Positions 1-32,000 of a DNA stretch of 32,000 bases are shown here, piece after piece (positions within the stretch are counted from its first letter, which is position 1; every line of letters starts with the position of its first letter). The DNA lies in the NCBI GenBank assembly GCA_964549275.1, contig CAZJUP010000007.1:17633-49632 (forward strand). Reading direction: 5' to 3'. A model generated the notes under the pieces. The model had not been told where the DNA came from and did not search any database. It was given only the letters and a program-made list of their open reading frames with translations. The translations under genes were made by a program, and so were the position numbers. The stretch comes from an uncultured bacterium (GTDB lineage Bacteria > Fidelibacterota > Marinisomatia > Marinisomatales > TCS55).

Positions 1-1667
1 TGAAATGATTGGGGTAATGAATCCAAAGGTGGTTGAATAGAGGAATACAAAACGTTGTTTTCCATATCGTGAATTAATGAAAGAGTAGCGATGTTTTCCG
101 GTGCTTCTTCCTTGGATTTAAAGGTAAAGTGTGCTGTTTTATCTATATTTATACTGTTCAAATTCGCCTTTATGCTGGTATAAGTGCCTTTTAAGCTATC
201 GGGAAACAACGCTGTGTTTACGCCATAGGGGGGCTCTCCTTCAAAAACATATCTATCCGAATCCGACAATTTTGTCGAAAAAAGATTTACAGAATAATAT
301 CGGGGTGTTACAAAAACCATAGGGCTAAGTTTTTTCTGAATAAACAGTGTATCACCAACGAATAAAACCATTGAATCCGGAATAACTTTAATTACAGATG
401 TCATCTGGTGACGGTCTCCAATATGGTCTAAGGTGCTTATCAATTTTTCTTCTGTACGAATTTCAAGATTATAAGCAGCTTCTGCTAATCCCAAATTGCT
501 CCGCCGAGGAATCCATTTTATTGCTAAGGTTTTTGGGTCAAAATGCATCCCGCTTGGAGGAGGTTTTCTCCACTGAAATCCATAAAACTCCATAAGGCTG
601 TCGGGAAGAATATGATGATCCAAAGTATCTCCAAGCATTATTGTGTCTTTGGGTAGAGATGTTAATGAGGGTTCTGCCGATGCTGTTAAGAAAGAGGATT
701 CATATAATCCTTCCTCTATTCTAGAAAGAAGACGGTTGTTAATCTGATTGGCGTTGGACTTCTTCGGAAGGGCAAACAATCCTTTTTCATGAAACTTGCT
801 TTTCTCTAATTTGAGATTTTCGCCATCAAACGAAAGAGCAAGGACATCTCCGGTTTCAAAAGGCAATAACAATTCTTCATTTCCGTCCCGATCTCCATCA
901 TACGCTTGAATGGCTGGACCCAAAAGCCCTCTTGCCCCGTTTGCCACCAAGACATCCGATGTTACTTCCTTCAGATCTCGCTCGATAGAGAATAGTGCCG
1001 TTTTTATTATATTGCCTTCGGGGCTTAATACAGTTAGAAAAGAACGACCATTAACACGAAACACTCCCGTATATACAGGGCCATAACCATTGGTAATGAT
1101 TGATGTGTTTGCTGAGAAGGAGTTAATAAGATTAATCTCGCTATTTGAAATATCTAATGTGGTTAAAACCACCTTGCGAGATGGACTGGACAAAGAAACA
1201 GCGATCTGCCCCAATCCTTCTGTCGGGGTTAAATTCAATGGACGATATCGGTCTGTTGTGCCGGGCATATTGTTTAACATTTTTGGGCTTGTGGCAAAAG
1301 TCCGCCCTTCCCAGGGAAAGACTAAAAGCCACGGTTGGGAAGCTTTGCCGTCATCTGCAATCGTGATAACCCCGGCTAATAACTCCGGGATCTCATCTCT
1401 GTCCAAATCAGATATTTTCACATCTGTAATGAATTGGTTTTTTGATGGAGTATATTCCCATATCAAAACATGATTACCCACCGAGTCCAATTCTATAAAC
1501 CGAATAGAACCGCTTTCTCCTCCGAAAATCAGGACTTCACTCTGAGTGTTTTCATTAAAATCATAGGTTCCGTCGACGGTAAGATAAGAGCCAGAAAAAG
1601 AGACGGATGCCCCCCAAAGCCACAGCAATAAAGTGCGCTTATAGGTGATACGCAGAAATGGACTCAT
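1..1667 (-). CDS. Secreted repeat protein with FG-GAP/VCBS-like Ca-binding motifs; the 3' end runs off the left edge of the window
   Basis: Absent from the ORF track because it has no in-window stop. Reading the reverse strand, ATG at 1667-1665 gives MSPFLRITYKRTLLLWLWGASVSFSGSY..., which looks like a signal peptide. I checked the frame by hand over bases 3-300, about 840-960 and about 1290-1667 and found no stops. It contains the DxDxDG-type motifs 'ISDLDRDEIPELLAG' and 'YDGDRDGNEELLLPF'. The short + strand ORFs here are antisense shadows. Confidence 0.6.
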   Translation of the reverse strand, partial: MSPFLRITYKRTLLLWLWGASVSFSGSYLTVDGTYDFNENTQSEVLIFGGESGSIRFIELDSVGNHVLIWEYTPSKNQFITDVKISDLDRDEIPELLAGVITIADDGKASQPWLLVFPWEGRTFATSPKMLNNMPGTTDRYRPLNLTPTEGLGQIAVSLSSPSRKVVLTTLDISNSEINLINSFSANTSIITNGYGPVYTGVFRVNGRSFLTVLSPEGNIIKTALFSIERDLKEVTSDVLVANGARGLLGPAIQAYDGDRDGNEELLLPFETGDVLALSFDGENLKLEKSKFHEKGLFALPKKSNANQINNRLLSRIEEGLYESSFLTASAEPSLTSLPKDTIMLGDTLDHHILPDSLMEFYGFQWRKPPPSGMHFDPKTLAIKWIPRRSNLGLAEAAYNLEIRTEEKLISTLDHIGDRHQMTSVIKVIPDSMVLFVGDTLFIQKKLSPMVFVTPRYYSVNLFSTKLSDSDRYVFEGEPPYGVNTALFPDSLKGTYTSIKANLNSINIDKTAHFTFKSKEEAPENIATLSLIHDMENNVLYSSIQPPLDSLPQSF

Positions 1668-1931
1668 CAAGATCGAACCGAAAATCAAAATAAATTTTGC
1701 TGAAAATACACGTGTTTAATACGAATACCCTTACCTCAAGAATGCAATGAATATAGGTGTTCACCGTCGAATAATTCAAGCAAAAGCCCGTAAATTCACA
1801 GCATAAATAGTCATGTTAAAAATTAAAAACCTATTTGGCGAAATCTTTCTATATAAATGCTTTCTAATTTCAAGATATAAGGAATAAATTGGAGGGTCTT
1901 TGTCATTTGTCACACAGAAAAATCTTACTTC

Positions 1932-2819
1932 ATGAAACGCATATTTATTACCCTCTTTTTACCGGTAGTGGTTTTAGCTCAAAGCGATTTGTATCCAATT
2001 GAAGATACATATGGCGGCGGAATTGGCTACAGCACCATGTATATGATTTTGGATTCCGTTCCGGGAGAGTCTATTTTAAACGACTTGGGCTTGCCAATGG
2101 ATAATTTACAATCAAAACCTTTTGTGCTCCACGGAGGTGAGGGATTTGCCCAAATGGCCGGGCCTTGGAGGTTGGGAGGATATGCTGGTATCGGCGGTGC
2201 TCAATCCAGCAATGTTTACAATGTCTCATTATATGTCAATCGAGATGATACTGTCGGCTATCATCCTGAGGAAGATACACTGTTTAATTATGCAGATGAT
2301 TTATCCATCGAAGCTAAGGTCAGTTTTTTGCTGGGAGCTGTCACAGCTGAATATGTGGTTCCTGTAACAAGAGATTTAGAGGTCACTGCCGGTGCGCTTA
2401 TGGGATTTGGACGGTATAATTTATCTATAGACCAGCACATCGGGACACCAAGTTGGGAACAGTTTTCTCAGCACATGTATGGGTACATCGATGAAGACAA
2501 TGATTTGTTTTATATGGTTGACACCACAGGGAGAAACGCAGAAGACGCCGCCAATTTTGCCAGAGAGAATCACCTTCGACCAGTAAACGTAACCGGCACC
2601 ATGACAGATTTGAGTGGTACCTTTTTTAATTTTCAACCTTACGTTGCGGTTAAGTGGCAATTTCTTGACAGAATGGGACTTCGATTGAGTACAGGGTTTA
2701 ACAAGGGAACGATTGGTGCCGGTCGCTGGAAGCTCAATGGACATTTCCCTATCAGTGATTCTCCAAAATCTGCTCTCCAGGGAATTACCCTTCGTGCCAT
2801 GGTTTATTTCGGGCTTTAA
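1932..2819 (+). CDS. Hypothetical secreted / possible outer-membrane beta-rich protein
   Basis: 295 aa ORF with an N-terminal signal peptide (MKRIFITLFLPVVVLAQS). The composition is Gly/Tyr/Thr-rich with alternating patterns, and the C-terminus is aromatic (...RAMVYFGL). No family recognised. Confidence 0.55.
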   Translation: MKRIFITLFLPVVVLAQSDLYPIEDTYGGGIGYSTMYMILDSVPGESILNDLGLPMDNLQSKPFVLHGGEGFAQMAGPWRLGGYAGIGGAQSSNVYNVSLYVNRDDTVGYHPEEDTLFNYADDLSIEAKVSFLLGAVTAEYVVPVTRDLEVTAGALMGFGRYNLSIDQHIGTPSWEQFSQHMYGYIDEDNDLFYMVDTTGRNAEDAANFARENHLRPVNVTGTMTDLSGTFFNFQPYVAVKWQFLDRMGLRLSTGFNKGTIGAGRWKLNGHFPISDSPKSALQGITLRAMVYFGL

Positions 2820-2844
2820 CCAGTTTAACATCTAGCTTAAACTC

Positions 2845-4455
2845 ATGAAAAAACACCCCCGGCTCACAATATACTCCTGGCTGGCTGGAGTGACTATAGT
2901 GGTATTGGTGATGATTCCACTTTCACAGCAGGTATACTCTAATCAGAAAAATCCTTATGCTGCTATCAAAAATAAATTTGAGGTCATGAACCAAATCCTC
3001 TATTATATCAACCAGCTGTATTATGAAGATGTGGACATGGACGCTTTAATGGAGGGAGCATTCCACGGCATCATGGATGAACTCGATCCCCACTCAAGTT
3101 TTATTCCAGCAAAGGACCAGGAAAATATCGATGAACTCTTCAGCGGTCACTTTCAAGGAATTGGAATTGAGTTTGATATCTTAAATCAATTTATCACAGT
3201 GATTGCCCCTGTTGCCGGTGGCCCTTCGGAACGGGTTGGACTTTTACCTGGAGACCAAATCATTGAGATTGATGGCCAAAACGCAAAGGGAATAACACGC
3301 GATGAGGTGTTCAAGTCATTACGAGGCCCAAAAGGTACTCGCGTAGATTTAAAAATTAAACGATTGGGGATTGAACCCTTTAAGGTTACCATCATCAGAG
3401 ACGACATTCCCATTTATAGTGTACGAGCCAGTATAATGCTAGACGATAAAACCGGCTATATTTGGTTAACACGATTTTCATCTAAATCCGGCAGTGAGAT
3501 TTATAAAGCAGTTGAAAATCTTAACAATCAGGGGATGACACAACTGGTGTTGGATTTAAGAAACAATAGCGGTGGTATTTTAGAACAAGCGGCAGATGTA
3601 ACAAACCTGTTCATAGCAAGGAAAGATACCCTTGTTTATACCAAGGGAAAAAATAAGGAAGCAGAACAGGTTTTTATTGCGAATCCCACACGGGGAAATG
3701 AAGATTTTGCCATCATAATTTTAATTAACCGAGGATCTGCCAGCGCCAGCGAAATCGTTGCTGGAGCCGTCCAGGATTTAGACCGCGGATTGATTGTGGG
3801 AGAAACCAGTTTTGGGAAAGGCTTGGTTCAAAGGCAGGCAACCTTGAAAGATGGTTCAGCTATTCGCGTTACCATCGCTCAATATTATACTCCAAGCGGT
3901 CGATTGATTCAGCGCCCCTTTAAAAACGGAGATTATGAAGACTATTACCAAGGGCTTCACGATGAAGACCGAGAATCAAAAATTGATTCATCAGAGAAAA
4001 TTCGGCCCAAATATAAAACCCGATCAGGAAGAACCGTGTTCGGTGGCGGTGGAATTACACCCGATATTCATATTCCCTGGGATATGATTTTGAACCCGGA
4101 AACAAGAAAATTATTGGCAACCCCCTCGAGACCTCTTTTTAATTGGAGTGCAAATTATGTCCGAAACCATCCTGAAATTTCAGACAACTATCGCGAATTT
4201 CAAATGAACTGGAATTTAAGCAGTTCAGATTATGACAATTTTTTAAACTATATTTCTGATGAAAAAATAGAAATTGATACTTCGTTGATTACCAAAAACA
4301 AAGCATACCTTACTATTATGCTTAAATCTGAAATTGCTGGTGCAAAATGGGGTATTGATGAACTTTTTGGGGTCCGGGTAAAGGCAGATTCTCAAATAGA
4401 AAATTCTTTAAAATATTTTGAAGAAGCCCGTGCATTCCTTAATGAAAAAAATTAA
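2845..4455 (+). CDS. ctpA: Carboxyl-terminal processing protease, peptidase family S41 (Ctp/Prc-like) with PDZ domain
   Basis: 536 aa with an N-terminal TM/signal segment. PDZ-like 'GLLPGDQIIEIDG', S41 signatures 'LDLRNNSGG' and 'RGSASASEIVAGAVQD' (catalytic Ser region), and 'SFGKGLVQ' (catalytic Lys region). Confidence 0.9.
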   Translation: MKKHPRLTIYSWLAGVTIVVLVMIPLSQQVYSNQKNPYAAIKNKFEVMNQILYYINQLYYEDVDMDALMEGAFHGIMDELDPHSSFIPAKDQENIDELFSGHFQGIGIEFDILNQFITVIAPVAGGPSERVGLLPGDQIIEIDGQNAKGITRDEVFKSLRGPKGTRVDLKIKRLGIEPFKVTIIRDDIPIYSVRASIMLDDKTGYIWLTRFSSKSGSEIYKAVENLNNQGMTQLVLDLRNNSGGILEQAADVTNLFIARKDTLVYTKGKNKEAEQVFIANPTRGNEDFAIIILINRGSASASEIVAGAVQDLDRGLIVGETSFGKGLVQRQATLKDGSAIRVTIAQYYTPSGRLIQRPFKNGDYEDYYQGLHDEDRESKIDSSEKIRPKYKTRSGRTVFGGGGITPDIHIPWDMILNPETRKLLATPSRPLFNWSANYVRNHPEISDNYREFQMNWNLSSSDYDNFLNYISDEKIEIDTSLITKNKAYLTIMLKSEIAGAKWGIDELFGVRVKADSQIENSLKYFEEARAFLNEKN

Positions 4456-4536
4456 ATTACCCGGCCTTATTTATGGACATTCCTTTGAGGTAAGGGATAT
4501 TTTTAAAATTCAAATCATAATAAACGGAGGACAATA

Positions 4537-5160
4537 ATGGTTCAATATTTTATAGATGGTGGTCCCTTTATGTGGCCAATATTAATTTCGCTGATCTTTG
4601 GTTTAGCTTTCGTGTTTGAACGATTTTACTCTCTCATCATGTCATCAATTAACTCCCAGAAGTTTTATGAAGACATTTCCGGGACTTTGGACAAAAACGG
4701 TGTTGATGCTGCAGTAACTTTATGCAATGAAACCCGCGGTCCGGTTGCAGAAATTTTTCACGCAGGGCTTTCAAGAACACACCGAGGACTAGACGAAGTG
4801 GAAAAAGCGGTGCAAAATGCAGGTTCCCTTGAAATGTCTTTTCTTGAAAAAAACATGATTTGGCTCAACACCGTCATTACTGTTGCACCCATGATTGGAT
4901 TCACGGGTACTGTTGTGGGAATGATTGCGGCATTTGATGCCATTAAAGCTGCGAATGATATTTCTCCTGCTGTTGTGGCCGGAGGGATTTCCCAGGCACT
5001 GCTTACTACCGCATTTGGTTTAATTACAGCAATGATTGTTCAAATCTTTCAGAACTTTTTCGTCTCAAGAATTGACAGGTTGGTCTTAGACATGGAAGAA
5101 AACTCCGTTAAATTGTTGGACCAGCTATACGAAATTGATTCTAAAAAGAACAAGAAATAA
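4537..5160 (+). CDS. exbB: MotA/TolQ/ExbB-family proton channel (ExbB-like)
   Basis: 207 aa with three TM segments and the conserved C-terminal half 'GFTGTVVGMIAAF...GISQALLTTAFGLITAMIV'. GGAGG lies 8 nt upstream of the ATG. It is followed by two ExbD genes and tonB. Confidence 0.85.
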   Translation: MVQYFIDGGPFMWPILISLIFGLAFVFERFYSLIMSSINSQKFYEDISGTLDKNGVDAAVTLCNETRGPVAEIFHAGLSRTHRGLDEVEKAVQNAGSLEMSFLEKNMIWLNTVITVAPMIGFTGTVVGMIAAFDAIKAANDISPAVVAGGISQALLTTAFGLITAMIVQIFQNFFVSRIDRLVLDMEENSVKLLDQLYEIDSKKNKK

Positions 5161-5167
5161 TTAAACC

Positions 5168-5563
5168 ATGACCGGAAAACGCAGATTTAAAGGGGGAGAG
5201 ATCCCCACCGCATCCATGGCGGATATTGCTTTTCTGCTGCTTATTTTCTTTCTTGTGACAACCACTATTGATATGGATAAGGGGTTGGGTATTGTTTTGC
5301 CGGCAGAGGGACAAGAAATTGAAATTAGCAAAAAGAATATTGTAAACTGCCTGATTAATTCCACTGGGAAGGTATTGCTTGGGGGTGAACCTGTTGAGGT
5401 CCGAAATCTTAATAAGGTTATCCGCCAAAAATTAGCTGAAAATGATAAAATGGTTATCTCCGTTAAGGCCCACGAAAAAACGCCCTACAAAGATTATATT
5501 CTTGTCATTGATCAACTAAAAATGGCTAACGCAACCCGAATTTCCATTGCGGAGACCGGATAA
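5168..5563 (+). CDS. exbD: Biopolymer transport protein ExbD/TolR
   Basis: 131 aa with the typical ExbD N-terminus 'IPTASMADIAFLLLIFFLVTT', including the conserved Asp in the TM helix. Confidence 0.85.
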   Translation: MTGKRRFKGGEIPTASMADIAFLLLIFFLVTTTIDMDKGLGIVLPAEGQEIEISKKNIVNCLINSTGKVLLGGEPVEVRNLNKVIRQKLAENDKMVISVKAHEKTPYKDYILVIDQLKMANATRISIAETG

Positions 5564-5975
5564 TATGAAAATAAAGAAAAAAACCGAAATAAGCAGTGAC
5601 ATTCCAACAGCATCTATGCCGGACATTATTTTTATGCTACTTATTTTCTTCATGGTGACAACTGTTCTTCGTGAATTTTCCGGGCTTCCCATAGATTTAC
5701 CAAAAGCAAAGCGAATTGAAAAACTTAAATCAAAGCGCCACACTTCTCACATATGGGTTTCAAAAGACGGTCTTATCTCTATCGAAGATAAGCTCTATGA
5801 GGCAGAAGCCATTAAACACATCATGTATGATAAACGTGTTGAAGATCCCCAAATAGTTATTTCTCTCAAAGCAGATGAACGAGCAAGAATGGGACTCATT
5901 TCAGAAGTACATTCGCAATTAAGAAAAGCGGATGCCCTGAAATTAAACTACTCATCGAAAACAGCTGTAGATTAA
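5547..5975 (+). CDS. exbD: Biopolymer transport protein ExbD/TolR (second paralogue)
   Basis: 142 aa with 'IPTASMPDIIFMLLIFFMVTT'. It overlaps the preceding exbD by 17 nt. Confidence 0.85.
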   Translation: MRRPDNMKIKKKTEISSDIPTASMPDIIFMLLIFFMVTTVLREFSGLPIDLPKAKRIEKLKSKRHTSHIWVSKDGLISIEDKLYEAEAIKHIMYDKRVEDPQIVISLKADERARMGLISEVHSQLRKADALKLNYSSKTAVD

Positions 5976-5984
5976 GGCAATTTT

Positions 5985-6608
5985 ATGAGATCTGAAAAAT
6001 CAGCTTCACTTAAATATTTATACCCGCTCGTGGTGCGTGCAACCGGATTGCTCGGTATTGTATTGCTTATAACAGCATTTTTGCTTTTTCCCCGGTTCGT
6101 TGCCAAAATGGAGCTGGAAGAAGAGGTGCAAATCGTTATTGAACAAATTGATATTCCACAAACGCAACAATTTGATCGCCCGCCACCCCCCTCAAGACCT
6201 TCTGTCCCCGTTGAATCTGAAAGCGAAGATATTGCAGACGATGTAACTCTGGATGAATTTTCGTTGGATGAGTTTGAATCCTGGGATGCTCCACCGCCAC
6301 CCCCAGAAGGACCCCGGGTAAAATTTATTCCCTATGATGACCCGCCACAACCTCTGAGCCCCATAAGACCGAAATATCCTGAAATTGCTCAAGAGGCTGG
6401 TATTGAAGGAACTGTTGTTGTCCAAGTTTTTGTTGATGATAAGGGGCGCGTTAAAGAAACATCTGTTTTAAAAGGGATTCCGAACACTGGATTGGACGAG
6501 GCGGCGGTTGATGCTATTCGTTCTGTTCGGTTTAAACCAGCAAAACAGCGAGAGCGACCTGTTGGAGTTTGGATATCAATTCCTGTAAACTTCAGATTAA
6601 AAAGTTGA
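5985..6608 (+). CDS. tonB: Energy transducer TonB (Pro-rich spacer plus TonB_C domain)
   Basis: 207 aa with an N-terminal TM anchor, proline-rich stretches (RPPPPSRPSVP, APPPPPEGP) and a C-terminal TonB_C-like 'YPEIAQEAGIEGTVVVQVFVDDKGRV...RFKPA'. Confidence 0.85.
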   Translation: MRSEKSASLKYLYPLVVRATGLLGIVLLITAFLLFPRFVAKMELEEEVQIVIEQIDIPQTQQFDRPPPPSRPSVPVESESEDIADDVTLDEFSLDEFESWDAPPPPPEGPRVKFIPYDDPPQPLSPIRPKYPEIAQEAGIEGTVVVQVFVDDKGRVKETSVLKGIPNTGLDEAAVDAIRSVRFKPAKQRERPVGVWISIPVNFRLKS

Positions 6609-6632
6609 TTTTATAGAAAAAATTATTCAAAT

Positions 6633-6667
6633 AAAAACCCCCGTGTTGGCTCGGGGGTTTTTATTTT
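6633..6667. terminator. Bidirectional rho-independent terminator between convergent tonB and sdhB
   Basis: Perfect inverted repeat aaaaacccccg (6633-6643) / cgggggttttt (6652-6662) around an 8-nt loop. A-runs and T-runs flank both sides. Confidence 0.8.
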
Positions 6668-7410
6668 TAGTTTGAAAAACTAGCCCTTAAATATTCCCGA
6701 TTCATTCTTGCAATGTGAACAAGTGATATTTCTTTTGGACATTCAACTTCACACGCACCAGTATTTGTACAGTTTCCAAATCCTTCTTCATCCATGACTG
6801 CCACCATATTTTTCACCCTGTCTGTTGCTTCAACTTGTCCTTGGGGAAGAAGGGAAAACTGAGATACTTTGGCCGAAACAAACAGCATCGCTGATGAGTT
6901 TTTACAGGTTGCAACGCAGGCACCGCATCCAATACAAGCCGCGGCATCCATGGCTTCTTCAGCAGCTATTTTCTGAATTGGGGTTGCATTAGCATCAGGC
7001 GTACCTCCCGTTTTTACTGAGATATATCCACCAGATTCCATGATCCGATCAAAAGCCGTTCTATCCACAATTAAATCTTTAATTACCTGAAATGATTTTG
7101 CGCGCCATGGTTCAACAACAAGCGTTTCTCCGTCTTTAAAACTTCTCATGTGTAGCTGACAGGTTGTTATTCCAGTTAATGGCCCATGAGCACGCCCATT
7201 AATAAAAACACCGCAGGTTCCACAAATACCTTCCCGACAATCATGATCAAACGCAATGGGTTCATCTCCAGACTTTACCAGATCGTCATTAAGCTTATCC
7301 AACATTTCAAAAAAGGACATATCTTCCGATATTTCATGGACAGGATAGCTGATAAAACCACCTTTGGAGTGGGAGTTTTCCTGACGCCAAACTTTTAGAA
7401 TTACCCGCAT
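6667..7410 (-). CDS. sdhB: Succinate dehydrogenase/fumarate reductase iron-sulfur subunit
   Basis: 247 aa with three Cys clusters: '[10 protein letters not shown]' (2Fe-2S), '[11 protein letters not shown]' (4Fe-4S) and '[12 protein letters not shown]' (3Fe-4S). Confidence 0.93.
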
Positions 7411-9323
7411 TATTTGTAACTCCTCGTGGTTAATTCCACGTCTTCAAACACCAGCTCTTCCTTATGCAATTCTGCAGGGGTTTTTTCTCCTTTATATTCC
7501 CATGCTGATACATAAGCAAATTTTTCATCATCACGCTTTGCTTCATTATCTTCAGTTTGATGTTCCTCTCTGAAATGACCACCGCAGGACTCCTCTCTAT
7601 CTAAGGCGTCCTGTGCCATTAACTCTCCTAATTCTATAAAATCTGCGAGACGTCCCGCCTTTTCTAACTCTGGGTTTAACTCATTTGCTTTCCCCGGAAC
7701 TTGAACATTAGCCCAAAACTCTTCTTTTAGTTTTGGTATTTCTTCCATGGCCTTTGTTAACCCTTCTTTGTTTCTAGCCATTCCGACATTTTCCCACATA
7801 ATGAGACCCAATTCTTTGTGGATATCATCAACCGTCCGTTTTCCATTAACAGACAACAGTGTATCGAGGCGCTCTTCGATAGCTTGCTGCGCAGAAGTAA
7901 ACGCCTCATCATTTTCGTTTACCTTTTCTCCAAGCTTCCCAGAAAGATAATCTCCAATGGTATAAGGTATAACAAAATATCCATCAGCCAATCCCTGCAT
8001 AAGGGCAGAAGCACCTAGCCGGTTAGCGCCATGGTCAGAAAAATTTGCCTCTCCAAGCACATAGAGCCCAGGGACGTTGCTCATAAGATTGTAATCAACC
8101 CAAAGCCCTCCCATAGTATAATGAACTGCCGGATATATACGCATGGGAACCTGATAAGGATTTTCTCCTGTTATTTGCTCATACATGTCAAACAGGTTTC
8201 CATACTTCTGAGCGACAACATCTTTTCCCATTCTTTTTATAGCATCTTCAAAATCAAGATAAACTGCAAGTTTGGTTGGCCCTACACCATGGCCTAAGTC
8301 ACACATTTCTTTTGCCCGTCGGCTTGCAACATCTCTAGGGACTAAATTCCCAAAGGACGGATACATCCTTTCAAGGTAATAATCCCTTTCTTCCTCTGGA
8401 ATATCTCCCGGATGGCGACTGTCTTCTTTTTTCTTAGGAACCCAGACGCGACCATCGTTTCGAAGACTTTCACTCATTAAAGTGAGTTTCGATTGATGAC
8501 TGCTTGCCACAGGGATGCATGTAGGATGAATTTGAGTATAACATGGGTTTGCAAAAAGAGCTCCCTTTTTGTGAGCCCTCCAGGCTGCAGTGGCGTTGGA
8601 GGCCATTGCATTCGTAGATAAAAAGAAAACATTTCCATAGCCCCCTGTTGCTAACACCACTGCATTTGCAGCATGGGCGCTAATTTCACCCGTTACCAAA
8701 TTTCGGGTAATAATCCCTTTGGCCTCGCCCTCAACCATAACCAAATCTAACATTTCTGTTCGAGGATGAAATTTTACTTTACCGGTATGCATTTGTCTGA
8801 TGAGCGCAGAGTAAGCTCCTAATAATAACTGTTGTCCGGTTTGACCCCTAGCATAAAAAGTCCTGGATACCTGCGCACCCCCAAAAGACCGATTGTCCAG
8901 AAGGCCTCCATACTCCCGCGCAAAAGGGATTCCTTGGGCCACACACTGGTCGATAATATTGTTACTAACCTCTGCCAGCCGATAGACATTAGCTTCTCTT
9001 GCTCGGTAATCTCCTCCCTTTATAGTATCATAAAAAAGACGAAATATGCTGTCACCGTCATTGGGATAGTTTTTGGCAGCATTAATTCCGCCCTGGGCAG
9101 CAATGCTATGAGCCCTTCTCGGAGATTCATGATAAGAAAATGCCTGTACATTATATCCCAGTTCTCCAAATGATGCTGCCGCAGAAGCCCCTGCCAAGCC
9201 AGTCCCCACAACAATAATATCATACTTACGCTTATTTGCCGGATTAACTAATTTTAAATCAAATTTATGATTTGTCCATTTTTCAGCCAGTGATCCCGAT
9301 GGAACTTTTGAATCAAAAATCAT
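7410..9323 (-). CDS. sdhA: Succinate dehydrogenase/fumarate reductase flavoprotein subunit
   Basis: 637 aa with FAD dinucleotide fold '[15 protein letters not shown]' and the covalent-FAD His motif '[13 protein letters not shown]'. It sits between the cytochrome b and Fe-S subunits and shares 1 nt with sdhB. Confidence 0.95.
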
Positions 9324-9324
9324 T

Positions 9325-9996
9325 TCAAATCCCTCCCTTCATCAGACCAAAATAAATCGTGATAAAAAAGAACCCTAAAGGAATGAAAAACCAAAACAGA
9401 ACTCCAACCCATTCAATGAGTTTGCTGTATTTGTTATACCGAATACCAAAGGTTTGAAATGCAGATTGAAACCCATGCCTTAGATGAAAAGCCAACAGGA
9501 TCATAGCGATGGCATAAAGGAGAGTAATTAATGGATTCCCAAACCCAATGGACGTATTAGCTGTAACAATTTGGAAATAGGCATCATGGTCATGGATAAC
9601 CTGAAATTGATACCAAAATGTGGAAAGGTGAGTCACAAGAAAAATGAAAATAACACTGCCTGTAACAAACATATATCTGGAAAAAAAAGAGCTGTTTTCA
9701 TTCACTTCATTTTCACTATATGGAACAGATCCGGCTCTTTTGTTTTCAATTGTAAGACGAATTCCGTTAACAATATGAATAAAAAACAGGAGCGCAAGGC
9801 CAGCTTCCATAACTCGAATAAGTGGCTTTACAGCCTCTAAACTTATCACAATCTGGTTAAACACATCTGGACCTGCAAAAAGAGCCAAATTGTTTATTAA
9901 ATGAAATAACAGGAAAAGACACAATAATAACCCCGTTGTGGCCATAAAGATTTTTTTCCCGATAGAGGAATTTAAAAAAGTGGTGAACCAACGCAT
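9325..9996 (-). CDS. sdhC: Succinate dehydrogenase/fumarate reductase cytochrome b subunit (single large membrane anchor, type-B-like)
   Basis: 223 aa polytopic membrane protein with about 5 TM segments and conserved His residues in the TM helices. It lies directly upstream of sdhA in C-A-B order. Confidence 0.8.
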
Positions 9997-10095
9997 ATTT
10001 ACCTCGTTCGCAACAATAAGTGAAGGTCAAAATTATAAAGGATGGCTGAGAGTTAAAACGACATTATGCGGATAAAGTTCTCTTTTTTTTATTAT

Positions 10096-10509
10096 CTAAA
10101 TTCGGTTTGCTAATTTCGCTCCCAAATGGCTACCATAAAATAAAGTTATTACTGCCATAACCCCAAGAAACAGATAGGTCCATTTTTTATCTGATCTTTT
10201 CGGAAGGCTCCCCTTTTTTGACCTCCAAATAAAGAGAAGTGTAAAAATTACTATTGAGAACACCTGTATCCACCCATGGTTGTTCCAAATGGGTAAAACA
10301 GACCCAAAGTGTCCAATTTGGGTGTCTGCCAAAATTCCGGTTGCAATTCCCCCAGCTGCAGATAGTAACCCTGTTAGCATAGTCCAACGTCCTGCAATTT
10401 CTAAATCCTGTTTGTCCGTGATAAAATAAATACAATCAAATAATATGGCTGTTGACAGAAGTGCGATAGGAAAATGAATAAATAGGGGATGAAATTCGGA
10501 AAAAGGCAT
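10096..10509 (-). CDS. DUF2231-like integral membrane protein
   Basis: 137 aa with 4 predicted TM segments. The N-terminal 'FHPLFIHFPIALL' resembles the DUF2231 signature. Function unknown. Confidence 0.6.
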   Translation of the reverse strand: MPFSEFHPLFIHFPIALLSTAILFDCIYFITDKQDLEIAGRWTMLTGLLSAAGGIATGILADTQIGHFGSVLPIWNNHGWIQVFSIVIFTLLFIWRSKKGSLPKRSDKKWTYLFLGVMAVITLFYGSHLGAKLANRI

Positions 10510-10965
10510 TTAATCGTATTTTTTCAATTGTATTGAAGCTAAAACACTTATGAACCACATAAGCCAATAAAGTAAAAGAACAACATTAAATGGAGATGTT
10601 GGGATATAAACAAAAGCAATTAAACTCAAACCTAGCATAAAAATAAACACTACAAAATGTATAACATTCCTTGCCATTGTCGTCCCCATTCTGGTGACAA
10701 AAACATAAGCAATTAATAATAGACCTATTGAAATAATCAATAAACCAAAAAATCTATAGCTGAACCGTAAATAATCGGGAAAGTAACGATTAACAGACTC
10801 AGAAAATAAGTTGTCAAAAGATGTTTGCAAAAGCGCTTCATTGGCTGACTTGTCCATAAGCCAAGGTTCTTGAATACAACACCACACTATTCCTAATCCT
10901 ATAGCTGTTAATCCAATTAACATTAATGGAATCCAAGTAAAATTATGGAGTATCTTAGATGTCAT
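10510..10965 (-). CDS. Hypothetical integral membrane protein (about 4 TM)
   Basis: 151 aa hydrophobic ORF that abuts the DUF2231 gene with no gap. No family recognised. Confidence 0.5.
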   Translation of the reverse strand: MTSKILHNFTWIPLMLIGLTAIGLGIVWCCIQEPWLMDKSANEALLQTSFDNLFSESVNRYFPDYLRFSYRFFGLLIISIGLLLIAYVFVTRMGTTMARNVIHFVVFIFMLGLSLIAFVYIPTSPFNVVLLLYWLMWFISVLASIQLKKYD

Positions 10966-11040
10966 AAAATAAACTTAATCATATTTATGCTTTTGAACCA
11001 AATGCTTGATTGGTCCAATATTCACCATTAGTTTTATACC

Positions 11041-12537
11041 ATGCGCGTTGGAACCATTGCCGCCGGTGAAAAGAATACCGCAGAAGCTGCCGCCGCTCTT
11101 TTAGAGGCCGGTGGAAATGCTTTTGATGCGTCGGTGGGTGCCGTCTTCACGTCTATGACATCAGAGTTCACTCTGACCGGTCCATGCGGGGGAGGCGCTC
11201 TTCTGGCATATCCAATAGATTCTGATCCTTTGGTATATGATTTTTTTGTAAACACTCCATCGTCTCTCCCTAGTCAAAACACAGATTTTTTTAAAATCAC
11301 TGTGGATTTTGGACCCTCTTCTCAAGATTTTCATATTGGATTAGGATCTGTCGCAGTTCCGGGAACATTGGCTGGTTTATTGTATGTACATAAAAAACAT
11401 GGATGCCTTCCTTTAAAAACAGTTTTAGAACCCGCCATATTTGCAGCAAAACATGGAATAAGAATTAATGACGCCCACGCTTACTTATATAAAATTCTCG
11501 ATCCAATTCTATCATTACAGCCACAGGGTAAAAAATTGTTTCACCCAAACAACAGAGTATTACACGCTGGTGATAAGTTTAAAAATATCGATTTTGCCGA
11601 TTTTTTAGACACAGTTCAAACAGAAGGCTCTGATTATTTTTACCGCGGGGCGGGTGCAAAAGATTTCTTATCACTGATGAACGATGGAGGACTCGTTACA
11701 CCCAAAGACTTGATAAATTACCGCGTTATCGAAAGAAAACCGCTTATGTCTGCTTTTGCCAATAAACAACTATTATCCAATCCAGCGCCTTCTACTGGAG
11801 GAACCCTCATTTCATTTATCCTTCAACTCTTGGACAGGGCAAAAATAAAATCATCCAGTTCAATGGCTATGGCCTTTCATGCTGCAAATCTAACCCGGGC
11901 GGAAATCTGTTTAGATCCCACAGATGAATATCAAATATCAAGAATTCTCAATACTTCTATTATAAACCCATGGATAAATTTTATGGACACTTTTGACAAT
12001 GATCCTCCATCACGCGGGGCGACAACACATGTAAGCATTATGGATAAAGACGGAAATGCTGCAAGCGTTACAACAACAAATGGAGAAGGATGTGGATATG
12101 TTCTGCCAGGAATGGGAATTATGCCGAACAACATGCTTGGAGAAGAAGACTTAAACCCTTTAGGGTTTCATCGGTGGACTGGTGGTCGAAGGTTACCAAC
12201 AATGATGTCTCCTTCTATGGTCGTGGGAAAGAATGGACCTGAACTGGTTTTGGGAAGTGGTGGCAGTAATCGAATTCGCTCTGCTATTTCTCAAGTTATA
12301 TTTCACGTATTAACCAATAAACTGGATTTGCAATCAGCAATTAAAGCTCCCAGAATGCACCTTGACGGGAATACCCTTCATTGTGAGCCGGAAATTTCAT
12401 TTTCAAAAGGTTTGCCTAAATGGATTCATCTTCATCGTTGGAAGAGTCCAAATTTATATTTTGGCGGTGTACACGCTGTAACGAAAACAGATGCTGTGGG
12501 AGATCCAAGAAGAGATGGATATGGAATTGTGCTGTAA
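11041..12537 (+). CDS. ggt: Gamma-glutamyltranspeptidase-family Ntn hydrolase with no signal peptide
   Basis: 498 aa with 'LLEAGGNAFDA', the autoprocessing/catalytic Thr region 'SRGATTHVSIMDKDGNAASVTTTNGEGCG' and 'LGSGGSNRIRSAI'. An in-frame TAG at 11029-11031 rules out an upstream extension. Confidence 0.85.
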   Translation: MRVGTIAAGEKNTAEAAAALLEAGGNAFDASVGAVFTSMTSEFTLTGPCGGGALLAYPIDSDPLVYDFFVNTPSSLPSQNTDFFKITVDFGPSSQDFHIGLGSVAVPGTLAGLLYVHKKHGCLPLKTVLEPAIFAAKHGIRINDAHAYLYKILDPILSLQPQGKKLFHPNNRVLHAGDKFKNIDFADFLDTVQTEGSDYFYRGAGAKDFLSLMNDGGLVTPKDLINYRVIERKPLMSAFANKQLLSNPAPSTGGTLISFILQLLDRAKIKSSSSMAMAFHAANLTRAEICLDPTDEYQISRILNTSIINPWINFMDTFDNDPPSRGATTHVSIMDKDGNAASVTTTNGEGCGYVLPGMGIMPNNMLGEEDLNPLGFHRWTGGRRLPTMMSPSMVVGKNGPELVLGSGGSNRIRSAISQVIFHVLTNKLDLQSAIKAPRMHLDGNTLHCEPEISFSKGLPKWIHLHRWKSPNLYFGGVHAVTKTDAVGDPRRDGYGIVL

Positions 12538-12577
12538 GGATTACATGGTATAAGGGTACCCGACAATGTGAATTTCT

Positions 12578-13315
12578 TTAGGTAAGGTTCATGTTTTTTC
12601 TCTTTAAGGATTCAGAAGAAAGCCATTCAAACAGTCGAACTTGCTCTGGGTTGTCTAACCCTATTTCCGGATGCCACTGAACAGCAATAAACGCATTCCT
12701 TTCATCTATGTCTTCTATAGCTTCGATTAGACCATCTTCTGAATGAGCGACAGCCTTTAACCCTTTTCCCAGCTTCCAAATCCCCTGATGGTGAGTGCTT
12801 GCAACCTCTGGTGTTTTGTTATTTATTACTCTATAAATCAAACTGTCCTCTACTAAGGTAACGGGATGGTTAACCCATTTTCCATTGAATTCTCCATGAT
12901 AAATAGCACCACCCATCTGGGAGTTCAAGTCTTCGTATAAACTGCCACCATAAATCACATTAATATGTTGAAATCCAGCACAAATTGATAAAATGGGTAT
13001 TTTATGCTTTTTGGCCGCCAGGAAAAGAGATCGATCAAATTTTTCCCGCGTGGGATGCATAATATCTTCATCTAGCAGTTCTGGGCTTTTTCCGCCATAA
13101 ATATCATGGGGTAGATCTGGTCCACCCACGGTAAGCAATCCATCAATAGACTGAACAATTTCTTCTATGGTACCACCATTAGCCGGATAATGGAGCGTAA
13201 CGGGAATCCCTCCGCCCATCCAAACGGCTTTGTAATATTTTTCCTGAGTTCCGTTCCAAAATAGATTTCGGTGTTCAAAATAATACGGGTTAATTCCAAT
13301 TAAGGGTTTCTTCAC
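12578..13315 (-). CDS. Class I glutamine amidotransferase-like gamma-glutamyl hydrolase (peptidase C26, PuuD-like)
   Basis: 245 aa with nucleophile elbow 'LSICAGFQHINV' and 'VQWHPE' (catalytic His/Glu region), as in the C26 gamma-glutamyl-GABA hydrolase family. Confidence 0.8.
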   Translation of the reverse strand: MKKPLIGINPYYFEHRNLFWNGTQEKYYKAVWMGGGIPVTLHYPANGGTIEEIVQSIDGLLTVGGPDLPHDIYGGKSPELLDEDIMHPTREKFDRSLFLAAKKHKIPILSICAGFQHINVIYGGSLYEDLNSQMGGAIYHGEFNGKWVNHPVTLVEDSLIYRVINNKTPEVASTHHQGIWKLGKGLKAVAHSEDGLIEAIEDIDERNAFIAVQWHPEIGLDNPEQVRLFEWLSSESLKRKNMNLT

Positions 13316-14582
13316 AGCGTTTCCTTAAAAATTCATTTAGTGTGAGACCACTTTTTTCATAAGCTTTTTGACATTGTAAACTCATGAAACCGTCGTTAAA
13401 AAATGCATTTAAATAAGGGTCTAAAAATGTCAACTCGTCTTTAACGCCCATCCATTCTTTTCTTTCTACCAACCCATCCAAGGCTAAGATGCAGACTTGT
13501 TCCAACCAGTATCCAATATGTTTATCATGAGGTCCCTTCTGATTTAAATCCAATTTTTTAGCTCGACGATTGAGCATATTTCGATCATTTAGCGTAAAAC
13601 CGTTTGCAAAGTCCCTGACTTTTTCCCGCGTCTTATTTCCGGTTAATAATCCAAGCCAAAATGCGGCAGGAGCCAGTTCATATCCGCTGGGAGGACGATC
13701 AGCTCCCCGGATTTCCAAGACATGTTTAAAACGAATGTGTGTAAATATTTGGTGTAGCGCGGACAATATTTCCTCGCGGCCCGGGTTTTTGCATGTCTCT
13801 AAATACTGACCCAATGTTCCTTCAAATCCACTTGCGTTTCCATTAGGCTCATAGACAAAAATGGCAGGCACATTCATTACATAATTTGAAAATTTATCCA
13901 ATAAATATTTAGAGTCATCCATCCCATGTTCTAAAAGAGAACCACAACGAACAGGATCTGTATCTGACCATATATTATACCTGACATTTTTTGTCTTCGT
14001 TGAGTTTCCGTTCATAAATGGACTATTGGCAAATAAAAGAGATGAAAAAGGTTGCAATACATCTGAAATATAAGCCATTTCTTCCGCATCTTTTTTCGAA
14101 GCAAGATCCAAATTAATTTGAATGCTTGTTGTGTTCCTCATCATCCATGGCCCCAGCTGACCAGCTTGACGAAAACGATTATCCATTATCCTGTATTTAT
14201 TTTGATCAATGAGGTCTATTTCCTCCGGCGAATATAGTGGCTCAAGAGACAGGTCTAATACATATAAGTCGTTTTCATGACAGAGAGAAAGTTCTCTGGA
14301 TTTATGTTTTTGTAAACTCTTGTTTATATCGTGAAGCCCTTTGGTCGGTTGGGAAGCCCACTCTAGCTGTCCCCCAGGTTCCAAGGAATAGGAAGATTCA
14401 TCTGTCTCTTTCAAAATATCCACCAATAAATCTGAAGCGGAATATTTCGAACCCTTGTTTACCGGAATTCTATTAAAATGTTTATCATAGAATAAACACT
14501 CAACTTCTATGCCAATACGCCGCTTTTTGGCTGACACCCTGTTAGATAAAATTACAGATTGCAGTTTTTCCTGAATACTCAT
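13290..14582 (-). CDS. Glutamate--cysteine ligase, plant/proteobacterial GCS2-like family
   Basis: 430 aa. 'RIGIEVECLF' and 'SLEPGGQLEWAS' resemble the metal/glutamate-binding strands of plant-type gamma-glutamylcysteine synthetase. Substrate specificity cannot be read from the sequence. Confidence 0.7.
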   Translation of the reverse strand: MSIQEKLQSVILSNRVSAKKRRIGIEVECLFYDKHFNRIPVNKGSKYSASDLLVDILKETDESSYSLEPGGQLEWASQPTKGLHDINKSLQKHKSRELSLCHENDLYVLDLSLEPLYSPEEIDLIDQNKYRIMDNRFRQAGQLGPWMMRNTTSIQINLDLASKKDAEEMAYISDVLQPFSSLLFANSPFMNGNSTKTKNVRYNIWSDTDPVRCGSLLEHGMDDSKYLLDKFSNYVMNVPAIFVYEPNGNASGFEGTLGQYLETCKNPGREEILSALHQIFTHIRFKHVLEIRGADRPPSGYELAPAAFWLGLLTGNKTREKVRDFANGFTLNDRNMLNRRAKKLDLNQKGPHDKHIGYWLEQVCILALDGLVERKEWMGVKDELTFLDPYLNAFFNDGFMSLQCQKAYEKSGLTLNEFLRKRCEETLNWN

Positions 14583-14597
14583 AGTCTCTAGTTTACA

Positions 14598-15149
14598 TTA
14601 TTCCCATGATCTTAGTTGCGTTTTTTTCAACATCCGTTCGATGGATTTTTCTGGGTTCAGACTATTAACATCTTCAAATCGAACCCAAGCCACATCATGG
14701 GATTCATCACTAATAACAATATCTTCCGGACCGTGGTCTGTTTCCAACAAAAACCGAATATCATAATGAAAATGTTGTGGTTCATATTCATTGGGTGGTA
14801 TCAGATGTATGTCGAGATCAAAAATGTTTTTCGAAAGAAATAAAAACCGATTTAACCCCGATTCTTCCTTCGCTTCTGAATAAGCAACATCTTGAAGGTG
14901 TGGGCAACCATCTGCATGTCCTCCCAGCTGTAGCCACAAGTTTAGCTTTTTATGATGAGTCATTAGAACTGATGTTCGTTCTCTATCAATCACCCAAGCA
15001 GATCCTGTAAAATGCCCAATTTCATTGTCACGATTGAAGCAGTTTTTATTTGTTTCCAAAAAACCCAAAACATCGCGTATCGTTTCAGATTCTTCGGAAT
15101 ATTTTTGTTTATACTTCAAAAGTGATTTTTTCAGTGGTTGCCTGTCCAT
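14598..15149 (-). CDS. NUDIX-family hydrolase (divergent Nudix box)
   Basis: 183 aa. 'GHFTGSAWV...LQLGGHADGCPHLQDVAYSEAKEESGL' matches the Nudix fold/box, with R-to-S and other substitutions. Confidence 0.7.
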   Translation of the reverse strand: MDRQPLKKSLLKYKQKYSEESETIRDVLGFLETNKNCFNRDNEIGHFTGSAWVIDRERTSVLMTHHKKLNLWLQLGGHADGCPHLQDVAYSEAKEESGLNRFLFLSKNIFDLDIHLIPPNEYEPQHFHYDIRFLLETDHGPEDIVISDESHDVAWVRFEDVNSLNPEKSIERMLKKTQLRSWE

Positions 15150-15308
15150 GCTTTTTGTCCGGTTTAATCAACAAAAAATTACAACAAATCAATCATTAAC
15201 CTGGCATGAGGAATTTTTGATTTTAGCAGTTTTGATATATCATTCGATCCTCATTAATTTCTAGCTTTTATTCAGACAATATTGTCCTAATTCAATGAGG
15301 TTGTTTAC

Positions 15309-18005
15309 ATGAAATCCGTATATTTCTTTGGTCATGGTCATGCCGAGGGGCGGGCTGATATGAAAAATCTTCTGGGTGGCAAAGGCGCAAACCTGGCTGA
15401 AATGACAAACATTGGGATTCCGGTTCCGCCGGGATTTACTCTGACAACAGAGGTTTGCAATTATTATTATGATAATCATCTTTCCTATCCTGAGGATCTG
15501 GAGGTTCAAGTCCACGATGCAATTCGACAAACTGAAGCTATTATGGATAAGCGGTTTGGTGATGAGAAAAACCCTCTTTTATTATCTGTAAGATCGGGTG
15601 CAAGACAGTCTATGCCCGGCATGATGGAAACTGTTCTAAACATCGGACTCACCTCTAAGACCATTCCGGGTCTGATAGAAAAAACACAAAACCCGCGATT
15701 TGTTTACGACGCTTACCGAAGGCTTATTATGATGTATTCGGATGTTGTCATGGAAAAAGCCGAGGGGATCGAGACTGAAGATGGCGCTGGTATCCGTCAT
15801 CAGCTGGAGGCAATTTTAGACATCTTTAAAAGAGATAAAGGATATCAAAACGATATTGATTTGTCTGGAAATGACTGGAAACACATTTCCGATGAATTTA
15901 AAGGGAAAATAAAAGAGACTTTCAACCGAGACTTTCCTGATGATGGACTAGAGCAATTATGGGGAGGAATAACCGCAGTCTTTCGCAGTTGGAACGGAAA
16001 ACGTGCTGTCAATTATAGGAGGATAGAAGGGTTACCAAGCGATTGGGGAACTGCAGTAAACGTTCAGGCAATGGTTTTTGGAAATACGGGAACAAACTCA
16101 GCAACGGGTGTTGCTTTCACCCGAAACCCGGCCACAGGTGAGAATAATTTTTATGGCGAGTGGCTTCAAAATGCACAAGGGGAAGATGTTGTCGCTGGAA
16201 TTCGCACACCACACCCCCTTAATGACAGTACAAAAACAGAAGAATCGGCCCATAGAGAATCTTTAGAAGCTTTTTTACCGACAATTTACCAAACTCTTGA
16301 TAAAATTCGTATCAAGCTAGAAACACATTATAGAGATATGCAGGATATTGAATTTACTATAGAAAATGGTACCCTGTGGATGCTTCAAACCCGAACAGGG
16401 AAAAGAAACGGACCTGCTGCCATTCAAATGGCCGTGGATATGGTTGCTGAGAAACTAATCTCCAAGAAAGAAGCTGTACTTCGTGTTTTACCAAACCAAA
16501 TTGATGAATTACTGCATCCCATGCTCGATCCAAAAGAAGAAACTAAAACGGAACTTTTGGCTAAAGGATTGCCGGCAGGACCCGGTGGAGCCATTGGCCA
16601 AGTAGTTTTTTCCGCTGACGATGCTGAGACTTGGGCAAAAGAAGGAAAGTCAGTCGTTTTAGTTCGAAACGAAACTTCTCCTGAAGATGTTCATGGAATG
16701 CATGCAGCAAAAGCTATTTTAACAGCCAAAGGAGGTATGACTTCTCATGCAGCGCTTGTGGCTCGAGGCTGGGGAAAATGTTGTATTGTGGGTTGTGGAT
16801 CTTTAAACATCAATGCAAAGAATAAAACAATTGATGTAAATGGTTCTCTTTTAAAAGAAGGTGACTGGATATCGATGAACGGAACAAAAGGAACTGTTTA
16901 CTCCGGCAAAATCACGCTCTCAGCCGCCGATCCGGAATCAAATAAAGCCTATAAACAGCTTATAGGTTGGGCAGATGAATTCCGCTCCTTAAAGGTTCGA
17001 ACCAATGCGGAGCGCCCTGAAGACGCAAAACAAGCCCGCACATTTGGAGCCCAGGGAATTGGACTTTGTCGAACTGAACATATGTTTTTTGATCCAGAAA
17101 GAATTCTTGCAGTTCGAAAAATGATCCTTGCAGAATCTACTGAAGATCGCCGGTCGGCCATAATGGAATTACTGCCTTACCAACGAGAAGACTTTAAAGG
17201 AATTCTTCTGGCGATGGAAGGGCTTCCGGTAACGGTACGCCTCTTAGACCCACCATTACACGAGTTTATAACTCTGACGGATTCACAAGTTGATAATCTG
17301 TCTTCTGAAATTGGGACATCCAATGAAAAAATAAAAGCGCGAATCGCAAATTTACATGAACTGAACCCTATGTTGGGTCATAGAGGATGTCGCCTAGGAA
17401 TTTCCTACCCGGAAATAACTGAAATGCAAGCTCGGGCACTTTTCGAGGCCACGGCTGAGTTAACCAAAACTGGGCTATCTGTTTATCCGGAGGTCATGAT
17501 TCCATTGGTCGGTACATATACAGAGTTTGAAAACCAAGAAGCTGTTATCAGAACTGTCGCGAAAAAAGTTGTTGATGAACAAAATATTACATTTGATTTT
17601 TTGGTTGGAACAATGATTGAACTACCGCGGGCTTGCCTAACGGCTGATGAAATTGCAAAAACAGCAGAGTTTTTTAGCTTTGGCACCAACGATTTAACAC
17701 AAACAACTTATGGGTTCAGTCGTGATGATATTGGAGGATTTTTACCAGATTTTCTCGAAAGAAAAATTCTAACCCATGATCCGTTTCAAAGCTTGGATCA
17801 AAGCGGAGTTGGACAATTGCTCTCTATGGGAGTAGACAAAGGACGGTCTGTCAGAGAAGATTTAAAAATAGGAATTTGTGGAGAACATGGCGGTGACCCT
17901 GATAGTGTTGAGTTTTGTCATAAAAATGGATTAAACTATGTGAGCTGTTCTCCATTTCGTGTTCCCGTTGCACGGCTTGCAGCTGCCCATGCGGCACTAA
18001 AGTAA
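15309..18005 (+). CDS. ppdK: Pyruvate, phosphate dikinase
   Basis: 898 aa with N-terminal ATP-grasp 'LGGKGANLAEM', phospho-His swivel 'GGMTSHAALVARGWG' and PEP-utilizing C-terminal 'GICGEHGGDP'. Confidence 0.96.
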   Translation: MKSVYFFGHGHAEGRADMKNLLGGKGANLAEMTNIGIPVPPGFTLTTEVCNYYYDNHLSYPEDLEVQVHDAIRQTEAIMDKRFGDEKNPLLLSVRSGARQSMPGMMETVLNIGLTSKTIPGLIEKTQNPRFVYDAYRRLIMMYSDVVMEKAEGIETEDGAGIRHQLEAILDIFKRDKGYQNDIDLSGNDWKHISDEFKGKIKETFNRDFPDDGLEQLWGGITAVFRSWNGKRAVNYRRIEGLPSDWGTAVNVQAMVFGNTGTNSATGVAFTRNPATGENNFYGEWLQNAQGEDVVAGIRTPHPLNDSTKTEESAHRESLEAFLPTIYQTLDKIRIKLETHYRDMQDIEFTIENGTLWMLQTRTGKRNGPAAIQMAVDMVAEKLISKKEAVLRVLPNQIDELLHPMLDPKEETKTELLAKGLPAGPGGAIGQVVFSADDAETWAKEGKSVVLVRNETSPEDVHGMHAAKAILTAKGGMTSHAALVARGWGKCCIVGCGSLNINAKNKTIDVNGSLLKEGDWISMNGTKGTVYSGKITLSAADPESNKAYKQLIGWADEFRSLKVRTNAERPEDAKQARTFGAQGIGLCRTEHMFFDPERILAVRKMILAESTEDRRSAIMELLPYQREDFKGILLAMEGLPVTVRLLDPPLHEFITLTDSQVDNLSSEIGTSNEKIKARIANLHELNPMLGHRGCRLGISYPEITEMQARALFEATAELTKTGLSVYPEVMIPLVGTYTEFENQEAVIRTVAKKVVDEQNITFDFLVGTMIELPRACLTADEIAKTAEFFSFGTNDLTQTTYGFSRDDIGGFLPDFLERKILTHDPFQSLDQSGVGQLLSMGVDKGRSVREDLKIGICGEHGGDPDSVEFCHKNGLNYVSCSPFRVPVARLAAAHAALK

Positions 18006-18022
18006 CTCGTTATCTCTTTATA

Positions 18023-19414
18023 TTAAATCGACTCGAACTTCGCAGTAAAGTGTCGTAAAAAAGGAGGTTGTTCAATAATGTTGAATCCTTTCATGGCCTT
18101 TCTCTTTTCATATATACCTCGAGCTACTTCTATCACATAGTCAATGTGGCTTTGGGTGTGCGTTCTCCTGGGAAGGGCCAGCCGGACCAACTCCATTGCT
18201 GCTGGGGTTTCCTGATGTGATCCTTCTATTTTTTTCCCAAACATTACAGAACCAATTTCACATGTTCTTATTCCACCCGCTAAATATAACTCAACGGCCA
18301 AACTTTGCCCTGGATATTGACTGGGCGGAACATGAGGAAGTAATGCTTTTGCGTCCAAATAGACAGCATGCCCACCAGGTGGCTGAATAATGGGGAATCC
18401 CATTTCTGAGAGATGGTCACCAAGATATTGGGCTTCGGCCAAACGATATTTTAAATAGTCTTCTTCCAAGACTTCTTCGAGACCAACAGCTATAGCTTCC
18501 AAATCTCTCCCGGCTAATCCCCCATAAGTTGGAAAGCCTTCAGTCAGAATCAATAAATCTTTTTCTTCTCTTGCCAACTCGTCATTGTTTGTACACAGAA
18601 ATCCTCCAATGTTGGCCAACCCGTCCTTCTTGGCGCTCATGGTACATCCATCGGCAAAGGACATCATTTCTTTCACAATGTCTTTAACTGATTTTTCTTT
18701 GTATCCCGGCTCGCGCAGCTTGATGAAATATGCGTTTTCTGCAAATCTAGCGGCATCAAAGTATAGCGGTATCTTATAAGGGGCTAATACCGCTTTCACT
18801 GCTTTGATGTTTTCCATAGAAACAGGCTGCCCGCCTCCTGAATTATTCGTAACAGTTAGCATGCAGAGAGGAATTTTCTCAGGTCCATTTTTTTGAATAA
18901 GTGATTTAAGTTTTTTTACATCCATATTACCTTTGAATGGATGCACAACCTCAGGATCTTTTCCCTCTTCGATTACTAAATCTTCCGCAGTGGCACCTTG
19001 AAACTCAACATTGGCTCTTGTGGTATCAAAATGAGTGTTATTCGGAACAATATCTCCCGGTTTACACATCACTGAAAACAAAATGCGCTCTGCAGCTCTG
19101 CCTTGATGGGTTGGAATAACATTGGAAAAACCTAATATATCCATTATTGCTGCTTCAAAACGCAAAAAACTGTCGCTTCCTGCATAGGATTCGTCCCCCT
19201 GCATCATGGCTCCCCATTGTTTAGAACTCATCGCACCTGTCCCACTATCTGTTAAAAGGTCTATGAGTACATCCCGAGCTCGAATTTTAAATAAATTATA
19301 ATTAGCATTTTTAACAACATTTTCCCTTTCGTCTCTAGTGGTCATTCGTATTGGTTCCACAGATTTTATAATAAACGGTTCAATTACAGTTCTAAACTCG
19401 TGTTTAATAGACAT
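18023..19414 (-). CDS. tnaA: Tryptophanase (beta-eliminating lyase family; tyrosine phenol-lyase not excluded)
   Basis: 463 aa with 'EPFIIKSVEPIRMTTRDERE', 'DLLTDSGTGAMS', PLP-Lys motif 'MSAKKDGLANIGGFL', 'EGFPTYGGLAGRD' and C-terminal 'LRHFTAKFESI'. The last three are closer to my recollection of E. coli TnaA than of TPL. Confidence 0.85.
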   Translation of the reverse strand: MSIKHEFRTVIEPFIIKSVEPIRMTTRDERENVVKNANYNLFKIRARDVLIDLLTDSGTGAMSSKQWGAMMQGDESYAGSDSFLRFEAAIMDILGFSNVIPTHQGRAAERILFSVMCKPGDIVPNNTHFDTTRANVEFQGATAEDLVIEEGKDPEVVHPFKGNMDVKKLKSLIQKNGPEKIPLCMLTVTNNSGGGQPVSMENIKAVKAVLAPYKIPLYFDAARFAENAYFIKLREPGYKEKSVKDIVKEMMSFADGCTMSAKKDGLANIGGFLCTNNDELAREEKDLLILTEGFPTYGGLAGRDLEAIAVGLEEVLEEDYLKYRLAEAQYLGDHLSEMGFPIIQPPGGHAVYLDAKALLPHVPPSQYPGQSLAVELYLAGGIRTCEIGSVMFGKKIEGSHQETPAAMELVRLALPRRTHTQSHIDYVIEVARGIYEKRKAMKGFNIIEQPPFLRHFTAKFESI

Positions 19415-19439
19415 GGTTTCCTCACAAATTTAATAGAAA

Positions 19440-19470
19440 TTAAAAAGCCCCCGAATAGGGGGCTTTTCTT
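19440..19470 (-). terminator. Rho-independent terminator after the FliG-like gene
   Basis: The minus strand reads aaaaGCCCCCtattcGGGGGCttttt. It begins about 15 nt after the stop at 19484 and lies about 26 nt upstream of the tnaA start. Confidence 0.75.
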
Positions 19471-19483
19471 TTACTCTAACGAT

Positions 19484-20416
19484 CTACTCGACCATCTCCG
19501 CCCCACCCAGCAAATCTTCCAAACGGAACGCACCATCTTTCTCCATTTGTTTGGCGGATTGAACTACTATTTTTCGGGCATTGTCAACATCTCGCTTTGG
19601 AATGGCTCCCTCTACAGGTTCATACATAGCCTGTTTTTTTTGTGGGAGATTTTCGATAACCCTCTTTGTGACCGCTTCTGGCATTCCTTTTAAAGCAAGG
19701 GCCACCGAATCCAGTTCAACTGAGTTCATGAGATCGCGCAGTAAGTTGTCCGGCATAATATCAAATATTCCTTCAAAGGTCAGATGGTATTTTTTTACTT
19801 CTTCTGCTAAATCGGGATTTTCTTGAGTAAGGTTTTTTAAAAACCGTATTTCATCTTCAGGATCCATTTCACCTAAAATATCGGCTAAATCTTTTCCTCC
19901 CCCACGAGAAAAAGATACAGTTTTTGGCAAAGATTGAGATTTCTTCTTTAATCTGTTTGCTATCTGAACAACCGCTTCTAATGGCACATCGTTTAAGTTC
20001 CCAATCTCTAACAGCACCTTCCCTTTAATTTCTTGGCGAATTCTGTTTAAAACCACCATCCGTTTTTCAGAAGACAGCTGCGCGACTGTAATGGCAATAA
20101 CCCTTGAAGATTCCGCGCTAAGCATGGCAATAGTTTGCTCATCAGTTAATTCTTCCAAAAAGGCAAATGGCTTTTTTGGTTCGTCGCTGTCCTCTTCTTG
20201 AAATTTCTCACTTACAAAGCTGAAATAAAACTCTTCCATTACCCTTTTTTTTACTGAAAAAGATACCATTTCAACACCTCTCATTGCCGATCGAATTTTA
20301 CGAACCTCGGTTTTGTCCAGGTTTTTTACTAGACTAAGAGCAAGGCTTTCTCCCAATACAGAAAAAAGAATAGCGACTTTTTGCAGTCCAGAAAGACGAT
20401 TATAATCGGTAATCAT
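19484..20416 (-). CDS. FliG-like rotor protein (three-domain FliG homologue, divergent middle-domain motif)
   Basis: 310 aa that aligns by eye along the whole of E. coli FliG. N-terminus 'LSGLQKVAILFSVLGESLALSLVKNLDKTEVRKIRSAM'; Gly-Gly hinge 'RGGGKDLADILGEMD'; 'LTFEGIFDI' at the MFxFE position; C-terminal 'LDSVALALKGMPEAVTKRVIENLPQKK...IPKRDVDNARKIVVQSAKQMEKDGAF'. AAGAGG lies 5 nt upstream of the ATG. Confidence 0.8.
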   Translation of the reverse strand: MITDYNRLSGLQKVAILFSVLGESLALSLVKNLDKTEVRKIRSAMRGVEMVSFSVKKRVMEEFYFSFVSEKFQEEDSDEPKKPFAFLEELTDEQTIAMLSAESSRVIAITVAQLSSEKRMVVLNRIRQEIKGKVLLEIGNLNDVPLEAVVQIANRLKKKSQSLPKTVSFSRGGGKDLADILGEMDPEDEIRFLKNLTQENPDLAEEVKKYHLTFEGIFDIMPDNLLRDLMNSVELDSVALALKGMPEAVTKRVIENLPQKKQAMYEPVEGAIPKRDVDNARKIVVQSAKQMEKDGAFRLEDLLGGAEMVE

Positions 20417-20425
20417 GGGGGCCTC

Positions 20426-21967
20426 TTATTTTTTCTTTTTCTTATTTTTGCCACTTTCATCTTCGGGAGCCTGTTCCGTGGGCGCTTGTTGTTCCTGTTC
20501 TGTTGGTGCTTCTTCCTGTATCCACTCTTTTACAATCTTTTGTGCTGCAGAGGGTTGACCTACGCTCATTGAGACTACCGCCTGCTTCATATCATTAACC
20601 TCGCTTTGGAGAACAGCAATATCTTCTTTGCTTGGTGGACTTTGAACAGCTTCATCAGGCTTTTTTACGGATTTTTTTGTTCCGTTATCACTTTTTTTTT
20701 TCGGTCGAGGTGGATACATCCAAGGTGGTGGAGGCATCATTTGTTGCTTTGGTTTATTCATTAACACAAAAGCAAGGACGACAATCAAGACAATAACCAG
20801 AGCCCCCAACACAGCAATAAAAATGATCATCGCGGTATTTCCGGAACCACCTTGCCGATCTAAGTCCTCCTGTACTGTTTCTAACATAGCTAATTTTTCA
20901 GCAATTTGCTGATCAAGATTTGATTTTTCACCAAGTTTTTTCTGAATTGAAGATTCGGCCTCCGTTACAGCTGAATCGGAAACACCCCCCGCGCCTAAAA
21001 ATGCTTTTAAATTCTGAATTTCTTCATTAAGTGCATTTAATCGAACGGAGTCTCCCCTTAAAATATCCTGCTTTTGCTGTTCATAGGCTCTATCCCTTGC
21101 GCTAGATTCCAACTCTGTTAGTTTTGATTGAAAATACAGGCGATCTTCTTGGCGACGGTCTGCTTCTTCCTGTTTGTAATTTGCCAACTCCTCCTTCCAA
21201 TCGACTTCTCCCAGACGTTCTCTCTGTGTTTCCAGAGACTCGAGTTTTTCTGCAATGCTTTTTAATAAAACTTGTTCTGCGGTTTTTTCATCGCGCCTTT
21301 CCTTAAAAGAGGCTGTCATTATACTAAGCACATCTCCTCGAGCGCGGTTAAACCTTGAAGCAACCATCACGACCTGACGAATATTTTCAATCAGCTCTGG
21401 AGCTGCACCTTCTTGTAGAATAATACTGATCTCTATGTTGCGTATCTTTGCCAAAGCCGGATGTTTTTCTGTGTGTGTTCGAGACAATACATTGTCACTA
21501 GACCATCCGGATTCTATTTTGTTTTCTATATCATTACTTGAAACAGGTTCTTCTAAAGGTCTTGAATCTTCAGTATCAAAATCAAACCCAGGTATGGGAA
21601 GTCCAACACCAGACGAAGGAAGGATGTTTTGACCCTCTTTGCTTGTAGATTCTAACTTGCTGGCATCTAATTCATAATCTGATGGGGTCGGCGCTCCGGA
21701 TTTAAAGGTGGTTTGCTCTTCTACTGCACTGCTGAGTTCGAGGTCCACACTAACATCTACTACATATTTTCTGTTGTCAATTATTTTTTCGAGAGCATCT
21801 GTAATGCGTTTCCGCAGGCTGTTTTCAACCATTAATTTTTGTGCAAGATACCCTCCGGATTGTCCCCATCCAATGCCGATAATCATTATGAAAGTTAGAG
21901 CGGTTATAATTGCTCTTTTAATCCGCATTATCATATAAACTCCCTTATTCATTCTCAGAGGAATCAT
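20426..21967 (-). CDS. FliF-like bitopic ring protein: TM1, single RBM3-like module, long coiled coil, TM2, cytoplasmic tail
   Basis: 513 aa. TM1 is about aa 17-35. 'VENSLRKRITDALEKIIDNRKYVVDVSVDLEL' and 'IRNIEISIILQEGAAPELIENIRQVVMVASRFNRARGDVLSIMTASF' resemble the two halves of FliF RBM3. A heptad-rich, E/K/Q-rich segment spans about aa 222-372, and TM2 is about aa 378-404. The tail 'QPSAAQKIVKEWIQEE' resembles the FliF C-terminal FliG-binding helix. The start forms an ATGA overlap with the motB stop. Confidence 0.65.
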   Translation of the reverse strand: MIPLRMNKGVYMIMRIKRAIITALTFIMIIGIGWGQSGGYLAQKLMVENSLRKRITDALEKIIDNRKYVVDVSVDLELSSAVEEQTTFKSGAPTPSDYELDASKLESTSKEGQNILPSSGVGLPIPGFDFDTEDSRPLEEPVSSNDIENKIESGWSSDNVLSRTHTEKHPALAKIRNIEISIILQEGAAPELIENIRQVVMVASRFNRARGDVLSIMTASFKERRDEKTAEQVLLKSIAEKLESLETQRERLGEVDWKEELANYKQEEADRRQEDRLYFQSKLTELESSARDRAYEQQKQDILRGDSVRLNALNEEIQNLKAFLGAGGVSDSAVTEAESSIQKKLGEKSNLDQQIAEKLAMLETVQEDLDRQGGSGNTAMIIFIAVLGALVIVLIVVLAFVLMNKPKQQMMPPPPWMYPPRPKKKSDNGTKKSVKKPDEAVQSPPSKEDIAVLQSEVNDMKQAVVSMSVGQPSAAQKIVKEWIQEEAPTEQEQQAPTEQAPEDESGKNKKKKK

Positions 21968-22770
21968 CCTCGTTTTTTCTTTCTTTTAGTATTCTGAACT
22001 TCGGATTCAGAAACACCAACGGGTCCACCCCGGGGTGCTAAAAATGTAATTTCTACTCTTCGATTTCTCGCTTTTTGTTCTGCAGTCTGGTTATATTTTT
22101 GAATCAATTCTGGGGTGATTATTTCAGCTGTACTTTTATCTCTTGGGACAAACTCACCATAACCAACCGCTTCTAATCTAGTCGGAGAAATTCCCAATGA
22201 AATCAGTAGCCTTACCACAGCTGCGGCCCTGGCTCCTGACAACTCCCAATTGCTCGGATATTTTACCCTTAATGCCTTGGGAAGGGGATCGCTGTCTGTG
22301 TGGCCTTCTATGGCTACTAAAAAATGAGAGGCCTGTATTGTGGGAACCAACTTTTTTAAAATTTCTAAAAAGGTTGGTTTTGTTTCCGCGGAGCCAGATC
22401 TGAAACTTATATCCGACGAAATTCCAATTGTCACCCCTTTGGGTCCCGTCGAAACTTCAACAGGTTTTTCACCTGTTTTGGGGTCTGCCTCCATTTTTTT
22501 AACCATTTGTTCAGCCGCTTTCTTAATATCAGATAATGACATCGCCTGGCTGTCTTTTTTAATTTTACTTCCAACAGATTTTCCCATTGAATCTGCCATC
22601 TCCTGCAGTTTTACAGGATCGATCGTAGAGATAGCTGCAAGCAAAACAAAAAAGGCAAACAGGAGAGTCATCATATCAGCAAAAGTTCCAAACCACCCCG
22701 GAAGCCCTTCATCGACCTCTTGCATTCCCATTTCCAAAAATTTCTTTTTTTCCTGTGGTGTTACTGCCAT
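21964..22770 (-). CDS. motB: Flagellar-type stator protein MotB (OmpA-like peptidoglycan-binding C-terminus)
   Basis: 268 aa. The N-terminal TM segment carries the conserved Asp ('WFGTFADMMTLLFAFFVLLAA'). The C-terminal OmpA/MotB motif is 'IEGHTDSDP...SNWELSGARAAAVVRLL...LEAVGYGEFVP'. Confidence 0.88.
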   Translation of the reverse strand: MAVTPQEKKKFLEMGMQEVDEGLPGWFGTFADMMTLLFAFFVLLAAISTIDPVKLQEMADSMGKSVGSKIKKDSQAMSLSDIKKAAEQMVKKMEADPKTGEKPVEVSTGPKGVTIGISSDISFRSGSAETKPTFLEILKKLVPTIQASHFLVAIEGHTDSDPLPKALRVKYPSNWELSGARAAAVVRLLISLGISPTRLEAVGYGEFVPRDKSTAEIITPELIQKYNQTAEQKARNRRVEITFLAPRGGPVGVSESEVQNTKRKKKRG

Positions 22771-22775
22771 TCAGA

Positions 22776-23564
22776 TTAGCTCTCGTCTTTTTTCCATTCT
22801 TTTGGCGGAATGTATGAGTTTAATTTTTCTCTGACAATTATTGGGTGTTTCTTCTGATGAATCAAACGAGAAGCTTCTACAAGCATGTTTTGCATCGTGC
22901 TTGTAAAGGTAATCCGAGTTCTGAGTTTATCCGCCATGGGGAGAAAAAACAGATTAGCAAACACCGCTCCATAAAATGTGGTGATTAATGCTGCTGACAT
23001 TCCAGATCCCAATGCTTCCGTTCCACCTCCATCTCCACCAAATCCTGAAAGCATGATAACAAGCCCGATAAGTGTTCCTATCATTCCCCAGGCAGGCGCC
23101 ATAACCCCCATGGATTTAAACAGGCTTGCCTGTGTTTTTTCGCGGACTTCTCTATAATCAATTCTTGTGTATAAAATTTCTGTTAGTTCCTCAAGAGAGT
23201 ATCCATCTACCACCATTTGAACCCCATCCCTAAAAAACGGATTTTTAACGGTATCAATCGATTTTTCAAGTTCAGCAGCCCCTTTTCTCCCTACTTCTGA
23301 TACAGCAACAGCATCTTCCACAACTGTTCCTAAAGTCAATTTACTTCCTTTAAAGACAGCTGCCATTGCCGATCCAAGCTTTAAGACATCCGACAAAGGA
23401 AAAGCCACAGATACAGAGGCAACCATCCCACCAAAGACAATGGCAAAACTAGAAGGAGATAAAAATCCTCCCATTCCCGCGCCAGCTGCAGTTGCGGCCA
23501 ACCAAATCCCCCCTCCAATAGAGCCTAAACCAAGAACAATTCCAATCAGGGTTGCAATATCCAT
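22776..23564 (-). CDS. motA: Flagellar-type stator protein MotA/PomA
   Basis: 262 aa that is collinear with my recollection of Vibrio PomA. 'MDIATLIGIVLGLGSI', cytoplasmic loop 'VGRKGAAELEKSID' (equivalents of the charged R/E), and the conserved prolines in 'VMAPAWGMIGTLIGLV' and 'LFFLPMADKL'. GAGGA lies 6 nt upstream of the ATG. Confidence 0.9.
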   Translation of the reverse strand: MDIATLIGIVLGLGSIGGGIWLAATAAGAGMGGFLSPSSFAIVFGGMVASVSVAFPLSDVLKLGSAMAAVFKGSKLTLGTVVEDAVAVSEVGRKGAAELEKSIDTVKNPFFRDGVQMVVDGYSLEELTEILYTRIDYREVREKTQASLFKSMGVMAPAWGMIGTLIGLVIMLSGFGGDGGGTEALGSGMSAALITTFYGAVFANLFFLPMADKLRTRITFTSTMQNMLVEASRLIHQKKHPIIVREKLNSYIPPKEWKKDES

Positions 23565-23566
23565 AT

Positions 23567-24949
23567 CTAATCCTCAATAAAACTGGTAGATTTTAATCGA
23601 TTTTCGTGCAATGCCTTTAATACATTGCGAACATCATCATATTCCGGATCCATGCGTAAGGCAAGGTTCCAATTAATTGTAGCGCGCTGAATATCTCCCA
23701 ACTTGTAATAAATGGACCCTCTCCTTGCATAGGCTAATGCCAAATTTGGATTAAGGTCCAATGCTGCCTCTACAGATTCTAAAGCGCCACGATAGTCACC
23801 GGCATAAAAATAGCGAAGGGATCTTGATAAATGCCGCATGGCATCATTCATATTTTTTTCGCTTACATTCCGATTTAGCTTCACGGCTTTCAATGAATCT
23901 TCTAAAAACTTTGAATGCTGCTCCATTGCGGCAAGCCGAGTCATGAGATTGCGCATTTCGTTTGTCATCATTCCCATGGAGTCTCGCAACGTGTGAACAG
24001 CAACATCTGCCATAAGGAGCGTTGAGTCCATATCTGCTGGATAGCCTCCTGCTGAGCGCGTTCCGGGAAGAACTAGCCCCGGCTGTTCGGGTGTTGGTGC
24101 CGGCCCACCGCCAGGGAGACGACGAAGAGATGCTCCCCTTGGAACCGACATATCCATGCCCAAGGTGATTCCCGGATGTCCTTTCCAATAACGAGAGTTC
24201 CATGAAGGTAATTTTTCTATGTGGGTGAACCCAAGGTTCAGGCGGTAATCCGAGGTAAGGGGGATGCGGAGTCCCACATTGATACCTGTACCATCGAATT
24301 CACCCACAATATCTATTCCACCCCATTTTTCAAAATAAGGTGTGTTAACAATAACCCCCGCAAAAACGCCGGCTCTGGTACCAGAGGAACTGCTCGTATC
24401 TGCTACAGATAATGTATCAGCCGCTCCAAAGCCCCCAGTTCCAAAGCCAATAAACGTATTCATGTCATATTGACCGAGTTTTTTCTCACTATTCACAACA
24501 CCGAAAAACGACAATTCTTTCGGGTCAAGTCTTAATCCGCTTGTGCCCGCATTTTCAAAAACAATATCCTGCAACCCAACAGAAAAGGAGACGTCATTAT
24601 ATATAAACACCCGTTGTTGAAAATGGAACCCAAACTCAACCGGTGCCCTATAGGTTGACACTTCAAGGTTTGCAAGGGAGGTTGTGTCTGCACCCTGAAT
24701 AGATGAAAAACCGAAAATTGTATTTTTCCCGAACTCCATATTGAAGTACGCACCCTTGGCTGTGTTAAAGGGAGCCATATTATGAATTTCCGAACCAAAC
24801 CCCACCCTGAACAAATATGGCGACTTAGACACTGAGCTAAACGGAATTCTCATCATAGGACCAGGTCGAGTATAAGCGACCCGGGTTGCGCTAAATCCTA
24901 CAGAGGATAAAGAAATTATTATAATTACGAATACAAAAAATCGTTTCAT
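23567..24949 (-). CDS. Secreted beta-rich domain protein with Pro/Gly linker, helical segment and C-terminal TPR repeats
   Basis: 460 aa with signal peptide MKRFFVFVIIIISLSSVGFSA. The N-terminal ~250 aa is Gly/Phe/Thr-rich with alternating patterns (possible beta-barrel). Linker 'LPGGGPAPTPEQPGLVLPG', then TPR-like 'YFYAGDYRGALESVEAALDLNPNLALAYARRGSIYYKLGDIQRATINWNLALRMDPEY'. Confidence 0.6.
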   Translation of the reverse strand: MKRFFVFVIIIISLSSVGFSATRVAYTRPGPMMRIPFSSVSKSPYLFRVGFGSEIHNMAPFNTAKGAYFNMEFGKNTIFGFSSIQGADTTSLANLEVSTYRAPVEFGFHFQQRVFIYNDVSFSVGLQDIVFENAGTSGLRLDPKELSFFGVVNSEKKLGQYDMNTFIGFGTGGFGAADTLSVADTSSSSGTRAGVFAGVIVNTPYFEKWGGIDIVGEFDGTGINVGLRIPLTSDYRLNLGFTHIEKLPSWNSRYWKGHPGITLGMDMSVPRGASLRRLPGGGPAPTPEQPGLVLPGTRSAGGYPADMDSTLLMADVAVHTLRDSMGMMTNEMRNLMTRLAAMEQHSKFLEDSLKAVKLNRNVSEKNMNDAMRHLSRSLRYFYAGDYRGALESVEAALDLNPNLALAYARRGSIYYKLGDIQRATINWNLALRMDPEYDDVRNVLKALHENRLKSTSFIED

Positions 24950-25851
24950 GGCATGACTTCTGCTTTTTTTATTTCCATTTGTGCTAATCGCACATATTCA
25001 CTTGCGGGATGCTGATTCACAATACTGGAGAAAGCATTAAGCGCCTTTGTTTCCATTCCCATTTTTCTATAAAGTAGGCCTTTTTGAACAATGGCGTCCA
25101 CAGTTCTTTCTGCCCCATCCTCTTCAATCCTCTTCAACAGAGACAAAGAAGATGAATAGTCTCCGATCTGCTGGTAGGCATCGGCCATCCAATAGCGAAT
25201 GTTCTCGGCTGTTTTCTTTGGAGCTAAATCAAGACTTAATTGATTAAACTTATCCAATGCGCTTTCAAAGTCTTCCCTTTGATACGCAAAAACTCCTGAC
25301 ATATATAACGACGAATCAAAAAGCCTGGCTGGAGTTCTGGTGTTTTTGACTTCAACAACATCCAGATTGTGACCTATTGGTTTTTCTGGTTTTTTCTGTT
25401 TAGGCTGCAGGATTATTTCTTTATCCACAGCCAAATCAGCTGAACTGTCCGTTTTTTGGTTTTTTGGAGGGTTTTTTTGAAGAGCAACAAGAGATTTTCG
25501 AAGTTCAGTGTTTTCGATTTTTAACTCTTTCATTTCTTTTCGAAAAGATGTTTCAAGTAGTTCAATTCGACGATTAATCCTTTCAAGGGCTCCTATCATT
25601 TCTTTTGAGGACGCCATATATACTGAGCCGCTTTCCACCTTTTTAACACGGAAATTAACCTCTTCTGATGTCGGTTTAATTACACGAGAGTAGGTGACTT
25701 TTTCATCCACCGGTTCGATAACAATACCCAAATCCAAAAAAAATATATCAGAAATTGGAGCCGGTTCAGTTTGGGTAAAAACAGCGCCGAAAAGCGCAAA
25801 CCCGACAACGGATTTTATCCAGGGTTTACAACTTAAGGCTACTTTACCCAT
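24946..25851 (-). CDS. CpoB/YbgF-like periplasmic protein (N-terminal coiled coil plus C-terminal TPR)
   Basis: 301 aa with a signal/anchor segment. Coiled coil 'LERINRRIELLETSFRKEMKELKIENTELRKSLVALQ', a Lys/Pro-rich spacer, then TPR-like 'AYQREDFESALDKFNQL...IRYWMADAYQQIGDYSSSLSLL...NQHPASEYVRLAQMEI'. This architecture matches the Tol-Pal accessory protein CpoB. ATGA overlap with the downstream gene. Confidence 0.55.
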   Translation of the reverse strand: MGKVALSCKPWIKSVVGFALFGAVFTQTEPAPISDIFFLDLGIVIEPVDEKVTYSRVIKPTSEEVNFRVKKVESGSVYMASSKEMIGALERINRRIELLETSFRKEMKELKIENTELRKSLVALQKNPPKNQKTDSSADLAVDKEIILQPKQKKPEKPIGHNLDVVEVKNTRTPARLFDSSLYMSGVFAYQREDFESALDKFNQLSLDLAPKKTAENIRYWMADAYQQIGDYSSSLSLLKRIEEDGAERTVDAIVQKGLLYRKMGMETKALNAFSSIVNQHPASEYVRLAQMEIKKAEVMP

Positions 25852-26993
25852 TATTCATATTCCTCCCAATCAATGACATAAGAATATCCAATAAATGACC
25901 CAAAATCGTGGGGTACATATAATTCAAATGCACCAGATGCGCCCGGGAGTAACGTGGCATCAGTTGTTATACCTGAATCAAATGTGTGATACCCTCCTCT
26001 GATAAATGTTGTTAGTGTCTTAGTCTCTCCGCTCCAGTTTGTTCTAAATACGAAATCTACTTTCACAAAATCTGCTCTTCGGCCACCAATGTTTTTTATT
26101 TCACCTGTAAAAACAACATTCCCCTGAGCGTCTTTCTTTTCACTTATATTTCCGACTAAGACACAGTTTGCAGAATATTTTTTGGTTCCGGATTTTTCTG
26201 AGGCTGTCGAGGTATATTTCGGCTCTGCGAGCTTTGGCATTGGGGGCGGTGTATAGCTATCGCGAACCTGTTCGGGTACATATTCCTGCTGTTCTTCGGT
26301 AACAACATTATCAATTATTCGAACAATATCTTTTCGCTGGATAATTAAATACCCCACCAGCGTTTCGACTTTTAGCGATTCCTCGTCTTGGTATACCACT
26401 TTTCCAAACACCGTGGACCCGTTTTTAAGGATAATCTCTTTTGAATAAATCGCCAGGGGGTTAACCCACATTTTACTTAATGCTTTTAGGTTTTCAAGTT
26501 CCTCGTTAAGATATTTTAACTCTGCGGTCATTTTTTTAACCTCAAAACTGAGTTCATTTAAAACATAGTCTTTCCCCGGGTCAGGTTTAAATTCAATATC
26601 CTCCGGACCTGGGCCTTCAACGTTTACTGTATCTGTTGATACATTAGTAGTAGATTGTTCTAGCCCTAATACTACTTCTCCCAGTTTTACATTATCGTCA
26701 ACCACTTCAAGGGGAAGGTGAACTTTTCCTGATTCACCTGCGTCAGATTCAATAATATATTTTCCGGGAAGTACTTTTTTAAATTCAAATTTGCCACCAC
26801 CCCGGCCTAACCGTTTTTTTGACGATTCGGTCCTCTGCGCTTCTGTTCCGTCTTCCTTCAACAGCAGCACGGCTGTTTTTGCAACACCCTTGCCCTTTTC
26901 ATCGATCAGTTGTCCTGAAACTTTGAAGGAATCCTTAGCAAATATATTAGATACAAATACGGTGAGGGCCACCACATATAATATTCTTTTCAT
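25851..26993 (-). CDS. Secreted protein with N-terminal CarboxypepD_reg-like beta-sandwich, coiled coil and C-terminal beta-sandwich-like domain
   Basis: 380 aa with signal peptide MKRILYVVALTVFVSNIFA. 'FKVSGQLIDEKGKGVAKTAVLLLKEDG...KFEFKKVLPGKYIIES' resembles the carboxypeptidase-regulatory-like fold. A short coiled coil is 'VKKMTAELKYLNEELENLKAL'. The C-terminal part is 'VFTGEIKNIGGRRADFVKVDFVF...GAFELYVP'. TAATG overlap with the downstream gene. Confidence 0.55.
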   Translation of the reverse strand: MKRILYVVALTVFVSNIFAKDSFKVSGQLIDEKGKGVAKTAVLLLKEDGTEAQRTESSKKRLGRGGGKFEFKKVLPGKYIIESDAGESGKVHLPLEVVDDNVKLGEVVLGLEQSTTNVSTDTVNVEGPGPEDIEFKPDPGKDYVLNELSFEVKKMTAELKYLNEELENLKALSKMWVNPLAIYSKEIILKNGSTVFGKVVYQDEESLKVETLVGYLIIQRKDIVRIIDNVVTEEQQEYVPEQVRDSYTPPPMPKLAEPKYTSTASEKSGTKKYSANCVLVGNISEKKDAQGNVVFTGEIKNIGGRRADFVKVDFVFRTNWSGETKTLTTFIRGGYHTFDSGITTDATLLPGASGAFELYVPHDFGSFIGYSYVIDWEEYE

Positions 26994-27067
26994 AGCGTAT
27001 CTCTTGCCAATTATAATAACCTCGGATTGTATAGCACCTGAAGGACTCCGACCATCAGGCGCTGGAA

Positions 27068-27096
27068 AGTTTAGCCCCTTTCTAGTCTTGAATCAA
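27068..27096 (-). promoter_or_regulatory. Candidate sigma70-like promoter for the motor-like operon
   Basis: The minus strand reads TTGATT (27096-27091), a 17-nt spacer, then TAAACT (27073-27068). It lies in the only sizeable gap (149 nt) in this gene run, about 75 nt upstream of the ATG at 26993. This is a pattern match only. Confidence 0.25.
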
Positions 27097-27142
27097 GAAA
27101 AAAGATAGCCGTCTTCCCGATTTATCTTACCCAAACAGAAAT

Positions 27143-27700
27143 CTATTTCCAAAAATCTTCAAATGTTTTTTTTCGCCGAAGAAGCACACTTCTCTCTGCT
27201 TCAACGCGCTGTCTCAATGTGTCCGATAAGGTGCGTTGAAGAGCTTTATCATAGGATTCTAAAGCCAGTTCAAAATCTGAATCATCTTTTTTTTCATAAC
27301 ACTTAGCCATCCAATAGTGGGGTTCTCCGGCAGTATCAATTGCTGTGGCAGCTTGACCAAAACAAACCAAAGCTTCCCATTGGGCATTTTTATAGTTTTT
27401 TTGTAATAACCGGTGACCATCTATCATAGCAAGTTCATATCGTGCCACGGTGTTTTTGGGGTCCAACTTGAGGACTTTTTTATACTCAAACTCGGCGCCT
27501 ATGGAAGTTTTCGCTAAATTTAAATGAGCAGTAACTAAAGCAGATTTCAGTTCTGCATCACCAGGGCGTTTTGCCAATAAGGAATCTTCTGCCGCAACCA
27601 ATAGGGCGGGATCTTTCTTTGCCATCACCATGGGTGACGGGGCACACCCGAAGATAATAACAATGACCAATAAACCCAAAAAATTGTGCTTATTTAGCAT
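27143..27700 (-). CDS. Lipoprotein with TPR-like repeats
   Basis: 185 aa with signal plus lipobox-like 'LLVIVIIFGC'. TPR-like helices 'YKKVLKLDPKNTVARYELAMIDG', 'HYWMAKCYEKKDDSDFELALESYDKALQ'. Confidence 0.6.
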   Translation of the reverse strand: MLNKHNFLGLLVIVIIFGCAPSPMVMAKKDPALLVAAEDSLLAKRPGDAELKSALVTAHLNLAKTSIGAEFEYKKVLKLDPKNTVARYELAMIDGHRLLQKNYKNAQWEALVCFGQAATAIDTAGEPHYWMAKCYEKKDDSDFELALESYDKALQRTLSDTLRQRVEAERSVLLRRKKTFEDFWK

Positions 27701-27726
27701 TATAATGTTCCGCTGTTTGTCTTTGC

Positions 27727-28659
27727 CTATCCTGCAAAGCTAAACAAATTATTATTGTCTTTAAATGCAGAATATACCGCCGACATGGAATCGGCCACAT
27801 AGTAACGATCCTGAATTTCACTGTAATCGAATCGTGTCATTACAATTTCCTCAATATCAAAAGGCAAAAACTTCGAGCGGTTCGACTCTCTTTTTGCACA
27901 TTTTACAATGTTGGATGTTTCATCAAAAGAGGAAATAATTCCAGCTCCGTATATTTCAAACTCAATATCATTGTCCTTTCTTCTGAATTTATCAGCAGAT
28001 CCTGTATTTTTTATTAATCCAAATTCATAGGTCCACCAGGCAAAATTCTGAAGTCGTTTCAAATTGTGAGAAACCAACTCGGGGCCTAAATCGTTTTCAT
28101 CTTTTAAAATTTTAAACCCCAGCAATCCCACGTCGTGCAAAAAGTCCGCATACTTTTTATTCATTAAAAAGGGGACGTGTCCTTGAATATCATGAAATAT
28201 GTCCGGTTCTGGGGTGTATCCTTCATCGTTTTGTATTTTTACCCCTTCGTACTTTTCAGAAAAGCGCGGGGATTTTCTTATGATATCCGTTACGGGAAAC
28301 TTTCTCCGCCTGTTCAAATCAAAAAACAATTCTTCATCTAAAAAACCCGATACGGGAATAAGTTCCCAACCTGTAGAATTTTCTATGATGGGTGAAATAG
28401 CTTCAAACTCTGGAAATCGATCGTGGGGTATTGGAAGAGCTCTCATTCCCATAAGATATTCTCTTGATGCATATTGATTCAACAGTGGTTCTAAATTAAT
28501 AAAAAGGTTTTCCCAAATACTGTTCTCTAAGTTATTCACATTTCCGTAGTCTTGGGGTTTGAGATAATCATCCTTAGTCCCAAATATTTGAATTCCCCGT
28601 ACAGCGTGTGGCACTACATTTTGAAAAAGGTGATCGTACTGAGTGTGTTGTTCTGTCAT
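27727..28659 (-). CDS. phhA: Phenylalanine-4-hydroxylase (biopterin-dependent aromatic amino acid hydroxylase)
   Basis: 310 aa with iron-binding 2-His-1-carboxylate context 'EPDIFHDIQGHVPFL', 'FAWWTYEFGLI' and 'YGAGIISS'. Confidence 0.85.
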   Translation of the reverse strand: MTEQHTQYDHLFQNVVPHAVRGIQIFGTKDDYLKPQDYGNVNNLENSIWENLFINLEPLLNQYASREYLMGMRALPIPHDRFPEFEAISPIIENSTGWELIPVSGFLDEELFFDLNRRRKFPVTDIIRKSPRFSEKYEGVKIQNDEGYTPEPDIFHDIQGHVPFLMNKKYADFLHDVGLLGFKILKDENDLGPELVSHNLKRLQNFAWWTYEFGLIKNTGSADKFRRKDNDIEFEIYGAGIISSFDETSNIVKCAKRESNRSKFLPFDIEEIVMTRFDYSEIQDRYYVADSMSAVYSAFKDNNNLFSFAG

Positions 28660-28709
28660 AATTGTAGCTCTTTGGTTAAACGTCCCTAAAAATTCTATTT
28701 AATACCAAA

Positions 28710-29042
28710 TTACCATAACCAAATATAGGTAACTGCGCTATTTTTTCTGCCCAAATCCGCATCCCGCGGGGATCGGCACTCAGCCCGCATACCAGCAGCA
28801 TCGGGATGAAACAAATCGTAATCTTCTCCATTGATTACGGCCTGAAACCTTCCGGCTTGTGTTTCACACCAACTTCTTACCCCAGCTTTTAGGGTTCCCG
28901 AGCCATGTCCATGAATAATTTTTATACCCCTTACTTTACCCTCAAAAATTGCAGTACTCACCTCTGTTTCAAGTACAGATATTGCTTGATCAAGAGAATA
29001 TCCCTTGTGGCCAATGTCCAAAATTTTAAGTAGTGTTGCCAA
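28710..29042 (-). CDS. Stand-alone Smr-domain protein
   Basis: 110 aa. 'LDIGHKGYSLDQAISVLETEV...GKVRGIKIIHGHGSGTLKAGVRSW' matches the Smr pattern (LDLHG...IIHGKG.G.L+..V..WL). Confidence 0.65.
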   Translation of the reverse strand: MATLLKILDIGHKGYSLDQAISVLETEVSTAIFEGKVRGIKIIHGHGSGTLKAGVRSWCETQAGRFQAVINGEDYDLFHPDAAGMRAECRSPRDADLGRKNSAVTYIWLW

Positions 29043-29103
29043 AGTCTTTTATTTATTTGGGGTGGAAGTTTCCATAATTTTAACAATTATAAAAAAGGAT
29101 TTC

Positions 29104-30066
29104 ATGAAACACATCACATTAGGAAGAACGGGGTCGACTGTGTCAGCAATCAGCCTCGGAACATGGTCATACGGTGGATCGGCAACAATTAATAAAAACA
29201 TTTCTGTCGGTTGGTCTGGACAGTCAGATAAAAACAGCATCAAAGCTTTGCACAAAGCATATGAACTAGGAATCATCCATTGGGATACAGCAGATGTTTA
29301 TGGAAGCGGGCACTCTGAAAAAATAATTGGGTCGGTGTGGAAAGACATACCCAGACATGATGTTTTTCTCGCTACAAAAGTGGGTTGGCATAAGGGGCCG
29401 TTTAGGCATTTTTATCATCCTGTGCATATGCGAAGCCAGATGGAATCCTCCCTTAAAAATCTTAATACCGATACCTTGGATCTTCTTTATCTCCACCATT
29501 GCAACTTTGGTGACAGTAAAGAATATTTTGACGATGCCATTGAAACGGTCCGTAGATTTCAGGAAGAAGGGAAAACCCGATTCATCGGGTTGTCTGACTG
29601 GTTCTCCGAAAAAATAATGGCCTTCATAAAGCAGGTCGACCCCGATGTAATTCAGCCATACAGAAATGTCATGGACGACACCTACAAATCAAGCGGTCTT
29701 AAAGAATGGATAGAAAACCACAATTTGGGGGTTTGTTTTTTTTCCCCTATTAAACATGGCCTGCTTACAGGAAAATATTCTAAAGCCACCTCGTTCGAAT
29801 CTGGTGATTTTCGCACAACTGTAAAAGAATTTGCAAACCAAGATCTTATTGATAAACTGATGAAAAATAAAATGTGTTTGGAAAGCCGATTTTCTTATCA
29901 CACAGAGCCCGTATTACACGGCTTGGTTGATGCCTTGCTAACGGATGTTCCGACGGGCTGTGTGTTGCTCGGACAAAGAGATACAAAACAAGTGGAAGCT
30001 GCTGCTCAACTGGGACAGGTGCTGAGCCATGAAGATTATGATTGGGTTAAGAAGCTTTATCAGTAA
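29104..30066 (+). CDS. Aldo/keto reductase family oxidoreductase
   Basis: The typical AKR N-terminus 'MKHITLGRTGSTVSAISLGTWSYGG' starts at ATG 29104, with 'WDTADVYGSGHSEKIIG' and 'LDLLYLHH' further in. The ORF-track start at 29005 would overlap the Smr gene and add a non-homologous leader, so I prefer 29104. Confidence 0.8.
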   Translation: MKHITLGRTGSTVSAISLGTWSYGGSATINKNISVGWSGQSDKNSIKALHKAYELGIIHWDTADVYGSGHSEKIIGSVWKDIPRHDVFLATKVGWHKGPFRHFYHPVHMRSQMESSLKNLNTDTLDLLYLHHCNFGDSKEYFDDAIETVRRFQEEGKTRFIGLSDWFSEKIMAFIKQVDPDVIQPYRNVMDDTYKSSGLKEWIENHNLGVCFFSPIKHGLLTGKYSKATSFESGDFRTTVKEFANQDLIDKLMKNKMCLESRFSYHTEPVLHGLVDALLTDVPTGCVLLGQRDTKQVEAAAQLGQVLSHEDYDWVKKLYQ

Positions 30067-30115
30067 TTCGGATAAATTTGTTTTTAAGACAATAGATAAA
30101 AACCTCGTCTGTCTT

Positions 30116-31423
30116 TTATGTTATTTTAAAGCCGGCTTTTGCCGCATAGCGTTCTAAGTTGTCTCTAAAATCTGGATGACTGATTTCAATCAGCGCTTTG
30201 GCTCTTTCACCCATTCCTTTATGATGAAGTTCCGCTGCGCCGAATTCAGTAATGACCGTGTGTACATCTCCTTCGCTTGTAACCACTCCGGCACCTTTCT
30301 CCAAAAACGGAACTATTCTGGAGTAAGTATTACCTTTAATTTGGACCGTAGATGGTAAAGCAATAATCGGTTTTCCGCCTTCGGATCGTGCCGCACCACG
30401 AATAAAATCCACCTGGCCCCCAATACCGCTATAAAACTTTTTTCCGATTGAATCGGCACAAACTTGTCCTTTTAAATCAACAGAAATCGCTTGGTTAATG
30501 GCAATGACGTTATCGTTTCTTGATATGTTAAAGACATCGTTTGTATAGTGGCTCGGTCTCATTTCTAGAATAGGATTCTCGTTTGACCACTCATACAATG
30601 ATCGGCTACCCATTATAATGCCGGTGACAACCTTGCCTTTGTTTAGTGACTTTTGGCTGTTAGTTATCACACCAGACTCAACCAAGTTCATAATTCCATC
30701 AGAGATTAACTCAGAGTGCACCCCCAGGTTTTTATGCCCGTTTAAAAAGGAAAGAACGGCATCGGGGATTTTTCCGATTCCGACCTGTAGACAGGCACCA
30801 TCCGGAATAATTTCTGAGATTGTTTTTCCAATTTTTATATATCGATCGGAAAGGGAAGGTGGGGTCACTTCAAATAAAGGCTCCTCCGTTTCAATGCATT
30901 GATAAATATCATCCATATGAATAAAACTATAACCCTGCGTTCTTGGAACTGATGGATTAAGTTCTGCAATTATTTTTTTCGCGGATCGGCAGGCTGTCCA
31001 ACTGACATCTACGGATGTCCCCAAACTACAGTATCCTCGCGAATCGGGTGGACTAACCTTTATCAAGGTTGCATCCGGCCTAAGTTTTTCTAAAAAAGAA
31101 GGGACTTCCGATAGAAAGATTGGAAGATAATATGCCCTTCCCTCATTGACCGCTCTACGTGTATTTGGACCGATAAAAAAGGCATGGTGTATAAAAGAGG
31201 ATTCCATTCCCGGCAGAACATATGGGGCCGTTTCTTCCGTTTTCCCCAAGGTTAAAATATGGTAAAGATGAACGTTCGATAGTTCTTGGTGTCTTTCTGT
31301 TAAGGCCCGAATAAGCGCTTTCGGGACAACAGCCCCACCCCCAATAAAAATATTGTCTTCAGATTTTACAACCGATACCGCCTCCTTAGCAGTCACGATT
31401 TTATTAGCCCACGATTTAGACAA
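30116..31423 (-). CDS. Acetyl-CoA hydrolase/transferase family protein (4-hydroxybutyrate/acetate CoA-transferase-like)
   Basis: 435 aa with 'LQVGIGKIPDAV', 'HSELISDG' and 'YSGIGGQVDFIRGA', typical of the Cat/AbfT CoA-transferase family. Confidence 0.8.
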   Translation of the reverse strand: MSKSWANKIVTAKEAVSVVKSEDNIFIGGGAVVPKALIRALTERHQELSNVHLYHILTLGKTEETAPYVLPGMESSFIHHAFFIGPNTRRAVNEGRAYYLPIFLSEVPSFLEKLRPDATLIKVSPPDSRGYCSLGTSVDVSWTACRSAKKIIAELNPSVPRTQGYSFIHMDDIYQCIETEEPLFEVTPPSLSDRYIKIGKTISEIIPDGACLQVGIGKIPDAVLSFLNGHKNLGVHSELISDGIMNLVESGVITNSQKSLNKGKVVTGIIMGSRSLYEWSNENPILEMRPSHYTNDVFNISRNDNVIAINQAISVDLKGQVCADSIGKKFYSGIGGQVDFIRGAARSEGGKPIIALPSTVQIKGNTYSRIVPFLEKGAGVVTSEGDVHTVITEFGAAELHHKGMGERAKALIEISHPDFRDNLERYAAKAGFKIT

Positions 31424-31465
31424 AAAGTTCCCCAGATTCTATAGTAATAGTAATATTGTAATAAA

Positions 31466-32000
31466 CTAACTGTTTTGTTGTTCCATTTTTTGGACCGAAA
31501 GATAATTCGTGGTTCCTATTGCCCCCATAGGAACGCCACCTGTAATGACAAATTTTTCTCCAGAGGATAGCAGTCGATGTTCTTTTAAAATGTTTCTGCA
31601 TAAATCCGGAATCTGGTCTAAATCTTCAAAGTTTGAAACCAAAAATGCTTTTACCCCCCACACAATGGACAGCTGGCGACAGGTCTCGTCTAAAGGTGTC
31701 AAGGCTAAAATTTCCGACGGGGGACGATACCGTGAAATCATTCTGGCTGTGCTGCCGCTATGTGTCATGGACAAAATATATCTAATGTTTAAATCTTCCG
31801 CCACTTGACACGTTGCATGGCTAATGGCGTCAGCAGTGTGCTTTTGCTGCCCTATTGAAAGGCTTTGGCTTGATTTTGCGAGAGACTGTTCTGTTTCTAA
31901 AATTACCTTTTTTAATACACGGACAACTTCCTCTGGATATCTCCCGGCAGCGGTTTCTCCTGTAACCAATAAAGCATCTGCGCCATCATAAATTGCATTG
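31466..32000 (-). CDS. pyk: Pyruvate kinase, C-terminal part (5' end beyond the right edge of the window)
   Basis: The reverse strand at the window edge reads 'NAIYDGADALLVTGETAAGRYPEEVV', which is the PK active-site motif (canonical form: DG.DA.MLSGETA.G.YP). The C-terminal regulatory domain follows. The frame is open to the edge. Confidence 0.85.
   Translation of the reverse strand, partial: NAIYDGADALLVTGETAAGRYPEEVVRVLKKVILETEQSLAKSSQSLSIGQQKHTADAISHATCQVAEDLNIRYILSMTHSGSTARMISRYRPPSEILALTPLDETCRQLSIVWGVKAFLVSNFEDLDQIPDLCRNILKEHRLLSSGEKFVITGGVPMGAIGTTNYLSVQKMEQQNS

What the first reader, a model, noticed from the sequence alone, without database searches (positions are those of the whole stretch)
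19484..26993. Orphan rotor-stator operon: MotA-MotB-FliF-like-FliG-like fused to TPR/CpoB-like envelope genes, with no other flagellar genes nearby
Seven minus-strand genes are translationally coupled. The junctions are a TAATG overlap at 25851, ATGA overlaps at 24946-24949 and 21964-21967, and gaps of 2, 5 and 9 nt. The run is bounded by a 149-nt gap upstream and a strong terminator downstream. The last four genes encode a canonical flagellar-type stator (MotA with both conserved prolines and the charged loop; MotB with the TM Asp and an OmpA domain), a FliF-like ring protein and a FliG homologue. The first three encode secreted TPR, coiled-coil and beta-sandwich proteins that have no place in flagella. 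None of fliH/I/J, fliM/N, flhA/B, fliPQR, rod, hook or filament genes is present in the 32 kb window. The flanking genes are amino-acid catabolic. In established flagellar biology FliG exists to couple MotAB torque to the FliF MS-ring. Finding only that torque-generating core wired to periplasmic and outer-membrane-type partners suggests a PMF-driven rotary or force-transducing envelope machine with a non-flagellar output. Gliding, surface-adhesin movement, outer-membrane maintenance or secretion are possibilities. I know of no characterised system with this composition.
Basis: partly seen in the sequence, partly recalled or inferred. Interest (0 to 1): 0.92.

Follow-up and report, generated by a model that had tools for sequence, protein, structure and literature searches.

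The report
Flagellar motor core without a flagellum
An operon conserved across the abundant ocean bacteria Marinimicrobia (SAR406) encodes the torque-generating core of a flagellar motor (MotA, MotB, FliG, a cut-down FliF) together with periplasmic and probable outer-membrane partners but no other flagellar parts nearby, which points to an undescribed ion-driven envelope machine.

Summary
Seven tightly coupled minus-strand genes (26993 to 19484) have their own sigma-70-like promoter and a strong terminator.

Profile searches confirm four flagellar-type proteins:
- MotA and MotB of the flagellar stator type.
- A three-domain FliG.
- A FliF-derived protein that keeps only the RBM3/collar region, one membrane helix and a FliG-binding-like tail.

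The first three genes encode a transthyretin-like/coiled-coil protein, a CpoB-like TPR protein, and a probable 12-strand outer-membrane beta-barrel fused to TPR repeats.

The organism is a Marinimicrobia (SAR406/Fidelibacterota) bacterium. At least 190 species-level genomes carry the FliF-like gene. The gene order is the same in every inspected locus with enough flank, and dN is 0.1-0.46 while dS is saturated.

The torque-interface charges are conserved on both MotA and FliG. The FliM-binding EHPQR motif and FliF RBM1/RBM2 are missing. The only cultured member of the phylum is non-motile, and I found no paper describing this operon.

Best reading: a flagellum-derived, non-flagellar, PMF-driven rotor-stator envelope machine with unknown output. 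Genome-wide absence of other flagellar genes could not be tested.

The parts
27068..27096 (-). Sigma-70-like promoter of the operon: -35 TTGATT at 27096-27091, a 17-nt spacer, and -10 TAAACT at 27073-27068.
   Evidence: In an alignment of the 160 nt upstream of g1 from the window and 19 related loci, CTTGA(C/T)A-N17-TA(A/C)A(A/C)T lines up in nearly all lineages. The single-sequence consensus scan did not flag it. The assignment rests on conservation and is inferred, not mapped.
27034..27062 (-). Stem-loop in the 5' UTR (GCGCCUGA...UCAGGUGC).
   Evidence: Minimum free energy is -17.7 kcal/mol, z = -2.1. Seven related loci fold into an 8-10 bp hairpin at the same place with unrelated stem sequences. 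RNAalifold found no consensus and there is no Rfam match.
27019..27027 (-). Invariant ATCCGAGGT box, a ribosome-binding region.
   Evidence: CCGAGGT is identical in all 16 aligned leaders. In most loci it lies 5-9 nt before the start codon. In the window the in-frame ATG lies 25 nt after the box.
25851..26993 (-). g1 (380 aa), a secreted protein. Order of parts: signal peptide, transthyretin/CarboxypepD_reg-like beta-sandwich, coiled coil, small beta domain, proline-rich linker, C-terminal beta-rich domain.
   Evidence: CarboxypepD_reg matches 19 of 20 family members, best 4e-12. The family profile hits a NOMO beta-sandwich at 1.5e-11. There is a weak Lepto_7_Nterm match at residues 181-227. 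Relatives are 51-78% identical.
24946..25851 (-). g2 (301 aa), an exported protein with a coiled coil and a CpoB/YbgF-like TPR domain. It is an accessory gene, absent in some lineages.
   Evidence: The family profile hits CpoB (6g5s) at 3e-10 and YbgF (2xev) at 8e-9. TIGR02795 scores 34.8 bits, below its cut-off of 90.1. There is no room for this gene between g1 and g3 in 9 of 60 loci.
23567..24949 (-). g3 (460 aa). Order of parts: signal peptide, probable 12-strand outer-membrane beta-barrel (about residues 45-270), proline-rich linker, long helix (309-382), then TPR repeats.
   Evidence: The AlphaFold2 model has 12 hairpin-connected strands but low confidence (pLDDT 56.6). The Foldseek PDB top hits are nearly all outer-membrane-type barrels such as OmpG, FapF, KdgM, NanC and a designed 12-strand barrel, at E 1e-4 to 1e-3. 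Most strands (about 9 of 12) alternate hydrophobic and polar residues; composition is 12% Gly and 14% aromatic. TPR_2 scores 2.8e-10. No Pfam family covers the barrel part.
22776..23564 (-). MotA (262 aa), flagellar-type stator A subunit.
   Evidence: PF01618 scores 1.6e-26. The best solved relatives are flagellar MotA and PomA at 2.5e-38 to 5e-28. The best NCBIfam matches are MotP, MotA and PomA. R93, E100 and both prolines are invariant in 73 relatives. It does not match ZorA.
21964..22770 (-). MotB (268 aa): transmembrane helix with the conserved Asp, plug, and OmpA-like peptidoglycan-binding domain.
   Evidence: PF13677 scores 7e-16 and PF00691 scores 3e-13. Flagellar MotB and PomB in the PDB match at 6e-23 to 3e-20. 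FADMMTLL and NWELS..RA are conserved in 69 relatives.
20426..21967 (-). g6 (513 aa), a FliF-derived protein. Order of parts: probable signal peptide, RBM3 homologue with a collar-position insertion carrying a GLPIPGF motif (residues 36-222), roughly 150-residue coiled coil, transmembrane helix (377-403), cytoplasmic tail with a FliF-like FliG-binding helix, then a poly-lysine end.
   Evidence: PF08345 scores 1.3e-9 over residues 59-221, and there is no PF01514 match. A profile of 26 family members hits only FliF at the top of the PDB list: Salmonella FliF 241-524 at 7e-6 and Vibrio FliF 270-460 at 1e-5. The tail aligns to the last 27 residues of Vibrio FliF (hhalign P 3.4e-4, probability 38%). 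The tail is invariant within the family. The coiled coil is modelled at pLDDT 85-90.
19484..20416 (-). g7 (310 aa), a FliG homologue with N, M and C domains.
   Evidence: FliG_N 1e-13, FliG_M 7e-8 and FliG_C 6e-17. T. maritima FliG matches at 1e-20. The charged helix K260 K261 ... E266 ... E269 ... K274 R275 is conserved in 79 relatives, while EHPQ is replaced by ESSR and only the E is conserved. TIGR00207 scores 106.5 bits, below its cut-off of 226.7.
19442..19468 (-). Intrinsic terminator that closes the operon.
   Evidence: An 11-bp stem with 6 G-C pairs, followed by TTTTTAATTT.
27143..27700 (-). g0 (185 aa), a TPR lipoprotein with a lipobox (IFGC). It is a frequent neighbour but probably not part of the unit.
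   Evidence: It lies upstream of the conserved g1 promoter. In several lineages an M32 carboxypeptidase gene separates it from g1. It is the fastest-evolving gene of the set, at 28-59% identity.

Best explanation
This is a flagellum-derived but non-flagellar machine found so far only in Marinimicrobia: every labelled record I inspected is Marinimicrobia, though 110 of the 190 genome hits were not shown.

Proposed mechanism:
1. MotA5B2-type stator units are anchored to peptidoglycan by MotB. They use the proton (or sodium) gradient to push on a conserved charged helix of FliG.
2. FliG is held at the membrane by the cytoplasmic tail of a cut-down FliF (g6).
3. g6 keeps only the ring-forming RBM3/collar module and carries it on a long periplasmic coiled coil.
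4. The resulting rotor has no export gate, rod, hook or filament, and no FliM/FliN switch.
5. It works with a secreted beta-sandwich/coiled-coil protein (g1), a probable outer-membrane beta-barrel with periplasmic TPR repeats (g3) and, in most lineages, a CpoB-like TPR protein (g2). These may descend from the periplasmic stator scaffolds of complex flagellar motors.
6. The output of the motion or force is in the periplasm or outer membrane. Candidates are movement of surface or outer-membrane proteins, or envelope maintenance. The output is unknown.

Shown: the homologies, the conservation, the operon structure and the loss of specific flagellar motifs.
Inferred: ring formation, rotation, the topology of g6 and the contacts with g1-g3.
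For: - Homology: Pfam, NCBIfam and PDB profile hits for MotA, MotB, FliG and FliF RBM3.
- The rotor-stator interface is under selection on both sides. MotA R93/E100 and FliG K260 K261/E266/E269/K274 R275 are invariant or at least 90% conserved in 73-79 relatives. The MotB Asp and plug are also conserved.
- FliF-FliG coupling appears retained. FliG_N is present, and the g6 tail is invariant and aligns with the FliF C-terminal helix.
- Flagellum-specific features are lost. There is no PF01514 (RBM1/RBM2), the EHPQR motif is not conserved, and the equivalog cut-offs for FliF and FliG are not met.
- It is a conserved unit. 190 species-level genomes carry a g6 relative. The best 80 are all Marinimicrobia or unnamed MAGs, with the same gene order down to 34% g6 identity. 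It also occurs on a 1.886 Mb contig.
- dN is 0.1-0.46 with dS saturated.
- The operon has its own sigma-70-like promoter, conserved across lineages.
- g3 is a probable outer-membrane barrel.
- Flanks are housekeeping metabolism genes that differ between lineages.
- The only cultured member of the phylum is non-motile. Two comparative-genomics papers on the phylum never mention flagella or motility.
Against: - No complete Marinimicrobia genome could be scanned for other flagellar genes, so a full flagellum encoded elsewhere is not excluded.
- Both structure models are of low confidence (pLDDT 56 and 56.6). The barrel assignment rests on modest Foldseek E-values.
- The tail-to-FliF alignment is weak (probability 38%).
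- Whether the g6 N-terminus is a cleaved signal peptide or a first transmembrane helix was judged by eye only.
- Nothing tested here shows that a ring forms or turns, or that g1-g3 contact the motor proteins.
- I did not establish whether the non-motile isolate Fidelibacter multiformis carries the operon.
- Related FCB phyla such as KSB1 clades do have full flagella.
Confidence: 0.6

Rival explanations
1. This is the motor module (rotor, stator and periplasmic stator scaffold) of a genuine, perhaps unusual, flagellum. The export apparatus, rod, hook and filament genes lie elsewhere in the genome.
For: - All four core proteins are of the flagellar type.
- TPR, beta-sandwich and coiled-coil periplasmic scaffolds next to motAB are common in flagellated bacteria (PMC11870540).
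- Flagellar genes are often scattered over several loci (established knowledge).
- Related FCB lineages are flagellated.
- Whole genomes were not scanned.
Against: - g6 lacks RBM1/RBM2, which in the MS-ring surround the export gate, and it has a roughly 150-residue coiled coil between RBM3 and the membrane.
- The FliG EHPQR motif that binds FliM is not conserved.
- The promoter is sigma-70-like rather than sigma-28- or sigma-54-type.
- The cultured phylum member is non-motile.
- No flagellar gene occurs within about 10 kb in any of the loci whose flanks were inspected.
- The carrier genomes are about 1.9-2.0 Mb, and no paper reports flagella in SAR406.
Confidence: 0.12
2. This is a Tol-Pal-like force transducer or tether rather than a spinning rotor. 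The MotAB units energise conformational work on a static g6/FliG platform. That platform links the inner membrane, peptidoglycan and outer membrane through the coiled coil, the CpoB-like protein and the barrel-TPR protein, for outer-membrane integrity or cell division.
For: - The g2 TPR domain is closest to CpoB/YbgF (TIGR02795 is the top NCBIfam hit).
- The operon combines a 5:2-type motor, a long helical periplasmic protein and an outer-membrane component, as Tol-Pal does (established knowledge).
- A ring tied to a fixed outer-membrane barrel would not spin freely (inference).
Against: - g2 is absent in 9 of 60 loci.
- MotA and MotB are clearly of the flagellar type, with a plug and an OmpA domain, and are not TolQ/TolR-like.
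- The FliG torque-helix charges and the MotA R/E pair, which are the residues used for torque, are the conserved ones.
- There is no TolA, TolB or Pal homologue in the operon.
Confidence: 0.2
3. This is a decaying remnant of a lost flagellum with no present function.
For: Remnant flagellar genes occur in non-motile species, and 11% of non-motile species keep at least one rotor protein without a filament (PMC12199754).
Against: - All reading frames are intact and closely spaced (mostly overlapping or a few nt apart) in 60-80 species-level genomes.
- dN is 0.1-0.46 with saturated dS.
- FliG is 53-81% identical to the window protein across the relatives inspected.
- The promoter and leader are conserved.
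- The operon is retained in streamlined genomes of about 1.9 Mb.
Confidence: 0.03

Closest known systems
Bacterial flagellar motor core (MotA5B2 stator, FliG C-ring top, FliF MS-ring)
   Same: - MotA has the R/E charged loop and both prolines.
- MotB has the channel Asp, a plug and an OmpA-like domain.
- FliG has N, M and C domains, the Gly-Gly linker and a charged C-terminal helix.
- g6 has the FliF RBM3 with an insertion at the beta-collar position, a transmembrane helix and a C-terminal helix resembling the FliG_N-binding one.
   Different: - FliF RBM1/RBM2 are absent.
- The N-terminus of g6 looks like a cleavable signal peptide.
- A coiled coil of about 150 residues lies between RBM3 and the membrane, and the protein ends in poly-lysine.
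- FliG lacks EHPQR and has a torque helix 3 residues shorter.
- No FliM/N, export apparatus, rod, hook or filament genes lie nearby.
- The promoter is sigma-70-like.
- The curated equivalog cut-offs for FliF, FliG, MotA and MotB are not reached.
Periplasmic stator scaffolds of complex flagellar motors (Campylobacter PflA/PflB spokes and rim, FlgY E-ring; spirochaete FlcA collar)
   Same: These are secreted proteins built from a beta-sandwich plus TPR repeats, TPR repeats alone, or a coiled coil. They are encoded beside motAB and, in those motors, hold MotB and surround the FliF beta-collar (PMC11870540). g2 gives a weak match to the FlcA C-terminus (1.3e-3).
   Different: There is no sequence-level membership, and TPR similarity is generic. 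g3 adds a probable outer-membrane barrel that PflA and PflB lack. Here the scaffold-like proteins accompany a rotor with no axial structure.
Tol-Pal system with CpoB (TolQRA-TolB-Pal-CpoB)
   Same: It is an ion-driven 5:2-type inner-membrane motor with a long helical periplasm-spanning partner, an outer-membrane partner and a CpoB/YbgF-type TPR protein with a coiled coil.
   Different: The motor here is flagellar MotAB, not TolQR. There is no TolA, TolB or Pal. A cytoplasmic FliG and a FliF-type ring module are present. The CpoB-like gene is dispensable in some lineages.
Gliding and type IX secretion motor of Bacteroidota (GldLM/PorLM driving the GldKN/PorKN ring)
   Same: It belongs to the same FCB superphylum. 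The concept is the same: an inner-membrane ion-driven rotary unit that transmits motion across the periplasm to an outer-membrane-associated ring. SAR406 genomes carry many T9SS-type C-terminal sorting domains (PMC5596340).
   Different: No homology to GldL/M/K/N was detected. There are only generic TPR hits to PorW/SprE (2e-4). The rotor here is FliG/FliF-derived.
Myxococcus Agl-Glt gliding machinery
   Same: It combines a MotAB/TolQR-family motor with periplasmic TPR proteins and outer-membrane barrels. g2 gives a weak hit to GltC (5.6e-6, 25 bits against a cut-off of 450).
   Different: AglRQS belong to the TolQR-like clade and have no FliG or FliF partner. There is no membership evidence.

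Membership tests
Flagellar stator MotA/MotB (flagellar ion-transporter clade) | MotA_ExbB channel domain, with solved flagellar MotA/PomA as the closest relatives. | tested here: met
   PF01618 scores 1.6e-26. The top PDB hits are all flagellar MotA or PomA, at 2.5e-38 to 6.5e-16.
Flagellar stator MotA/MotB (flagellar ion-transporter clade) | MotA cytoplasmic-loop charges (E. coli R90 and E98) and prolines P173 and P222. | tested here: met
   R93, E100 and both prolines are invariant in 73 family members.
Flagellar stator MotA/MotB (flagellar ion-transporter clade) | MotB transmembrane Asp, plug helix and OmpA-like peptidoglycan-binding domain. | tested here: met
   PF13677 scores 58 bits and PF00691 scores 50.5 bits. 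FADMMTLL is invariant.
Flagellar stator MotA/MotB (flagellar ion-transporter clade) | Reaches a curated NCBIfam equivalog score for MotA, MotB, PomA or MotP. | tested here: not met
   The best scores are 168 bits against a cut-off of 394 (MotP) and 153 against 283 (MotD).
FliG (flagellar rotor / switch protein) | Three domains: FliG_N, FliG_M and FliG_C. | tested here: met
   All three are above Pfam's gathering scores. T. maritima FliG matches at 1e-20.
FliG (flagellar rotor / switch protein) | Charged torque helix in FliG_C (E. coli R281, D288, D289, R297). | tested here: met
   The +/-/-/+ pattern K260 K261, E266, E269, K274 R275 is conserved in 79 members. The helix is 3 residues shorter than in T. 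maritima.
FliG (flagellar rotor / switch protein) | EHPQR motif of FliG_M, which binds FliM. | tested here: not met
   EHPQ is ESSR in the window protein, and only the E is conserved in the family.
FliG (flagellar rotor / switch protein) | TIGR00207 equivalog score. | tested here: not met
   106.5 bits against a cut-off of 226.7.
FliF (MS-ring protein) | RBM1 and RBM2 (Pfam PF01514, YscJ_FliF). | tested here: not met
   There is no PF01514 match at E up to 0.1. The protein begins directly with the RBM3-like region.
FliF (MS-ring protein) | RBM3 with a beta-collar (Pfam PF08345). | tested here: met
   PF08345 scores 39.1 bits against a cut-off of 23.8. The family profile hits FliF 241-524 (Salmonella) and 270-460 (Vibrio) at 7e-6 and 1e-5. 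GLPIPGF aligns near FliF's G(I/V)PGALSNQ motif.
FliF (MS-ring protein) | Two transmembrane helices that bracket the periplasmic part. | tested here: inconclusive
   The C-terminal transmembrane helix (377-403) is clear. The N-terminal hydrophobic segment ends in a small residue followed by a near-invariant Gln, like a signal-peptidase site. No signal-peptide predictor was available.
FliF (MS-ring protein) | C-terminal cytoplasmic helix that binds FliG_N. | tested here: inconclusive
   The tail is invariant within the family and aligns to the last 27 residues of Vibrio FliF, but only at hhalign probability 38%, P 3.4e-4. Binding was not tested.
FliF (MS-ring protein) | TIGR00206 equivalog score. 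| tested here: not met
   22.9 bits against a cut-off of 129.75.
Complete bacterial flagellum | Export apparatus (FlhA/B, FliPQR, FliHIJ), switch (FliM/N), rod, hook and filament genes in the same genome. | not testable with these tools
   None is present in the 32 kb window, in about 10 kb beyond one end, or in the flanks of the related loci that were examined. Whole genomes could not be read.
Tol-Pal / CpoB | TolQ/TolR motor with TolA, TolB and Pal. | tested here: not met
   The motor proteins score best as flagellar stators. There are no TolA, TolB or Pal matches in the operon.
Tol-Pal / CpoB | CpoB (YbgF): coiled coil plus C-terminal TPR, reaching the TIGR02795 cut-off. | tested here: inconclusive
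   The architecture is similar, and the family profile hits CpoB at 3e-10. TIGR02795 scores 34.8 bits against a cut-off of 90.1.
Zorya anti-phage system (ZorAB) | ZorA with a long tail, plus ZorB and effector genes. | tested here: not met
   MotA has no PADLOC hit. Only MotB matches the ZorB models, through the shared MotB fold.
Gliding / T9SS motor (GldLM, GldKN) and Agl-Glt | Homologues of GldL/M/K/N, or of AglRQS and the Glt proteins. | tested here: not met
   There are only sub-threshold TPR hits, to PorW/SprE (20 bits against 250) and GltC (25 bits against 450).

The most novel reading that the evidence does not exclude
This is a new class of envelope-spanning rotary machine. A FliG/FliF-derived ring is turned by MotAB, has no secretion apparatus or axial filament, and transmits torque through a periplasmic coiled-coil-borne ring to an outer-membrane barrel/TPR complex. 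It would operate in one of the most abundant bacterial phyla of the dark ocean.

A still bolder variant is that the module is not a reduced flagellum but a surviving relative of the rotor-stator device that existed before it was joined to a type III export apparatus. I put that variant at about 0.05, because g6 looks like a trimmed FliF and related phyla have full flagella.
Probability: 0.45. Interest if true: 0.92.

Novelty: new variant of a known kind. Interest (0 to 1): 0.8.

Why it matters
In characterised biology, FliG and FliF are known only as parts of the flagellum. A conserved, selected FliG/FliF-fragment/MotAB unit in apparently non-flagellated bacteria would show that the torque-generating module can work on its own with a different output.

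[quoted passage not shown]' (PMC12199754). It also bears on how the flagellum was assembled from, or can be taken apart into, functional sub-machines.

Marinimicrobia (SAR406) are among the most abundant bacteria of the ocean interior and of oxygen-deficient zones. An unknown ion-driven envelope machine kept in their streamlined genomes is therefore likely to matter for how they interact with particles, surfaces or nutrients.

The system is compact (6-7 genes), which makes it directly testable by tomography and heterologous expression.

Tried and rejected
- Zorya or another defence system: rejected. MotA has no PADLOC hit.
- Riboswitch or known RNA in the 149-nt leader: no Rfam match at either the gathering or the E-value threshold. 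RNAalifold gave no consensus structure because the stems do not align.
- AlphaFold2 of g6 with 38 close homologues gave pLDDT 56. Only the coiled coil was confident, the RBM region was unresolved, and Foldseek returned only insignificant helical hairpins.
- AlphaFold2 of g3 also had low confidence and was used only for fold class.
It was repeated with 14 sequences.
- Only the best 80 of the 190 genome hits were returned, so relatives outside Marinimicrobia may have been missed. Distant cluster representatives that carry names are all Marinimicrobia.
- dN/dS could not be computed because dS is saturated.
- Ten literature searches found no description of this operon. The paper with cryo-EM of the cultured isolate (Katayama 2024, Nat Microbiol) is not held.
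- T9SS, gliding, Agl-Glt and Bat-operon links were rejected as generic TPR similarity.
- The upstream TPR lipoprotein g0 was considered as an eighth member and set aside.

Full report
**Observation.** Their junctions are -1 (TAATG), -4, +2, +5, -4 and +9 nt. There are 149 nt in front of the first gene. An 11-bp-stem, T-tailed terminator lies at 19468-19442.

Aligning the upstream region with 19 related loci shows a conserved CTTGA(C/T)A-N17-TAAA(C/A)T promoter. In the window it is at 27096-27068. It is followed by a leader with a hairpin at a fixed position and an invariant CCGAGGT box. The unit therefore starts at g1. The TPR lipoprotein gene further upstream (27143-27700) lies outside it, and in some lineages a carboxypeptidase gene separates the two.

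**What the genes are.**
- MotA (22776-23564) and MotB (21964-22770) are flagellar-type stator proteins. Evidence is Pfam MotA_ExbB, the MotB plug and OmpA. Their closest solved relatives are flagellar MotA/PomA (2.5e-38 to 5e-28) and MotB/PomB.
- g7 (19484-20416) has FliG_N, FliG_M and FliG_C, all above Pfam's cut-offs. It aligns with T. maritima FliG at 1e-20.
- g6 (20426-21967) matches only the C-terminal FliF Pfam family, PF08345, at residues 59-221.

**The g6 family.** It is small: 193 clusters at 50% identity with E up to 1e-3 among 1.84 billion proteins. A profile of 26 diverse members finds FliF, and only FliF, at the top of the PDB list. It covers Salmonella FliF 241-524 and Vibrio FliF 270-460, which is RBM3 with the beta-collar.

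The family alignment shows these parts in order:
1. A signal-peptide-like N-terminus that ends in a small residue followed by a near-invariant Gln.
2. The split RBM3 with a conserved GLPIPGF motif at the collar position.
3. About 150 residues of coiled coil, modelled at pLDDT 85-90.
4. One transmembrane helix.
5. A proline-rich stretch.
6. An invariant tail (EDxxVLQSE...VVSMSVGQPxxAxxIVKEW) that hhalign places on the last 27 residues of Vibrio FliF (P 3.4e-4, probability 38%).
7. A poly-lysine end in most members.

RBM1/RBM2 (PF01514) are absent.

**The three upstream genes.**
- g1 has a transthyretin/CarboxypepD_reg-like beta-sandwich. It is found in 19 of 20 members, best 4e-12; the family profile hits NOMO at 1.5e-11. 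A coiled coil and further beta-rich parts follow.
- g2 has a coiled coil and a TPR domain closest to CpoB/YbgF (3e-10 and 8e-9).
- g3 has no family for its first 270 residues. A low-confidence model (pLDDT 56.6) has twelve hairpin-linked strands. Most strands (about 9 of 12) alternate hydrophobic and polar residues. Foldseek returns almost only outer-membrane-type beta-barrels, at E 1e-4 to 1e-3. A long helix and TPR repeats follow.

I read g3 as a probable outer-membrane barrel with a periplasmic TPR arm, with moderate confidence.

**Organism and conservation.** Close homologues of FliG, g6 and g3 are labelled Candidatus Marinimicrobia, Neomarinimicrobiota or Fidelibacterota. One 'Caldithrix abyssi' record looks mislabelled.

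A scan of one genome per species found 190 genomes with a g6 relative. The 80 returned are Marinimicrobia or unnamed MAGs. All 80 have g6 next to fliG. Wherever the contig reaches far enough, motB, motA, g3 and g1 precede them in the same order, even where g6 identity falls to 34%. Of 60 loci with both g1 and g3, 50 have g2 and 9 have no room for it, so the core is six genes.

Junctions stay tight in all lineages. Non-synonymous divergence is 0.1-0.46 while synonymous sites are saturated. The operon also sits on a 1.886 Mb contig, probably a nearly complete genome. Flanking genes are ordinary metabolism and differ between lineages. Distant g6 relatives that carry a name are also Marinimicrobia.

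**Flagellar or not.** The residues that make torque are the ones kept:
- MotA R93 and E100 (E. coli R90/E98) and both prolines.
- The MotB Asp and plug.
- In FliG, a conserved +/-/-/+ helix: K260 K261, E266, E269, K274 R275.

The features that tie FliG and FliF to the rest of a flagellum are gone:
- EHPQR, the FliM-binding motif, is ESSR here, and only the E is conserved.
- The RBM1/RBM2 rings that surround the export gate are missing.
- None of the four proteins reaches its curated equivalog score.

The promoter is of the housekeeping type. The only cultured member of the phylum is non-motile (PMC11652737). Two comparative-genomics papers on the phylum do not mention flagella or motility at all, and a study of SAR406 genomes reports T9SS-type sorting domains but no flagella.

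I could not read whole genomes. The absence of fliC, flhA, fliI, fliM, fliP and the rest is therefore likely but not shown.

**How it most likely works.**

Shown:
- A stator and a rotor protein with a conserved mutual interface.
- A membrane protein with a ring-building module outside the membrane and a FliG-binding-like tail inside.
- Exported partners, including a probable outer-membrane barrel.
- All of these in one transcription unit under strong constraint.

Inferred:
- g6 forms an S-ring/collar-like ring carried on a coiled-coil stalk or hairpin.
- FliG assembles under it.
- MotAB units, fixed to peptidoglycan, turn this ring with the ion gradient.
- With no FliM/FliN there is no CheY-controlled switching.
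- The motion or force is passed to g1, g3 and, where present, g2.

The output is unknown. Possibilities are movement of outer-membrane or surface proteins (a gliding or transport function) or a Tol-Pal-like envelope role. I give the non-flagellar rotor-stator reading 0.6, a Tol-like non-rotating variant 0.2, a true flagellar module 0.12 and a dead relic 0.03.

**Comparison with known systems.** The closest known system is the flagellar motor core itself. This one differs by the trimmed FliF, the added coiled coil, the lost FliM interface and the missing axial and export parts.

PflA (beta-sandwich plus TPR), PflB (TPR) and FlgY (coiled coil, around the FliF collar) scaffold the stators in Campylobacter. 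TPR genes lie near flagellar genes in about half of flagellated species (PMC11870540). g1-g3 may therefore be descendants or analogues of such scaffolds rather than a graft of Tol-like genes.

Resemblances to Tol-Pal/CpoB, GldLM-GldKN and Agl-Glt are functional analogies. They have no membership evidence beyond generic TPR hits. Zorya is excluded.

[quoted passage not shown] It described no system. A 2025 stator phylogeny treats the flagellar clade as flagellum-associated (PMC12505986). Ten full-text searches found nothing on this operon.

I class it as a new variant of a known kind (a flagellar rotor-stator module in a new context), with a substantial chance that it is a new kind of machine.

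**Limits.**
- Both structure models are poor.
- Topology and barrel calls are inferences.
- The FliF-tail alignment is weak.
- Only 80 of the 190 genome hits were seen.
- The genome-wide test that could refute the interpretation remains to be done.

Noticed in passing
window 27010-27096 (minus strand); L005-L083 upstream of g1: The operon leader is conserved in architecture across lineages: a sigma-70-like promoter, then an 8-10 bp hairpin whose sequence differs completely between lineages but whose position is fixed, then an invariant CCGAGGT box. It may be an mRNA-stabilising or regulatory 5' stem-loop. There is no Rfam match.
   Followed up: partly
window 20429-20470 (g6 C-terminus) and 21967-21990 (MotB C-terminus): In most lineages g6 ends in an acidic, proline-rich stretch followed by 4-11 lysines. 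MotB ends in KRKKKRG. Canonical FliF stops at the FliG-binding helix. The role of the poly-lysine tail (membrane binding?) is unexplained.
   Followed up: no
window 4537-6608 (+): A separate ExbB-ExbD-ExbD-TonB operon lies in the same window, so the MotAB pair is not the only MotA/ExbB-family (5:2-type) motor locus here.
   Followed up: partly
window 18023-19414 and 27727-28659; loci L005-L084: The aromatic amino-acid genes beside the operon are themselves often syntenic with it. The tyrosine phenol-lyase/tryptophanase-family gene is downstream in 22-24 of the 80 related loci, and the phenylalanine-hydroxylase-family gene is upstream in 27. No functional link is evident.
   Followed up: no
L053, L065, L067, L069, L072, L074, L078, L079, L083: These lineages lack the CpoB-like gene g2 entirely. 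g1 and g3 are only 34-50 nt apart or overlap, giving a six-gene version of the operon.
   Followed up: yes
window 26993-27027; L047: In the window and in L047 the in-frame ATG of g1 lies 17-25 nt further from the invariant CCGAGGT box than in the other loci. In those, the start follows within 5-9 nt. The closer TTG in the window is out of frame. The true start or its translation efficiency may differ.
   Followed up: partly
protein ids P0118, P0123 and P0440 (NCBI locus tags JYT44_00190, JYT44_00195 and JYT44_00210; 57,444-bp contig): A record labelled Caldithrix abyssi carries the operon at 66-77% identity to the window proteins, like marine Marinimicrobia. The organism label is probably wrong for this MAG.
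   Followed up: no
L087 2831-8823 (about 1-7 kb beyond the low-coordinate end of the window): Two large adjacent genes (1227 aa with FG-GAP, Big_9 and He_PIG repeats; 770 aa with a faint FG-GAP match) lie close to the window. They could be surface proteins and were not examined further.
   Followed up: no
window 1932-2819 (+) and 1090-1473 (+): Two reading frames have no Pfam match. The 295-aa one is called as a gene on the Logan contig just upstream of the S41 peptidase gene.
   Followed up: no

What the first reader, a model, noticed from the sequence alone, without database searches (positions are those of the whole stretch)
19484..20416. FliG homologue keeps the hinge and torque-helix scaffold but has lost the EHPQ motif
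My by-eye alignment to E. coli FliG is collinear for all three domains. At the position of the conserved middle-domain 'EHPQ' motif (E. coli 'RDEHPQIIATILVHL'), which contacts FliM, this protein reads 'SAESSRVIAITVAQL'. The Gly-Gly hinge ('RGGGKDLADIL') is recognisable, as are the C-domain landmarks: 'ALKG', and Lys/Arg at the positions I align with K264, R281 and R297. The acidic pair D288/D289 is not clearly retained. MotA keeps its R/E loop ('VGRKGAAELEKS'). Loss of the FliM interface while stator-facing features are kept is what one would expect for a rotor with no switch complex.
Basis: partly seen in the sequence, partly recalled or inferred. Interest (0 to 1): 0.75.

Follow-up and report, generated by a model that had tools for sequence, protein, structure and literature searches.

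The report
Flagellar-type rotor without a flagellum
This gene encodes a divergent relative of the flagellar rotor protein FliG. It sits in a conserved operon with a stripped-down FliF ring protein, MotA/MotB and exported TPR proteins but no other flagellar genes, so it looks like an undescribed ion-driven rotary machine that is not a flagellum.

Summary
ORF 19484-20416(-) is a three-domain FliG homologue by Pfam and by predicted fold. The EHPQ motif aligns to ESSR. The Gly-Gly hinge is kept. The K264 and R281 equivalents are invariant. MotA keeps R90 and E98.

Three corrections apply. The motif's Glu is kept, and Pro is kept in about half of 81 relatives. The partner residue R160 is replaced, mostly by Glu. 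The torque helix is 3-4 residues shorter, yet it is the most conserved stretch of the protein.

The gene ends a tight operon: exported protein, two TPR proteins, MotA, MotB, a FliF-like protein with only the S-ring (RBM3) domain, then the FliG-like protein. This order is syntenic in the 80 Marinimicrobia (SAR406) loci wherever the contig is long enough, and in a deep-branching MAG. No other flagellar gene lies within 10 kb on either side of the gene in any of them.

Relatives in Oceanospirillales and other proteobacterial MAGs, and in an Elusimicrobiota MAG, fuse the FliF-like and FliG-like parts into one protein. In the Oceanospirillales loci examined, a homologous TPR lipoprotein and MotAB sit beside the fusion.

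The best reading is a rotor protein of a switch-less, flagellum-independent rotor-stator machine. Its output is unknown. Genome-wide absence of FliM/FliN could not be tested. I found no description of it in the literature I could search.

The parts
19484..20416 (-). FliG-like rotor protein, 310 aa, with N, M and C domains
   Evidence: Pfam FliG_N/M/C all above their cut-offs. TIGR00207 scores 106.5 against a cut-off of 226.7. Foldseek top 21 PDB hits are all FliG. Intact in 81/81 loci.
20102..20113 (-). ESSR at the position of the EHPQ FliM-binding motif (aa 102-105)
   Evidence: Family tetrapeptides are EEPR, ETPR, EDTR and similar, never EHPQ.
19892..19912 (-). Gly-Gly(-Gly) hinge FSRGGGK (aa 169-175)
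   Evidence: Aligned to E. coli G194-G195. Nearly invariant in the family. Coordinates checked.
19592..19648 (-). Shortened torque-helix region LPQKKQAMYEPVEGAIPKR (aa 257-275), the most conserved stretch of the protein
   Evidence: The AF2 model shows a short helix at 259-264 followed by a loop at 265-273.
19442..19468 (-). Terminator-like hairpin (11-bp stem followed by a T run) 16 nt after the FliG-like stop codon; marks the operon end
20426..21967 (-). FliF-like ring protein, 513 aa. Layout: TM1, RBM3/S-ring domain with a collar-like insertion, a charged region of about 150 aa that looks like coiled coil, TM2, and a cytoplasmic tail carrying a FliG_N-binding-like motif. No RBM1/RBM2.
   Evidence: Only Pfam YscJ_FliF_C is hit. 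The TIGR00206 match covers model positions 241-448 only. The AF2 model's top 18 Foldseek PDB hits are all FliF S-ring/RBM3. The C-tail 'SVGQP..A..IV..W' is conserved and resembles E. coli 'DPRVVALVIRQWI'.
21964..22770 (-). MotB-type stator subunit with plug, invariant Asp in 'FADMMTLL', and an OmpA-like peptidoglycan-binding domain
22776..23564 (-). MotA-type stator subunit with four TM segments; R90, E98, P173 and P222 equivalents are kept
23567..24949 (-). Exported 460-aa protein with a signal peptide, a beta-rich N-terminal domain, a helical linker and C-terminal TPRs. The TPR part is homologous to the TPR lipoprotein of the gammaproteobacterial module.
   Evidence: blastp E = 1e-15. hhalign probability 98.8%. 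Syntenic in the related loci.
24946..25851 (-). Exported 301-aa protein with coiled-coil and TPR regions (YbgF/BamD-like repeats)
25851..26993 (-). Exported 380-aa protein with no Pfam family; first gene of the tightly packed operon
   Evidence: Gene overlaps and gaps range from -4 to +9 nt.
27143..27700 (-). Small TPR lipoprotein (lipobox IFGC) 149 nt upstream. It is less conserved, so its membership in the system is uncertain.
   Evidence: (29-57% identity, absent from some loci).

Best explanation
The ORF encodes a FliG-family rotor protein that belongs to a flagellum-independent rotor-stator machine, not to a flagellum.

Shown:
- It has the three FliG domains and the FliG fold.
- It is the last gene of a tight operon: exported protein, two exported TPR proteins, MotA, MotB, FliF-like, FliG-like.
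- The FliF-like protein keeps two TM helices, the S-ring (RBM3) domain and a C-terminal tail resembling the FliG_N-binding tail. It lacks the RBM1/RBM2 domains.
- The stator keeps the plug, the channel Asp, the OmpA-like domain, and MotA R90 and E98.
- The FliG-like protein keeps Lys at K264 and R281, acidic residues in a strongly conserved but shortened torque region, and the Gly-Gly hinge.
- The FliM-docking EHPQR positions other than Glu, and the MFXF switch motif, are replaced and under relaxed constraint.

Inferred mechanism:
- FliF-like subunits form a membrane ring whose cytoplasmic tails carry a ring of FliG-like subunits.
- Peptidoglycan-anchored MotA5B2-type units, possibly Na+-driven, turn this ring through charge contacts between MotA (R92, E100) and the FliG-like C domain (K243, K260/K261, E266/E269, K274/R275).
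- Without FliM/FliN/CheY input the ring is probably unidirectional.
- The periplasmic S-ring-like part, with its coiled-coil extension, transmits the motion to the co-encoded exported TPR and outer-membrane-associated proteins. This would power an envelope or cell-surface process that remains unidentified.
For: - Domain and fold membership.
- Operon structure: gaps of -4 to +9 nt; terminator after the last gene.
- Conservation: synteny in the 80 Marinimicrobia loci wherever the contig is long enough, at 55-78% FliG-like identity, and in a deep-branching Marinimicrobia MAG.
- No flagellar gene among 2,262 neighbouring ORFs, whereas a canonical fliG sits in flgBC-fliEFGHIJ.
- FliF-like is RBM3-only.
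- Stator residues.
- Site-by-site comparison with 52 canonical FliGs.
- Constraint: EHPQR positions 0.54, torque region 0.90, protein mean 0.73.
- The EHPQR motif is the FliM site, and H145E and R179H mutants are Mot- or Fla- (PMC6290876).
- Homologous modules with natural FliF::FliG fusions, a homologous TPR lipoprotein and MotAB lie among housekeeping genes in Thalassolituus and Bermanella. Fusions also occur in other proteobacterial MAGs and an Elusimicrobiota MAG.
- The FliG-like and fusion clades separate from canonical FliG with 90% NJ bootstrap support.
Against: - No experiment or image shows a ring or rotation.
- Genome-wide absence of FliM/FliN and of the other flagellar genes in these Marinimicrobia was not tested.
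- The acidic pair D288/D289 is not strictly retained in this clade, because the torque helix is shortened and contains Pro267. Coupling to MotA may therefore differ from the canonical case or be absent.
- The output device is unidentified.
- The outer-membrane location of the TPR proteins rests only on signal peptides and sequence character.
- The tree is NJ, built against a canonical sample chosen for similarity to the query, so the clade's depth and rooting are uncertain.
Confidence: 0.6

Rival explanations
1. It is the ordinary FliG of a flagellated Marinimicrobia lineage. The rest of the flagellar genes, including a divergent FliM/FliN, lie elsewhere in the genome, and the EHPQ change co-evolved with the partner.
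For: The protein passes all three Pfam FliG domain cut-offs and sits next to a FliF-like gene and motAB. JGI annotations call its relatives 'flagellar motor switch protein FliG'. Genome-wide gene content was not checked.
Against: - The FliF-like partner lacks RBM1/RBM2. In flagella these domains surround the export gate (established knowledge).
- No flagellar gene occurs in 1.26 Mb of neighbourhoods from 80 species.
- FliM-site positions are less conserved than average rather than conserved in a new state.
- TIGR00207 scores far below its cut-off.
- The sister clade occurs as a separate module in Thalassolituus and Bermanella, genera I know as flagellated. That last point rests on my own knowledge and was not tested here.
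Confidence: 0.07
2. The FliF-like/FliG-like assembly does not rotate. It is a static membrane platform that recruits and gates MotAB units. It might act as a regulated ion channel, an envelope-stress or mechanosensing device, or a peptidoglycan/outer-membrane tether, with the TPR proteins serving as a scaffold.
For: The torque helix is shortened and broken by Pro267. No axial or output structure is encoded. TPR proteins are typical scaffolds, as shown by weak hits to YbgF, BamD and the collar protein FlcA.
Against: The stator-facing charges on both partners are the most conserved parts of the proteins: MotA R92 and E100, and FliG-like K243, K260/K261, E266, E269, K274/R275. Every known MotA5B2-type unit works by rotation (PMC9389320; PMC12704724, listed). 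The ring-forming RBM3 domain is kept.
Confidence: 0.17
3. It is a decaying relic of a lost flagellum with no present function.
For: Non-functional flagellar remnants are known in non-motile species, and 11% of non-motile species carry a rotor protein without a filament (PMC12199754).
Against: The ORFs are intact and the gene order is the same in 81/81 (FliG-like) and 62-69 (partner genes) loci across phylum-level divergence. Functional motifs are invariant. Gene packing is tight and a terminator follows the last gene. The architecture is shared independently in other phyla.
Confidence: 0.03
4. It is an MgtE-type Mg2+-sensing N-domain protein rather than a FliG.
For: Pfam MgtE_N scores 44 bits at aa 176-263, above its cut-off.
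Against: That hit overlaps FliG_C, which scores higher. There is no CBS or MgtE membrane domain. Foldseek puts MgtE cytoplasmic domains at E of about 1 or worse, below 21 FliG chains. The gene context is FliF-like plus MotAB.
Confidence: 0.01

Closest known systems
Flagellar rotor protein FliG (E. coli/Salmonella, T. maritima, A. aeolicus; PDB 1LKV, 3HJL, 8UMD/8UMX)
   Same: Three armadillo-type domains N/M/C, the Gly-Gly linker, 'ALKG' Lys264, a basic residue at R281, basic residues near R297, invariant E125, and a position directly downstream of a FliF-type gene.
   Different: About 20-25% identity. TIGR00207 scores 106 against a cut-off of 227. The H126/Q128/R160 FliM-binding residues are replaced (x/R/E), and P127 is kept in only about half of the family. 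MFXF reads HLTF. The torque helix is 3-4 residues shorter and carries a conserved Pro. No fliH/I/J/M/N genes lie nearby.
Flagellar motor core: MS-ring (FliF), FliG and the MotA5B2 stator
   Same: The same four protein families are present: a FliF S-ring/RBM3 fold, a FliF C-tail motif, the MotB plug, Asp and OmpA domain, and MotA R90/E98.
   Different: FliF lacks RBM1/RBM2. No export gate, ATPase, rod, hook, filament, P/L-ring or C-ring (FliM/FliN) genes are in the cluster. Three to four exported TPR or unknown proteins are encoded in their place. The FliF-like protein carries a periplasmic region of about 150 aa that looks like coiled coil.
Engineered FliF-FliG fusion proteins of Salmonella and Vibrio (PMC11481574 and related papers)
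   Same: Relatives of this system in Oceanospirillales, other proteobacterial MAGs and an Elusimicrobiota MAG are natural single-chain FliF-like::FliG-like proteins. This fits 1:1 ring assembly, as in the engineered fusions.
   Different: The natural fusions lack RBM1/2 and the EHPQR residues, and they sit in a five-gene non-flagellar module. In the window the two parts are separate genes.
Non-flagellar 5:2 ion-driven motors: GldLM/PorLM of the type IX secretion/gliding system, ExbBD-TonB, TolQR, Zorya ZorAB (PMC9389320, PMC8986121)
   Same: In function: a MotA/ExbB-family stator unit in the inner membrane is proposed to power a periplasmic or outer-membrane process without a filament. TPR/OM partners are encoded alongside it.
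   Different: Those systems have no FliG or FliF ring, because their stator units act directly through a periplasmic arm. Here the stator is a true MotAB type facing a FliG. There is no PADLOC ZorA/C/D match. A separate ExbBD-TonB set is encoded elsewhere in the window.
TPR scaffold proteins of elaborated flagellar motors (Campylobacter PflA/PflB, spirochaete collar FlcA)
   Same: Exported TPR proteins are encoded with, and presumably positioned around, MotAB stators. There is a weak NCBIfam hit to the FlcA C-terminal domain (E = 1.3e-3).
   Different: Only generic TPR similarity was found, and no orthology is shown. The resemblance is partly recalled from my own knowledge, so it is a lead and not a test.
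MgtE cytoplasmic N domain
   Same: It shares a superhelical fold with FliG_M/C, and Pfam MgtE_N is hit.
   Different: There is no CBS or transporter domain. Structural similarity is far weaker than to FliG.

Membership tests
FliG (Pfam FliG_N/FliG_M/FliG_C superfamily) | All three FliG domains present, collinear and above the gathering scores | tested here: met
   52, 33 and 62 bits against cut-offs of 25, 25 and 23.3.
FliG (Pfam FliG_N/FliG_M/FliG_C superfamily) | FliG three-dimensional fold | tested here: met
   AF2 pLDDT 83. Foldseek top 21 PDB hits are all FliG, and single domains reach TMt 0.8-0.88.
Flagellar motor switch protein FliG (equivalog, TIGR00207) | Score at or above the curated equivalog cut-off | tested here: not met
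   106.5 bits against a cut-off of 226.7. NF004260 scores 29 against 550.
Flagellar motor switch protein FliG (equivalog, TIGR00207) | EHPQR FliM-binding motif (E125, H126, P127, Q128, R160) | tested here: not met
   The window has E-S-S-R and E137. Family counts are E 79/81, H 0/81, P 45/81, Q 0/81, and R160 replaced by E in 53/81. The motif definition comes from PMC6290876.
Flagellar motor switch protein FliG (equivalog, TIGR00207) | Gly-Gly linker between helix MC and the C domain | tested here: met
   G172-G173(-G174), nearly invariant.
Flagellar motor switch protein FliG (equivalog, TIGR00207) | MFXF motif used in CW/CCW switching | tested here: not met
   HLTF in the window; HLTF, RITF or HLTW in the family. 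Canonical counts are M 42/52, F 48/52 and F 51/52.
Flagellar motor switch protein FliG (equivalog, TIGR00207) | Charged torque-helix residues K264, R281, D288, D289 and R297 | tested here: inconclusive
   K243 and K260 are invariant, and K274/R275 lie next to R297. D288/D289 fall in a 3-4-residue deletion with conserved E266, P267 and E269. Other Marinimicrobia orders keep R, D and E without the deletion.
Flagellar motor switch protein FliG (equivalog, TIGR00207) | Encoded within a flagellar gene cluster (fliE/F/G/H/I/J) and co-occurring with fliM/fliN | tested here: not met
   No such genes are in the window or in the 80 loci. The canonical control locus L086 shows them. This holds at neighbourhood level only.
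Bacterial flagellum (whole system) | FliM/FliN, export gate, and rod, hook and filament genes somewhere in the genome | not testable with these tools
Bacterial flagellum (whole system) | FliF with RBM1 and RBM2 (Pfam YscJ_FliF, PF01514) | tested here: not met
   Only PF08345 is hit. The TIGR00206 match is limited to model positions 241-448. Fold matches are S-ring/RBM3 only.
Bacterial flagellum (whole system) | MotA/MotB stator with plug, channel Asp, peptidoglycan-binding domain and the rotor-facing R90/E98 | tested here: met
MgtE N-terminal domain proteins | MgtE_N followed by CBS pairs and the MgtE membrane domain | tested here: not met
   Only an MgtE_N hit that overlaps FliG_C, and TIGR00400 at 15 bits. 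MgtE structures rank far below FliG.
Zorya anti-phage system | ZorA (a MotA-like protein with a long tail) together with ZorB and ZorC/D or ZorE | tested here: not met
   No ZorA, ZorC, ZorD or ZorE match. The only hits are generic MotB-to-ZorB similarity.

The most novel reading that the evidence does not exclude
The operon encodes a free-standing rotary nanomachine built from flagellar motor parts (an RBM3-only FliF ring, a switch-less FliG and MotAB) that never carries a flagellum. It would turn a periplasmic ring to drive an outer-membrane or cell-surface process through its TPR partners. It is present across the SAR406/Marinimicrobia phylum and, as FliF::FliG fusions, in Oceanospirillales, other proteobacterial MAGs and Elusimicrobiota. 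It could be either an exaptation of the motor or a descendant of the pre-flagellar rotor-stator module.
Probability: 0.45. Interest if true: 0.9.

Novelty: new variant of a known kind. Interest (0 to 1): 0.78.

Why it matters
Apart from the ATPases, the bacterial flagellar motor is the textbook rotary machine. Its rotor proteins FliF and FliG are regarded as flagellum-specific. [quoted passage not shown] This locus gives that question a concrete, testable candidate.

- It is a compact operon conserved across one of the most abundant deep-ocean phyla, with relatives in cultivable gammaproteobacteria (Thalassolituus, Bermanella) where genetics and cryo-ET are feasible.
- If it rotates, it would be a new use of the MotAB-FliG interface and a natural minimal rotor without a switch.
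- It would also bear on how the flagellar motor was assembled from modules.
- Practically, metagenomic pipelines that use fliG as a marker of flagellar motility will wrongly score SAR406 as motile. Relatives of this protein are already annotated 'flagellar motor switch protein FliG', and fliG is used as a motility marker in, for example, PMC10359470.

Tried and rejected
1. EHPQ elsewhere in the protein. None of the 81 sequences contains EHP anywhere.
2. tblastn and phmmer with E. coli FliM/N/H/I/P/E/L, and with FlgB/C and FliE/H/I/J from a canonical cluster, against the window and 80 loci. Only the FliG-like and FliF-like genes were hit. This covers neighbourhoods only.
3. Genome-wide FliM/FliN test. 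Supplementary tables of PMC12199754 gave no usable Marinimicrobia gene table. Papers on Marinimicrobia/Marinisomatota said nothing specific about flagella, and a search for Fidelibacter plus flagella found no papers.
4. Literature searches for a description of the module, using FliG-like, FliF-FliG fusion, non-flagellar FliG, flagellar motor-like and similar terms. All ten searches found only engineered fusions and general reviews.
5. Anti-phage Zorya. Rejected by PADLOC.
6. MgtE. Rejected.
7. Homology between the 380-aa exported protein, or the N-terminal domain of the 460-aa protein, and the gammaproteobacterial 356-383-aa protein. hhalign probability was below 2%, so no homology is shown.
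8. A first tree script with Biopython timed out and was replaced by my own NJ code.
9. The afdb50 fold library was unavailable.
10. A global alignment of the full FliF-like protein to the fusions (A2) misaligned the C-terminal half. It was not used for modelling, and the N-terminal 245 aa (A3) were used instead.
Full report
**What is at the coordinates.**
The minus-strand ORF 19484-20416 (310 aa, ATG) is real. It matches Pfam FliG_N (aa 8-79), FliG_M (aa 94-164) and FliG_C (aa 195-299), each above its gathering score. It reaches only 106.5 bits on the FliG equivalog model TIGR00207, whose cut-off is 226.7. phmmer against PDB sequences finds only FliG chains. It aligns T. maritima 'LQSEHPQTIAVVLSYL' to 'LSAESSRVIAITVAQL' and 'FSKVGGIDTAAEIM' to 'FSRGGGKDLADIL'. 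It aligns 'SKRAAALLKDELEYMGPVRLKDV' to 'PQKKQAMYE.PVE..GAIPKRDV'. An AlphaFold2 model built on a 78-sequence alignment has mean pLDDT 83. Its top 21 Foldseek PDB matches are all FliG, and MgtE domains rank far below.

**Residue-level check against canonical FliG.**
I aligned 26 close relatives and 33 divergent Marinimicrobia relatives. I added 53 long relatives and 52 canonical FliGs of 325-360 aa, including E. coli.
- In the canonical set, E125 is 52/52, H126 37/52, P127 51/52, Q128 49/52 and R160 48/52. Together these five residues form the 'EHPQR' FliM-binding surface. Mutants such as H145E and R179H (Vibrio numbering) are non-motile or non-flagellate (PMC6290876).
- In 81 orthologues of the window protein, the Glu is kept in 79/81. 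His and Gln never occur. Pro is kept in 45/81. Position 128 is mostly Arg, and the R160 position is Glu in 53/81. No member has EHP anywhere.
- The four changed positions are less conserved than the protein average (0.54 against 0.73). In canonical FliG they are among the most conserved (0.89 against 0.47). That is the pattern expected after loss of a binding partner.
- The hinge (0.97) and the torque-helix region LP[QK]KKQAM[YF]EPVEG..KR (0.90, many columns invariant) are the most constrained parts.
- The K264 and R281 equivalents are invariant Lys, and K274/R275 sit beside the R297 position.
- The acidic pair lies in a 3-4-residue deletion flanked by conserved E266, P267 and E269. Other Marinimicrobia orders keep R281, D288 and E289 with no deletion.
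- The MFXF switching motif reads HLTF.
- MotA keeps R90 (R92), E98 (E100), P173 and P222, and MotB keeps its channel Asp.

**Surroundings.**
The gene is the last of a tightly packed minus-strand operon, with gaps of -4 to +9 nt. A strong terminator-like hairpin at 19468-19442 follows it. From upstream to downstream the operon encodes:
- an exported 380-aa protein with no Pfam family;
- an exported 301-aa protein with coiled-coil and TPR regions;
- an exported 460-aa protein with a beta-rich N-terminal domain and C-terminal TPRs;
- MotA;
- MotB, with plug and OmpA-like domain;
- a 513-aa FliF-like protein;
- the FliG-like protein.

A small TPR lipoprotein lies 149 nt further upstream.

The FliF-like protein has two TM helices and matches only the C-terminal FliF Pfam family. 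Its TIGR00206 match covers model positions 241-448 only. A model of its first 245 residues gives an alpha-beta-(disordered insertion)-beta-alpha-beta domain. The top 18 PDB matches of that model are all FliF S-ring/RBM3 structures. It has no RBM1/RBM2, the part of FliF that surrounds the export gate in flagella (established knowledge). Its cytoplasmic tail, 'SVGQP..A..IV..W', is conserved. The tail resembles the E. coli FliF C-terminus 'DPRVVALVIRQWI', which binds FliG_N (the binding role is from knowledge of PDB 5TDY-type complexes).

**Related sequences.**
The organism is a member of Marinimicrobia (SAR406, Marinisomatota, Fidelibacterota). The 80 loci from GTDB species representatives, nearly all labelled Marinimicrobia, uncultured bacterium or similar, carry a 55-78% identical protein. 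Wherever the contig is long enough, the block from the 380-aa protein through TPR, TPR, MotA, MotB and FliF-like to FliG-like is in the same order, while the flanking genes vary. A deep-branching Marinimicrobia MAG has the same block with one extra TPR gene. Across the window plus 80 loci (1.26 Mb of loci, 2,262 ORFs of at least 80 aa), tblastn and phmmer were run with E. coli FliM, FliN, FliH, FliI, FliP, FliE and FliL. phmmer was also run with FlgB/C and FliE/H/I/J from a canonical cluster. These searches hit nothing except the FliG-like and FliF-like genes. A canonical fliG fetched as a control sits in flgB-flgC-fliE-fliF-fliG-fliH-fliI-fliJ.

**A wider family.**
An exhaustive HMMER search of 1.84 billion cluster representatives found 29 clusters at E below 1e-30. 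After the full-length and fragmentary close relatives, most of the next hits were proteins of 600-780 aa, not ordinary FliGs. These long proteins are natural FliF-like::FliG-like fusions. In order they contain a signal or TM segment, the same RBM3-type domain with the shared 'LP..GLP' and 'RGD' motifs, a TM helix, and the tail motif 'GLGQPQ'. FliG N, M and C domains follow. They carry E-x-x-R/K at the EHPQ site and Glu at the R160 position.

They occur in Oceanospirillales (Bermanella, Oceaniserpentilla, Thalassolituus hydrocarboniclasticus). They also occur in other gammaproteobacterial MAGs, a 'Deltaproteobacteria' MAG and an Elusimicrobiota MAG. In Thalassolituus and Bermanella the gene lies in a five-gene module amid housekeeping genes. 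The module encodes a 356-383-aa exported protein ending in an outer-membrane-barrel-like '...LTLG[VY]RF', a TPR lipoprotein, the fusion, MotA and MotB. The TPR lipoprotein is specifically homologous to the TPR end of the window's 460-aa protein (blastp E = 1e-15; hhalign probability 98.8%, against 48-56% for the other TPR proteins). In an NJ tree, the Marinimicrobia and fusion clades separate from the canonical sample in 90/100 bootstraps. That sample is biased and the method is simple, so the rooting remains open.

**Most likely mechanism.**
Several things are shown. A FliG-fold protein has a conserved stator-facing surface and a degenerate FliM surface. It is co-encoded and co-conserved with a ring-type FliF fragment, a complete MotAB stator and exported TPR proteins. 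These parts are fused or adjacent in several phyla.

The mechanism itself is inferred:
- The FliF-like protein forms a membrane ring, and each tail holds one FliG-like subunit. The natural fusions argue for 1:1 stoichiometry.
- Peptidoglycan-anchored MotA5B2-type units rotate and push on the FliG-like C domains through the conserved Lys/Glu residues and MotA R92/E100.
- Without a FliM/FliN/CheY switch, and without the MFXF motif, the ring probably turns in one direction only.
- The periplasmic S-ring-like domain, which in Marinimicrobia carries a charged region of about 150 aa that looks like coiled coil between RBM3 and TM2, passes the motion to the TPR and outer-membrane-associated partners.

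What the machine finally does (surface movement, secretion, or envelope or particle-attachment functions) cannot be read from the sequence. I put 0.6 on 'rotor protein of a switch-less, flagellum-independent rotor-stator module'.

The main rivals are:
- a non-rotating platform that gates MotAB (0.17);
- an ordinary flagellar FliG with the rest of the flagellum encoded elsewhere (0.07);
- a functionless relic (0.03);
- an MgtE-like sensor (0.01).

**Comparison with what is known.**
The protein belongs to the FliG superfamily by domains and fold. It fails four features that define the flagellar switch protein: the equivalog score, the EHPQR motif, the MFXF motif and the flagellar gene context. 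I therefore do not file it as 'flagellar motor switch protein FliG', even though relatives carry that annotation. In function it resembles the torque-receiving half of FliG. At system level it is closest to the MS-ring/FliG/MotAB core of the flagellar motor. In logic it resembles the filament-less 5:2 motors, GldLM of type IX secretion, Ton and Tol (PMC9389320, PMC8986121). It is not a member of any of these, because none of them has a FliG or FliF ring. PADLOC finds no Zorya components. Ten full-text searches found engineered FliF-FliG fusions and a general remark that rotor proteins occur without filaments (PMC12199754). None described this module. The library does not cover most subscription journals, so prior description cannot be excluded.

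**Limits.**
Genome-wide absence of FliM/FliN and other flagellar genes was not tested. No structure of a complex, no expression data and no experiment are available. The outer-membrane placement of the TPR proteins and the coiled-coil character of the FliF-like insert rest on sequence character only. The Na+ hint rests on my recollection of PomA residues. It also draws on the best NCBIfam hits, MotP and PomA, and on 'GMIGTLIG' and 'LITTFYG' where E. coli has 'GIVAAVMG' and 'MVGTFLG'.

**Verdict.**
It is a conserved flagellar-type rotor-stator operon without a flagellum, a new variant of a known kind of machine. Interest is 0.78.

Noticed in passing
L082 10001-11908; L083 10001-11950; proteins P0155, P0165, P0173, P0189: Natural single-chain FliF-like::FliG-like fusion proteins of 600-780 aa occur in Oceanospirillales (Thalassolituus, Bermanella), other proteobacterial MAGs and an Elusimicrobiota MAG. 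In the Oceanospirillales loci examined they lie in a five-gene module with a TPR lipoprotein and MotAB, amid housekeeping genes.
   Followed up: partly
window 4537-6608 (+): A separate ExbB-ExbD(-ExbD)-TonB cluster, another member of the 5:2 ion-driven motor family, is encoded 16 kb from the MotAB operon. The MotAB pair is therefore not the cell's Ton motor.
   Followed up: partly
window 22776-23564 (-), MotA aa 155-200: MotA's best NCBIfam hits are the Na+-type MotP and PomA. It has Thr-containing 'GMIGTLIG' and 'LITTFYG' where E. coli MotA has 'GIVAAVMG' and 'MVGTFLG'. This may indicate a sodium-driven stator, but the reading relies on my recollection of the PomA ion-site residues.
   Followed up: no
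window 20852-21295 (-), FliF-like aa 225-372: A charged, heptad-like, poorly conserved region of about 150 residues lies between the RBM3 domain and the second TM helix. Family length varies from 477 to 617 aa, and the gammaproteobacterial fusions lack this region. It may be a periplasmic coiled-coil extension of the ring.
   Followed up: partly
window 24140-24949 (-), 460-aa protein aa 1-270; L082 8220-9290: The N-terminal domain of the 460-aa TPR protein is beta-rich behind a signal peptide. The separate 356-383-aa protein of the gammaproteobacterial module ends in an outer-membrane-barrel-like '...LTLG[VY]RF'. No homology between the two was detectable (hhalign probability below 2%).
   Followed up: partly
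window 19442-19468: A perfect 10-11-bp GC-rich hairpin with T runs on both strands, a bidirectional terminator-like site, lies between the FliG-like gene and the downstream tryptophanase-like gene.
   Followed up: yes
FliG-like model mf2dadd2e112a: The AF2 monomer superposes better on clockwise-state Salmonella FliG (8WIW, 8UMX, 8VIB; TMq 0.52-0.57) than on counter-clockwise-state chains (8WO5, 8UMD, 9N49; 0.30-0.33). This may only reflect model bias.
   Followed up: no
window 25851-26993 (-), 380-aa protein: This protein has no Pfam family, and NCBIfam gives only weak hits to Leptospira-specific domains (LA_0442/LA_0875 N-terminal domain, LIC_13076 family). Its C-terminal 100 aa look like an FxLYD-type beta-sandwich, though that is my reading and was not tested.
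   Followed up: no
L011 (labelled Terriglobia MAG); P0118 (labelled Caldithrix abyssi): Copies 75-77% identical to the window protein sit in records assigned to other phyla. These are probably mis-binned or mislabelled Marinimicrobia contigs.
   Followed up: no
window 18023-19414 (-) and 27727-28659 (-): The operon is flanked by a beta-eliminating lyase (tryptophanase/tyrosine phenol-lyase type) and a biopterin-dependent aromatic amino-acid hydroxylase. Both recur next to the operon in a subset of the related loci. No functional link is evident.
   Followed up: no

What the first reader, a model, noticed from the sequence alone, without database searches (positions are those of the whole stretch)
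20426..21967. Cut-down FliF: only an RBM3-like ring module, no RBM1/RBM2
Directly after TM1 the protein reads 'VENSLRKRITDALEKIIDNRKYVVDVSVDLEL', which I align to Salmonella FliF 'VESRIQRRIEAILSPIVGNGNVHAQVTAQLDF'. About 100 residues later comes 'IRNIEISIIL...IENIRQVVMVASRFNRARGDVLSIMTASF', aligned to '...IERLSVAVVVNY...IEDLTREAMGFSDKRGDTLNVVNSPF'. These are the two halves of RBM3 split by a beta-collar-like insert. The roughly 170 residues that form RBM1 and RBM2 in FliF, and that house the type III export gate, have no counterpart here. This fits a ring that never docks an export apparatus. The cytoplasmic tail 'QPSAAQKIVKEWIQEE' mirrors the FliF C-terminal helix ('PRVVALVIRQWM') that inserts into FliG-N.
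Basis: partly seen in the sequence, partly recalled or inferred. Interest (0 to 1): 0.8.

Follow-up and report, generated by a model that had tools for sequence, protein, structure and literature searches.

The report
Minimal FliF ring in non-flagellar motor
This gene encodes a stripped-down relative of the flagellar base ring protein FliF, and it sits in an eight-gene cluster with stator (MotA/MotB) and rotor (FliG) proteins that is kept throughout the marine phylum Marinimicrobia, which suggests a flagellar-type rotary motor used for something other than a flagellum.

Summary
ORF 20426-21967 (-) is a real gene under strong purifying selection.

**What the protein contains**
- Its only recognisable globular domain is a FliF RBM3 ring module (Pfam PF08345, E 1.3e-9). 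A profile-profile comparison with canonical FliF gives 98.9% probability. Foldseek's top 18 PDB hits are all FliF S-rings.
- RBM1 and RBM2 (PF01514) are absent in 28 of 28 family members.
- The C-terminal tail aligns with the FliG-binding end of FliF, with the invariant Pro and Trp in register.

- The "TM1" looks like a cleavable signal peptide.
- A coiled coil of about 145 residues, absent from canonical FliF, separates RBM3 from the single clear membrane helix.
- The gene is the seventh of a strictly syntenic eight-gene operon: lipoprotein, β-sandwich protein, two TPR proteins, MotA, MotB, FliF-like, FliG-like. This order is kept in about 80 species-level Marinimicrobia genomes and in subfamilies only 23-30% identical.

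**State of the motor parts**
- Stator and rotor torque residues are conserved.
- The FliM-binding EHPQR motif of FliG is not.

**Best reading:** the rotor ring of a non-flagellar, proton-driven rotary machine.

**Still open:** what the machine does, whether the protein forms rings, whether the tail binds FliG, and whether other flagellar genes are absent genome-wide. No prior description was found.

The parts
20426..21967 (-). FliF-like gene, longest ORF of 513 aa. The probable true start is M12 at 21934, giving 502 aa.
   Evidence: ORF list. The ATG at 21967 overlaps the motB stop as ATGA. AAGGGAG lies 5 nt upstream of the ATG at 21934. M12 is invariant in 20 homologues.
21863..21934 (-). N-terminal hydrophobic segment (aa 12-35): probably a cleavable Sec signal peptide, alternatively TM1.
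   Evidence: Position -1 is G/A/S in 28/28 diverse members. Position +1 is Gln in 27/28. The uncharged stretch has a median of 14-17 aa and the n-region is basic.
21704..21859 (-). RBM3 first half (aa 37-88): helix, then two β-strands.
   Evidence: AlphaFold pLDDT above 90. Aligns to FliF columns from about 235. Co-linear phmmer hit to Vibrio FliF residues 269-324.
21482..21703 (-). Variable low-complexity insert at the β-collar position (aa 89-162). It contains the conserved LPIPGF motif (aa 123-128, nt 21584-21601).
   Evidence: pLDDT below 50. Length and sequence vary across the family, except that P126 is invariant and G127 nearly so. LPIPGF aligns to canonical NIPGY.
21302..21481 (-). RBM3 second half (aa 163-222): β-β-α-β, including the motif IENIRQV...RGDVLSIMTASF.
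   Evidence: pLDDT above 90. R197, G211, D212 and F221 are invariant. Aligns to canonical ...IR.AV..A.G.D..RGDQ..VES..F.
20855..21289 (-). Periplasmic coiled-coil region (aa 227-371) with no counterpart in canonical FliF. It has a conserved motif (DSxRLxxLxxEIxxLK) before a loop at aa 324-332 that tolerates insertions.
   Evidence: Helices at 227-254, 257-323 and 332-371, with pLDDT above 90 for aa 260-320. Present in all subfamilies. Not covered by the hhalign match to FliF.
20759..20836 (-). Transmembrane helix (aa 378-403), the one unambiguous membrane anchor.
   Evidence: Kyte-Doolittle windows of 1.6 or more over aa 373-408. Predicted helix 378-403.
20630..20758 (-). Cytoplasmic Pro/Lys-rich linker (aa 404-446), including PPPPWMYPPRPKKK.
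   Evidence: Read directly from the sequence. pLDDT below 50. PPW.YPP is conserved within the close family.
20510..20629 (-). Cytoplasmic two-helix tail (aa 447-486), homologous to the FliG-binding C-terminus of FliF. W482 is invariant.
   Evidence: Helices 447-467 and 472-486. hhalign against canonical FliF C-termini gives probability 80.5%, P 1.3e-5. Co-linear with the Vibrio FliF C-terminus.
20429..20509 (-). Acidic/Pro-rich segment ending in a poly-Lys tail (aa 487-513).
   Evidence: Read directly from the sequence. The poly-K is conserved in the close subfamily only.
19484..20416 (-). FliG-like rotor protein (310 aa), with N, M and C domains.
   Evidence: PF14842, PF14841 and PF01706. 1e-20 to T. 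maritima FliG, with ESSR in place of EHPQ. Charged residues K260, K261, E266, E269, K274 and R275 are conserved.
21964..22770 (-). MotB-type stator subunit (plug, Asp32, OmpA-type peptidoglycan-binding domain).
   Evidence: PF13677 and PF00691. PDB MotB/PomB hits. D32 is invariant in 75 orthologues.
22776..23564 (-). MotA/PomA-type stator subunit.
   Evidence: PF01618. 2.5e-38 to a solved MotA. R93, K94 and E100 are invariant; I read them as the counterparts of E. coli R90 and E98.
23567..24949 (-). Exported protein of 460 aa: signal peptide, conserved β-rich N-terminal domain of unknown fold, coiled coil, C-terminal TPR.
   Evidence: Syntenic in all loci that have enough flanking sequence.
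24946..25851 (-). TPR protein of 301 aa, YbgF/BamD-like, with a weak FlcA (spirochaete collar) hit.
   Evidence: Synteny.
25851..26993 (-). Exported protein of 380 aa: CarboxypepD_reg-like β-sandwich, coiled coil, and a highly conserved C-terminal domain.
27143..27700 (-). Small TPR-like lipoprotein (185 aa, lipobox IFGC), the first gene of the conserved cluster.
   Evidence: Synteny.
19442..19468 (-). Intrinsic terminator that closes the operon 16 nt after the fliG-like stop codon.
   Evidence: 11-bp stem with 6 GC pairs, followed by a T-run.

Best explanation
The gene encodes a FliF-derived ring protein cut down to one ring-building module.

**Domain order of the mature protein (inferred)**
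1. A periplasmic RBM3 domain with a variable loop at the β-collar position.
2. A coiled coil of about 145 residues.
3. One transmembrane helix.
4. A cytoplasmic two-helix tail like the one through which FliF binds FliG-N.

**Proposed mechanism**
- Many copies assemble through RBM3 into a ring. This is inferred from homology to the 33/34-mer S-ring.
- Their tails recruit the FliG-like protein encoded by the next gene into a cytoplasmic ring (inferred).
- The co-transcribed MotA/MotB stators are anchored to peptidoglycan and driven by proton or sodium flux through the conserved MotB Asp32. They push on the conserved charged ridge of FliG-C and turn the ring (inferred).
- There is no housing for a type III export gate, because RBM1/2 are absent (shown).
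- There is no FliM docking motif (shown).
- No rod, hook or filament genes lie nearby (shown for the window, which covers 19-kb and 10-kb flanks; gene calls within about 10 kb for six related loci also list none).
- Motion would therefore pass through the coiled-coil and RBM3 assembly to the four exported TPR, β-sandwich and lipoprotein partners of the operon. Some of these may instead scaffold the stators, as PflA/PflB and FlcA do in other motors.

**What it drives.** This is unknown. Retention across the whole phylum, including small pelagic genomes, argues for a core envelope or surface function rather than swimming.
For: **The domain is FliF RBM3**
- Pfam and TIGRFAM matches.
- hhalign 98.9%, E 2.4e-17.
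- Foldseek top 18 hits are all FliF S-rings.
- No PF01514 in 28 of 28 members.

**The tail resembles the FliG-binding end of FliF**
- Profile match with Pro and Trp in register.
- W482 is invariant across sequences only 23% identical.

**The operon is tight**
- 4-nt and 1-nt overlaps between genes.
- A terminator directly after the fliG-like gene.

**The cluster is conserved**
- Strict synteny of all eight genes in the 80 species-level genomes examined, out of 168 with a hit.
- The core MotA-MotB-FliF-like-FliG order is kept wherever the contig extends far enough, in four subfamilies 23-30% identical.

**Functional residues are kept**
- MotB D32.
- MotA R93 and E100.
- The FliG charged ridge.

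**Selection is purifying:** dN/dS about 0.05-0.07 for six of the genes.

**Other support**
- All four accessory proteins carry export signals.
- The only cultured member of the phylum is non-motile (PMC11652737).
Against: - No whole genome could be scanned, so a full flagellar gene set elsewhere is not excluded.
- Ring formation, tail-FliG binding and rotation are all inferred from homology. None was modelled or measured.
- The FliG torque helix is three residues shorter than in T. maritima and contains a conserved Pro. The stator interface may therefore differ.
- The full-length model is poor (pLDDT 57). The coiled-coil geometry, hairpin or extended stalk, is unknown.
- It is unresolved whether the N-terminus is cleaved, and this changes where the RBM3 ring sits.
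- No output component can be named.
Confidence: 0.6

Rival explanations
1. This is an ordinary but divergent FliF of a true flagellum. The remaining flagellar genes (export gate, rod, hook, filament, FliM/N) lie elsewhere in the genome, and another protein takes over the RBM1/2 functions.
For: - All four core proteins are homologous to flagellar motor parts.
- Whole genomes could not be inspected.
- Annotation pipelines label the proteins FliF/FliG.
Against: - RBM1/2 are absent in every member, and TIGR00206 scores 22.9 against a cut-off of 129.75.
- The FliG-like protein lacks EHPQR and falls below the FliG equivalog cut-off.
- No flagellar gene lies in the window, and none appears in the gene calls within about 10 kb for six related loci.
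- The cluster instead always carries four non-flagellar exported proteins.
- A phmmer search of 1.84 billion representatives finds a closed family of 104 proteins. Nearly all of the full-length ones have the cut-down architecture, many hits are short fragments, and only one looks like a canonical FliF.
- The cultured phylum member is non-motile.
Confidence: 0.07
2. This is a decaying remnant of an ancestral flagellum with no present function.
For: - It is a reduced set of flagellar genes in a lineage not known to swim.
Against: - dN/dS is about 0.05-0.07 for FliF-like, FliG, MotA, MotB and two accessory genes.
- Reading frames are intact and synteny is strict in 80 species.
- Catalytic and interface residues are invariant.
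- The cluster is retained across deep subfamilies.
Confidence: 0.02
3. This is an energised but non-rotary envelope system. MotAB works like TolQR or ExbBD, transmitting proton-motive force through a periplasm-spanning partner to outer-membrane TPR and lipoprotein components. The partner here is the coiled coil of the FliF-like protein. The role would be envelope integrity, division or transport, with FliG acting as an adaptor rather than a spinning ring.
For: - The accessory TPR proteins weakly resemble YbgF/CpoB and BamD.
- A long periplasmic coiled coil recalls TolA and TonB-type spanners.
- Phylum-wide retention suggests a housekeeping role.
Against: - MotA and MotB are of the flagellar stator type, not the TolQ/ExbB type: 1e-38 to a solved MotA, a plug domain, and conserved counterparts of R90 and E98 that exist to engage FliG.
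- RBM3 is a ring-building module.
- A separate ExbB-ExbD-ExbD-TonB set exists in the same window.
- All solved 5:2 motors of this superfamily rotate, to my knowledge of the MotAB, ExbBD and GldLM structures. The two views therefore overlap.
Confidence: 0.2
4. This is the motor of a surface-motility or secretion device, such as gliding or energising type IX secretion, analogous to GldLM. The RBM3/coiled-coil assembly would serve as the periplasmic drive shaft.
For: - SAR406 genomes carry many type IX-type C-terminal sorting-domain proteins (PMC5596340).
- The accessory proteins are exported, and one gives a weak GltC hit.
- If the signal peptide is cleaved, the coiled coil could place the RBM3 ring up to about 20 nm from the inner membrane. 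This follows from helix lengths of 28, 67 and 40 residues.
Against: - No type IX or gliding gene lies in the cluster or its flanks.
- The presence or absence of GldL/M in these genomes was not tested.
- The cultured relative is reported non-motile.
Confidence: 0.1

Closest known systems
FliF, flagellar MS-ring protein (TIGR00206; Salmonella and Vibrio structures 6SD1, 8T8P, 8Z5V)
   Same: - RBM3 fold and sequence profile.
- An insert at the β-collar position with a shared (L/N)(P/I)PG(F/Y) motif.
- A membrane helix after the periplasmic part.
- A C-terminal two-helix tail with invariant Pro and Trp, as in the FliG-binding end.
- Encoded directly upstream of a fliG-like gene.
   Different: - No RBM1/RBM2 (PF01514).
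- The N-terminal segment looks like a cleaved signal peptide rather than TM1.
- A coiled coil of about 145 aa lies between RBM3 and the membrane helix.
- Far below the FliF equivalog cut-off.
- Not next to fliE or fliH/I, and no export-gate genes nearby.
- The insert is low-complexity and variable rather than a recognisable β-collar.
SctJ/YscJ/PrgK inner-membrane ring of injectisomes
   Same: - Overall topology if the signal peptide is cleaved: a processed N-terminus, a periplasmic ring-building domain, a C-terminal membrane helix and a short cytoplasmic tail.
   Different: - SctJ has RBM1 and RBM2 (PF01514) and a lipobox, and it lacks RBM3.
- Here the situation is the reverse.
- The Foldseek match to PrgK is only E 0.22.
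SpoIIIAG sporulation-channel ring protein
   Same: - A protein whose only ring-forming element is a single RBM with a β insertion, used outside flagella and injectisomes.
   Different: - SpoIIIAG was not among the Foldseek hits.
- It has no FliG-binding tail and no MotAB/FliG partners.
- It belongs to a Firmicutes sporulation context.
Flagellar stator-rotor core: MotA5B2 stators acting on the FliG ring
   Same: - MotB Asp32, plug and OmpA domain.
- MotA Arg and Glu counterparts of R90 and E98.
- Three-domain FliG with a conserved charged ridge.
   Different: - No FliM/FliN.
- The EHPQR motif is lost.
- The FliG torque helix is shortened and contains a conserved Pro.
- No axial rod to turn.
Periplasmic stator scaffolds made of TPR proteins (PflA/PflB in Campylobacter and Helicobacter, FlcA in Borrelia)
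   Same: - TPR proteins encoded with motAB.
- A weak FlcA C-terminal hit for the 301-aa protein.
   Different: - No demonstrated homology beyond the TPR repeats.
- Those scaffolds decorate complete flagella.
GldLM/PorLM and Tol-Pal/ExbBD-TonB: non-flagellar machines driven by 5:2 motors
   Same: - The concept: an ion-driven inner-membrane motor that passes energy across the periplasm through an elongated partner.
   Different: - Those motors act directly on a shaft or spanner protein and use no FliG or FliF-type large rotor ring.
- The stator here is of the true MotAB class.

Membership tests
FliF (MS-ring protein, TIGR00206) | RBM3 ring-building domain (PF08345) | tested here: met
   PF08345 E 1.3e-9 and present in 26/28 family members. 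hhalign 98.9%. Foldseek top 18 hits are all FliF S-rings.
FliF (MS-ring protein, TIGR00206) | RBM1 and RBM2 (PF01514), which form the M-ring and house the export gate | tested here: not met
   No PF01514 in 28/28 members, against 120/120 canonical FliFs. Only about 26 family columns precede the region that aligns to FliF column 235.
FliF (MS-ring protein, TIGR00206) | Score above the curated equivalog cut-off | tested here: not met
   22.9 bits against a cut-off of 129.75.
FliF (MS-ring protein, TIGR00206) | Two transmembrane helices flanking the periplasmic region | tested here: inconclusive
   The C-terminal helix at aa 378-403 is clear. The N-terminal segment has signal-peptide features: G/A/S at -1, Gln at +1, and a short h-region. 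No dedicated signal-peptide predictor was available.
FliF (MS-ring protein, TIGR00206) | C-terminal FliG-binding helices with a conserved Trp | tested here: met
   Sequence-level only. hhalign of the tails gives probability 80.5%, P 1.3e-5, with Pro and Trp aligned. W482 is invariant. Physical binding was not tested.
FliF (MS-ring protein, TIGR00206) | Assembly into a ring of about 33-34 subunits | not testable with these tools
FliF (MS-ring protein, TIGR00206) | Genomic association with flagellar type III export, rod and hook genes | tested here: not met
   None in the 32-kb window. The genes placed within about 10 kb in 80 related loci were cluster members or three non-flagellar neighbours. 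Gene calls for six further loci list no other flagellar Pfam family. Genome-wide absence could not be tested.
SctJ/YscJ (injectisome inner ring) | PF01514 RBM1-RBM2 and an N-terminal lipobox | tested here: not met
   No PF01514. There is no Cys at the cleavage site. PrgK is only at E 0.22 by Foldseek.
SpoIIIAG-type ring protein | Closest fold match and sporulation operon context | tested here: not met
   Not among the 50 best Foldseek PDB matches. The context is MotAB/FliG.
Flagellar-type stator MotA/MotB (partner genes) | MotB TM Asp, plug and peptidoglycan-binding domain; MotA cytoplasmic Arg and Glu that contact FliG | tested here: met
   PF13677, PF00691 and PF01618. D32, R93, K94 and E100 are invariant in 74-75 orthologues. 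2.5e-38 to a solved MotA.
FliG (partner gene, TIGR00207) | N, M and C domains with a charged torque helix | tested here: met
   PF14842, PF14841 and PF01706. K260, K261, E266, E269, K274 and R275 are conserved. The helix is 3 residues shorter than in T. maritima and contains Pro.
FliG (partner gene, TIGR00207) | EHPQR motif for FliM binding, and a score above the equivalog cut-off | tested here: not met
   ESSR replaces EHPQ. 106.5 bits against a cut-off of 226.7.

The most novel reading that the evidence does not exclude
Marinimicrobia carry a free-standing rotary motor built from flagellar rotor and stator homologues. It consists of a FliF-RBM3 ring, a FliG ring and MotAB. It has never been coupled to a type III export apparatus, or is no longer coupled to one, and it has no filament. 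It would be the first non-flagellar machine known to use the FliF/FliG rotor. It is either a surviving relative of the pre-flagellar motor module or a repurposed one, and it would drive an unknown process at the periplasm or outer membrane through a coiled-coil 'drive shaft' and TPR partners.
Probability: 0.45. Interest if true: 0.9.

Novelty: new variant of a known kind. Interest (0 to 1): 0.78.

Why it matters
**Why a specialist would care**
- To my knowledge, every FliF/FliG rotor described so far belongs to a flagellum.
- The origin of the flagellar motor is debated. One question is whether the secretion core or the torque module came first. Another is how stators of the ExbBD/TolQR type came to act on a large ring.
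- This cluster is conserved across a phylum and under purifying selection. It has the rotor ring, FliG and MotAB. It lacks the export-gate housing and the switch-complex docking motif, and no rod genes lie within about 10 kb.
- It therefore offers a natural minimal rotor-stator system in which to study those questions.
- It would also add a new entry to the short list of things bacteria do with rotary motors.

**Wider relevance**
- The host phylum (SAR406/Marinimicrobia) is among the most abundant in the dark ocean and in oxygen-minimum zones. A core envelope machine of unknown function there has ecological weight.

**Practical point**
- Surveys that use fliG or motA HMMs as motility markers (for example PMC10359470) will score these non-flagellar genes as motility.

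Tried and rejected
**Searches and models that gave little**
- Single-sequence and profile searches of PDB sequences gave only weak FliF hits (E 0.008-0.02). Profile-profile and fold comparison were needed.
- The full-length AlphaFold model with a shallow alignment was poor in RBM3 (pLDDT 57). It was replaced by a domain model with a diverse alignment.
- The search for related loci with the most diverse alignment failed for lack of a conserved stretch. It was repeated with a narrower alignment.
- PDB sequence searches of the 460-aa and 380-aa accessory proteins gave only generic TPR hits or nothing.

**Tests that could not be run**

**Literature**
- Six searches for a known non-flagellar FliF/FliG/MotAB module or for Marinimicrobia flagella found nothing relevant. 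Two Marinimicrobia genome papers said nothing about the cluster.
- The Bacteroidetes Q-rule was considered as an explanation for the invariant Gln36. It was dropped as a firm argument, because the source paper says the rule does not extend to the whole FCB group, and the other exported proteins of the operon lack Gln at +1.

**Alternative identities considered**
- Zorya-type defence was considered and dismissed. MotA here is 262 aa, of the flagellar class, and paired with FliG. This rests on my knowledge of ZorA length; PADLOC was not run.

**Taxonomy**
- Cluster look-ups returned few names for the distant subfamilies. Where names exist they are Marinimicrobia, Fidelibacterota or 'Calditrichaeota' MAG labels.
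Full report
**1. What is at the coordinates**

The window's minus strand carries a 513-aa ORF at 20426..21967. The first ATG overlaps the stop of the upstream motB-like gene as ATGA. An AAGGGAG sequence sits 5 nt before the ATG of Met12 at 21934, and Met12 is invariant in homologues. The protein therefore probably starts at Met12.

Base composition is even at about 40% GC. The neighbours are housekeeping genes: a succinate dehydrogenase/fumarate reductase-type complex, PPDK, γ-glutamyl enzymes, and an ExbB-ExbD-ExbD-TonB set.

**2. The domain is FliF RBM3 and nothing else of FliF's periplasmic part**

- Pfam finds only PF08345 (YscJ_FliF_C), covering aa 59-221 against the full profile (E 1.3e-9).
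- TIGR00206 fliF aligns aa 44-235 to profile positions 241-448 of 555, far below the family cut-off.
- Plain sequence searches of PDB chains give only weak hits to Vibrio FliF. The three pieces are co-linear: 47-101 to 269-324, 193-231 to 423-461, and the tail to 483-578.
- A 28-sequence alignment of the family (A2, down to 23% identity) against 24 canonical FliFs (A6) gives hhalign probability 98.9%, E 2.4e-17. Family columns 27-233 align to FliF columns 235-410. About 234 FliF columns (TM1, RBM1, RBM2) therefore face about 26 columns here.
- PF01514 is absent from all 28 members. It is present in all 120 canonical FliFs retrieved.
- An AlphaFold model of aa 36-240 built on a diverse alignment has a confident core (pLDDT above 90). 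Its order is α-β-β, then a disordered stretch, then β-β-α-β.
- Foldseek against the PDB returns 18 hits with E 3e-8 to 1.5e-6. All are FliF RBM3/S-ring entries from Salmonella and Vibrio. The next hit is at E 0.065, and PrgK appears only at E 0.22.

**3. The insert**

The two RBM3 halves are separated by aa 89-162. This is the position of the β-collar in FliF.

Across the family the stretch varies from about 70 to about 150 residues. It is rich in Pro, Glu, Ser and Thr, and it is modelled with pLDDT below 50. One motif, LPIPGF, is nearly invariant. In the profile alignment it falls on the canonical FliF motif NIPGY.

The insert is therefore homologous in position and in one motif. Whether it forms a collar is open.

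**4.

(a) The N-terminal hydrophobic segment has the hallmarks of a cleavable Sec signal peptide:
- The n-region is basic.
- The uncharged stretch has a median of only 14-17 residues.
- Some members have Lys or Arg two to four residues before its end.
- Position -1 is G, A or S in 28 of 28 diverse members.
- Position +1 is Gln in 27 of 28.

The Bacteroidetes Q-rule is not known to extend to this phylum (PMC5837995). I therefore treat cleavage as likely but unproven.

(b) Between RBM3 and the one unambiguous membrane helix (aa 378-403) lie three long helices, at aa 227-254, 257-323 and 332-371. pLDDT exceeds 90 for aa 260-320. Canonical FliF has only a short linker there, and the hhalign match stops at the end of RBM3. 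A conserved motif (DSxRLxxLxxEIxxLK) precedes a loop at aa 324-332 that tolerates insertions.

The geometry depends on cleavage, and both versions are inference:
- If the signal peptide is cleaved, the helices could hold the RBM3 ring up to about 20 nm from the inner membrane.
- If it is not cleaved, they must fold back as a hairpin crown.

**5. The tail**

After a Pro/Lys-rich linker come two predicted helices, aa 447-467 and 472-486. They contain the most conserved cytoplasmic residues of the family. Trp482 is invariant.

Aligning only the C-termini of the family (A7) and of canonical FliFs (A8) gives probability 80.5%, P 1.3e-5. 'SMSVGQP..A..I.K.WL' falls on 'LA.EKP..A.LIK.WL.EE', so the invariant Pro and Trp coincide. 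This is the segment that binds FliG-N in flagella, according to my knowledge of the FliF-FliG co-crystal structures. Binding itself was not tested here.

**6. Context**

On the minus strand the gene is the seventh of eight tightly packed genes:

| Order | Coordinates | Product |
|---|---|---|
| 1 | 27143-27700 | Small TPR-like lipoprotein |
| 2 | 25851-26993 | Exported β-sandwich/coiled-coil protein |
| 3 | 24946-25851 | TPR protein |
| 4 | 23567-24949 | Exported protein with a β-rich domain, coiled coil and TPR |
| 5 | 22776-23564 | MotA |
| 6 | 21964-22770 | MotB |
| 7 | 20426-21967 | FliF-like protein |
| 8 | 19484-20416 | FliG-like protein with N, M and C domains |

A strong terminator follows at 19442-19468.

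- MotA and MotB are of the flagellar stator class (2.5e-38 and 6e-23 to solved stators).
- In 74-80 orthologues, MotB Asp32 is invariant, and so are MotA Arg93, Lys94 and Glu100. I read the MotA residues as the counterparts of E. coli Arg90 and Glu98. FliG Lys260, Lys261, Glu266, Glu269, Lys274 and Arg275 are conserved.
- The FliG-like protein has ESSR where flagellar FliG has the FliM-binding EHPQ. Its torque helix is three residues shorter than in T. maritima and contains a conserved Pro.

**7. Distribution and selection**

- The closest homologues are all labelled Marinimicrobia, Neomarinimicrobiota or Fidelibacterota MAGs and single-cell genomes.
- A scan of one genome per species found relatives in 168 genomes. 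The 80 retrieved are all from this phylum, or are labelled only 'uncultured bacterium' or 'FCB group bacterium'.
- In every locus with enough flanking sequence the eight genes occur in the same order.
- An exhaustive phmmer search of 1.84 billion representatives with aa 1-240 found only 104 proteins. Many are short fragments. Nearly all the full-length ones have the domain starting within about 25 residues of the N-terminus, and only one looks like a canonical FliF.
- Four deep subfamilies (23-30% identity) were examined. Two have MotA-MotB-FliF-like-FliG preceded by three TPR genes and a gene of about 330 aa. The other two sit on short contigs that show only part of the core.
- Where named, these subfamilies are again Marinimicrobia, Fidelibacterota or 'Calditrichaeota' MAGs.
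- dN/dS is about 0.05-0.07 for six of the genes. Synonymous sites are near saturation, so the values are rough.
- The one cultured member of the phylum is non-motile (PMC11652737). I could not check whether it has the cluster.

**8. Most likely mechanism**

Shown:
- An RBM3 ring-building fold.
- A FliF-type tail next to a FliG-like gene.
- Intact stator and rotor charge residues.
- Exported accessory proteins.
- Strong selection and strict synteny.
- No RBM1/2 and no EHPQR.
- No neighbouring flagellar genes.

Inferred:
- The protein forms a ring whose tails template a FliG ring.
- MotAB units anchored to peptidoglycan turn that ring using ion flow.
- The coiled-coil and RBM3 assembly carries the motion to the TPR, β-sandwich and lipoprotein partners. 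Alternatively, some of those partners form a stator cage like PflA/PflB or FlcA.
- With no FliM/FliN, the motor would not switch direction.

The output is unknown. My confidence that this is the rotor ring of a non-flagellar MotAB/FliG machine is about 0.6.

Rivals:
- A Tol- or Ton-like energised spanner (0.2, and partly overlapping with the main reading).
- A gliding or type IX drive (0.1).
- A divergent true flagellar FliF (0.07).
- A decaying relic (0.02).

**9. Comparison with known systems**

It works most like the flagellar rotor-stator core. It is not a FliF by the family's own definition, because RBM1/2 and the equivalog score both fail. The FliG-like protein likewise fails the FliG equivalog cut-off.

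In topology it may be closer to SctJ, with a processed N-terminus, a ring domain, a C-terminal TM and a tail. However, it carries the opposite set of RBMs.

Like SpoIIIAG, it is a single-RBM ring protein used outside flagella. It is nevertheless much closer to FliF, and it is linked to a motor.

**10. Novelty and limits**

NCBI already auto-names some members 'FliF C-terminal domain-containing protein', so the domain hit is not new.

I found no paper describing the cut-down architecture, the coiled coil, or the conserved cluster of MotAB, FliG and TPR genes. The library lacks most subscription journals.

The main gaps are four:
- No whole-genome check for other flagellar genes.
- No oligomer or complex prediction.
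- N-terminal processing is unresolved.
- No clue to the output.

I rate it a new variant of a known kind, with interest 0.78.

Noticed in passing
window 21863-21934 (aa 12-35 of the FliF-like protein): The supposed TM1 has signal-peptide features across the family: a small residue at -1 in 28/28 members, Gln at +1 in 27/28, and a short h-region. If it is cleaved, the protein has one membrane helix and the RBM3 ring is tethered only through the coiled coil.
   Followed up: partly
window 20855-21289 (aa 227-371): A periplasmic coiled coil of about 145 residues, absent from canonical FliF. A conserved motif precedes a loop at aa 324-332, and two subfamily members carry insertions of about 40 aa in that loop.
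   Followed up: partly
window 21584-21601 (LPIPGF, aa 123-128): This is the only conserved motif in the variable insert. It aligns with the NIPGY motif of the collar region of canonical FliF. Its role is unknown in either protein.
   Followed up: partly
window 20429-20470 and 21967-21990: Both the FliF-like protein (…GKNKKKKK) and MotB (…NTKRKKKRG) end in poly-basic tails. In the FliF-like protein the tail is preceded by an acidic/Pro-rich stretch and is conserved only in the close subfamily.
   Followed up: no
window 19442-19468: A strong bidirectional intrinsic terminator (11-bp stem, 6 GC pairs) separates the fliG-like gene from the downstream tryptophanase-like gene. It defines the 3' end of the operon.
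   Followed up: yes
window 4537-6608 (+): A separate ExbB-ExbD-ExbD-TonB cluster. The organism therefore has a conventional Ton-type 5:2 motor in addition to the MotAB pair.
   Followed up: partly
window 23567-24949 (-), aa 22-290: The 460-aa TPR protein has a highly conserved, β-rich N-terminal domain. It matches no Pfam or NCBIfam family and no PDB sequence. It may be a domain associated with the outer membrane or peptidoglycan.
   Followed up: partly
window 25851-26993 (-), aa 170-380: The 380-aa exported protein has very strongly conserved central and C-terminal regions, including GAFELYVP and a WEEYE end. These match only small Leptospira-named NCBIfam domains weakly (NF047433, NF047624).
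   Followed up: no
window 19484-20416 (-): The FliG-like protein would be scored as 'fliG' by HMM-based motility surveys. One oxygen-minimum-zone MAG study uses fliG as a motility marker (PMC10359470). Marinisomatota may therefore be mis-scored as motile.
   Followed up: no
L001, L006, L024 and other related loci: Beyond the eight genes, an Smr-domain gene and a phenylalanine-hydroxylase-like gene upstream, and a tryptophanase-like gene downstream, recur in many but not all genomes. This is probably conserved neighbourhood rather than part of the system.
   Followed up: partly
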